From Anolis carolinensis (taxonomy: Eukaryota): DNA of 64,000 bases. The translations under genes and the position numbers were made by a program. The stretch is taken from assembly GCF_035594765.1 (NCBI RefSeq), contig NC_085844.1:39323923-39387922 (forward strand). Direction: 5' to 3'. Positions 1 through 64,000 of the stretch are shown piece by piece (positions within the stretch are counted from its first letter, which is position 1; each line of letters starts with the position of its first letter). Under the pieces are notes generated by a model. The model was given only the letters and a program-made list of their open reading frames with translations. It had not been told where the DNA came from and searched no databases.

Positions 1-684
1 GACAACCATAGCCATTGTAGTTAAACAATATCCAAAGTCCCATAGCCTACTCCCACTGTCTCATGGAAATTCAATAATGTATGACTGCCATAAAATATCT
101 TTTTACCTTTTGGTTTGGCCCAAGGAGGTTTATATTTTATTTTCTCTGGAATGCTTTTTTATCTTTCAAGTTCTGCATTATATCATCTAGGAATGGTTCT
201 ACTTAATTATGTATGCCCTATGCCTATGGGATGAGTTAGGAATTTATCCCTTAATATTAAGGGGTGAGTTAGGAATTTATTGCTTAATATTTGAACGGTG
301 TTTTTTTTTACATTCATCTTGCTATAATGCCAATAATTCAGTGGGATATCAGATAATATAGCAGTAGTTGTATGAACTAACAGTATCTATTTTCCCATCG
401 AGTCACAATAAATGACAGTGTCAGTAGTACTGATTTTTTACAAAGGAAAAAATAGAGCAGTTATCATTTCCATTCATAGGAAAAAAACAGGGAGGCAAAA
501 TGTTAACCTTTCCATTTTGTATGCCAAAAACGATGGCATGCTTCCAACAGAAACTTGGATGATTTGCCAGTAGGTTAACTTTTGAAGAAAAAAATGCATT
601 GACAAGAATATGAAAATGTGTCACCTGAGGTTTTTGTTTTCATTGGATTCTAAAGTCAATTATCTTCAAGTCATAAATAAATGG

Positions 685-769
685 TCATCTATCAGGGGTA
701 TTTTGATGGTGCTTTTCCTGCATGACAGGGGGTTGAATTAGATGGCCCACATGGTCTCTTCCAACTCTA
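685..769 (+). mobile_element. CR1 LINE 3' end fragment (tail continues after the Helitron at 2777)
   Basis: Similar to the CR1 3' end at about 27920-28010. Confidence 0.7.
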
Positions 770-2776
770 TCTATATATATAAAAGAGTGATGGCATCACG
801 GCAATTCACAAAACAACAAAAGTACAGGCCCCCCAACCTCAAAATTTGACAACACAACCCAACATCCACGCCTCAAGGTTGATACAACAAAAAGAAAAGA
901 AAAATAAAGTCCTAATTAGAGGGAGAGCAATAATTTTTTTTATCCAATTGCTGCCAGTTTAGAGGGCTAATCTCTGCCCACTTGGTTGCCTAGCAACCAA
1001 TTCAGCCAAAGGGCAGCCAGGATTCAGTTAGGGGACAGGCAGATTTAGGCCTCACTTAGGCCTCACTTAGACTTCTTCCACAGATTATATAATTTGCACT
1101 GGATTATATGGCAGTGTAGATTCAAGGCCCTTCCACACAGCTATATAACCCATTTAGAATCTTATATTATCTGCTTTGCACTGGATTATCTTGACTCCAC
1201 ACTGCCATATAATCCACTTCAGTGGGCATTTTATACAGCTGTGAAGAAGGGGCCTCAGATAATCCAGTTCTGAGCAGATAATATAAGATTAGAAATATAC
1301 AGTAGAGTCTCACTTATCCAACGTAAACAGGCCGGCAGGATAAGTGAATATGTTGGATAATAAGAAGGGATTCAGGAAAAGCCAATTAAACATCAAATTA
1401 GGTAATCATTATACAAATTAAGCACCAAAACATCATATTATACAACAAATTTGACAGAAAAAGTAGTTCCATGCGTAGTAATGCTATGTAGTATTTACAG
1501 TAGAGTCTCGCTTATCCAACGTTCTGGATTATCCAACGCATTTTTGTAGTCAATGCTTTCAATATATTGTGATATTTTGGTGCTAAATTCATAAATACAG
1601 TAATTACTATATAGCATTACTGTGTACTGAACTACTTTTTCTGACAAATTTGTTGTCTAACATGATGTTTTGGTGTTTAATTTGTAAAATCATAACTTAA
1701 TTTGATGTTTAATAGGGTTATCCTTAATTCCTCATTATCCAACATATTCGCTTATCCAACGTTCTGCCGGCCTGTTTATGTTGGATAAGTGAGACTCTAC
1801 TGTACTGTATTTACAAATTTACCACTAAAATATCACAATGAATTTAAAACACTGACTACAAAAACATTGATTATGAAAAGGCAGACTGCGTTGGGTAATC
1901 CAGAACATTGTATAAGCGAATGTTGGATAAGTGAGATTCTTCTTTAATATGAATTAATTACTGGGATAGAATAATGCAGAACAATATAATCTCTAAAACC
2001 AGGACAGTAAATAAACAGGGGAATTCCACACAGGAAACAATCAGGGCCAGCTAACACCTCCCAACAAAGTATTCCCATCATCAAAGTCTGGCAAATCCTC
2101 TGTTTTCTCAGGGCCACAGACAGTAGAAGCACATAAAATATCGCAAACAACACCACTCTGAAAACAAGGGAATTCCAGACAGGAAACAATCAGGGCCAGC
2201 TAACACCTCCCAACAAAAAATTCACTCAGGGAGGAAACAGCCAGGCTTTAAAGCTGCAAGGCCATTACATCCTAATCATTTTTCCTAATTGCAGCATTCA
2301 TACTTGCCTCCAACAAACAAAAAAAACCAATCAGAAATATTGTATATTCACAACCTTTAGGAAATAATATCCCCTGATGGCGCAGCGTGTTAAAGCGCTG
2401 AGCTGCTGAACTTCTGGACCGAAAGGCCACAGGTTTGAATTGGGGGAGCGGAGAGAGCCCCCACTGTTAGCCCCAGCTTCTGCCAACCCAGAAGTTCGAA
2501 AACATGCAAATGTGAGTGCATCAATAGGTTCTGCTCCGGCGGGAAGGTAACGCCGCTCCATGCAGTCATCCCACATGACCTTGGAGGAGTCTACGGACAA
2601 CGCCGGCTCTTCGGCTTAGAAATGGAGATGAGCACCAACCTCCAGAGTCAGACATGACTGGACTTAACGTCAGGGGAAAACCTTTACCCTTGACCTTAAC
2701 TACCACCAATTCCTCAATACTTTATTTCCCAGACCACCAGACTTCGCCACAGCAACGCGTGGCCGGGCACAGCTAG
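770..2776 (+). mobile_element. Non-autonomous Helitron, copy 1 (composite, about 2.0 kb)
   Basis: 5' TCTATATATATAAAAG; 3' hairpin GCCACAGCAACGCGTGGC followed by CTAG; inserted at A|T with no TSD, splitting a CR1 3' tail. Confidence 0.9.
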
Positions 2777-2965
2777 TGAGTCTATAAAATGTGGCTGGCA
2801 TGTACTCTTGATTGGTCAACTCCTATCATGGCACTGCCTGTTCAGGTTGTCAAGATTATTGAAGCCCATGAGAAATACTTAATTCATGTATCAATATTGT
2901 TATGCCATGCAGCAGCCTTCCCTACTCATGTCTATCAAAACATTTGGACTTTGGGGCACAATAGG

Positions 2966-3184
2966 TTAAGGTAAGGTAAAGGTTTTCCCCTGACGTTAAG
3001 TCCAGTCGTGACCGACTCTGGGGATTGGTGCTCATCTCCATTTCTAAGCCGAAGAGCCGGCGTTGTCCATAGACACCTCCAAGGTCATGTGGCCAGCATG
3101 ACTGCATGGAGCACCGTTACCTTCCCGCCGGAGCGGTACCTATTTATCTACTCACGTTTGCATGTTTTCCAACTGCTAGGTTGG
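2966..3184 (-). mobile_element. Sauria SINE (3' part)
   Basis: (ACCTT)n tail and core shared with 2375-2695 and 21473-21783. Confidence 0.85.
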
Positions 3185-3834
3185 GGCACAATACATTTGG
3201 TAACCCACTTTCCAGCATGTCTTCTCATTTAGACTTGATGATTTGAGGAAAATAATTAAAAAATAATGTTTGGGATTGAATCTAAGGTAAAAAGTCTGAG
3301 AAATCACACATAGCCCTGGTTTATATATAAACAAATGGTTTGTGGATCCCTACCTTTCACGAAAGAATGTCTTCACAGAAGTGCTGTTCACCATGCACAT
3401 CATACTTAAGGAATCCATCGAAGTACTTTTCCCAAGTTTTTGGTAACTGTTTATTAATTATCCTAAGATTGCTGTGATATGCTTCAGGTCATTTCCAACT
3501 CATGACAATCCAAAGGCAACCTCACCATGGCATTTCTTGAGAAGATTTATTTAGTGTAGTTTGCCATTTCCTTCCTCTAATGCTGAGAACGTGGCTTGTT
3601 CAAGGTCACTCAATGGGTTTCCATGGCCAAGCAGTGATTTAAACCCTCATCTTCCACAGTGTTCATCAAGCACGCAAACTACTAAACCAATTGGCTCTGC
3701 AATTACTTCTCAGGTAGCAACTGCAGTTATATTAGAATAATTTATCAGAGGGCATATGTGTGTTGAGATGCAAAGTAGGGAAGAAGTGTGAGAAAGCATA
3801 GAAAAATACTAACATTTCAGTCTCCAAATTGCAA

Positions 3835-4243
3835 ACATCCGATGTACAAATGACTCCTAGTTAAGAATGCGGGTGAGATGACAGGAAGCAAAAGGAATTC
3901 TACACCTAATAGGGAAATTCACTCCTAAAAGAGTTATCATCAGGAGAAAGATGTCTCAACTGAAGCTTTATCACCAATCCTTGTTTCCAAAACAAGCCAA
4001 ATTTTTCAAAATCCAAGTAAGACAGGGACAGAAAGTGAGGTGAGATCTTCTAAACAGGGGTGGAGACAGAAGAAACAAATACCACAGGGGTGTTAACCCT
4101 TCCCTATGCCATCCAAAACTAAATAATATATATATTTGGCTGGAGTTAACACTTTAAAAAGTACTAGTTCTGATGTACATACAAATTCAGCTTAAGAACA
4201 AACCTTACAAAACCTATCATGTTCATAATTTAGGGACTGCCTG
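3835..4243. mobile_element. Old Tc1/mariner(Tigger)-like non-autonomous element (paralogs 60162-60598, partial 62730-62840)
   Basis: Internal homology between copies; ends GACTGCCTG-TA. Confidence 0.65.
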
Positions 4244-4825
4244 TATTGTCCATCATATAATGGACAGAAGCAAGGGGATATTATTGTTGTCCTGCTTATA
4301 CACTTTTCAATCATATCTGGTGGCAACGGTAAGGTCTGGAGATCGTGTATTGATTTTTAAGAAATACAGTAAATATATTTACATTTTAGCTTCAAGGTCC
4401 ATTTTAAACTTCAACACTGAAGCATTGCTATCTCTCCTAATTTTATTTATATGATTTGTAGACCATGCAGGTATTTTTGTGGCTCAAGGCTGCTTAATAC
4501 ATTTTTAAAATGAAATTAAAAAGAATGTGTAACTGCTAAGGCCTTTGGTGTGATCCAAAACAATTCTTGTTAAGCAATGCTGAAAAAACTATGGAAGCAA
4601 CCAGTTGTTGCTAGCATTTCGAACAATGCTTTGGTAATGCTTTGAGTCCCATTTGATATGAAAGTATGTGTAAATTAATGAGGAAATATTAATGAGGAAA
4701 TATCATGAAAATGACTTTTGTATTCTTAGAAATTATTAGATCTTGTTCCCGGAAAACACAAACCAAAGATGATTTATGTGGAATTATTCGTCTCTGCTTC
4801 TTGCTAGAGCAAAGTAACCTTCTAT

Positions 4826-4924
4826 TCAATAAAGCTTCTGTTTAATTTTTAGTGTGTAATTCATGCAGGCTATCAATTCTTCAAAATGACCAGAGAATGC
4901 TTCAAAGACAGCTGTATATTCTCC
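4826..4924 (-). CDS. LY96: LY96 exon 5 (GEYTAVFEAFSG...CMNYTLKIKQKLY*)
   Basis: Acceptor TTTTAG|; TGA at 4826-4828. Confidence 0.92.
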   Translation of the reverse strand, partial: GEYTAVFEAFSGHFEELIACMNYTLKIKQKLY

Positions 4925-7900
4925 CTAAAACAACAAAAAGAGAGATTAATTCCTAGTTATGCTAACTGTTTTTGCTTAATGTTCTTAAGTAACGAAGGCA
5001 TAACAGATAACCATAAATTCCCTTCCATCCAATATGTCATGAAGAACTTGTTCTTCTCTCCACCCTATTAGATGCTTCAGGAATTGTCTCTGAACGTTTT
5101 GGTTTTTGCAGTATGTTCACACAAGTTGAAAGTTACCTTAGTAATACTTGTTTAAGTCATCATGAGAAAATTTTTCAAAGGCATTTCATATGATGACTCA
5201 GTTTCATAAATACTTTTAAATGTATAATACAGATCTATAGCCATAATAAATTGTTAAAAAAACCATAGTTCTATACAGTTGGGGGACCTACTTGCAGAAG
5301 CCAAGGCTGAAGGAATCTTCCGACACAATAGAAGGAAAAGCATAAATCCAATATAACTAACTACATTCTACCACACTAAGTTAAAGTTGGCTTGACAAGT
5401 AGGAACCCTGTAACTGCCATCATCATGTGTCTTGGATGATTCCATTTCAGTAACTCTGCTTGGTTCCATAATAATCCAAGTTGATGGGCTACCTGGGGAC
5501 ATACTAGAAAAAATGGCTTTGCTCCACTGAAAGTTGTTTGATTGGTTTCCTGTTGCTTTTGCTGAAAAGGCTAGTCTACTCACATGACAATTACTGTTTT
5601 GCCAAACTGATCTGAAGTTTACTCGTCTAGTATATCCTGTAATAGGTTGATCATTTAACCTCCTACTCAGAAGGATGGGGCCAGGTCAAGTTGCCAGTAT
5701 TGTTATCAATTGGATTGGATGAGGACTTCTTGGTGGCACATCTTTATAAAACTCTTCCTCCTCCTCCTCATTATAATTGACACACCTCTCATTCCTGCTT
5801 AGACAACAGTGGTAATGTGAAGCAGCAGTAGATGTCACTACCTTTAGGCTCTCTGCCTGGATTCAAGGCACCTGCAAGGATGCAAGCAGTAGCTATGATA
5901 GACAAGAAAGGCAGCCCAGTAAGGGAAATGGAGTGATTGAAAGTGTCTTAGCCAAAGGTCCACCAGGAAGTTGTTCCTGTGGTCTAACACAAAATAATCT
6001 GGAAGAGGTTGGTGCATGACAAATTTCATGCGAGGATCTGTTGTACCTTCAAATTATTTCTGAGTGATTGCGACTGGAATGAAACTCTATCACTGGGTTT
6101 TCTGAGTCTGAGAGTGTGATTCACCCAAGGTCACCCAGTGTGTTTCCATGGCATAGAAGGGACACAAACCATGCTTGTAGTCCAACGCTCAAACAACTAC
6201 ACCACAATGGCTGTTTTGGAATAAGTTACCTCAGTGCTATTCAGCCATAATGCAAGTAAATTGCATCAAAGAGGATAGCACTATGTCTTTTAAAAATCTA
6301 TATATGTATTGATTTTTTTCCAGCAATATAAGTACTATATACATTTATAAAGACAATAATTTCCCCCTATATGACTTAGTGCTATTTAAAGAGGAGAGCA
6401 CTATTTCTCACCCTGGTTCTGTCAATTTCCTTATGTGGAGAGTAGAGAATTATGGACTGATGTGCAAAATTTATATTATGTATGGATCCATGTGATCAGA
6501 AATACCAGAAAAGCATTGCCACACATCAAAAGGCTTCACACACAGCAAAAGCTCTCTTGATCAGACTCCTCACTCTTTGCATCAGTAGAGAATGTAACTG
6601 AGATGACTGGAATGAGTCTAGCACAATCCCTTTATCATGTGTTGATACATAAAGCTCTCATCACAACTGAATAGTATTTTGAGACTGAGAGGCAAATGTG
6701 GAATGGAATGGGATGCATCCAGACTACTGGCCTGAAGGAATTCTAGATCTGATTATAGAAAGATTTTTGTACGTATTTATTGAACAGTTTGTTTTTCTAA
6801 TTGTTAAACACTTTGAGGCTGGTAACCTGTCAACGTATACAGATTCAACTCGACTTTACCTCTGCATATGGTGCAGGGCTTTTTTATCATTGCAGAGGGT
6901 GATATTCCTTTCTACTTTCTTCAATGAGCAAAACCCCTACTAAACCTACAGGCAGGACTTACTACTGAGCATGTATGGGCAAACTTTGGCCTGCCAGGTG
7001 TTTTGGACTTCATCGTCCACAATTCCTAATGCCTGGTAAGCTGGCTGGGATTTCTGGGAATTGAAGTCCAATGCACCTGGAGGGGCAAAGTTTGCTCATG
7101 CCTGCTATTGAGAATGCCAGCAGATCTCAATAGAGAATGTATCTGGCTATACAGGGACATAGCTGGATACTTTACCGGCCCTGTTTTCTTCTCCACCAAA
7201 CATGGATGGCTATGGAGAGTCATTCTACATGCCCTACTACACTACATTGTGCTATGCAGGATCTGGAAATAAGATTTTCATTTAGGAAGAGAGAGATGTG
7301 AAATGTACCTGTAGATATGTTGGCTGAGCACCACTGATCCTCATGGTTGTGTTGATTGTCTCTGCAGAAGAGGAATTATTATCAGGAGCTTAGCCAAATG
7401 AATGTCATCTCATTATTCCCTTGCAACTTAAACATTTATTTGGAAAGTATTTAAAATAAATTTAGCTACGTAGCAAAAATGCAAAATAATGGGGGGGGGA
7501 GGGAAGCCAGGGGGAATAAAGGGTATGCATTATAGGAGATAGCTGCACTCCCTACCTTGACCACAGTTTACCTATGGGACAGGAAACATAGGCTCTGAGT
7601 CTGAACCCAGACCTCCTAGGATTTCAGTCTGACCCTCTAAACTTCCTCAAATGAGTAAAATTCAACCTCATGAAGGTTTCCCCTTATAGAGAATGGTTCA
7701 TGTATGGCTAAGCACAACTCACAATAGACATTAAAGGAAGTTTTTTTTCAGAGAGTGCTGTACTGTTGCTATTTTTTTAACAATTGATTTCAGTGGTTTT
7801 AATGTTGTTAGATATTTAATGATTTTATGTTGATCTCTTTGTTGAATATGTGTTTGTTGCTGCAAGCCTTCAGGTAATTTCCAACCTATGGTGGCCCTAA

Positions 7901-8781
7901 GGCAACCATATCACAGGGTTTTCTGGGGTTGAGAGTGTGTGACTTAACCAGGATTACCCAACGGGTTTTTATGGATGAGTGGGGATTCAAATCCTGGTCT
8001 CTAGAATCATAGGCCAAACTCAAAGCAGTATGCCACACTGGATATATTGTACTGTATGTTAATTTGCAAGTTGCCTTCACATTTTAGGGGAAAGGCAGGG
8101 TGTAAATAAAATTAATAATAGCCCTTAGCAGCTATAATGAAAGGTCACAAGACCTACAGCATATCCTGCAATATTTCATAGATTAAAAAATGTGACACAT
8201 GTGGGCAGGCAACATCTGGATGTAGTCAACAGCAAGGGTTGTTAATGGGGATGAGCTAGGAGAGGATGCAATGGTTCGATTTTGCTTCGACTCACAGAGA
8301 AGGGCAAGATTCTGCCCCCCCCCCCTCTCCTGTTCTCTTTACTGAGTTAACTGAATGCCAATACATTGGTTACACCAATGGTAGTTATTTGAGAACAAAG
8401 AAAGAAACTGGAAGAAGGAGAAAGAAACCGGGACATTTTAAAACAGGTTGGAAAAGTGAGCTAACAGGATTAATAGGGATTGTTCCTGCCAAATCAGGAT
8501 ATTTGGGGGACTATACTATAAGCCACAAAATGGAACATCCTATGTCCAAAATGCCACTATAGGTGCATGTAGCATGCATAATGCCATGTGGTAAAGCAAA
8601 TGACTACTTGCTCTACATGTGAGTTTCATGTGTCCTCTGCACCCAATGTTTGCGGCCCCTTGTGTGTGTGATATTCAGACAATGTTTGTCCCCCAAATAT
8701 ACATAAAATCCACCAAATGCATGAAAACATGGGGAAATACCTATACCCCCTCCCAAATACCTACCAGCCCTTTAGAACTCT

Positions 8782-8851
<70 letters not shown>

Positions 8852-11378
8852 CTCTCTCTCTCTGAAAGTATTTTACTGTTGCTCTTCTCAGAACTACAGA
8901 TGAAAATAGAATACATAGCCTGGGAGGAAATTGGCCCCTGGCTTCTATATTGTTGCTTCCTGCTGTGTTAGAACGTGGTAAACCCTAAAGATCTACCCAT
9001 ATGGGAAGCAAGTCATGCCATTTTACTGTCTGGAGGACAAGATGGCACCATCTTCCATTTCATGTACAAATGCTGACAAGACAAACTGCTGGTTGTTATG
9101 TCAACAATGGTGAAGGGCAGCATCCTCCACTAGACCTTCACTACTATAAATAGAATAAACACATCTGACCAGACAGATGAGGGGAGCACAGGGCAGTTTT
9201 ATCTACTAACGTGTTCCTGTTTCAGTACTTGCTGCGTGATGTTAGGATCAGACCCAAAAGCAGCTACTTAATATAAGATGGCATGGCACAAGAATAATCT
9301 TCCATGCAGTTTTTTTTACTAGCCATGCACCTGGCTCGCTTATATCAGAAAAATGTGGATAATACATCTCTGTTACCAAGGGTGCCACTTATATTCAGAA
9401 ACTTGACACTTATGTGCAGTTTTGGGTGAACTAACATCTCTTATGCATTGTCAGTGTGTCATTGCAATGGCACTGTGAAGCAAATTCTTTGTAATAACTA
9501 CCAGCAGTGCCATACTAATTAGCCTTCTGAGGCACCTTACTGCCTTACACATCTATTTTTACACTAGCAAATTATAGTCCCTATCAGTGTAGATGTTTTG
9601 GATCAGCAAAAATTTCTATAATCCATGCTTACCTCCCTTCAAAGCACCACAAAATGTATAATCATCATCTACACCATGGCAAAGAGTAGCTTTCCATTTA
9701 AAGACATGCAGTGTTTCATGCCATATGTGTATACGTGCTGTCAAGATGGTTATATCAGCCTCTGTAAAGCAATAATTGGACACAGCAATAGAATAAACGT
9801 AGTTTTCTAAGGAAATAGAGTAAGTCTACAAAGGTTTAGATGCATTCTTAGCATCAAAAGTGCTATAAGATCCCTTTGCACACTGGCAGTCCAGACCAAA
9901 TATGGGTATGTTTGGGAACTCTTAGTCTTCTTCATAAGGTATATAAAAGTAATTTTAATAACAAGTATTTGTGCATAATGAATTAGAAAAATGAGGCTCC
10001 AGGAAAAAAGTGGGAAAAATAGGAAGGGGAATAATTTTTTTCTGTAAAAGCTTTTTTCCATAAAAATAGAAAAAAAATTGTAGAACATTTACTTTTGAAG
10101 TGGCGAATAATGCATGTAAGAAAGGGTGTTAACATATTTACTGCCCCATATTTAGACTTTTATTTAGGACTCTGCACAGTATCGGATCATTACAATTCCT
10201 GGTCTTGGTTTCCCTTTCTCAGCACTTTTTAGGGAAATAAGTGTGTTGTGTCTGCTGGACACAATGGATAATTAGTGTAGACAAAATAATTTCTCCTCAA
10301 GTTGGCAAGAGGTTCCTTATAGTTCAGGTGCTTCCTTCCATTTCAGGACCTTGTAGCTCTATTTGTAGTAAAAAAAAAATCCGAATAAACTGTATTTTTC
10401 ATAGATCACACTTGATATACAAAAGTTATATATACAACCATCCATCCACAGGATGGACATAGGAAAAGTGGAAAAACACATATTTTGAAAGCTTCCTAAT
10501 TTTTAACCAGCGATAATACCTCGCCATGGACCTCTGGGTCTGCCAGCAGTCAATTTCTGTCAGAAGTTGATCATAGGATCCCACTGGAAAGCCCAGAGAT
10601 TTCTAGAGAAAAAATATTACTTAAATCTGTAAAAGCGAAACCCACAGATCTAGAGGCCCAACTGTAACTAGGAATGTTATGTTCTAATCTTCCCAAGGGT
10701 CCAAAACAGAATAGGGAAACACGTTTTCCCATGGCTTCAAAATTTCTCAAAATTTAACATTTCTATACTTAAAACATATTCATCTTCTTTAAGAAAATAT
10801 GTAAAGAAAGAAAAAGGAATACATGTTGAGATTTTTCATCAAGAAGTTCTTCTCAAACACAGAAAAAGAGGAAGGAGAAATGAGGTCAGAAGAGACCCTG
10901 GAGACAAAGGCAAGTAACAAGAAGAGAATGGGTGTGGAAAAACTAACAGGACATTACTGTCACAATGTACTTACCTTTTCTCCTACAGCAGGAGTGGATA
11001 ACTATAAAAGGGTAGTGAGTACATTAATCCACTAAGAGACTTTGGAGGGCCACATCCACAACCACACCCACATTTGCAGTTGTTCTTATTATTGTTTCTC
11101 CCTCTGTGGGACATTCTCACTATCAGTGGGGAGTTACTAGAGGACATTCTCATCGTGTCTACACTCAAAAAGAGATGATGAACCTTCCAGTTATCCCAAC
11201 TGTCACTGTCCTGGCAATTGGGAGGCAGCATCTGCTAAGGCTTAATCCCCTCCCACACTTCCATAATAATATTATAATATTATGTGTCATGTCTTAATTA
11301 GATTGTAAGCTGATGGAAGAGAACTATTTTATTGTACTTTTACTTGTGCCAAACATAGTGATGGCTATAGATACATTC

Positions 11379-11413
<35 letters not shown>

Positions 11414-14400
11414 CTGAATTAATTTGAGATCCCAGGAGTCTAGTGCAGCTCTAAATGCGGAGAGAATGCCTTCCATGCACACCTTAGAGGTAATTCTGAT
11501 GCCTTTTGGAATAAAAATGGATTAAACGTGTATATGTGTGTGTGTGAGAGAGAGAGAGACCTGGATCACCCTGAGAGCTAAGAAAATGGCGCTGCTACAG
11601 GAGGTAGCAAATGCTACAGAAGGAAGCAAAAATTGTGTGTGCTTCCTTGTAGAAATGAAACTACTTTCTAAGAACCCACTAATCATCTTCCAATACAATC
11701 CATGAATTGGACAGGAGAAACTACCACACTGGAGTATTCAGCTTTCTGTAATGTAAAACACTAGGCCTAATATTTTCTAGAAACTTACTTGGAATCCAGA
11801 ACATACGACCCCGCCATACAGAAACCTTCAATGAACACGGTTCTACTGTAAAAGAAAACATGGCAGCTCCAGGACCTATGGGTCAATAAAAAACAATATT
11901 ATCATGTCCAACAGAATATGCCATCTCTAGGCATTTTCTAGGTCCTCCAACATGGCTCTACTATGGTCTTCTTGAGCTGTAAGTCCTTTATTTTCAAAGT
12001 GTTCACTATCATCCATGGTGTTGAAGAGTTGCAGAGTTGAAGAATGTATCCACCATGGACATAGGGATCGTGCTGTATATGCTTATTACAGAAGTTTTCT
12101 GCAGAGGAGCAGTTCTTATTTTAAGCAAACTATGCTATTTAATTGAAGTAATGGCTTTGGGGAGAACGGAGGGAGTTGTATAAGTTGTCCATGGACTGCA
12201 TGGATTCCCACCTCTACTCAGCAATCATTCTACAGGCTGAAAGGCTCAGTAGGAGCCAGGGAGTGTTTGTTCCCTATTCTGTCATTATTCCTGATGCTTC
12301 TGTAGCTACATTATGAAAACGTTGTTTTATAGTGAGTCACATCTTGTTCTCCCAGAACCATACGCCATAGACTGTATTGCCTGTCATTAGCGGTGACTCT
12401 CCAGTCTCCACATTCTCAAAAAAAAATATTTCCCAACTGTGCTGCATGAAATGCTTTCTTCCAAAGACACCAGGGATTCAACCAGGAATGCTGTGCATGT
12501 AGGATATGCTTCCTACGCTATTGAACAATAACCCATCCCTTGCTTAAATTATCCTTATGAGTTAGGATACAGTTATTCCAATCTGAGTGAAAGCAACTTG
12601 CCTATGGCTATTGATACAGTCTGTCTTGTTACAGAACTGGGTGTAATTCCAGGTCTCTTCATGAGTTCTTCCAGTGGGAACACTGGGACACATTACTCCT
12701 TTAGCACAAGCTTTACTGCTGGTATAGCAATGATTCAGCAGATGGTAGATAGCAGAGAAGCATTTCAACCTTTTCATTAATGAGGTCCAGCATTCCCTCA
12801 CAGCCAATGGTTGAAGTGGTCCCCAAATTCTACTTAGCAATCAAATTATCAATTCACCAGATATATGGCAAATTTGGGTTGGGATGCGCTCCACCCAGTA
12901 GAAGATGGATTCTCAAGGGTCCATCTGCAGAAGGCCCATCTCTTTTCCCAGCCAATTACTATGAGAACTATGCCACTTGGTAAGCAACAGAGGAAAAGCT
13001 ATGGACAATGCAATTGCTGTTGCCCACTTTTGGTCTAGAACTATTTAGCTGTTTGTGATTCCTTTATTTTATCACTTTTAAACTTATTTACAGTAGAGTC
13101 TCACTTATCCAACACTCGCTTATCCAACGTTCTGGATTATCCAACACATTTTTGTAGTCAATGATTTCAATATATCGTGATATTTTGGTGCTAGATTCAT
13201 AAATACAGTAATTACTACGTAGCATTACTGTGTATTGAACTACTTTTTCTGCCAAATTTGTTGTATAACATGATGTTTTGGTGCTTCATTTGTAAAATCA
13301 TAACCTAATTTGATGTTTAATAGGTTTTTCCTTAATGCCTCCTTATTATCCAACATATTCGCTTATCCAACATTCTGCCGGCCCGTTTATGTTGGATAAG
13401 TGAGACTCTACTGTATTATGAAATGCTTTTGACATAAAATAAATAAAGCAACAGAGGAAAATTAATCCCCTCGTCCATTCCCAACCTTCATATCTTTTCC
13501 TCAACCTCAAACTGTCAAGCTAATGCTTTAAAAAAGTATCAAACAAGGTCAGTTACACATGTTGACTCTTTCACTACAATGGACTGCTGTCGTTATTTGA
13601 CACGATGGTGAGAAGGCCTCTGAACCCTATTTGTCTGGTGGCAGAAACCCAATTCATTATACATTTTAATGGGTGAATCATGGCATGCATTTGAGTAGAC
13701 TGAATATGAGGCAGAGACTGAAGCAGACCTCCCGCTTGCACATTTTTCAGTTTTATTATATTTCATGTCCTTTTCCGATATACGGTATGTCTACAGAAGA
13801 TATACTCCAGTCCTTTGCGGAAGTGGACTTTAGTCCATGAAAGGTGATGCTGAAGTATACCACAAGATTCCTTTTTCCTTCTTCTCCTGTGACTTCCAGC
13901 TAATCTTGAAAATGCTTCATTTGGAAAGAATTGTATCGCATTGTCTTCACTGGGAAATATTGTGCTGATACAAAATGAAATGTAGCAAAAGCTGTGATGG
14001 TGATATTTTTATGATTATTACACCAGACATGCAAGTTATTACTTCAGGTTGAAACCTCATGTGTGAATTCACATACAACTCAAAGCTGAACCAAATCTGT
14101 GGAGTTCCAAGATTAAATCTTCACTGATTTTGATGAGTCTGTCATTGTGGTGTCAACGTCCATAAATTTTGTATCCATGGATTCAAGCATCCATGACTTG
14201 AACATATTTTTAAAAATACAAAGACCAAGCCTTAATTTTGCCATTTTTATAAAATATAGCATTTCAGCATCTATGGATTTTGGTACCCACAAGGTATCTT
14301 GGAACCAAATGCTATTGTACGCATCGGCAAGACTACAATGTCCCATCGGGATTTTAATTAGAGGGAGACGCAAACTGTTGCTTCTGCAAACATTTTTTTA

Positions 14401-14537
14401 ATGAAAGCAATCTGATGTTTCTACTTACCGCAGGAGGAATACAAAATGTCTAGGTCATCTGATCTGCAAAGCAGGTGTTTTTCCCCTGCTGCAGAAAATC
14501 CACAAACAGAAAGGATCAAAATAGCAAGCAGGAACAT
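4826..14537 (-). CDS. LY96: Lymphocyte antigen 96 (MD-2, TLR4 co-receptor), complement(join(4826..4924,7309..7361,9633..9761,11789..11875,14429..14537)), 158 aa
   Basis: Five GT-AG exons (109+87+129+53+99=477 nt) join in frame: MFLLAILILSVCGFSAAGEKHLLCRSDDLDILYSSCGPGAAMFSFTVEPCSLKVSVWRGRMFWIPKADITILTARIHIWHETLHVFKWKATLCHGVDDDYTFCGALKGETINTTMRISGAQPTYLQGEYTAVFEAFSGHFEELIACMNYTLKIKQKLY*. It has a signal peptide, the CxGxDDDYxFCxALKGET motif and six conserved Cys. It lies downstream of TMEM70, as in other amniotes. Confidence 0.95.
7309..7361 (-). CDS. LY96: LY96 exon 4 (ETINTTMRISGAQPTYLQ)
   Basis: Acceptor CTGCAG|; donor CAG|GTACAT; 53 nt; NTT sequon. Confidence 0.9.
8785..8862. repeat. (CT)n/(CTAT)n microsatellite
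   Basis: Direct inspection. Confidence 0.95.
9633..9761 (-). CDS. LY96: LY96 exon 3 (...LCHGVDDDYTFCGALKG)
   Basis: Acceptor TTTACAG|; donor G|GTAAGC; 129 nt; contains the MD-2 signature motif. Confidence 0.96.
11379..11413. repeat. (TTG)n microsatellite
   Basis: Direct inspection. Confidence 0.95.
11789..11875 (-). CDS. LY96: LY96 exon 2 (...VEPCSLK...FWIP)
   Basis: Acceptor CATAG|; donor A|GTAAGT; 87 nt. Confidence 0.9.
13091..13413. mobile_element. Tc1/mariner-type MITE in LY96 intron 1
   Basis: TIR CAGTAGAGTCTCACTTATCCAAC; TA TSD. Confidence 0.9.
14429..14537 (-). CDS. LY96: LY96 coding exon 1 (signal peptide to ...YSSC)
   Basis: ATG at 14537; donor G|GTAAGT; phase 1. Confidence 0.93.
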
Positions 14538-14594
14538 GTTTACTTATCTTTAAGCCATTTTAAAAGAAGTCAAAGAGAAGGTTATGCTACGTTG

Positions 14595-14878
14595 CTTCAC
14601 TTTCGGTTAAGAGGAACAAAGTCACCCTTAGTCATCCTCAGACATGTGATTTCTTCAATTGGGGAAGAACATTTAGTCTAAAACTAATATAGGATATAAA
14701 TATCTACATGAAAACATTTCCTCCCCTTGATTCATTTTCTTTTTCAGAAAGATGTTGCATATCACCTATGGGAAATTTAATTTAATGTGTGTAAAGCTAC
14801 ATTTGTGGTTTTCCACAAATAAATTGTAATAGGAAAAGCTATTAACATTTCAGGTGGAAAGCAATGAAGGAAGTGAAA
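14595..14878. promoter_or_regulatory. LY96 proximal promoter: IRF/ISRE-like site, PU.1/ETS core and Ets-IRF composite element
   Basis: AACCGAAAGTGAAG (minus, 14595-14608) next to GAGGAA (14611-14616), about 60-80 bp upstream of the ATG; GGAAGTGAAA (EICE consensus GGAAnnGAAA) at 14869-14878. Confidence 0.55.
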
Positions 14879-15992
14879 GATTGCACCCAAAACATGCAAA
14901 TTTACTGAGCAGGAAAAACTGCCAGTAAGAAATATGTGGCTGATAAGACACAGTGAACAAGGGCCATTGTATCTCTAGTGCTCATAACTATATAGAAACA
15001 TTTATATTTTCCCTGAAGAGATTTATATTTTAAAAAATTGCTGCAGGAAAATATTCTCACTGTGAAAATTATGAAATGTCTTCAGTCATATCAGTGAAAA
15101 GTACTATGATATTTCTTTTTAAAACCTTGGTCTTGAAATAAAATCCCTGAGCACACATTTCCTCTTGCAACTATGACTTGCAGGGGCCACACAATACAAT
15201 GGTTATCAGTGCTACTCATTATTGCAATGCTTCATGGGGCAAAGAACATTGAAACATATGATTAATGTCACACTGGCAAAAACAAAGCAGGCACAAATTC
15301 TTGAGTTCATTCGCTTTATCTTGAATGTTATAAACATGGTTGAAACTTTTTTTAGGCTCCATTGATGCTGTAAGTCAGGCAACGGGTCCCTCTAGTGGCA
15401 TCTATAGAAATAAGCTCTTTTATACAGAGAGAAATGCTAGAGCAGTGTGACCTGCCCAAGATCACCCAGTAGGTTTCTGTGCCGGAATGAGAATTCAAAG
15501 CCAGATCTCACCCAAGACTCAAATCACTACACCATGCTGGCAAAGCACCTTGTGTACAAAATGCTGGGCTAGATAGCATTTTAGTTTGATTTAGTGTCTC
15601 TTAATTTTTATCTTCATTTGGATGTTTGGCTTAGAAAATAGTTAATGGCCTACTGAGGAGACAAAATGGGATATACTGTATAGAAGTATGTACAGTGTAA
15701 AAAAGGCAGTTGGGTACTCTTCTCCTTCATAATATTGGATTTCAGGTTTATGCAGTAAAACTGAATGGTGGCAGATAAAGAGAAGTACTTAATACATTGT
15801 GTAGTTAAAACTACAATTCAATACCATGAGATGTAGCAATTGCTGATAAGTGAGACGACTTTAAAAGGGATTTTAAAAGATGCCTTTTGTAATTCTACAT
15901 AATCCATTTTTATTCTCTATAAGATCTCTGTACATTGGTGTTATCAGCATATTTATCTACCTCAGTCCTAGCTCCAGATCACTTATCAATGA

Positions 15993-16003
15993 GATAGATA
16001 GAC

Positions 16004-16056
<53 letters not shown>
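15993..16056. repeat. (GATA)n microsatellite
   Basis: Direct inspection. Confidence 0.95.
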
Positions 16057-16399
16057 TGCATTCAAACAAACATCTTTGGGATCTTTGTGAAAAACGATAA
16101 TTTATTCTGCATTTTGTTCTAAAATAAACAACACATGTTTATTTAATTAACAAGTATTGTGGAACTATGAAGCTCACTCATTCTATGGCAAAAAAAGTAA
16201 GAGTACCAGATAGCATGTGCTATATTTCTTCAATTATAAGGCACACTTTTTTCCCTATATAATATAAATATCTCTAAAAATAGGGTGGATCTTAGATTCG
16301 CAGGTATCTCTTATGTATTTTTGTTGGTGGTGGTGGTACAACTGAAATAAGGGTATGTCTTACAATCACTGATTTTTTCCCCATGCCAGAAACTTCAGA

Positions 16400-16657
16400 A
16401 ACTGCAAGTCGCTTCTGTTGTGAGAGAATTGGCTGTCTGCAAGGACGTTGCCCAGGGGACATCCAGATGATTGATGTTTTTACCATCCTTGTGGGAGGCT
16501 TCTCTCATGTCCTCGTATGGGGAGCTGGAGTTGACAGAAAAAGCTCATCTGTGCTCTTCCCAGATTCAAACCAGCAACCTTCAGGTCAGCAACCCAACCT
16601 TCAAGTCAGCAGTCTTGTCGACACAAAGATTTAATCCACTGTGCCACTGGGGGCTCC
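16400..16657 (-). mobile_element. SINE of another family (sister copy about 31205-31435)
   Basis: Shared GAGAGAATTGGCTGTCTGCA...GCCCAGGGGAC core and tRNA-like head on the minus strand. Confidence 0.65.
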
Positions 16658-17999
16658 GTACAATGGAAGAAATAAGGTGTTTCAAACTGCTAGTTCCCTC
16701 TTAACAAATCCTTTGGGTTCCACTATCACATCCCAGATTTTATTAACAAGATAATTTAACTTCGTTTTTAGAATCACAAAGTATTCATTTGTTTTATCCA
16801 TCATAGTATTATCAAAAAGACGATCACTTCTGAACAGACAATATGACCTCATATGTGCACTTTCATAATGTCATTATGTCCAGAGCAGCAAAAGTTTAAA
16901 TCTGTGATGTGGACTAAAGTCCACTTATGTCAGTTACAGGAAATGCTTGGCCTCCATGCACATTCATCCAACTATAGCAAAAAAAATGTAAATGGCTTGA
17001 TAAAGTTATCGTTTAGAGGTACATGAACATTGCTAAAATAATAATCCATGTGTATTGTCCTCCGGCTGAGACCTCAAGTATCTTAAGACTCCACAACATC
17101 TTAAGTGTATTAAAAGCAGAGGTGAGAACTGTGCAACCCTCCAAATGTTGTTGGATTGCAAATCCTACCAACCCTAGTAAGTGTAGTCAATGGTAAGGAA
17201 ATCTAGGGGCAGTTGTAATACCAGCCATTCAGAACACCACTCATTAAATGTAAGCAACAGGTGCCATTTAGGTCTTTGCACTGCAGTGTGTGGAATATCT
17301 ATATATTTCTTTCATTAGTCAAAACAGGCAATAAACACTCTAATACTAAACAGATCTGTTTGGTAGCAAATCTCCCAAACCTATATTGAGCTGAGCGTTG
17401 GTTGATCTGGAAATCTGAATTTCAAATGGTTCTTTTGCTATTCCCAGCTTCCTGACATCTGCTATTCACGTCATAATTTCAGAGATGGCACGTAAGAGCT
17501 CTGTTCTACCACACATGGAGCTTCTCAGGAAGAGGTAGAAGCAAGCTCTCCATGCAACTGGACCTGAAAGCTTTGGGTGTGTTTATGTGCGAGGGAGGTG
17601 TGAATATGTGTGTGCGTGTGTGTTTCAAGAATATGCACAGAAGATATTGCTGTAACAAAACAACTTTGGTTGGCAAAGTTCTTGGAGAGAAGGCATAAAC
17701 AGATGCCAAAAGCAAAGGCAGTTTAAGGAGACAAGGGAGATGTGTGTAATTGGAAGAGGAATTTATCCTGAAGTGCCTTTGCCTGCCCTCTAATGTTTGA
17801 AGCCTACAAACAAATACTGAGAACAGAAAGTTCAAACACGCTTAAATGAATCGTGTAAACCCTTGTCATGATCACCTTCCACTTGAAAATGTATGTCCTC
17901 ATTGTAACAGGCCAAAATCGTGTTTTACAGTCACTTACAGACCCACTGCCAATAATCTACCTTTGGAAAACAATTATCCTGGGCCACAAGGGGTTGCCT

Positions 18000-18031
<32 letters not shown>
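18000..18031. repeat. (ATG)n microsatellite
   Basis: Direct inspection; explains the poly-D and poly-M ORFs. Confidence 0.95.
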
Positions 18032-18223
18032 CAATCACAACTCCAGAATTATCCAAACAGCTGTTGTAATTATCATGTACTGCATTTTACTTCCTGGGAG
18101 TCGTGTTTTTGCAGAATTTATATATCATCAGACATAAAATGAAGGCATTCAACAATTTTGAGAACTCAAGACAAATGTTTATACACAGGTACAAATTATT
18201 TCCCTACAAACAAAAACAAAAAA

Positions 18224-18431
18224 GGGTTGTTGTATGTCTTTCGGGCTGTGTGGCCATGTTCCAGAAGCATTCTCTCCTGACGTTTCGCCCACATCTATGG
18301 CAGGCAACCTCTGAGGATGCCTGCCATAGATGTGGGCGAAACGTCAGGAGAGAATGCTTCTGGAACATGGCCACACAGCCCGAAAGACATACAACAACCC
18401 TGTGATCCCGGCCATGAAAGCCTTCGACAAC
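18224..18431 (+). mobile_element. Penelope-like element remnant with inverted pseudo-LTR (palindrome)
   Basis: 83-bp perfect inverted arms (18224-18306 and 18318-18400); 14-bp direct repeat ACAAAAACAAAAAA on both sides; homologous to the PLE termini at 39150-39925. Confidence 0.88.
18308..18352 (+). ncRNA. Minimal type I hammerhead ribozyme motif (Penelope-associated)
   Basis: CCT-CTGAGGA-T-GCCTGC/CATAGAT/GTGGGC-GAAAC-GTC-AGG: core boxes, 6-bp stem II, palindromic ACGT stem III, predicted cleavage after C18345. Confidence 0.75.
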
Positions 18432-19033
18432 ACAAAAACAAAAAAAATGGATCAATAAACTGTTCCAATAAATCTGCTGCATTCTGTCATGGTCTACAAT
18501 CAGGAGGATGGTTGCTAAGAGATACTGAAATTCTTAGTGGGTTCACGAAGTAATGTACAATAGACACATAGAAGTAAAGTGCAATAGACACTACTGCTAA
18601 CTCTAGCTCCAACATCAGTGTTAACTGTAATACGAAACCTGTGTATGTTGGAATTCTAATAGGGACTAGAAATTATTTCAAAATACACTTAATGTACTTT
18701 TAAAAATACTACTACATGAATGTAGAATTCATACACATTGTCATGAACACGCAAATGAACATTGAAAGATCCCTTTGTACAAAAAATATTGAATACATTA
18801 AAAAGCTTATGCCATAATATTGTTTTTCATCTTTATGGTTTTTGGTGCAACCGACTACTCCTCTGAAAAAAAAAGATTGAGTAAATTTAATGTTTATTTT
18901 AATTTGTAAACTATTTACAAATGCTGGAAAAATGCAATGAGATTTTTTGAAAACTTAGAAGGTGTGAAAAAAAATTGAACAGTCTGAACATATACAAACA
19001 CATAAAAATACAAACTTCTGAAAATTTACAATC

Positions 19034-19482
19034 TTATTTGTCTTCAATTGAATTTTTTGCCTCTTCCAAGTCAAATGTGAAGGGTTTATCATAGCCCATA
19101 AGATGGCTATAATCTTGGGGATATTGAAAAAGCAACGGGTTAACAAGCATTGATTTTGTTTTAGCATAAAATGTTGTGAACATCTTGCTGATGTTTGGAA
19201 TCTTCACATCCTTTTGATGGAACACAGTTTTCTTTTCAGCCAGAATAGCATTATATGTAATGGCTGTGTAGGTGTCTGTTTCAGCCTTATGGTACAGTCG
19301 GATTACGTAGCCTTTGGTAATAAAATGCAGAGTAACAGGCGTTATGAACGTAAAGAATCCTACTACACTGTAAAAGGCAATTTGCAAAGGAAGGCTGTCA
19401 AGACCCACACCGGTTTTGAGGAGGAGGATGGGCATCATGCAGCCGCTAAACATGCTGGTTGAATAAGAGAAGAACTTCACCC
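19034..19482 (-). CDS. TMEM70: TMEM70 exon 3
   Basis: Acceptor TTTTCAG|; TAA at 19034; AATAAA (minus) at 18893-18898. Confidence 0.97.
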
Positions 19483-22185
19483 CTGAAAAACAAAGAGAAG
19501 CAACAACTTAAGAGGCAGAAAATAGGTTTCAACATAATATATACTGTTGTCGTACATCTAGCACAGGGGTCCTTAAACTTTTTAAGCTGAGGGCCAGTCC
19601 ACAATCCTTCAGACTGTTGAAAGGCCAAATTATCATTTGGAAAAAAAAACCCACTGTAGATTAAGGGAAAGGAAACCAACTTTGGAAAACATTGGAAATA
19701 TTTTGTTGTATTGACTCACTAGCCCCACCCAAACTATTCATTACATTATCCATGTTGCATTGCCTTTACAGAAAATCTCAAGATTGATAAGAACATAACA
19801 TACAATTAAAAAAGTAATTAGAAAACATTATTCATTGCAATCACCCGAGTAACACATTTCTCACTAATTGTTTTGCTTTTCAAATGCAATTTCACAGTAT
19901 CTTTTCATCCTCCTGCCATTGCTTATAATCATTGTCTTCAAAGTCTGTGAGGAAATGTATCGGAGAATGGATGAAGCACTTGATTTATAGGATTATGCGA
20001 GGCCTCTCCTCATCAGAAAAAGCGCAATTGGTTAAGTTTGTGATCACAGTGATGAGTGGTGTCTTTTCCCACCATAATGGAGCAGATATTTAAATTTATT
20101 CAAACAGATGTACTCTCAGATTGTCTGCTTGTTTCAACACTACCTCCTTTTATACGTTTTAAAGATCTTTACTTATCACTATACTTACCTAACACGGCTC
20201 TTGCTAAATTTCCGCTATAAATTAATCTTCCATATTCAGGATTTTCATGCCGAGATGATGTGCTGAAGCAACAAAGCGCCTTCACATGGCAAAAGGGAAT
20301 CTTTAAGGTGAGAACAGCACAGGGCAAGTAAGTGACAGCATTCTGTATAATCATTGTTTATTGCTTATACAAACACAAACCGTGCATATACTGTTTTGTT
20401 TTTTTTTTGAGCTCTGAACAGAATCTCAGGCCAAGTGAACACTTTAACACAATGACCTTTGAAATAAAATCCATGACTTTTAAAAATATACAATCAGAGC
20501 ACATGTCCCTTAAAATACATTTTGCAAAATATAAGTGTAAAATCCAATAGGGCGTGAGGTCTTAGTATACTTCGGCCTAAAGAAATCTACTAAAATATTA
20601 TTATTATTTGTGTTGTCAAAGGCTTTTTATGGCCAGAATCACTGGTTTGATGCCGGCCACATGACCTTAGAGGTGTCTACGGACAATGCTGGCTCTTCGG
20701 CTTAGAAATGGAGATGAGCACCAACCCCCTTATAGTGGTATAGTACAACATAGTAATATATGATACTAATATTGTGCTATGCTAATAATCTATTATATAT
20801 ACATATAATATTGATAATATAATAATTGTATATTATATATTGCATGTAATATTACTAATAATATTGCAGTACACTGTTATAGTACAATATAGTAATATAT
20901 AATAGTAATATTGTGCTGTGCTAATAATATATTACATACACATATACTATTGATAATAATATAATGTAATACAATATACTACTAATAATACACTATAATA
21001 ATATATAATATTTAATATAGGAATACTAATATATTAAATATAATTACTACTGATAATATATAATGATATACTGTTTTATTATTGTATATTTGTATACAGT
21101 AGAGTCTCACTTATCCAAGCCTCACTTATCCAAGCCTCTGGATTATCCAAGCCATTTTTTTAGTCAATGTTTCCAATATATCGTGATATTTTGGTGCTAA
21201 ATTCGTAAATACAGTAATTACAACATAACATTACTGCATATTGAACTACTTTTTCTGTCAAATTTGTTGTATAACATGAAGTTTTGGTGCTTAATTTGTA
21301 AAATCATAACCTAATTTGATGTTTAATAGGCTTTTCCTTGATCAGTCCTTATAATCCAAGCTATTCGCTTATCCAAGCTTCTGCCGGCCCGTTTAGCTTG
21401 GATAAGTGAGACTCTACTGTATTTTAAGTTGTAATTTTTTTTATTGTGAGCCGCTTTTGAGTCTCTGTATGGAGCCCCAGTAGCGAAGTGTGTTAAAGCG
21501 CTGAGTTGCTGAACTTGCAGACCGAATGGTCCCAGGAGCAGAGTGAGCGCCCGCTGTTAGCTCCAGTTTCTGCCAACCTAGCAATTCGAAAACAGGCCAA
21601 TGTGAGTAGATCAATAGGTACCGCTCCGGCGGGAAGGTAACGGTGCTCCATGCAGTCATGCCGGCCACATGACCTTGGGGGTGTCTATGGACAACCCTGG
21701 CTCTTCGGCTTAGAAATGGAGATGAGCAGCAACCCCCAGAGTCAGACATGACTGGACTTAACGTCAGGGGAAACCTTTACCTTATGAAGCTAAAGCAGGA
21801 TATAAATATAAAGACTTTAACTGCCATGGCTGAGTGCTATGAAACCCAGGGAGTTGTGGTTTGTTGATGCACCAGAACTCTTTGGCAGAGAAGGTTACAG
21901 AGCTTTTAAAACTACAACTCCCATGATCCCACAGCATTGAGCCATGGCGGTGCCAAACCGCATGGATTCTACAGTGCAGATGCGCCCAGAGACAGCCTTC
22001 CTTCCTTCCTTCTCCCTGGGCAGCACCTGCTCCTCCTTCTTCGTCGCCGCGATCAAGGTCCCAGGCAGGCTGCGAAGGGACGGGCTGCTCCTCTCCCTGG
22101 CTGCCAGGAAAAGGCGCCGAGAGCCGCGCAGCCACGGCTTCAAGCCCGGCGAGGCCCGGCAGCCCAGCGCGGCCAGGAGAGGCAT
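19034..22185 (-). CDS. TMEM70: Transmembrane protein 70, mitochondrial (ATP synthase assembly factor), complement(join(19034..19482,20189..20300,22027..22185)), 239 aa
   Basis: 159+112+449=720 nt in frame. Arg-rich transit peptide [24 protein letters not shown], then [24 protein letters not shown]...[18 protein letters not shown]...[16 protein letters not shown]...HLMGYDKPF. Confidence 0.97.
20189..20300 (-). CDS. TMEM70: TMEM70 exon 2
   Basis: Acceptor CTTAAAG|; donor G|GTAAGT; encodes [15 protein letters not shown]. Confidence 0.9.
20730..21095. repeat. AT-rich low-complexity degenerate tandem duplication
   Basis: ATAGTACAA..TAGTAATATA...ATTGTGCT.TGCTAATAAT block repeated at about 20740 and 20878. 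Confidence 0.8.
21097..21419. mobile_element. Tc1/mariner-type MITE in TMEM70 intron 1
   Basis: Same TIR family; TA TSD. Confidence 0.9.
21473..21783 (+). mobile_element. Sauria SINE
   Basis: tRNA-like head, conserved core, ACCTTTACCTT tail. Confidence 0.85.
22027..22185 (-). CDS. TMEM70: TMEM70 exon 1
   Basis: CpG-rich; ATG at 22185; donor CAG|GTGCTG (weak), phase 0. Confidence 0.8.
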
Positions 22186-22424
22186 CTCCGGTTCACTCGC
22201 AGACTGAGCTCCGGCCAAGAAGCAGGAAGGACTCGCCGCCGCCTTCTCAAGCTCACTTCCCTTCCCTTCCACATCAGCAGGAGGAGCTTTCAAGCTCTGG
22301 CCCACCCAGCGCTTTGGACTTCATCTCCCAGAAGCCCTTGCTATTGTCCGAAACTGCTGAAGCTTCTGGGAGTCGAAGTCCAAAACTCCTGCAGGACTGG
22401 CGTTTAAGAATTAGTGCTACACTA

Positions 22425-22690
22425 CTAGCTTGGGGACCCGGCGTGCCCGGGTTATTTGAAAAGGGCATGGTTTGTTTTTGGATGTTAGGTAACATAATTT
22501 ATGTAATCTGCAATTACAGATATGTATTGTTCCAAAATGTGAAAAAAATAATAAACCCTGGGGAGAAAAACATTTATGGTAAGTGGGATAATCAACATGG
22601 ATTTTAATCTTGGATATGTTTAAAATATTATATAATGTGATTTTATTTTGTAATGGTATCTGCTTTTATATGAATTGTTTTGTACACAAA
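22425..22690 (-). mobile_element. Helitron 3' terminal remnant (second family) upstream of TMEM70
   Basis: Minus strand reads ACCCGGGCACGCCGGGT hairpin, then CCCCAAG-CTAG|T. Confidence 0.65.
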
Positions 22691-23216
22691 ACATGGCCAC
22701 ACAGCCCGAAAGACATACAACAACCCTGTTTTGTACACTGTTTGTTTGTTTGTTTATTTATTTACAGCATTTATATTCCGCCCTTCTCACCCCGAAGGGG
22801 ACTCAGGGCGGATCACATTGCACACATAAAGGCAAACATTCAATGCCATAACATAGAACAGAGACAAGACGCAGGCACGGGCTGGCCTCGAACTCATGAC
22901 CTCTTGGTCAGAGTGATTTGTTGCAGCTGGCTTACTATCCAGCTTGCGCCTATTTATTGTAAGCCGCCTTGAGTCCCCCCCATCCCCCCCGGGAGAAAGG
23001 CGGGGTAAAAATGATGTAAATAAATAAATAAATAAACATAGCATTCTGTCCAACTGTCTACAAACACCATACTTTTGATAACCACAAGGGTTGAATGAAA
23101 AGTAATGCCTCCACTTTCGATACTTGGGTTTGGATGGGAATATTTTAATAAATCAATCTCAGAAATAATCCTTAGAATGTGCTCTTTAACTACCACTGTT
23201 CGCTTTTCCACATAAT

Positions 23217-23479
23217 CAGGGCCGTAGCCAGGAAAAAAAATTCGGGAGGGGTTTTGAAAATTTTGGGGAGGGTTGAACCCCTACCACCCCCACCCACCCC
23301 CCGCTACAAACCTGTCAATATCTGCTTGAGATAGTGCCTGGAGGGACTCTTAATGTTTTACGTCTCATAGACTTAGCATGGGGATTTGGTGAACTAGTTA
23401 AAATTCATGAGTAAACCAGGGTTTTTTTATAACCTGAAAAAATTCAGGGAGGGGGGTTGAACCCCTTGCTACAGGCCTG
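23217..23479. mobile_element. hAT-type MITE nested in the mariner
   Basis: CAGG...CCTG ends with 8-bp TSD CACATAAT. Confidence 0.8.
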
Positions 23480-23800
23480 CACATAATCACCAGACAATTG
23501 GATGCATTTCTGCCAACAATGAAGAAGTTTTTTGAAGCTGTCACGGAAGAAGACGACACTGTTTCCGCAACCAGCGTCTCAGTTTTCTCAACGTCTTCAT
23601 CAGAAGCATAATGATGTCCCCGCAGATCTTTCATTATCGGGAACAGATGGATTGTCTGATTAATCTCTTTTGGGGTGACACCTTCTGCTGTCAAGAATTC
23701 AATGACTGCACGTTGCTTAAGTCGCATTGACCGACTGTCTGTGCAGGGTTCCATACTTCACACTTTAACAGCACAGCCGTTCAATGCTAAGGCTTCCTGC

Positions 23801-24082
23801 CAGGCCCGTGGCCAGGATTTTGATTCGGGGGGCTGAGATTTTGATTCGGGGGGGGGGGCTGAGTCTGGGTGAGGGGGGATACCCTAGCAAACCTTTCGTA
23901 TTGTTATCCCAATACCCCCATGCATATGGGATATATTGAGCATGGTGATCAGATCATGATATGAATAAAAATAACAGTTTAAATAATAAATATAAGGCCT
24001 TCTCGCGGACCATCCTGAGAATTTCGGGGGATGGGTGTGTGGATGAAGCCCCTCAAGCCCCTCCCCCCCGGCTAGATGCCTG
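23801..24082. mobile_element. Related MITE nested in the mariner
   Basis: CAGGCCCGTGGCC...GGCTAGATGCCTG imperfect TIRs; no TSD visible. Confidence 0.55.
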
Positions 24083-24811
24083 TGGAGTCTTCTGCACAAG
24101 CCAGTACCTACCGCATATCAGTAGTGCCATCTGTTGAGGAGTTACGAAGGTGGAGGCATTACTTTTCATTCAACCCTCGTAATTCCTTAAATCTAAAAAA
24201 AAAAGTTATAAAAAATGTCCTAGATTTTTCTCTAATGGATTCAGAATTTATTCACTTTAGCCAGTTCATTCAATTTTAACATAGGTGAGACTTGATTTTT
24301 TTCCAGATCAGAGCATGTAGCTGCCATGATTATATACTGAAATATTCTTCTATGACGTCTTTCCGGTTGTTCAGCCATATCTCTGAAAAGAAACGGTTCT
24401 GGTTTTAGGTGTATGCTAATCTCCAAAATCCTCTGAATCAGAAGTATTTAAACCCAGCACTTTTTTTGAGTTTTCATATGCCCACCATATATGATAAAAT
24501 GTCCCTTCTTGTTGGTCACATTTCCAACACGTATGTGAAACTCCCTTATACATTCTGGAGTTCAGCCTTAATGTCACTCACGATCTATTATATTGAAGAG
24601 AAAAGGCTGCAGTTCTTCATTGTACATAAGCACACTGCACTCTTATTATTTATTTATATAGCACAAATAATGTGCATGGCATGTTACTAGTAAAACAATT
24701 AAAAACAGCAGGTCCTGCCAAAGGTGGACAATGTAATATGTGTGCATATTATGAAGTATTAATTTAAAATTATACAATTGTAAAACTATTTCTCCAGATA
24801 AAACACACCAA

Positions 24812-27800
24812 AAGTCCAACAAATTCCTCACTTGCCTTGCAGACAATTTTATGGTCCAGAAGGTAGAAGAGGCAACAAGGGGATCAGCTACTCTTGATCT
24901 CATCTTAGCAAATGTGGAAGACCTGATCAATGCAGTTGAAGTGGTCGGATCCTTAGGGGCAAGCGACCATGTGCTCCTGCAGTTCGCCAAACAAAGTAAG
25001 GCTGAAACTAAGACAAGTCAAACAAACATTCTGGACTTTAAGAGAGTGGACTTCTAAAAAATGAAGGAAATACTGAGTGGTATTCCATGGACGCCAACAT
25101 TAAAAGACAAGGGAGTTAAGGATGAATGGGAGATTTTCAAAAGTTAAATACTCAAGGCGCAAATGCAAACAGTGCCAACAAAGAAAAAAAAATAAGACAA
25201 ATGCGAAGCCAGAATGGATGTCCAAAGAACTTCTAATCGGGCTAAGACTCAAAAGAGGCATGCACAAGAAGTGGAAATGGGGAGAAATCACCAAAGAATT
25301 CAACCAAATAGCCACCTGTGATGCCTCATAGGCCTTGTAGTCCTGTTCCTGGTACTATCGTGGCAGATGAAGATGAAAACATGGGGTTTTCGCCAGTTCA
25401 ACAAGAGCCGGAGTCCCTTCACCTGCCGGATGTTGATGTTTGCCCTCAAGAATTCATTAAACCAGGCCTTGGGCAGTACTCCCCTCCGTTTCCCAGGAAG
25501 GAATCTTATTCTAGAGACAGAGAAGTTAGAGAAGCTAATCGGAGAAGTCTAAGAATCGCTGCCAAACAACTGGCTGATTAGGTCTGCTTCCCTTGGGAAA
25601 TTCTAAGGAGTAATGCATCTGGACAGAGTGGGTTTCGCTTCTCGTTCTCTAGGGAAAGAGATTGTTGGCGGGAAAACGAGACCCAATATAGGGGTTTGGC
25701 GCGAGAGATTCTTTGCGGAGTCAATTGATCAGCTTCAGGAGAGAGATCATGTGTGGAGTTCGTAACCCCAGTTCCTTGCTTCCCGGATCAAGTTTTCGAG
25801 CCTTGCCTTGCCTTGCAGTTTAACCACGGACCCTGTTCCACGCTTCATGTTTTGCCTTGTTTCCAGTCACGGACCTAGTCAAGAATCAAGTTTATTTCCA
25901 GCCTTGCTGTCAAGCTTCATGGGACTTCTAAGACTCTGACATTTCCCCACACTATTGCTTGGCAAGAGTGTGTGTTTCGGTCAAGTGGATTAAAACTTTG
26001 AACTCTAATATCATTTATTGGACAATACATTTTTGGACTATATTTGACCTCTTTTGAAAGGTCTGTTTCTGAACTATATTCTTCACTTGTTTTTATTGCT
26101 TTTATACATTTCTTTAATAAAGATATTAGATAGAGACTGGCCTCCGTGTAAGGTTATTGGTGCCCAGCAGCCAGGGTTCTGACACCACCTTCTGTAGGAA
26201 AAACGTTCGCAAGGCTAAAGCGCAAAATGAGCTCAGGCTTGCCAGGGACATTAAAATCAACAAAAAAAGGCTATTTTGCTTATGTTGGTAGAAAAAGGAA
26301 GAACAAGGAGGCGATAGGGCCTCTGCGAGAAGATGGCGTGATGGTGACAGGGAACAGGGAAAAGGCAGAACTACTTAATGCCTTCTTTGCCTCGGTCTTC
26401 TCACAAAAAGCCGTCTTCAACCTCAGCTACATGGAATGGATGAAGGATTAGGGGAAATTCAACCCCAAATAGGGAAACAAGTTGTCCAGGAACACCTGGC
26501 CGCAATAAATGAATTCAAGTCCCCAGGGCCAGATCAACTACATCCAAGAGTATTGAAGGAACTAGCTGAAGTTATTTCGGAACCACTAGCAATCATCTTT
26601 GAGAGCTCTTGGAGAACGGGAGAAGTCCCAGCAAATTGGAGGAGGGTGAATGTGGTCCCTATCTTCAAGAAGGGAAAAAAGAACGACCCAAACAATTACC
26701 AGGCAAGATTCTGGAAAAGATCATTAAGGAAATGGTCTGCTAACACTTAGAAACAAATGTGGTCATCACTAATTGTCAACACAGATTTACCAAAAACAAG
26801 TCATGCCAGACTAATCTGATCTCTTTTTTCGGTAGTTACCAGCTGGGTCGATACAGGGAACGCCGTGGATGTAGCCTACCTGGATTTCAGTAAGGCCTTT
26901 GACAAAGTCCCCCACGACCTTCTGGCAAACAAACTAGTAAAATGTGGGCTAGGCAAAACTACGGTTAGGTGGATCTGTAATTGGCTAAGCGAACAAACCC
27001 AAAGGGTGCTCACCAATGCGTCGTCTTCATCTTGGAAAGAAGTCATGAGTGGAGTGCCGCAGGGTTCCATCCTGGGCCTGGTTCTGTTCAACATCTTTAT
27101 TAATGACTAAGGGTTAGAAGGCATGATCATCAAGTTTGCAGATGACATCGAACTGGGATGGATATTTAATACTCCAGAAGACAGGAGCAGAATTCAAAAC
27201 GATCTTAACAGACTAGAGAGATGGGCCGAAACTAACAAAATGAAGTTCAACAGGGACAAGTGCAAGATACTTCACTTTGGCAGAAAAAATTGAATGCAAA
27301 GATACAGAATGTGGGATTCGTGGCTCGACAGCAGTACATGTGAAAGAGACCTTGGAGTCCTCGTGGACAATAAGTTAAACATGAGCCAACAATGTGATGC
27401 GGCAGCTAAAAAAGCAAATGGGACTGCATCAATAAGAGTATAGTTTCTAGATCCAGGGAAGTCATGCTACCCCTCTATTCCGCCTTAGTCAGACCACACT
27501 TGGAATGCTGTGTCCAATTTTGGGCACCACAGTTGAAGGGAGATGTTGACAAGCTGGAATGTGTCCAGAGGAGGGCAACTAAAATGATCAAGGGTCTGGA
27601 GAACAAGCCTTATGAGGAGCGGCTTAAAGAGCTGGGCATGTTTAGCCTGTAGAAGAGAAGGCTGAGAGGAGACATCATAGCCATGTACAAATATGTGAGG
27701 GGATGTTATAGGGAGGAGGAGCAAGTTTGTTTTCTGCTGCCCTGCAGACTAGGACACGGAACAATGGCTTCAAACTACAGGAAAGGAGATTCCACCTGAA

Positions 27801-28013
27801 CACCAGGAAGAACTTCCTCACTGTGAGAGCTGTTCGACAGTGGAACTCTCTCCCCCAAACTGTGGCGAAGGCTCCTTTTTTGGAGGGTTTTAAGCAGAGG
27901 CTGGATGGCCATCTGTTGGGGGTGCCTTGAATGCAATTTCCTGCTTCTTGCAGGGGGTTGGACTGGATGGCCCATGAGGTCTCTTCCAAAACTCTATGAT
28001 TTTATGATTCTAT
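24812..28013 (+). mobile_element. 5'-truncated, decayed CR1 LINE (ORF2 EN end and RT), interrupted by a solo LTR
   Basis: Peptides [53 protein letters not shown]; stops and frameshifts; (TATGATTC)-type tail. Confidence 0.95.
25317..26184 (+). mobile_element. Solo LTR (Gypsy- or ERV-like), 868 bp
   Basis: TGT...ACA termini; perfect 5-bp TSD CCACC (25312-25316 and 26185-26189); AATAAA near 26115. Confidence 0.88.
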
Positions 28014-28195
28014 TAAATATATTCAACACAACATGCTGATCATCTCAATTATGTATATATAACAAACTGACAAGACAGATGTAAGAAATTGTGCAAGATT
28101 ATGAAATAATACTAAAATTCCAAAAATTCTGGAAAATACATTTTTACTTAAAGACTACACATGAGTATTAGAATCAAGTTGAATTCTTTAAGACT

Positions 28196-28420
28196 TATTT
28201 ATTTATTTATTTACAGCATTTATATTCCGCCCTTCTCACCCCGAAGGGGACTCAGGGCGGATCACATTACACATATAGGCAAACATTCAATGCCTTTTTA
28301 ACATAGAACAAAGACAAGACAAACATAGGCTCCTCGAACTCATGACCTCCTGGTCAGAGTGATTCATTGCAGCTGGTTGCAGCTGGCTTGCTCTCCAGCC
28401 TGTGCCACAGCCTGGGCCCT
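28196..28420 (-). mobile_element. tRNA-headed SINE with LINE-derived (TAAA)n tail (sister copies about 22755-22950 and 29691-29905)
   Basis: Three near-identical ~200-bp copies; minus strand has A-box TGTGGCGCAG-like and B-box AGTTCGAG-like motifs. Confidence 0.75.
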
Positions 28421-29085
28421 TATTAAATAAGGAAATACAGGATTTCTATATTTCTCTATCACACAGTCTGTGGAACAGCTTTTCCTAATCTATGCTCAAG
28501 TTGTGATGGGCATTTCAACACACCATAACAACACCGAGAGAGAAAGACTGTAAAAAAGCATAGCACTGTGTATCAGCAGAGTTAAATGCTAAGCAGATGA
28601 TGCTTGACTGAAATCTGGACCAGCATTAGACCCAAAAGCATACTGGAAATAATCCTGTGGTATATTTTATCATAACATAAAGCTGTAATGATGCAACTGT
28701 TAGTTCTCGGCTGGAGGGAAAGGGATGGCCAATGCAACAATTTTGAGTTGTTCTTTCAGTAAAGTGAACTGAAACCTGACAACATACGTTCTCTAAAACT
28801 GTACAATGAACACAGATAGCCATGTAGAAAGTCTGTGTATATCAGCTACAAAAATACTTTTCCTGTTTATTATATGATGACATTTCCCAAAGGTTATTCT
28901 GTCCCAAATAAACTTTGTGGGAACTTTTCAAATTAAGTGCTTAGCAGAATCCATGGTTCTTTGCTCGCCCTATGTGACTACCTGATGTTACAGAAGCAAT
29001 GCTTCCTGGTTATTTACTACATTTCAACGTTCAATACAAAAGTTTAATCATTTGTATAAAATCCTATCAGTTCAAAGTTTTTTCT

Positions 29086-29310
29086 TCAAGACACAGATGG
29101 TGGTGTAATTTGTTGTTTCAGTTTTTCAACAACATTCTTCAAATATGCTTCATCTTTGAAAAAGTACACATAGAGTTTTCTTTCCACCTGCTGTAGCTTA
29201 TTATTTTCCAAAAGCTTCTTCTTAACCTTTATGTCAGCAAGAAGATCCATAATAAGCTGATTTAATTTGTTTAGCTGGAATTCCAATCGCTGAAATTGTT
29301 CATTCAGTTC
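29086..29310 (-). CDS. HAUS3: HAUS3 last coding exon
   Basis: Acceptor TTTTAG|; TGA at 29086; candidate polyA signals (minus) ATTAAA 29043-29048 and AATAAA 28866-28871. Confidence 0.94.
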   Translation of the reverse strand, partial: ELNEQFQRLEFQLNKLNQLIMDLLADIKVKKKLLENNKLQQVERKLYVYFFKDEAYLKNVVEKLKQQITPPSVS

Positions 29311-32300
29311 CTAAAAGTGATGAAACACAATGAGCTTAACACATTTATATATTACATGATTCTAGCAAATCAACACCATATAAACTTGCATATTTGCAAT
29401 CTTCCTCACTTGCTGACCATTTTTAAAAATTTGCTTCTATATACATTTGATTTTAAATTGTCAGGAAGAGTACATTTATGCTCGATGGACAGAGTTTTGC
29501 TTGGCTGAGTAGCCAAGCTATTTTTTGTGGTTGCCATAAACCACTTTGGCTCTGCTGAGTTATCTAATAGTTAAGAACACTTCTGGTAGCAGATAATGCA
29601 TTATCTGCTGCTGCTTCTGTCTTCTACCAAGAACCTCACCAAAGGTTTTCCTCTGTTTCTACACATTTAACAGATGGAATTTCACAGATCCCATTTATTT
29701 ATTTATAGCATTTATATTCCGCCCTTCTCACCCCAAAGGTGACTCAGGGCGGATCACATTGCACACATAAAGGCAAACATTCAATACCATAACATAGAAC
29801 AGAGACAGAGACAAGACGCAGACACGGCTGGCCTCGAACTCATGACCTCTTGGTCAGAGTGATTTGTTGTAGCTGGCTTGCTTTCCAGCCTGCGCCACAA
29901 CCCGGCCATCAAACAACACATAACCTGTTCCGTGGGTTACCCAAGGGACTCCATCTCTACAGCATGTAGAAACAGGCGGATTTGAAAGACGGGCAGGAAT
30001 CAATTTCACTCGTCTTCCTGCTCATACATACTTAAAAATGGGTGTATTTGTTGTTTGCATTCTATTTTGTGATGTTTCAATATGTGTATTCATGTGGATG
30101 GTCTGCTAATGCCCCTCAATTCTTCAAATACATAAAAGATCCATAAATTATTATTTTATTTATTGCTGTAACTGCATAATGTCAAAGATCTCATTTTGAC
30201 TTATTGAAAGTTCCCTGTTTCTCACGCATGCTTCAGAGTTTACTGCTCAGAGAAGAAGGTGGTGTGGGTGGTTAGATGGAATATGTATTTTATTTTTGTT
30301 TCCTAAACATATGTACCTGCTATGAAACTGGCTACTTTTCCCACTAAGATCTGTGGTATTTTCTTTTTTGAACTTTAAATATTGTTGCTTTCATCACACA
30401 GGAGAAAAAAACTTCCACAATTGTGAATTTTTAAAAATTAAAACAAAAAAGAGAGAAAGTGGTGTAGAAGTACAGAGGAGGAAGAAATGGGAGGAGACAA
30501 ACCTGCCCATTTGATGGAAAATGAAGCAGATGGTTGAGTCTTGGGTTAAGACTCCTGGATGGAGGCCTGCTAGATTCTAGAGGGCATGCAGCTAATGCAG
30601 CATTCAAAGAAGGCATATGGGCAGAATAGCTTTCCTGTAGAACAATTAACTATATGGTAGTGTAATGGAGTTCAATGGGGCTTTTTGCGGGTGCACAGTT
30701 AGCATAAAAAAGACTGACATCTCATGTTCAAATGTCATTATTACAAAAACTTAAAAACATTGCCACAACTGATCCAAAGTTGCTCACCTGATTACTCAGA
30801 CAGATGCTTTCTCCACTGTGGTACAAAGAATCACGAAGGGCAATTACACCCTCATCCATCTTTGACAGAAGTAACATTTGATCTTCATTAGTTACTGTTA
30901 AACGATCAAGTAGTGACACTTTATCTAGATGTAGCTCTTCAGACATCTGCTCAAGACCTTCATGTGTTCTGAACAACTGTTTTGGATTCTTCCCTTCAAG
31001 AAGTTGATATAACCTTTAAAAACATGAGTGCATGGTAAAAATGAGATTGACTGAAATACAATTAATCTTCGAAAAGCAGCATGAAAATACAACACAAAAA
31101 TTACAATAAAACCTGCTTGCAGAAAAGTGGCATGACAGTAGCTGAATCCTGGCACCTTTTTAAAAAAAATCGTGTCAGAAGCGACTTGAGAACATACTGC
31201 ATATTGCTTCTGGTTGCTTCTGGTGTGAGAGAATTGGCTGTCTGCAGAGACATTGCCCAGGGGACACCAGGATGTGTTAGCTGGGGAGCTTCTCTCATGT
31301 TCCTGCATGCTAGACTTGACAGACAGAAGCTCACCCAGTCTTGTGGATTCGAAATGGCAACTTTCAGGTCAGCAACCCAACCTTTAGGTCAGCACAGTTC
31401 AGCCAGCACAAGGGTTTAACCCACTGCGTCACCTGGCAGCTAAAAGTGTACATGTATATTCGTATTATTTTCTATGTTTGACAGATCTTTTGCTAAAGAG
31501 TCACAGACTGATCTTTCCTAGTTAACTAAGGTCAGAGTAGAAACAATTTGTTGTTAACTGCCATCAAGTTGACTTTGACTTATGGCGACCCTGTGAATGA
31601 GAGACCTTCAAATCTCCCAGTTATCCACAGCCCTGCTCAGGTTTTGCAAACTCACACACAAGGAATCCTTGACGAAATGTTTCACTTGTAATGCAATCTT
31701 TTTCTTTTTCTACTGCCTTATACCTTGTCGAGTACCAGAATATTTTCCACAGAGGCATGTCTTCTCATGGTAAGTCCAACTGCCATCCTAATAATTCACA
31801 TTGGTGCTTCCACTTTTTCTGGTGTTTTTGACCCTCCTGCTTCAAAATTTGCTTTGTTTCAGAAAGAAAAGGGCAAGTGATAAAGACAGCTGACATAGTT
31901 CTCCATAGAAAAATTAGTCCTCAAATGCAACCTCTGGGGAAGGACCAATCAGAATCTGGCAGTTAACAACTAACAACACTTTCAATGGACGTTTCAGGCA
32001 GCATTTCTTAAATTGACCATCATCTTAAATTGAATCATTCTGGCTTGACATACTTATCAAGTTCTCAACTGCTTAGTGTGTGGAGATCACATTTAACTTT
32101 TATGCAATTCAAAATACCAGCTGAACAGAATTGCATAAGCCCATAATGCTTCCTTGTGTCAGAGCAATTATTTGGAAGGAAGTGCCATTAACTTGAATGG
32201 AATTTATGGATGCATTTAGATCTCATTTTTCTCCTAGTGAGAATAGATAGAAAAACAGTGGCAGCCTGAGCTTTCCTGTCACCTGAGGTGGAAGTAAAAA

Positions 32301-35300
32301 CAATTTGTTGTTGTTAACCGGTTAAGTTGACCGATTTAAGGTGACCCTATAAGATTGTATACAGTGCATTGATCGTTCATGTCTGGTAAATGGAATCACC
32401 AGGACTGAGGGGCATCACTTAACCTGCATAGCCACATTAGTGGCAGGAATGAACACAGAAACAAACAACGAAGATGAAGTTAGCACTGTAGGAAGACAGT
32501 GCTGATTATTTTTCTAATGTTGGCTTCCAGGGGTGGGGTGGAAATCTAAGTACTCTAATAGGAATGGTTTTGATGGCTGCCTGTTCTGTAGCACAAATGA
32601 TTCTCCATGTCACTCCTTCCTAAGTAGCTACACTCCAAGGTTACTTCCTCCTTTCTATGTGCTGAAAAATAGGATCCTTAGAGCCAGCAGTCTTCTCATT
32701 CTCCCTAAGATCCATGAACAGTGCAAATACTTGTGTGACAAGTCATTAGAGTTCACCAACTGACTTCTAGCCACAGTAAGATGCTTACCTTTGTGTCGCA
32801 TTATCCCTCAAATCAATAGTACTCCTTAGGATTTTATGATGGGATATAGATGGTTCAGACATTGTGTCTAGCGTCTGGGCCAAAGTATCACTGCTCCGTT
32901 TCAGATCATGAACCATATTTTCAAGCAGACGGCTATAATCCCTAAGTTTTCTCAATTCAATTTCATAAGCCAGTTGAAGAAATTCAAATGATGATTTCTG
33001 TTTCATCAGCTGGTGACATATTTGATCTTGTCTTGATATATAGTATTCCTGTCGAGCAATCTGTAGATCAAAATCACCTCTAACCACGGGCATATTCAAT
33101 AACTCTGCATCCTCCTTTATCAGCAAAGGCAACTTTTCACTGTTTATCTGAGACAAGTGTTTTTTAATTTTTGAAATTTCATTGTTCAGCCTAGAAATTC
33201 TAGGTTCAACTTTTTCTTTTCCAATAATCTGCAGAACAAATACAAAGATTCTTGTAAGCTATACAATCCAGGTCAGTTCATGCTCATTTCCCCTATATAT
33301 TGAAATACATATACTTATTAAAAATACTAGCTACCAAAATATTTTAGATTTCAGATTTGGGGAGGGGGGATTTGGAATGCATGTATTTGTATATACAACA
33401 TATACATAAAGAAATATCTTGGAGATGGCACTCAAGCCTAAATGTACAATATACTCATATACTCCTATACACATAGCCTAAAGGTCATTTTGTACACAAT
33501 ATTTTAAATATCATATTTACTCAAATCTAATGCTCACCTTTTTTGGCTAAATGATAATGTAAAAATTGGAGTGTGCACATGTGAGAAAGTGGAAAGTACG
33601 TGGGGTAGCAAGACAAAAACGAGGATTAGAAAGCAATGTACTAATCTTAAGATTTTCCGTATCACTCCAGTTCTCTCACATTGTACCAAATCCACTGTTT
33701 CTGTTTTAAGAAAGGGAGAACGTGCATAGAGTAGTGATGATCTCAAGAGAGAAAATTATGTGTAGGCAAAATGCATATCTGATCTGTTCTCAGCAGGTAC
33801 CAAAACAGCTCTAAGAAAATGTGATCCTTGATGTAAAAAAGGGTTTCCCAGTCCAGGTTACAGGGTCAGGGTTGATTGGCTTCTTTTTGTTTTTGGTTTT
33901 TCCCTGCCAGCTCATCACTTCTTATTATACTACTATAAAAATAATTTGTGCCAGATTTTTACATTCTTGATCCTCTCAGTTTCAGATGCCAATTGCAGAA
34001 TGACACCCATACATGTGGTATTTGTCCTCCATAGGCACTCCAAATGATTCTATTATATGAGTCTATTGGAAGCTATGACAAACATTACCCTGGAGGACTT
34101 TGAATATTCTTAGAGAAGACAACTCTCTAAAAATATTCAAAGTCCTCCAGGGAGACTCCATGGTAACTTTTAGCAGAAGCTATTCATTTCAATAGGGTTT
34201 GCTATTAGCTACTAAGCTCCACATTAAGTTCGGAAACATATCTCATGGATTCTACTGCTCTACATTTTTATAATCCCTCTCCACAGATGTCACCGAGGCA
34301 TTTTATAACAAATCAAAGTAAAAAGAACTAGTATCACAGACTTGTTTAAAAACTATACAGTATTAAAAGAGTTAAATCATTACATATGATACAATTATCT
34401 TGTAAAAAGATTGTGATAAAGTAAGAGAGGAAAAGAAAGAGGCCAAGAACACAAAATAGTATTAAGCTGAACTGGTATTTCTTTTGCCTGCAAGTAAATA
34501 GACTAGAGCTGAGAGGCAAAGAGCTTGTCTGGCAACATCACTGGGATGGTTAATAGACCTCCAAAGCAATATGAGGTCAAAAATAAGACAAGAATAGAAA
34601 CTACCAAACCTCTCTGACCTCTGGAAAAGATGAAACAGTTCTCAGATTAAGTTGCCTTTATCAGACTGAAGGGGATGTTAAATTCAGTAACAAACTGAAT
34701 AAAACAAAAGGTACCACCGGCAGTATTGACCTAACAACAAGCTCCTCGGGAGCCCAAGCAATAGCCCTTAGGTCAGTGGTTCCCAACCTGGGGTCCCCAG
34801 ATGTTTTTGGCCTACAACTCCCAGAAATCCCAGCCAGTTTACCAGCTGTTAGGATTTCTAGGAGTTTAAGGAAAAAAACATCTGGGAACCCAAGATTGAG
34901 AACCACTGCCTTAGGTGATCTGCTTGACCACGAGCTTACATTGCATTTCCAGAACCTGCTCTTTCCGTGTCCCAAATGTGCTTAAAGTCAAGCATGTCAG
35001 AGTGCAAGAGCATACAGAACGGTAGCTGGCTTTGGGATGAGTGTGTGGGAGGTAACAGAGAATTTTACCTAGTAAATCAACTGAATAAGGATACCAGAAA
35101 TAGTTTTAAGTTCAAATTTAACCATTATTTTCACCACGGCTTCATGTGGTGCAATAAATACAACAATAAAACTTACCCTCTTTAAAGAAGAAATATTTTC
35201 TTTTGCCCACTGAAGCCCTGCTTTCAAGCTTAGATTTTTAGCCTTCTGTTGAATCAGTTGATGCTCAGCACAAATATATGCCATCTGCAGCCTGGTCAGC

Positions 35301-36094
35301 TCTGTTCTTTCCTCCAATACATCACTACTCTCCTCACAAGTGGAGGAATTCCTTATGTCTAGAAGCTGGAAATGTTCTTCATTAGAACTTTCAACCAACT
35401 CAGCTATGCCATGGAAAAACTGCTTTTTTGTATAGAGAGTAAGAGATGTGGTGCTCTCTTCCTCCTGATGAAAGTATTTATCCAAATCATGTTGAGCTAG
35501 CAATACAGAATGAGCGACTAGTTCCTGTTGTCCGGGTGTAGCTGTAAGGAAAGAAGACAGTTTCGCCACTCCTTCAGAAACAGACTGCAATTTATTATTT
35601 ATCTTTGCATTTAGGGCAATGAAAGCCCCCTGGTCCTTTTTCATATTTTTAGGCATTTCTTCTTCTGTCCCTTTAAGTTTCAGAGACATCAGACTATTGC
35701 TTGAAGCCACTGTTTGAAGCTTGTTGCGACGGTTAATCTTTAGCTGTTTAATCTTTTGAAGACTCAGAAATTCATCCTCCAAGACTTTAAGGTTTGTTTC
35801 CTCGTCTTCCTCCTCACATTTATTGGTGTTTAATTCCACAGATTTGCACGTCTTGAGAGCTTCATCTAGAGCCTCTTCTTCTAATATTGGCTTTGATGAC
35901 TTGAGAATAGCAAAGGACTGCAGTTCTTCCTCCGATACCACATGATGCTCATTAACAGTTGTACAAAACCACTCCAGAAATGACTTATCTTCCAAAGTTT
36001 CAAATAACCAATCAAAGTCTTCACCATTAAGAGAATTCACTTTGGGATATCCTATCCTCTTTAGAGTTTCAACAAATTGATGTCCACAATCCAT
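29086..36094 (-). CDS. HAUS3: HAUS augmin-like complex subunit 3, complement(join(29086..29310,30788..31013,32789..33228,35177..36094)), 602 aa
   Basis: 918+440+226+225=1809 nt with no stops or frameshifts. Protein: MDCGHQFVETLKRIGYPKVNSLNGEDFDWLFE...LLNMPVVRGDFDLQIARQEYY...ERKLYVYFFKDE. All introns GT-AG. Confidence 0.96.
30788..31013 (-). CDS. HAUS3: HAUS3 coding exon 3
   Basis: Acceptor TTTAAAG|; donor CAG|GTGAGC; encodes RLYQLLEGKNPKQLFRTHEGLEQ. Confidence 0.92.
32789..33228 (-). CDS. HAUS3: HAUS3 coding exon 2
   Basis: Acceptor CTGCAG|; donor AG|GTAAGC; 440 nt. Confidence 0.95.
34774..34908. mobile_element. Palindromic hAT MITE in a HAUS3 intron
   Basis: CAGTGGTT...AACCACTG; 8-bp TSD CCTTAGGT. 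Confidence 0.88.
35177..36094 (-). CDS. HAUS3: HAUS3 first coding exon (exon begins at 36185 with 5'UTR)
   Basis: Acceptor after poly-T (TTTGCAG|) at 36186-36187; ATG at 36094; donor AGG|GTAAGT. Confidence 0.96.
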
Positions 36095-37074
36095 GACGTC
36101 AGATGTAAACTGACAGTCTGCTAGTAAGCTTCAAAAGTATCTGCCACAAACAAAAGTACTGTGACGTATGGTTTTGCGCATAGTTCTGCAAAAAAAAAAA
36201 AAACAAAAAAAAACAAAGAGAACACAAACCAATTAGATTACTAATTAGTGGGGTTGCATACTTAGAATTTTGCATAATGATAATAAGTACAGTGGGTCCT
36301 CTGCGTCCACAGGTTCAACCATCCATGGCTTGAAAATATTCAAAAACAGACTCCAAAAAGCATACACTGATCTCAGCCTTCAGGGAAAAAAAACTAAAAA
36401 CATGGCTTTGGGATCAGGATTTTGGTCAATAATGGGAGCAGTGCAATAATAGACTAAATTAATTTAATGACAACCCAGGCTGGCCCTGGAATATGACCTG
36501 GATTATGTGATTTTAATTTTTGTTTTAATGTTATGTTTTAATTGGTTGGTTTTAATGTTTTTGTTTATTCATTGATGTATGTATACATGTGGCATTGAAC
36601 TGTTGCCCTTTGTAAGGCTGCTTGGAGCCGAGAAAGGCGGGATACAAGTATGGCAAATAAATAAATGAAATAAATATATAGGAAATGCAGTTTTGTTACA
36701 TCATTGTATACAGCAGGACTTTAGGATCCACGGATTTTGTTATCCATGGAGAACCACTGTAGTACTGTACTTTAGCAATAACAATAACAACAATTACCAA
36801 TTGCTTAAGAAGAACAATCAACAATCTCCATGAACCAGGTTCATATACCAGACTAATAAAGTTTTTTTTAATGCTGAAGAAATTAGAATTAATTGCTTTC
36901 CCACTTTAAAGAATCATCAGCCATCCCAACTAGATTTAGGCTGCAATCCTAGGGTGCATCTATACCAAGCATGGGCAAACTTAGGCCTTCCAGATGTATT
37001 GGACTTCAACTTCCACCATTCCTAACAGCCTCAGCCTCAGGCCCTTTCCTTTCCCCCTCAGCTGCTTAAGGAAA

Positions 37075-37760
37075 TCCAAGGAAATTTGGATAAAATTATT
37101 GATAAAATAATAAAATGGAAAGTAGAGAAAGAGAAAGGAATCATGGGATACATTTACAAAATAATCACGGGAAAACTATACAATATATATAAAAAAATAC
37201 CTTGACAGAAATCTGGAAGGAGGAACTAAGTTGCAGTGAGAGAGAAATATAAAACTGGATAAATTCAATTAATAAAATAAAACATTTAAAGATAAAGGAA
37301 ATGCAATGCAAAATACAGACAAAATGGTATAGAATTCCTGTGTAATTAGCTCATATAACCAGAACCTCCCCAAAACAATGTTGGCACAACTGCGGGAAAA
37401 CCAGAACATACACCCACATGTGGTGGGATTGTGAAAAAAAAACATACAAAAGTTCCATAAAATAATAAAGAAGGAAATGGTGGAGTTATTAGGGATAAAA
37501 ATAGATTGGAACAGGAGAGAATTTTTCCTCCAGAAAATTGAAGGCGAAGGGGGAATCTAAAGAATGGGAGCGATTAATAAATTACATGTTAGGTGCAATT
37601 AAAGCCTCAGCCACTTTAGGCTGGAAGGACCAAAAGAAATGGGACATAAAAACATGGTATAAATATTTAGTGAACTACCTCCTCCAAGACTACATTAGTG
37701 AAAGGAAAAGTTACTACTGAATGGGCCAAATCAGAAATTCATGGGAGGCAAAATGGAAAT
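37075..37760 (+). mobile_element. Decayed L1-clade LINE ORF2 3' fragment in the HAUS3 5' intron
   Basis: A-rich strand encoding KWYRIP...CWHNCGK...YTHMWWDCEK cysteine-rich motif. Confidence 0.75.
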
Positions 37761-38476
37761 AAATAATAATAATAATAAACTTTATTTTTATATCCTGCCC
37801 CATCTCCCCGAAGGGACTCGGGGCGGCTCACAACGGGGACAAGCCCGAAACAATGACACAACATATTTGACAAAAAACATTTCAACGATACACAAAATAA
37901 AATAATGGACAATACATTAAAATCCAAGCAGATAAAATCAGAGTAATTAAAAGCAAACCAGTGGGGACAGGTTTCATAAAGTGCTGTATCATGAAAATGA
38001 GTAACAGTGATAAAGTGCCATAAGCTTTTAAAACATAAAGAAGTATTCTGATGACAGCTCTATGGGGAAAGGCTTAATTTACAGAATAACAAGGAAAGAT
38101 AAATATAAGAAATTAAGCAACATTATCCCCATGATTGAACAATCATAATAAATACAGCAAAATTTGTAAACTGTTCTCCAGGAGGGGAGGGAGAATGAGG
38201 GGGAACAATGTAAACATGTGTTACCAATGGAAAATGTTTTGAATGTTTGTATAATTTTGTGTAGCACTATTTACAATAATTTTGAAAATAATAATTTTAA
38301 AAAAACAGTCCAAAACACTTGGAGGGCCCAAGTTTGCCCGGGCCTGGTTTAGAGCTATAGCAGTGGTTCCAATCATACTCTTTTCCATCAATGTCTACTG
38401 AAGCACATTACACTCGGCTGGTGACTCGCCTCCTCTTTACTTGAGAGTAAGTCCTACCGAGTGTTGCTAGACTTAC

Positions 38477-38710
38477 TTCGGAGTTGAACGTGGATGGAAA
38501 CCCAATGCCTTGGGCTTCCTTTAGGCCACAAAGACAGCGCTTCGAAAAACCCCAAAAACAACGGACGCCGGGCAGGAAGGATTCAAACCTCCATCTTCTC
38601 GCGGCAGCCTGAGAGTTCTGAGAGTTTCGCGAGAGGAGGCTCTGTCCCTCCGAGTAACGAAGCCGAGTGAGTAACAAGGACTTTGGTTTTCTAGTTCCGG
38701 GGACGGTTTT
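38477..38710 (-). promoter_or_regulatory. Probable HAUS3 promoter and non-coding first exon
   Basis: Isolated CpG-rich patch; donor GAA|GTAAGT (GT at 38475-38476, minus); TTTGAAT CHR-like element (minus, 38581-38587); TTTCGCGAGA E2F/BANP-like motif at 38625-38634. Confidence 0.6.
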
Positions 38711-38804
38711 CCTAAGGAACACATACTGTAGCTGTGGAAGCCTAGCGTAGAGCTGTTGGGATTATAAAGTAATCATCGGTCTTGCGTTAATGTGTTATCA
38801 AAGG

Positions 38805-40092
38805 CTAAAATCAGGACAGTAAATAAAGAACAACCCTCAGAAAACAGGGGAATTCCAGACAAGAAACAATCAGGGCCAGCTAATCACCTCCTAACAAATA
38901 ATTCCCCCAGGCAGGAAGCAACCAAGCTTTGAAGTTGCAAGGCTATGCAGTGCTAATCAAGGTGATCAATTTCAACATTCACACTTGCCTCAAACAGTTG
39001 TTGTTTAAGGCTTTCATGGCCTCAATCAGAAGCATTCTCTCCTGACATGTTCCATTAGCATTCTCTCCTGACATTTCGCCCACATCTGTGGCAAGCATCC
39101 TCAGAGGTTGTGAGGTCTGTTGGAAACTGGACAAGAGAAGAGTTATTTTTGTTGTCAAAGGCTTTCATGGCCGGGATCACAGGGTTGTTTTATGTTTTCC
39201 GGGCTGTATGGCCATGTTCCAGAAGTATTCTCTCCTGATGTTTCGCCCACATCTATGGCAGGCATCCTCAGAGATTGTGTGCTATGGAGAAACTAAGCAA
39301 GGAAGGTCTATATATATCTGTGAAAAGTCCAGGGTGAGAGAAGAACTCTTGTCAGTTGGAGGCCAGTGTGAATGTTGTAGTTAATCACCTTAATTAGCAC
39401 TGAATAGTTTCATCTCCTGGCTTCTTCCTGCCTGGTGGCATCCTTTGTTCAGAGTCCTTAGCTGCCCCTGGTTGATTCATGTATGGGACTCCTCTGTTTT
39501 CAGAGTGTTGCTTCTTATTTACTGTTCTGATTTTTGAGTTTTTTAATACTGGCAGCCAGATTTTGTTCATATTCGTGGTTTCCTCCTTTCTGTTGAAGTT
39601 ATCCACATGCTTGTGGATTTCAATGGCTTCTCTGTGTAGTCTGACATGATAGTTGTTGGAGTGATCGAGCATTTCTGTGTTCTCAAATAATATACTGTGT
39701 CCAGGTTGGTTCATCAAGTGCTCTGCTATGGCTGATTTCTCTGGTTGAGTTAGTCTGCAGTCTTCTCTCACCCTGGACTTTCCACAGATATATATAAACC
39801 TTCCTTGCTGAGTTTCTCCATACCTCACAACCTCTGAGGATGCCTGCCATAGATGTGGGCGAAATGTCAGGAGAGAATACTTCTGGAACATGGCCATACA
39901 GCCCGGAAAACATACAACAACCCAGAGTTCCTTTTCCCACCCTGAACATTCCACAGATATATAAACCCTAGTTGCCTAGTTTCCAACAAATCTCACAACA
40001 TCTGAGGATGCTTGCCATAGAGATGGTTGAAACATCAGGAGAATATGCTTCTGAATCATGGCTATACAGCCCGGAAAACTCACAGCATCCCA
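38805..40092. mobile_element. Cluster of Penelope-like element fragments; main copy 39150-39761 (minus) with inverted pLTR 39762-39923
   Basis: GIY-YIG C-terminal peptide QPEKSAIAEHLMNQPGHSILFENTEMLD...RLHREAIEIHKHVDNFNRKEE; four hammerhead cores. Confidence 0.9.
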
Positions 40093-40389
40093 GCCTTGTG
40101 TTATTTTTAAAGCCTTTTTATATAGCATCCCTAATCCGATCAGCAATTTTGACTAGTATATAAAGCCATATTATTAATAACACATATGTTTGGAGTAATA
40201 AAACATTTGTAGTTAATTTTTAAAAGATGGTAGATTATATTACTGAGCCTGGGTAAAGACCTGAGCAAGAAGTCTATTGAAAAGAGGATGACTGTGGCTG
40301 CATCTACTACACTGTGGAATTAAGACAGTTTGACACCACATTAACTGCCATTGCTCAATGCTATGGAATGCTAGGAGTGCCTGAAATTC

Positions 40390-40830
40390 ATTGTTTTCAG
40401 AGTGTTGTTCTTTATTTACTGTCCCGATTTTAGAGTTTTTTAAAATGTTCGTAGCCAGATTTTGTTCATTTTCATGATTTTCTCCTTTCTGTTGAAATTA
40501 TCCACATGCTTGTTGATTTCAATGGCTTCTCTGTGTAGTCTCATGATAACTGTTAAGAGTGGTCCAGCATTTCTGTGTTCCCAAATAATATGCTGTGTCC
40601 AGGTTGGTTCATCAGGTGCTCTGCTATGGCTGACTTCTCTGGTTGAGTTAAATCTGCTGTGCCTTTCATGTTCCTTGATTCGTTTTTGGGCAATGCTGAG
40701 TTTGGTGGTGCTTATGTAGATTTGTCCACAGCTGCATGATATACGGTAGACTCCTGCTGAGGTGAGAGGATCCCTCCTGTCCTTTACTGAATGTAGTATT
40801 TGTAGTGTTTAGGATTAATGCTGTATCCCT
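40390..40830 (-). mobile_element. Older Penelope GIY-YIG endonuclease fragment
   Basis: Minus strand encodes ...RDPLTSAGVYRISCSCGQIY..., with decayed homology to 39490-39760. Confidence 0.8.
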
Positions 40831-40929
40831 TTAAGAAGATGCACTCTAGCCGAGCTACATGAAACTGGAGGTTGGGGAAGGAGGAGAGATATCGGCCAGT
40901 CTAGCCTTCTTTTACTCTGTCTGCGCTTG

Positions 40930-41160
40930 TGCTTCAGGAACCGGAAGTAGGTGTCTCTGACCCAGCGGAAGTGGCTTCGACGAGGGAAGGGGAGTATTTT
41001 TCCCGGTTGGGGAACCGCCAGGGGTTCCTGAGACGCGAGCGGGCGAGGAAGAGGTAAGTCCCGGCGAGTGAGGCGCCCTCCTAGGCCTTTCCCTTCTCTT
41101 CCCGTCCCGGGGGGCTTTATTGGAGCAAGAAGAGCCGTTCCTGCTGCCGGCAAGCGGAAG
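40930..41160 (+). promoter_or_regulatory. ELOC CpG promoter and non-coding exon 1 (ends 41053)
   Basis: Tandem ETS/GABP sites CCGGAAGT (40941-40948) and GCGGAAGT (40965-40972); donor GAG|GTAAGT at 41054. Confidence 0.75.
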
Positions 41161-41303
41161 CCCCATAACGTGGCCCAGTTCCCCCTTCAGAGCAGGAGTC
41201 AACATAAACTCCGCCCTTAAGAGAGCCCTTCGTTGGCCTGCCTTGGAATATATTTTCAGACTTCGGGAGGAACACAAAGAGCCTCAGCCCCACCTTCCTA
41301 CAC

Positions 41304-41421
41304 CAGGCATGGGGACACTTCGGCCTTCCCTCCAGGTGTTTTGGACTCCAACCGGCTGTTAGGAGTTGCGGGAGTTGGAGTCCAAAACACCTGGAGGGAA
41401 GACGAAGTTTGCCCATGCCTG
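41304..41421. mobile_element. Palindromic hAT MITE (CAGGCATGGG family; other copies near 6968, 36966, 52877, 57778, 59249)
   Basis: Fold-back TIRs CAGGCATGGG...CCCATGCCTG. Confidence 0.8.
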
Positions 41422-41597
41422 ACCAACACTAGAATGAATGCAGTTTGACGCCACTTCAAATGCCCTTGCTCAATGCTATGAAATGCTGGGAGTGGTAGTT
41501 TGGTAAGGCACCAGTCCTCATCGCCAGAGACTCCATAGCAGTTAAAGTGGTGTCAAACTGCGTTCGTTCTACAGTGTCTGTGCCCCTTTTCCCATTT

Positions 41598-41913
41598 AGT
41601 AAGGTAAAGGTTTCCCCTGACATTAAGTCTAGTCGTGTTAGACTCTGAAGGTTGGTGCTCATCTCCATTTCTAAGCTTTGTCCATAGACCTCACCTAGGT
41701 CCTATGGCCAGCATGACTGCATGGAGCACCGTTACCTTTCCCCAGAAGCGATACCTATTGATCTACTCACATTTGCATGTTTTCGAACTGCTAGGTTGGC
41801 AGAAGCTGGGGCTAATAGCGGGAGCTCACCCTGCTCCCTGGTCTTGAACCGCCAGCCTTTCAGTCAGCAAGTTCAGCAGCTCAGCAGTTTAACCCACTGC
41901 GCCACCGTGGGCT
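41598..41913 (-). mobile_element. Sauria SINE
   Basis: Reverse complement of the same family. Confidence 0.85.
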
Positions 41914-44900
41914 CCTCCCATTTAGTAGGTACTTTAAAATATGTAATCTGTGGGGTTAGATCGCCTCCCCCCCTCTCCTGGCATTCAGGAAACAGCTCAA
42001 AACTTGTCTGTGTAAGCAGGCATTGGACGAATGACACCAATACACAAACAGCCAAAGGAAACCATAGGATTGGTGCAATGTTTAAATGTCTTAATGTTTT
42101 ATGGTTATGCTGATGGTTTGTATAGTTTGTAATGATTTAATATATGGCTATATACAATTGCTTTTAGGCTTGTAATATTCTTTTATATGGATGTGAGGCA
42201 TTGAATCTTTGCCATTTACTATGTTGTGAACCGTTTTGAGTCCCCCCAGGGGTGAGAAAAGCAGTACTGTATATACATGAAATAAATAAATATCCATAGC
42301 ATGTGATGCAATGACTGCAGTGTCCTCTTATTGATCCTGCTTTCTGCCACAAACACACTTTGGCTGTGTTTGTGATAGGAAGCAACACCCATTTCTGGGA
42401 CAACTGCCCTTTTGTTATTTTTATGTGTTTTCAACTAGTTTCCAACTTATGGTGACACTCTCAAGGGGTTTTCTGGAGATGTATGTGACACACCCAAGGC
42501 CACTATCCAGAGCAGGCAGACTCCCAACGGCAGCCCTCCAGCTGTTTGGGCCTCCAACTCCCAGAAGCCTTAGCCAGCTTGTTCAGTGGTCAGGAATTCT
42601 GGGAGTTGGAGAACTGCATTTTGAGGAAGTCTCTCTCTCCCCCCCCCCCCCCCCCCCGGCAAATGAGGAATTGAATCCTGGTCTTCAGGGTTGTACAACC
42701 ACTACCCTAGCTAGCTTTGCCCTCCTTTTACTGGACAGCAGTGCCTGTTATGTCTTGCTTGTAACTGGCTTCTAATGCTTTCATTCAAATAGAATTCAAC
42801 ATTATTGGGAGAAGAAAAATGAGGTGATGGAGACCCCTTTCCAGGTATCTTGGAAAGCAAGCTTTCAGTGAATAGTCAAGATATAGGTCAAATCTTCTGC
42901 AAGAAGGGTTATAGTAATGTGTTAGAAACTCCTCAAGGCTTCCCTCTTTAGTTGTTCACAACTGTTTCTCAAATTTCTAAAATTCCTATTTTTGGTCAAT
43001 TCTGCTTCCATTTAAAATTGCAACTCAGCCATTTTTCTCAGTGTTTGAAGATAAATGGAGACAGTATGAACATTGCCCTGCTATAAAATAATTGTATTGT
43101 TAATTGTTAGTCAAAACAAATTTGCTTGGATTGCCATGCCTGAGGGGATATCACTTAAATTAATTTTGTACCAGATATTATATGGGAGCAGTGTGTTTAG
43201 GAGAACATGGACATTCAAGCTAAAGTGGTGCAAGAAACATTTTGAACTACAGATGTCAAATTAAAGCCCCTTATTTATCTTAACTGATCATTATTCTTGC
43301 ATAGAAATAGACTGATAATCAGTGTGCCTATTCATTGATCAATCAATATTAAAATGTATGCCTATGTTTGTGTAAGGAATTAATAACTTAGAATAGGGAA
43401 CTGGAACCAAGAATATTGTTCAACTTTGTACTCAGACAGCTACATTTCCCACACTGCTCCCAACTAATATAGTAACTTAGTCCAGATCCCCATATATAAG
43501 CTTTTAAAAAGCCTATATGCTGTCATGGTCCTAGATAATCTGCTGTGCTTCTGTTGCTGACTTTAGTAAATAGCTGTTGATCCAGCATTCTTCCAGCGAA
43601 TAGAAATAAAGCTGACATCCCAGTTTACTTGCAGTGAAGTCTTTTGATATTGATTTGCTAAGCTGAAGGTAAAAACGTGGCACTTGTTATATAGTGTGGG
43701 AAAAGAAAAGACAACGTTTATAGGTACATTTGGAAATGTCATAAAAATGGACAGTTTTGATGCAAACAGTATGCATTCAGGAAACAGCAACCCGCATCCC
43801 ATGGTATGTTAACAAAAGGAGCACTTGTCTCATATCTCAGAACTTTCTTGAAGAGATTGCAGAAGATAACAAGGTCCATTTGAAAGTTGTGGTGATAAAA
43901 GTTGAACTCAGTTAAGAGAAGTCAAGGTATACATCTAAGGCAAAACATTACCATCCCCTTATGCACACATGAAACAAAAAGTAAACATATTATGTTTTAG
44001 GGTCTCAGAAGAATTGCAACCATTTGTCACTACATAAATTAGTGTTCCTTTGTTATCAGTATCCTGTCCTGTCATAATAAGATTTTAAGTTGTATTGTAA
44101 TGCTTTTAATTGTGAGCCGGTTTAAGTCTCTATATGGAGAGAAAACGTGGGATATAAATAAACGTAATAAATAAATATTATTTTGAAATAATGGAGTCAG
44201 TGTATGCTTTAGAGACTAGATTGTGTGGCTGTTCATGATGCTGATGGTTTGACCTTTGGGGATGTTTCAAAACTTAAAACCGTTTAATGATTGCTTAAAG
44301 CCTTCTTATTAGCTAAGTACTTTGTTGAGATTGGGAAAAGACATAGGAATAGCATTTTGAAGAAAGAGGCCAAGGGAAGACCTGAAGGTCTGCAAGTGTA
44401 GGACTTATAAGTTGCTTAGCTTTGTTGAGGATTTTTAATGTGGATAATTTGTAGAAAGGGAAGCACAATCTTTGAAAATGTAACTATTAGGAAATTTCTT
44501 TTTATCTGTTCATCACATCAAAGATCCTTGTGGTATGAAACATCATAAATATTTTAATAAACAAATTACTTCAATACACTCCTCAAATTTCAGAGGGGAT
44601 TAACTGACTAGATCAAGAGGTAGAATGTATGCACTGCTTGTCATCCACCGACAAACTGATCAGTATTCATAACTGGCAAATGAATGTGTCTCGTGTCTCT
44701 TGTGCTAGCTCAAGTGGTGTTTAAGTTGCCTTTATCTCATGGTGACTTATTTAAGGTGTATAATGAATTCATATAGGTAATGCTTCTTTTGGCCTCTGGG
44801 ACATGGAAAACTGCTTTATGTTAGGCCAAGGCCTTGGTCCATTTAGGTCAGTGTTGTCTGTTCTGATTGTTAGGGGCCCTCTTAGATCGTAAGGCAGGAT

Positions 44901-46363
44901 TATATTCAGAAAGGCCTTCTCATAGTAGGAGTAGCTTTTGCCAGTGAAGCCATAACAACAGAAAAGGATCCTAGTAGATATGAACCAAAATCTTAGAATG
45001 TCTCTGAAAGAGGATATCCCCAGATAAGAGGTGTGTGGGAACACATGGAAGGCACCTGTAAATTATGTTAGCTTTCTTTCTTGTTGTTTGCAGCAGTTCA
45101 CATCTGGCTCTTATGCTGCTAATTGGAATCAGAGCACCTATGTATTAGTATTTACTAAATAGAAGTAAGTATCTCCAGGTGGTTTTTGTCAAAGTTAGGC
45201 ATGCCAAATGCAAAAAAGAAAAAAAGAGGATCTTTGCCCTGTGGTTGATTGGCTATCATGGATAAAAGATTTAAAATCTGAGACACACTCTGAATCTCAT
45301 AGCTTCACAGGGCCTTGAACTGCTACTCTTGTATGAGATTCATTGGTATAAATTGCTAGGTTGGTGTAGCTTTCTTGTGTACATCTTCCCTCTTTTACTC
45401 TTTGTATGTTGTATTAATTTTCCAAAACCTAGTTTATTTTAAGTTGATGTATTCTTATTTCAACTAGTGCTTTTTAAAGTACTTCAAAATAGTTCATCCT
45501 ACTTATTTTTGTGCTTTTATGGTAAAGACTAGTCCCCTTTTTGAGCCTGGAGAAAAACTGTGAGTTAGTCAAGAATCATGTATATTATACATGACTGACC
45601 CAAGCCAATAGCTGAGTAATTTAATTCAGTACCATCTAAATATTCTCAGATAGTTTAAGTGCAGCGCTCCTTTCTCCTGTAAAGTGCAGTGTATTACAGT
45701 AATCTCAATGTGATATTAATAGAAGATGTATGACAGTAAAGATCCAAATGGTGTAGTGCAAGTCGCAGTCTTTTAAAGGAAAGCAATGGCAAATATCTGA
45801 TCCCATGATAGGGTTGTCACAAGTTAGAGTTAACTTGTAGTCACATAGCAAGAACAATTTATGATCATAGTCAGGTCTGGAAACCAAAGCTTAGAAAATA
45901 TACTTAGACTATCACTCCCATAATTCTCCAATCATTGTGATCGATGACCTACTGAACTTAGATTTATGTAATGAGATGTAGGATTTAAATTGAGTTGTTG
46001 CTGGATTCATTGGTACAAACTGTCCAGATGACGTTATGTCCAGAAGTGGCCTTGTTCTTGGTCATTTGACTTCTAATTGCACAGCAAGGGCTTGTGTATA
46101 ACCTTGGTCTTGAGCTAGTAGTGACTCGTCAAAGCATTGTTCGCCCTTGACTTGGAAGGGTGGTACAGTAAACACAGCTAAGTTATGTTTCTAATTAACA
46201 TCAAAGCCAACTCTAGAAAGGACTGCAGTTAGTGACCTTATATCTCTTACATTCTTTGATTGCTTTCAACAATGAACTTGAATGTGAATGTACTTTTCCA
46301 TTTGTTTTCAGATCCTGTTTGTAAATCGGTAAAAGCTAAGAGCCAAGCATTTGATAAGGAGAG

Positions 46364-49313
<2,950 letters not shown>

Positions 49314-51214
49314 ATAAAATAAGTTATAATAAAAATGTAAACTTCCCCCAGTATTTAATACATGTAGTTCGGTTAGTATCTTTTTTTCATCTAGCATGTT
49401 CTGTATTTTTGGTTAAGAAGTGTAATGGTCACAGTTGCTGACAGTGATTTTGCATATGGCCCATTCATGCTCAGGTTTTGTTTTGGTGCTTACACAAGTC
49501 ACAGACTTCTTACCAACTGACAAATAAACAAACATGCCAATTAGTGGATGACTTTGCTTTATCCTTTAGTGATGACAAAGAGCTATTTGTAACACAAAAT
49601 CACTGAAAATTTGATAAATTGTTGATAAACAGCAGACTGTTATGGCTGTAATCCTGTATCTACTTACCTACAAGACTTGCAGATCTATGTAGATGCATAG
49701 GATTGTTCTGTTAAAATGTTTGTGGCATGGTTCCCCTCCCCCTTTTTTTTGGCTTGGCCTTTTATATTGTCGAAATATTCAAACTGTCTGAGCATATTAA
49801 ACTGATTCCCACTAGCATGTTAAATATTTTTCTTTTAGCAAATATTAAATACGGTGTTCTTGTAACCTTTTGCCTGAATGTCCATAATATTGATAGGTAT
49901 TATTGTGTTTTCATGGTATACCATCACAGTCTTTTTTTACTACTGTAAATCATATTAATTACTGGCAAAGACTGTGAAAGGTGAAGGTGAGAGAAGTAAC
50001 TCTCTCACTGCCCGACTCTTTAGTTGTGGAGGGAATTATTCTTTAAAAGACTAGTTTACTGTTTAATACAAAAATATTATGTAGAGAAGACAACAGCTGA
50101 AGTGCGATCCACTGTATGATGCAGTGTGGTTCTAGAATCTGTGAAATCTCTACATACATCTTGGGAACTATGGATATCTCCTTCCCTGAAGGGCACGGTG
50201 GCTGTTGTATTTATCTGTTAGAGATAGTGTTTCTACTAACCTCATAGTTGTATTCATAGACTGAGAACCTCAGAATGATCAAGAGGCAACTCCATATCTT
50301 TAGAACATTTTTTCTTCCTGTTTCCTTCAAGTTTTTCCTCTTGCCGCCTTTGCTAAATAGGGAATAGGAAATTCAAAGGAACATGTTTTGTGACAGAAAC
50401 TCTCTTTGGAATATCCCACTCCTTAGTGTTCTTTAAATGTGAAATGGCAGAATGCTTTGGTGATGTGAGACATCCCACAATTCCATTGAGATATATTGTG
50501 CAATATGGCCTGCTGTTGCTATAAATTATGTAATTATGCAACTAATTAACTTAACAAAGAAAGATGCATTTATAACCTCCATAAGAGCAGTTATAAGGTG
50601 AAACAGATACACAGTTGTGGACAAAAATCATCCTGTAAGCATATGGAACTATCAAACTATCCATCATTTGTAAAAGTATGCAAGTTATAAGAATACTTTT
50701 TATCTGATACCAAGTGTTCCCTTATGGTTATCATTGTAATATAAGCCTACAATTTCACCTCACAAAGTTTTCATGCACTTTTGCTTTGTCACAGAAGCCT
50801 TCTTATACTAATTTAATTTCAATTAGCATTTACAGTGAGTTTTGTTTTGGTCATTATGATGTCATATCTGCTTTTGGTTGCTCAGCTTGCATGAAAACTC
50901 AGGTATAGAGAAATATGTTTTTCTACTGCTGATGGTCCAGTAGAGCCCTGCAAAGGAGCCCACAAAAGTTACTAGCTTATGAAATGTTTGGAATCCTGCT
51001 GGGGACTGGTAAAGGAGGAATAGAAATCAGAGTTTCTGTGCTAATGATAGAAGAGGAATCTTCTTTTACCTTACAACTCTTGGATTCTATGTTGGTACGG
51101 TAGAAATTCAAAGTGCACTATCCCCTGACACTATGCAATTTCTATGGTGATCAGTCTTGTCCTTTAATGCAACATCAGTGTGATATCTGCAGCACTTTGG
51201 GGAATCTGCTATAT

Positions 51215-51343
51215 CAGTGGTTCTCAACCTGTGGATCTCTGGGTGCTTAGGCCCACAACTCCCAGACATCTCAGCCAGTTTACGAGCTGTTAGTTGGGAG
51301 TTGAAGGCCAAAACATCAGGGGACCACAGGTTGAGAACCACTG
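51215..51343. mobile_element. Palindromic hAT MITE
   Basis: CAGTGGTTCTCAACC...GGTTGAGAACCACTG; TSD TGCTATAT. Confidence 0.88.
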
Positions 51344-53042
51344 TGCTATATGCGTTTGTAAACAGGGACAAACAAAACCCTCGTGACAGGCCATCTGAAA
51401 CAGTGATGGGGTTGACACTGCAAAAGTTTGATAGATTTCAATCTTTAACTTACAAGTTTCTCATTGTTGGCTATCAAGTTTGAACTTACGTGAAATCCCA
51501 GTAAAAGGCCCATTTAGAATAAACAAAATTGCTGTTCTATTGGATTCTGATTTTTTTGGTATTGTGCCTTCAAGTCATTTGCTAATTATGATGACCCTAA
51601 TGTGAATCTATGCGGACATTTTCTTGGCAAGATTTATTCCAAGGGTTCACATTACGGTCACTATAATTCAGAAATTACTTTAGGTTGACTATCTTTTATC
51701 AAAAATGATAAGTGTTTTGGATTTTGGAATACTTGCATTGGCTTATATGTATATAATAAGGTCTCTTCAAGATGGGACCAAAGTCTCACAAAATTTGTTT
51801 CTTCGTCGTTATCTTTATTTTTATCTTGACTTTCTCCCTATAGGGACTCAAGGTGGCTAACAATGGCATGAAACAATACAATAGATTTTTGAAAAATACA
51901 TATACAAATTAAAATTAAAATAAATATTTGTGTCATAAGGGTAAAACGTTAAAATACAGAAAAAGTACAATATAGTTAGTTATATTTTAAAACTAGACAC
52001 TCCCCCAATTCCAATTCTTATAACCCTTATGTATACTCTGAATGTAGTTTTGTACAATGTTTTGTACAATAGTTTTGTATAATGGTGTGCATGAAACACA
52101 GTTTGTATACATGGAACCACCAGAAAAAAAGGGTATCACTATCTCAGCCCCCCAAGTAGACAGTTTTGGATTTTGGAGTATTTTGGAGTTTGGAATGCTG
52201 GGTATCCAAGGGATATTCAATCTGTCTCCATTAACTGTAATACTATTTTGCTTCCAAAGTAGGAAGGAGAGTGGGTGGGCTGAAGTTGGTTGAATAAACG
52301 GGTCTGCGCTAGTTGGCACTGACAGTTGGATTAGGCCAAATGTCACCATCTGCTACATGGCTTAGATCCCAGGTCTTATCACACATGGGCTTGTTTTCTT
52401 TCGAATTTACCACATCGTGCAAAGGGTTTTTTTCTTTTTATGTATGCTGAATATAAATACTGTAAATAAATAAGTGACGCTTAGCAAAGGTGGCACAGGT
52501 TGACTACCCCTTATCTGAAATACTTGGAACCAGAAATGTTTTGAATTTCCAATATCTGTATTTGCATACATTTACATATTACAAAATAGTGGAAATGGGA
52601 CTGATCTCTAAATCCGAAATTCATTGTTTCATAGCCTGAAGGTAATTTTAAACTCAACTTTGTGCATGAAAAAGGTGGCATATCTACACTCAAACAGATG
52701 CAGTTTTACAATATTCTAGCTGCTATAGTTCAGTGCTAAGGACTCATGGAAATTGTAGTTTTTCAATGTCTTTAGATTCTGTCAAAGTGTGGTAATGCCG
52801 TACCAAATTACAACACCCATGATTCCATAGCACTGAATAAATCCTATTCAAACTGCATTAAATTTACAGTGTAGACCAGGCATGTGCAAACTTCGGCCCA
52901 TCAAGTGTTTTGGACTTCAGCTCCTACCGGCTGTTAGGAATTGTGGGAGTTGAAGTCCAAAACATTTGGAGGGCTGAAGTCTGCCTAGGCCTAGTGTAGA
53001 TGCACCCAAAGTTTTGAGTACAGCAGAAAACAAAGGTTATTT

Positions 53043-54056
53043 TGTTGTTGCTATTCATTCAGTTGCTTCTGATTCTTCGTGACCTCATGGACTACCCATG
53101 CCAGAGTTTCCTGTCAGCCATCGCCACTCCCAACTCCATCCATCTTGCCCTTGGTCGGCCCCTCTTCATTTTCCATTTTCCCCAGCATCATTATCTTCTC
53201 CAAGGTATCCTGTCTTCTCAAGATATAGCCAAGGTACTTCATCTTTGCCTCTAATATACTTCCCTCCAGTGAGCAGTCGGGCATGGTTTCCTGGAGTATG
53301 GACTAGTTGGATCTATGTGGACCTTGGTTGCCAGCGTGATGTCTGTATTCTTCACCATTTTATCAAAATTGGTCATTGCTCACCTCCCAAGATGTAAGCA
53401 TCTTCTGATTTCCCACTGCAGTTTGTGTCTGCAGTAATCTTTGTCTAGAAATACAAAGTCTGTCACTGCCTCCATATTTTTTTCCTCTATTTGCCAGTTA
53501 TCAATCAGTCTGGTTGCCATAATCTTGGCTTTTTTTTAATGCTTAACTGCAACCCAGTTTTTGCACTTTCTTCTTTCACTTTGCTTATAAGGCTTCTCAG
53601 CTCCTCACTTTCAACCATCAAAGTAGTATCATCTGCATATCTAAGGTTGCTAATGTTTCTTCCAGAAATTTTAACTCCAGCCTTAGATTCATGAAGCCTC
53701 ACAGGTCACATGATGTGTTCTGCATACAAGTTGAATAGGTAGGGTGAGAGTATACAGCCCTGCTGTATTCCTTTCCCAATCTTGACCAGTCTGTTGTTCC
53801 GTGGTCTGTTGCTACTTATACAGCCCTGCTGTATTCCTTTCCCAATCTTGACCAGTCTGTTGTTCTGTGGTCTGTTGCTACTTATACAGCCCTGCTGTAT
53901 TCCTTTCCCAATCTTGACCAGTCTGTTGTTCCGTGGTCTGTTGCTACTTGGTCGTTATACAGATTCTTCAGGAGACAGATAAGGTGACTTGGTATCCCCA
54001 TGCCACCAAGAACATGCCACAATTTATTATGATCCACACAGTCAAAGGCTTTAGAA
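53043..54056 (-). mobile_element. RTE/BovB LINE fragment
   Basis: SKAFDCVDHNKLW and NISNLRYADDTTL RT motifs; (CAA)n tail at 53043. Confidence 0.9.
53751..53948. repeat. 3 x 66-bp tandem repeat inside the RTE RT domain
   Basis: Units begin TATACAGCCCTGCTG at 53751, 53817 and 53883. Confidence 0.92.
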
Positions 54057-54480
54057 TCTATATACCGGTAAATAAAAATGTAAAGTCCATCCGTTAGGGA
54101 CGTCATATCTCCCAAACTATTCCACCAATGGCTATGAAATTTGGACACAACATAGCATTTGACCTGGTGAGTGTTTTAAGCCTACTCTCACAAACCTAAC
54201 CCAGCAGAGAAAGGTAAAAACAAACCCAAAAGCAATGGCCAATCAGTCTTAGCTACCGTCCTAACAGACAGCCCCTCCCCTTAGCAATGGCCAAGCAGAC
54301 CCCACCCTTTAGCAACCGGTGTGGGCGGGGAACAGATTTCAGTCTTTTTCCCTCACAAAGGCCTCTCCCGATGGAGAGAGAAGGCCTTCAGCCATTTAAG
54401 TGGGAAAAGAAAGGGAAAAGGAATAGGAAGGCCTGGGGCTGTTGGGAATGGTGGGAGTTGAAGTCCAAGGCACCTGGAGG
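54057..54480 (+). mobile_element. Possible Helitron 5' fragment truncating the RTE element
   Basis: A|TCTATATA...AAATAAAAATG begins where RTE homology stops; no 3' CTAG end found. Confidence 0.45.
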
Positions 54481-54481
54481 C

Positions 54482-54530
<49 letters not shown>
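54482..54530. repeat. (AAT)n microsatellite (LINE-tail derived; another at 59513-59557)
   Basis: Direct inspection. Confidence 0.95.
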
Positions 54531-54533
<3 letters not shown>

Positions 54534-54624
54534 CTTTATTTATACCCCGTCACCATCTCCCCAACGGGGATTTGGGGCAGCTTACATGGGGCCATGCCCA
54601 GAACAATACAACAATACAGAACAA

Positions 54625-56617
54625 TCTATATATATAAAAGAGTGATGGCATCACGGCAATTCACAAAACAACAAAAGTACAGGCCCCCCAACCTCAAAAT
54701 TTGACAACACAACCCATCATCCACGCCTCAAGGTTGATACAACAAAAAGAAAAGAAAAATAAAGTCCTAATTAGAGGGAGAGCAATATTTTTTTTATCCA
54801 ATTGCTGCCAGTTTAGAGGGCTAATCTCTGCCCACTTGGTCGCCTAGCAACCAGCCAAGGGACAGCCAGGTTTCAGTTAGGGGACAGGCAGATTTAGGCC
54901 TCACTTAGACTTCTTCCACAGATTATCTAATTTGCACTGGGTTATATGGCAGTGTAGACTCAAGGCCCTTCCACACAGCTATATAACCCATTTAGAATCT
55001 TATATTATCTGCTTTGCACTGATTATCTTGACTCCGCACTACCATATAATCCACTTCAGTGTGCATTTTATACAGCTGTGAAGAAGGGGCCTCATATAAT
55101 CCAGTTCTAAGCAGATAATATAAGATTATCAATATACAGTAGAGTCTCACTTATCCAACGTAAACAGGCCGGCAGGATAAGTGAATATGTTGGATAATAA
55201 GAAGGGATTCAGGAAAAGCCAATTAAACATCAAATTAGGTAATCGTTATACAAATTAAGCACCAAAACATCATATTATACAACAAATTTGACAGAAAAAG
55301 TAGTTCCATGCGCAGTAATGCTATGTAGTATTTACAGTAGAGTCTCACTTATCCAACACTCGCTTATCCAATGTTCTGGATTATCCAACGCATTTTTGTA
55401 GTCAATGCTTTCAATATATCGTGATATTTTGGTGCTAAATTCATAAATACAGTAATTATAGCATTACTGTGTACTGAACTACTTTTTCTGACAAATTTGT
55501 TGTCTAACATGATGTTTTGGTGCTTAATTTGTAAAATCATAACTTAATTTGATGTTTAATAGGGTTATCCTTAATTCCTCATTATCCAACATATTCGCTT
55601 ATCCAACGTTCTGCCAGCCCGTTTATGTTGGATAAGTGAGACTCTACTGTACTGTATTTACAAATTTACCACTAAAATATCACAATGAATTTAAAACACT
55701 GACTACAAAAAACATTGATTATGAAAAGGCAGACTGCGTTGGATAATCCAGAACATTGTATAAGCGAATGTTGGATAAGTGAGATTCTTCTTTAATATGA
55801 AATAATTACTGGGATAGAATAATGCAGAACAATATAATCTCTAAAACCAGGACAGTAAATAAACAGGGGAATTCCACACAGGAAACAATCAGGGCCAGCT
55901 AACACCTCCCAACAAAGTATTCCCATCATCAAAGTCTGGCAAATCCTCTGTTTTCTCAGGGCCACAGACAGTAGAAGCACATAAAATATCGCAAACAACA
56001 TCACTCTGAAAACAAGGGAATTCCAGACAGGAAACAATCAGGGCCAGCTAACACCTCCCAACAAAAAAATCACTCAGGGAGGAAACAGCCAGGCTTTAAA
56101 GCTGAAAGGCCATTACATCCTAATCATTTTTCCTAATTGCAGCATTCATACTTGTCTCCAACAGAAAAAAAAAACAATCAGAAATATTGTATATTCACAA
56201 GCTTTAAGAAATAATATCCCCTGATGGCGCAGCGTGTTAAAGCGCTGAGCTGCTGAACTTCTGGACCGAAAGGCCACAGGTTTGAACTGGGGGAGCGGAG
56301 AGAGCCCCCACTGTTAGCCCCAGCTTCTGCCAACCCAGAGGTTCAAAAACATGCAAATGTGAGTGCATCAATAGGTACTACTCTGGCGGGAACGCCGCTC
56401 CATGCAGTCATCCCACATGACCTTGGAGGAGTCTACGGACAACGCCGGCTCTTCGGCTTAGAAATGGAGATGAGCACCAACCTCCAGAGTCAGACATGAC
56501 TGGACTTAACGTCAGGGGAAAATGTTTACCTTTACCTTAACTACCACCAATTCCTCAATACTTTATTTCCCATACCACCAGACTTTGCCACAGCAACGCG
56601 TGGCCGGGCACAGCTAG
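54625..56617 (+). mobile_element. Non-autonomous Helitron, copy 2
   Basis: Same termini and internal order as 770..2776; A|T insertion in an ACAAT-rich tract; different flanks. Confidence 0.9.
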
Positions 56618-56834
56618 TACAATATAACAAAATATAAAAACAACACATCATAACGCAATTGAACAATACAATAGATAATAATATACATTACAGCACAAAA
56701 TCAGAAAAGCAATAAAAACAAAAAATAAAAACAAGGGCGGGCCACATGAACACTAAGTTAAAACTCGGGGTGAGAAAGAAGTAAGAATAAAAACCACAGG
56801 GAACAGGGTCATAAGATAGTGGTACAGTCTAGAG

Positions 56835-57533
56835 CAGGGGTTCCCAAACTAAGGCCCGGGGGCCAGATGCGGCCCTCCATGTCATTTATCTGGCCCCCGC
56901 CCTCAGTTTTAGACTAAGTCTGAAATGACTTGAAGGCACACAAAAACAACAACAATCCTAATTAACTTGACTATCTCATCAGCAAGAAGCAGGCCCACAC
57001 TTCCCATTGACATCCTGGTAGGTTTATGTTGGTTAAAATTGTTCTTATTTTTAAATACAGTAGAGTCTCACTTATCCAACACTCGCTTATCCAACGTTCT
57101 GGATTATCCAACGCATTTTTGTAGTCAATGTTTTCAATATATCATGATATTTTGGTGATAAATTCGTAAATACAGTAGTTACTACATAGCATTACTGTGT
57201 ATTGAACTACTTTTTCAGTCAAATTTGTTGTATAACATGATGTTTTGGTGCTTAATTTGTAAGATCATAACCTAATTTAATGTTTAATAGGCTTTTCCTT
57301 AATCTCTCCTTATTATCCAACATATTCGCTTATCCAACGTTCTGCCGGCCCGTTTACGTTGGATAAGCGAGACTCTACTGTATTGTATTGTTCTTTCATA
57401 GTTTTTTTGCAGTACAAATAAGATGTGCAGTGTGCGTAGGAATTTGGTTTTTTTTTTCAAACTATAGTCCGGCCCCCCAACACTCTGAGGGACCATGGAC
57501 TGGCCCTCTGCTTTAAAAGTTTGAGGACCCCTG
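56835..57533. mobile_element. hAT non-autonomous element containing a nested Tc1/mariner MITE (57058..57380)
   Basis: CAGGGG...CCCCTG TIRs; perfect 8-bp TSD GTCTAGAG. Confidence 0.9.
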
Positions 57534-58199
57534 GTCTAGAGGATAGATTATTGGAGGGGTGCAACAAAAAAGAGGTATATGACAGTTACTCTCCAACACC
57601 TATCATTGAATAAATCCTGTCAACATGGTGTCAAACTGCATTAAATTTACAGTGTAGATACACCCAAAGTTTGAGTACAACAGAAAACAAAAGTCAATTT
57701 GGAAGTGTTTCAGATTTTGGGATTCTGGCTAAGGGATGCCCAAACTATTTTTAAAGGTCTGAAGGGTTCATCTACACCAGGCATGGACAAACTTGAGCCC
57801 TCCAAGTGTTTTGGACTTCAACTCCCACAATTCGTAACAGCCTATCAGCTGTTGGGAATTGTGGGAGTTGAAGTCCAAAACACCTGGAGGGCCCAAGTTT
57901 GCCCATGCCTGATCTACACAGTAGAATTAATGCAGTTTAGTATCACTTTTAACTGCCAGGGCTCAATGCTATGGAATCCTGGGAGTTGTAGTTTAATCCT
58001 CACTGTCAAATAGTACTGGTACCTCACCAGGCTAGAGACAGCCCCACAGCATTGAGCCATGGCAGTTAAAATGGTGACAAACAGCCTCAATCCTACAATG
58101 TAGTCACCTTGAGCATCAGTTTGACAGGCGCATATATATTTTAGGAAGGAGCAGAGAAGCAAAGGAGGAGGAGGAAGGGGAAAAAAGTTCCTTGCAAAG

Positions 58200-58480
58200 G
58201 AAAGAAAGGCGGCGTTAAGTCACAATCACAGGATTCCGATTGGAAGCTTCTACCTGGAGCCTGCCGCGGCAGCTCTCCCATACGCATGCGTGGCTTCCCG
58301 GGGAATGGCCGGAGGGCCCACGTGACCAGGACGGGGGAAGGTGGGGGCCGACAGTGGAGGGAGCCGGCGCTCTTGCCGCCACCGCTTTGCGTCTCTCTCT
58401 CTCTCTCGTTCTCTTGAGTGCCTCTCTTGTGGCCCCGTCCGGCGGCGCAGAGAGGGGAGGGGGCGAGGAGGCGGATCCAT
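58200..58480 (+). promoter_or_regulatory. UBE2W CpG-island promoter
   Basis: Inverted CCAAT (about 58239-58243), NRF1-like palindrome ACGCATGCGT (58282-58291), TTCCCGGGGAA (58295-58305), USF/E-box CACGTGAC (58319-58326). Confidence 0.7.
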
Positions 58481-58481
58481 C

Positions 58482-58496
58482 ATGGCGTCTATGCAG
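58482..58496 (+). CDS. UBE2W: Ubiquitin-conjugating enzyme E2 W, coding exon 1 (MASMQ); the rest of the gene is apparently beyond the window
   Basis: ATCATGGCGTCTATGCAG|GTGAG in a CpG island; MASMQ is the UBE2W N-terminus; syntenic position downstream of ELOC, same strand. Confidence 0.85.
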
Positions 58497-59512
58497 GTGA
58501 GCAGCCTCCAGCGTCCTTTCGTCCCCAGGTGGCCCTTTGGGGTTGGGAGGAAACGCTGTGAGGGGAACTTCGCCTGACAGGAGGGGCCATCATCCCCCCT
58601 TTTGTCCCATTCTTGGTCTCTTCCTCCTCGAGGCGGATGAGGTGGACGGTCCCACTTTGCCCTGTTTGGGAGGGGGGAGAGAAATCGCTTAGAGAACCCC
58701 AGCTAACCCCTTCCTCTCCCCCTCCCCCCCCCCCCCCCCCCCAGCTGCTCCTTTTTGGTCCCTTCCTCCTTCAAGCAGATGAGGCGGACGGTCCCAGTTT
58801 GCCCTGCTTTGGGGGGAGGGGGGCTGTCCAGGTGGAGCGGGGAGAACAGGTGCTGCCTTTGGGAAGGGCCTGCTGGGCTCACTCTTGGGCTGTGACAGAT
58901 CCCTTCCTCGCCTCTCCTTCGCGATGGGCGTTTTCTCTCCACAGTGTCGGGCTTTTAGGAAAGGAGGAAAGTGAGAGTTTGGGTTTAAAGGACGAGGCGG
59001 AAGCGGGCTCACTCCCAACCAAGCCAGGAAGTGTGGAAAGTCATCTCGGCGTCCTTCTCCTCCCATTCTTTCAATACATTAGTCACTGTACTGTATATTT
59101 TCTTCGAGTAGGAGTGGCACCAGCACCGCCAAGGACCAACCTTTTTCGCTTGGGTTTGTTCTTACCAGCTGCTTCTGGTCTTCTAGTGCTTTTAAGCCAT
59201 TTGAGGTGACAATGTTGGTTAACAGTGGCATCTTAAACCATTTCAGGCAGGCAGGGGCAAACTTGGGCCCTCCAGGTGTTTTGGACTTCAACTCCCACAA
59301 TTCCTAACAGCCGGTAGGCTGTTAGGAATTTTGGAAGTTGAAGTCCAAAATACCTGGAGGGCTGAAGTTTGCCCCTGCCTGCCTGAAATGGTTTAAGAAG
59401 CCATTGTTTACTTACGATATGGCAAGGACCAAGTACTTGTGCTTACAAGGCACATCTAACCCTGTAGATTTAGTGCGTTTTGACACCACATTTACCTGCC
59501 GTGGCTCGGTGC

Positions 59513-59558
<46 letters not shown>

Positions 59559-60759
59559 TGGACTCATCCTGTTGTGTTTCAAATAATAATAATAACTTAA
59601 TTTTTATACCCTGCCACCATCTCCCCAAAGGGACTCGGCATGGCTTACATATGGAATAGAAAGTCCAACAGACTTAAAAGCAAACAGCAAACACTCCATT
59701 AAAACAAGATCACCCTTAAAATAAAATAAGAACATCGTAAAATACAACAGTCCATATAAACACAATTAAACATAAGAGAAAAAACAGCATTGAGGCTCCA
59801 TCAGACTGTTCAGTGAAAACCAATGACCATAATTACAAAAATGGCTGTGACCAGGCTATAAAAGGATCAGGTATGAGATAGTGCAAAACAACGTAGGATA
59901 CGGCCGGGGAAATCAATGAGGTGCAGAGAACAGAGTACTGTATGGCAACCTAGGGGCTAGGCATTTATAACTAGAGCTATGGAATCCTGGTACTTGTAGT
60001 TTCCCAAGGTTTTGAGCCTCCCCTGCTAAAAGAGTGCTGGTACCCACACCAGTATACAGATCTTAGGGTTCCAAAGCCATGAGCCATATCGGGTAAAGTG
60101 GTGTGCCTGAATTCTTACAGTATAAATTGCCTACAGTAGACATGCACCCAAAATCTGAGTACAGGCAGTCGGAAACATCCAACTTTCAAATGACTCATAG
60201 TTAAGAACAAGGGTGAGACAACAGGAAATGAGACAAATCTACCCCTAGGAAGGGATATTCATTCCTGAAAGAGTTATCATGGGGAAAAGGTGCCTCCACT
60301 GAAGCTTTCGTGCCAATCCTTGTTTCCACAACAAGCAATTTTTTCAAATTCTGATTATTATAGGGATAGAAAGCAAGGTGAAATCTTCTGAACAGGGGCA
60401 CAGAAAGCAAAACAAACACTTCCCTATGCTATCCAAAGATATATATATATATATCTTTCGATAGCCTAGGGAATGGTTAACATATATTTTTATTGCTGGA
60501 GCTACACTTTAAAAAAGGACCTGTTCCAACTTACATACATATTCAACTTAAAAACAAACCTACAGAACTTACCTTGTTCATAATTTGGTGACTGCCTGTA
60601 CTGTCCATCATATAATTGACAGAATCAAGGGAATATTTGTGTACTTTTGTCATGCTTATAAACTATCCACTAATATCTGGTGGCAACTGTAGGGTTTGGA
60701 GATTGTGTATTGATTTTAAAGAAATTAATATTTTAGTTTCAAGGTCTTGTTCATAAGAC

Positions 60760-61460
60760 CTTACAGAAATTGGGATTGTTTTTGAAGACTGGAAGCTTCA
60801 AGTAGTCCATTGGTTAGCAGCCAGATTGCTAACTGGAGCAGCGTACAGGGAGCACACAACCCCTGCTACATCATCTCCACTGGCTGCCAGTCTGCTACCA
60901 AGCACAATTCAAAGTGCTGGTTTTTGGCCTCTAAAGCCCTGAACAATTCTGGCCCAGCTTACCTGTCCAAACACATCTCCCCCTAGGAACCAGGACAGAT
61001 GTTAAGATCTTCTGGGGAGGCCCTGGTCTTGGTCCCACTTCCTTCGCAGGTGTGGCTGGCAGGGACAAGAGAAAGGGTCTTGTCAGTGGTGTCCCCTCGA
61101 CTGTGGAGTTCCCTTCCTTGTGATCTGAGATCGGCCTCCTCCCTCCTGACATTTAGGAAACAAGTAAAATCCTGGCTTTGGAACCAGGTGTTTGGAAACT
61201 AGCCACAATGCAATAAACAGCTATGAATTAATGTGACTATAACCGGAATGGCTAATGAACTCTGAGTATGGACTAAGTGGTTGTTTTAACTGCTGTTTTA
61301 AATCCTGTTCTAATTGTATTTATATTGTTTAATATATTCATATTTTGTTATGTTCGTTTTTTGATGTGGCAGCAAATTGTGCTGAGTTGTAAGCCATTCT
61401 GAGTCTCCCTTGGGGTAAGATAGGGAAGGATAGAAATATGGTAAACAAATAAAAAAATTA
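60760..61460 (+). mobile_element. L2-clade LINE 3' fragment
   Basis: AARLLTGAAYREHTTP / LHWLPV...QFKVL remnants; 3' UTR ending in an A-rich tail. Confidence 0.75.
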
Positions 61461-62970
61461 ACTTCAGTACCAGAATTTGAGCCAATATGCTCATATCCCC
61501 CTCTCCCCAATGTCTTCTTGATTTGAGCATAGTCTGGAAATCAGAAATCACACAGAGAAAGAAAAAGAATGCCACTGTAATATAGTACCCATTTCCAGCC
61601 AGAAAAAGAGATTAAATTCAAATATTTCACAAAGCTTCATTTGGGTCAAAAGTTTAATCTGCATGTGAAATGAAAGGTCAGGGAACAGCAAACAATTCTA
61701 AGTGTCGTTTGCATGTGCTGCTGGATGATCCAACATTGTATTTGTGCCCATGGGTTACAGGGTGCATTTAAACTGTACAATTAGTGTAGTTTGACAGCAC
61801 TTTAAATGTCATGGCTCAGTGCTATGGAACCCTATGAGTTCCCAAGCCTTCTCTGCCAAAGATTGCTGGTGCCTCACCAAACTACAATTCCCCAGAGTCC
61901 AGAATGTCAAGACATGGTGGTTAAAGTGGTGTGAAACTGAGTAAATTCTACAATGTAAATGCATCTTCAGTTTGATTTTGACCGGCTGCCTCTGGTCTTC
62001 TAAGCCAGTGCTTCTTAAGTCATTTATCAGCACATTGTTTGCTTCCAATGTATCGGGCCAGCACTGTAAGTGTGCCCTTGAATTACAGAGTCTGCCTTTT
62101 TCTTGGTGTGTTTTTGACTTCGCCTCTGATCTTCTAAGCCAGTGCTTCTTAAGCCATTTAATGTGAAAGTGGGCACATCTACACTGTAGAATTAATATAA
62201 CAATGCTACTTTTAACTAGCATACCTCAATGCCATGGAATGCCAGTGGCATAGTGGATTAAAGCCTTGTGACTTGAAGGTTGGGATGCTGATCTGAAAGC
62301 TGCCAGGTTCGAATCTCACTCGGGGAGAGCGCGGATGAGCTCCCTCTATCCGCTCCAGCAGAAAAGACTAAAGACCTTGTGAAACTACAACACCTAGGAC
62401 CCCATAGCATTGAGCCATTACAGTTAATGTGGAGTCAAACTGACTTAATTCTAGTGTAAATTCATCCAATATTGATCAGCATTTGTTTACTTCCAGTGTG
62501 CCAAGTATTTTGTTCTTACATGCTGCTTCTGATTTTCTAAGCCAGTGTTTCTTAAACTATTTGATGTGTGTGAGAGTGAGTGTGTGACTATCAATTGTTT
62601 ATTTCAATGTGTCAGGAACCAGCATTACATTTGAGTCCATTGATTAAGTTGATTATTTCTTTCTTGGAAATTCTCCAGGGACTGGCAGTGCAGGTCCAAG
62701 GACCACTACTTTGCAAAGCACTATTTTAGACTAGGTGTGAGCAGACTTCATACTTCTGAGATTTGTACTTAGAAAAAAACCACAACAAGCCATTTTTTTT
62801 CAAAATCCGATTATCACAGGGACAGAAAGTGAGGTCAAATCTCATTGGAGTCAAGTTCAAAAGAGTGGGTGGTGAGAGAGACCTTGATTGGAGATGCAAA
62901 ATGAAGCTTATGGGGGTTTGGTCACTTTCTGACATTTATTGTACCACACAGTAGAAGACTACTTTATATA

Positions 62971-63415
62971 CAGTAGAGTCTCACTTATCCAATATAAACA
63001 ACGTTGAATAAGCGAAAATATTGGATAATAAGGAGGGATTAAGGAAAAGCCTATTAAATGTCAAATTACATAGATTTTACAAATTAAGCACCAAAAACAT
63101 CATGTATTACAACAAATCAACAGAAAAAGCAGTCCAAAGCACGGTAACATTATGTAGTAAGTACTGTATTTATGAATTTAGCATCAAAACATCGCAATAT
63201 ATTGAAAACATTAACTAAAACAATGGGCTACTAACAAATTGACTACAAATATATAATTGCATAAAATGAACATACAGTTCATTGTCGGAAATTAAATCCA
63301 TAAAAAGTTCAATCCTTGCTGCCTAGAGAAACAGCTGTGGATTGGGAAGGGAGGCAAATTGCGTTGGATAATCCAGAATGTTGGATAAGCGAATGTTGGA
63401 TAAGTGAGACTACTG
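62971..63415. mobile_element. Tc1/mariner-type MITE (longer variant)
   Basis: CAGTAGAGTCTCACTTATCC ... GGATAAGTGAGACTACTG; TA flanks. Confidence 0.8.
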
Positions 63416-64000
63416 TATTTGTTTGTGTCAGTCAGGGATTCTCAAACAACCTAACTTCTCTGATGTTGTTGACAAACCTTTATGGAAGATCTGCTGATCA
63501 GTCAGTTTTTGCAATGGGTAGATCATGCTTTACCTCCTGACACCCTTCTTCAGCTAAGAATGAGCTTTGAGCTGTCAAAATTTAACTCCTCACCTTGGCC
63601 AAATCTCACCTTGGTCTAACATCCTTGCAATTTGCTTCCCCTAATAATGTTCTATCAGAGAGAATGCTTGCATTTGTAGATTACGGTATTATGGGAATCA
63701 TATGTGAAGTGCTGTACTTTTGAAGGCATCTTAGGGGAAAAAACATGAGGGTGGTGGTGTTGATAGTGGTATAAATATGTCACAGATGTTAAAAGATAGG
63801 GTGCAGCCTAATACAAGTTAAACAGAAAAACAAATAGGAAAAATGGCCCAACCTAAGCAGCTTGTATGTGTTGTGATTAAATTTTCTGTAAGCTGCTCTC
63901 ACTTTATATAGGCAGCATACAAGTATTTTTATATTTATAAATGATTTAGCTATGTTCTGTAAGCATAATTATATCACATACATAAATATACATACCTAAT

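Follow-up and report, generated by a model that had tools for sequence, protein, structure and literature searches.

An intact HAUS3 gene lies between ELOC and TMEM70 in squamates, apart from POLN

The analysed window, a 64-kb stretch of the Anolis carolinensis genome without N runs, contains a HAUS3 gene on the minus strand that encodes 602 amino acids in four coding exons, separated by three coding-region introns that are all of the GT-AG type in the gene model. HAUS3 is subunit 3 of the augmin-like complex, an essential protein acting in microtubule branching in the spindle. The end of the 5´UTR and the first coding exon occupy 35177..36186 (minus strand), with the ATG at 36094, 306 codons (36094-35177), a GTAAGT donor after 35177 and candidate acceptors near 36186 and 36141. 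They are followed on the same strand by coding exon 2 (32789..33228, 440 nt), which ends two bases into a codon, in the same phase as in the outgroups, and by coding exon 3 (30788..31013, 226 nt). The last exon, including the 3´UTR (28446..29310, minus strand), provides 74 codons plus the TGA at 29088-29086 (CDS 29310-29086); poly(A) signals are found at 29048 and 28871, and similarity to Sceloporus across this end extends as far as 28446.

Homology searches were carried out exon by exon rather than with the joined 602-aa model. Exon 1 matches the whole Pfam profile PF14932 (HAUS-augmin3; E 4.3e-83, profile positions 1-260 of 260), and no Pfam match was obtained for exons 2-4, which are short and were searched singly against a local Pfam library. 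The HAUS3 protein of Anolis sagrei, carrying PF14932, PF27044 and PF27045, covers residues 1-602 with 91-92% identity over the four exons. The gene model and this alignment agree on a complete 602-aa HAUS3 with three coding introns between TMEM70 and ELOC, as the earlier note on this DNA had described. Judged from its place in the gene tree, the window gene is the HAUS3 orthologue. Its domain set, its length of about 600 aa, its four coding exons, the sites of its introns and the purifying selection on it are all shared with other vertebrate orthologues. It departs from them in location alone, occupying the ELOC-TMEM70 interval instead of a site upstream of the POLN coding exons.

TMEM70 (19034..22350, minus strand) lies downstream of HAUS3 as an intact gene of three exons (coding 22185-19034), with a CpG island at 21901-22350, the ATG at 22185, exon 2 at about 20333-20187 and exon 3 at 19483-19034. 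On the other side, ELOC (40801..49313, plus strand) is head to head with HAUS3; its first exon lies with a CpG island at 40801-41250, and further along come a conserved exon block (46160-46429) and the coding exons (about 47733-47878 and 49124-49313). A further CpG island with a first coding exon (58051..58650, plus strand, start at 58482) presumably belongs to UBE2W, a name assumed from a short N-terminal peptide and the expected gene order, and on the basis of this exon the window is read as the UBE2W-ELOC-TMEM70 block. The spacer between HAUS3 and TMEM70 (22186..28445, no strand assigned) consists mostly of repeats and contains no POLN exon. Within it, at about 26.2-28.0 kb on the plus strand, lies a fragment of a CR1-type LINE that includes a reverse-transcriptase domain.

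The search for POLN was performed with six proteins from tuatara, turtles, crocodile and rhea as queries. No POLN-like coding sequence was detected in the whole 64-kb window (best E 1.3); in the POLN gene of rhea, which served as positive control, this search gave 13-27 exon matches. The lack of POLN that the earlier note had reported between HAUS3 and TMEM70 thus extends to the full window.

Upstream of the coding exons, a CpG scan together with squamate conservation delimits a candidate HAUS3 promoter with a putative non-coding first exon (38401..38710, minus strand). The CpG-island-like block itself (38401-38700) has a GC content of 0.52 and an observed/expected ratio of 0.89, and its conserved core spans 38563-38701. 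The block of promoter-type motifs is kept in Sceloporus and Podarcis, and its motifs recur in snake and gecko. The CpG promoter claimed for HAUS3 is therefore confirmed as a conserved block; the promoter function of the 38.4-38.7 kb region and the limits of the first exon are predictions made from these features. A short promoter motif may be common to this gene and the turtle HAUS3/POLN unit: a 17-mer of the block matches the HAUS3/POLN locus of the turtle once, on the right strand and within the CpG island located upstream, against 0.02 matches expected, this being a single, post hoc match at 14 of 17 positions of a quality reached in about 2 in 100 shuffles. The 17-mer was not found in rhea, nor in the turtle TMEM70 locus or the frog ELOC-TMEM70 locus. 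Comparison of the window with the outgroup loci revealed no non-coding similarity past the exon edges, so that no limits of a moved segment emerge from it.

The position between ELOC and TMEM70 is common to all sampled squamates, including geckos and snakes. The order ELOC<-HAUS3->TMEM70 is found in Podarcis raffonei, Eublepharis macularius and Pituophis catenifer, in all three with ELOC (Skp1_POZ, 112 aa) on the opposite strand and TMEM70 (PF06979) on the strand of HAUS3, and the Sceloporus locus is collinear with the window by blastn. In the snake Pituophis, TMEM70 begins only 1.2 kb past the HAUS3 stop codon. A protein search found no POLN at four squamate HAUS3 loci. Since four independent squamate assemblies agree, the order seen in the window is not a mis-join; this artefact, for which nothing was found apart from the repeats that flank HAUS3, can be dismissed in view of the identical order and orientation in four independently assembled genomes and a window without N runs.

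A different arrangement is observed outside squamates. POLN (PF18049 plus PF00476) begins 2-3 kb downstream of HAUS3 in the turtles Malaclemys and Trachemys and in Rhea, and the gene models of alligator and chicken fuse HAUS3 with POLN. The turtle POLN gene spans 213 kb, and in rhea no gene was called within 10 kb past the 3´ end of POLN. HAUS3 and TMEM70 are on separate chromosomes in Malaclemys and Rhea, and in neither of them do the 10 kb upstream of TMEM70 contain HAUS3 or coding exons of ELOC. In Xenopus tropicalis, ELOC and TMEM70 stand head to head, 5.6 kb apart, with neither HAUS3 nor POLN at the locus, and in human they form a head-to-head pair at 8q21. From the frog locus and the human map, ELOC and TMEM70 would also have been adjacent in the sauropsid outgroups.

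The first exon is common to HAUS3 and POLN in zebrafish, mouse and human, and this arrangement "appears to be conserved in vertebrates" according to Takata et al. 2015 (PMC4591814). Squamates are an exception to it. The squamate gene keeps the coding-exon layout of the HAUS3/POLN unit (PMC4591814) and probably its non-coding first exon, but HAUS3 is followed by TMEM70 and not by POLN exons. It is highly improbable that reptiles or tetrapods ancestrally had the order ELOC-HAUS3-TMEM70 and that linkage to POLN is the derived state, given HAUS3->POLN in turtles and a bird, the joined models of alligator and chicken, the first exon shared in fish and mammals (PMC4591814) and a frog ELOC-TMEM70 locus that lacks HAUS3.

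The positions of the HAUS3 coding introns are identical at all seven loci compared, including those of turtles and rhea, and dN/dS amounts to 0.19-0.24, showing purifying selection. From orthology and this ratio, the window HAUS3 would be expected to serve in the augmin complex. A quick ML tree was built with exon 1 standing for the window in place of the joined model. It groups the squamates in a single clade (support 100) whose branching follows the species tree, and it joins the window sequence to Anolis sagrei (support 99). More than 20 squamate species are present among the HAUS3 relatives listed, and likewise among the TMEM70 relatives listed; the HAUS3 relatives comprise one lineage per squamate species.

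It is therefore proposed, with a probability of roughly 0.85, that the window gene is the single functional HAUS3, relocated as DNA between ELOC and TMEM70 before crown squamates and away from POLN. Introns at the outgroup positions, a dN/dS of about 0.2 and a species-like gene tree point to one DNA-level relocation on the squamate stem. Since the gecko also has it, the relocation is older than crown Squamata, and it would probably have followed the divergence from turtles and archosaurs. As to the mechanism, the gap of the head-to-head ELOC-TMEM70 pair would have received, by copying or transfer at the DNA level, a segment of roughly 6-10 kb. On this segment, all four coding exons of HAUS3 would have travelled together with the introns between them, and the promoter and first exon of the ancestral HAUS3/POLN unit probably came too. 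The POLN exons would have been left behind, so that HAUS3 came to lie outside the first intron of POLN. HAUS3 would then point away from ELOC and be transcribed from a small CpG promoter of its own, at a distance of 1-2 kb from the ELOC promoter, with TMEM70 now downstream on the same strand, and POLN itself would apparently have been lost from squamates.

Several proposals of the earlier note can be placed against this history. The splitting of the divergent ELOC/TMEM70 pair by HAUS3 agrees with the head-to-head Xenopus pair, and the uncoupling of HAUS3 from POLN with the HAUS3->POLN order kept in turtles and rhea, as well as in zebrafish, mouse and human (PMC4591814). HAUS3 does not stand between ELOC and TMEM70 in turtles, rhea or frog, the mis-join raised as a caution is contradicted by the four assemblies, and the gene tree and dN/dS suggested in the note gave the order of the species tree and purifying selection. 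The event was rightly placed as derived with respect to the outgroups but is not specific to anoles. The argument that retained introns exclude retroposition stands for a processed retrocopy, with all three introns at ancestral positions, and is too strict for an unspliced transcript.

The suggested loss of POLN gains indirect support. With tuatara POLN as query, not one of the best 120 of 453 relatives is from a squamate; turtles, crocodilians, birds and mammals (marsupials and a primate) are among them, and a squamate POLN that has diverged strongly could lie beyond these 120. No squamate protein with PF18049 or PF00476 occurs among the POLN relatives listed. As a calibration, squamates score similarly to marsupials and birds against tuatara HAUS3. 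Judging by the best 120 of 453 relatives, POLN seems to have been lost from squamates. A bolder version, tentative and rather to be doubted, is that lizards and snakes as a whole are natural POLN nulls: a single event would have cut the promoter, the shared first exon and the HAUS3 exons out of POLN and inserted them between ELOC and TMEM70, and the promoterless POLN would have decayed. The escape of an essential gene would then have killed its dispensable host.

The squamate gene could instead be an extra paralogue, with the original HAUS3-POLN unit persisting elsewhere and nothing lost. The POLN evidence comes from the best 120 of 453 relatives, which leaves some room for such a copy; it is nevertheless improbable, because each squamate species has one HAUS3 lineage that tracks the species tree, and because no squamate PF18049 or PF00476 appears among the POLN relatives listed, where squamates that evolve more slowly should reach scores similar to those of birds and marsupials.

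About as improbable is the retroposition of an unspliced HAUS3/POLN transcript beside the ELOC/TMEM70 CpG promoter, the intron-retaining copy using resident promoter activity. A single transcription unit has indeed moved, directly adjoining a pre-existing bidirectional promoter region, and the motif shared with turtle could sit within exon 1 and hence travel in RNA. However, retrocopies with every intron kept are very rare, the block conserved in squamates has several promoter-type motifs, and neither the ELOC-TMEM70 locus of the frog nor the 10 kb upstream of TMEM70 in turtle contains anything corresponding to this block. Poly(A) or target-site traces would not be expected to survive about 200 million years.

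The preferred relocation as DNA resembles other DNA-mediated transpositions or duplications of single genes, in which the introns and probably the gene's own promoter are kept and one gene appears between otherwise ordered neighbours. It differs from them in that the donor was nested in the first intron of POLN and shared its promoter, so that the move could have decapitated POLN. The neighbourhood is otherwise the one expected from the Xenopus pair and human 8q21, in its flanking genes, in their orientations and in UBE2W as the next gene; the exception is HAUS3 itself, inserted so that it faces ELOC head to head and is followed in tandem by TMEM70. A housekeeping bidirectional pair would thus have been rewired from ELOC-TMEM70 to ELOC-HAUS3.

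No report of the HAUS3-POLN separation or of POLN loss in squamates was found in the literature library searched. The biological role of DNA polymerase nu (POLN) is still unclear. POLN knockout mice are viable and fertile (PMC5472330). More than ten thousand squamate species in which POLN is seemingly gone would be a natural experiment on its dispensability, and squamate HAUS3 would be a clear example of a nested essential gene freed through a small DNA-level transposition. The gene order can be read in public annotations, and the value of the observation lies in its comparative reading rather than in a new gene.

HAUS3, which encodes augmin subunit 3, occupies the interval between ELOC and TMEM70 in all sampled squamates, not just in the genome of the window. 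The earlier note had described a complete HAUS3 at this place without POLN, the DNA polymerase nu gene that overlaps it in other vertebrates, and had deduced a DNA-level move or duplication. The observation is correct, and the deduction withstands its own refutation tests (HAUS3 at the same place in outgroups, or a mis-join around 24-39 kb). The literature searched yielded no account of HAUS3 between ELOC and TMEM70, or away from POLN, in squamates.

The gene comprises four open segments between 29086 and 36094 on the minus strand. With splice sites read from the sequence, these are coding exons 1 (36094-35177), 2 (33228-32789), 3 (31013-30788) and 4 (29310-29086), totalling 602 codons with GT-AG at all exon borders. 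Exon 1 matches the Pfam HAUS-augmin3 family end to end (E 4e-83), and residues 1-602 of the Anolis sagrei HAUS3 protein align at 91-92% identity on exactly these four exons. A dN/dS of 0.19-0.24 between the window HAUS3 and other lineages indicates purifying selection. A polypyrimidine-AG acceptor ~90 nt 5' of the ATG predicts a non-coding first exon still farther upstream. The order in the window, which contains no N runs, is UBE2W, ELOC, HAUS3 and TMEM70; ELOC and HAUS3 are arranged head to head, HAUS3 and TMEM70 in tandem. By its sequence the window comes from an anole near A. sagrei yet separate from it.

HAUS3 searches were run with single exons of the window gene, and genomic context was compared within 10 kb flanks. 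The word search with exon 1 reached more than 20 squamates, as well as turtles, tuatara, crocodilians, birds and mammals. In the lacertid Podarcis raffonei, HAUS3 is preceded by ELOC (a 112-aa Skp1_POZ gene) on the opposite strand and followed by TMEM70 on its own strand. The same arrangement is found in the gecko Eublepharis macularius and the snake Pituophis catenifer, and the iguanian Sceloporus is collinear with the window by blastn. Outside squamates, a gene with POLN pseudo-exo and family-A polymerase domains begins 2-3 kb downstream of HAUS3 in the turtles Malaclemys and Trachemys and likewise in the bird Rhea pennata. HAUS3 and TMEM70 are on different chromosomes in Malaclemys and Rhea, with no HAUS3 in the 10 kb upstream of TMEM70. 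In the frog Xenopus tropicalis, ELOC and TMEM70 are head to head at a distance of 5.6 kb, with ELOC upstream, and the locus has no HAUS3 or POLN match. Takata et al. reported that HAUS3 and POLN have a common first exon in zebrafish, mouse and human, a relationship that "appears to be conserved in vertebrates" (PMC4591814). Together with the turtle, rhea and frog loci, this makes the squamate ELOC-HAUS3-TMEM70 order derived; the position arose before crown Squamata, since it is common to a gecko.

In the source annotation of alligator and chicken, POLN products are called HAUS3 isoforms (P0146, P0147, P0200, P0206, P0239 and P0241 among the listed relatives of tuatara POLN), a naming trap for cross-species counts of either gene; a 1111-aa alligator model fuses HAUS3 C-terminal domains to the polymerase. 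At the Pituophis locus (L007, 16718-17960), just 1.24 kb separates the HAUS3 stop from the TMEM70 start on the same strand, so there must be near-overlap between the HAUS3 3'UTR and the TMEM70 promoter, which leaves room for read-through or co-regulation.

A processed retrogene is ruled out, because the rhea, two turtles and four squamates including the anole have the three coding introns at identical protein positions. All squamates fall into a single clade of the HAUS3 tree (support 100), within which the order is the usual one, and rooting on mammals places tuatara beside it. The presence of one lineage per species indicates one event and probably no surviving second copy.

The promoter region may preserve a trace of this event. 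Upstream of HAUS3, a CpG block (38563-38701) conserved in Sceloporus and Podarcis contains CCGGAA, which we take to be ETS-like, a near-palindrome like TCTCGCGAGA, and a presumably YY1-like element followed by GGTTTGAATCC. The near-palindrome and the YY1-like element also occur in the snake and, wider apart, in the gecko, always within the CpG island upstream of HAUS3. The last element, in a 17-mer form, is found once in 30.5 kb of the turtle HAUS3/POLN locus (0.02 expected), on the sense strand within a CpG island 2.65 kb upstream of the HAUS3 ATG; it was found neither in the turtle TMEM70 locus nor in the frog ELOC-TMEM70 locus. This post hoc and modest signal favours the view that the ancestral promoter or first exon moved together with the coding sequence.

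A block at the ELOC promoter (~40917-40977) shows conservation of its own across squamates. In Podarcis just ~1 kb separates it from the HAUS3 block, as against 2.2 kb in the anole, where inverted and direct repeat elements occupying 38.8-40.65 kb account for the gap. Within this spacer (38795-40650), inverted arms of 171 nt (39174-39344 and 39761-39931, 93% complementary) enclose part of a 186-aa ORF on the minus strand (39394-39954) with no Pfam match. Sequence like these repeats is also present at 18.1-18.5 kb.

The absence of POLN exons between HAUS3 and TMEM70 was likewise borne out. The POLN first coding exon, recognised in the turtle and rhea loci through their mutual similarity, has no counterpart in the window or the squamate loci. 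Against the window and four squamate loci, six full-length POLN proteins (from tuatara, two turtles, crocodile and rhea) gave chance-level matches only (best E 0.049); applied to the rhea POLN gene as a positive control, this search gave 13-27 exon matches. Repeats make up most of the 6.9 kb from the HAUS3 stop to the TMEM70 start; among them is a CR1-type LINE fragment (26227-27989, plus strand) that carries a reverse-transcriptase domain. Relatives of this LINE are found upstream of Sceloporus HAUS3 and within POLN introns of turtle and rhea.

A representative search that started from the first POLN exon of the turtle reached tuatara POLN. The best 120 of 453 matches in its word search comprised tuatara, ~17 turtle entries, crocodilians, ~85 bird entries, six marsupials and one primate, with no squamate among them. 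With a tuatara HAUS3 query, squamates score in one band with marsupials and birds, so a squamate POLN, if annotated, would be expected among those listed matches. For HAUS3 and for TMEM70, the database searched covers more than 20 squamate genomes. This evidence, indirect but good, makes it probable, at roughly four chances in five, that squamates lack an intact POLN. Mice lacking Poln are viable and fertile, and HAUS3 has been called essential (PMC5472330), which makes it plausible that POLN was lost once HAUS3 had become independent.

Regarding the neighbouring genes, the minus strand carries an intact TMEM70 (ATG at 22185, last exon 19483-19034; Pfam TMEM70, E 2e-42), ELOC coding exons lie near 47.73-47.88 and 49.12-49.31 kb on the plus strand, and a UBE2W-like first exon is found at 58482. 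CpG-island-like blocks occur only at 21.9-22.35, 38.4-38.7, 40.8-41.25 and 58.05-58.65 kb. A block at 46160-46429 is conserved in Podarcis, gecko and snake and falls where their annotations begin the ELOC coding range; an upstream exon seems to close with the ELOC start codon and would thus hold only some four coding bases. Copies of a SINE-like element with a common long pseudo-ORF (3008-3232, 21441-21749, 41635-42113 and 57699-58013) directly adjoin the TMEM70, ELOC and UBE2W CpG islands. Finally, two copies of a dispersed repeat on the same strand, 54 kb from one another (1944-2600 and 55792-56333), are near-identical; both contain an 81-aa ORF, with few residue differences between the two.
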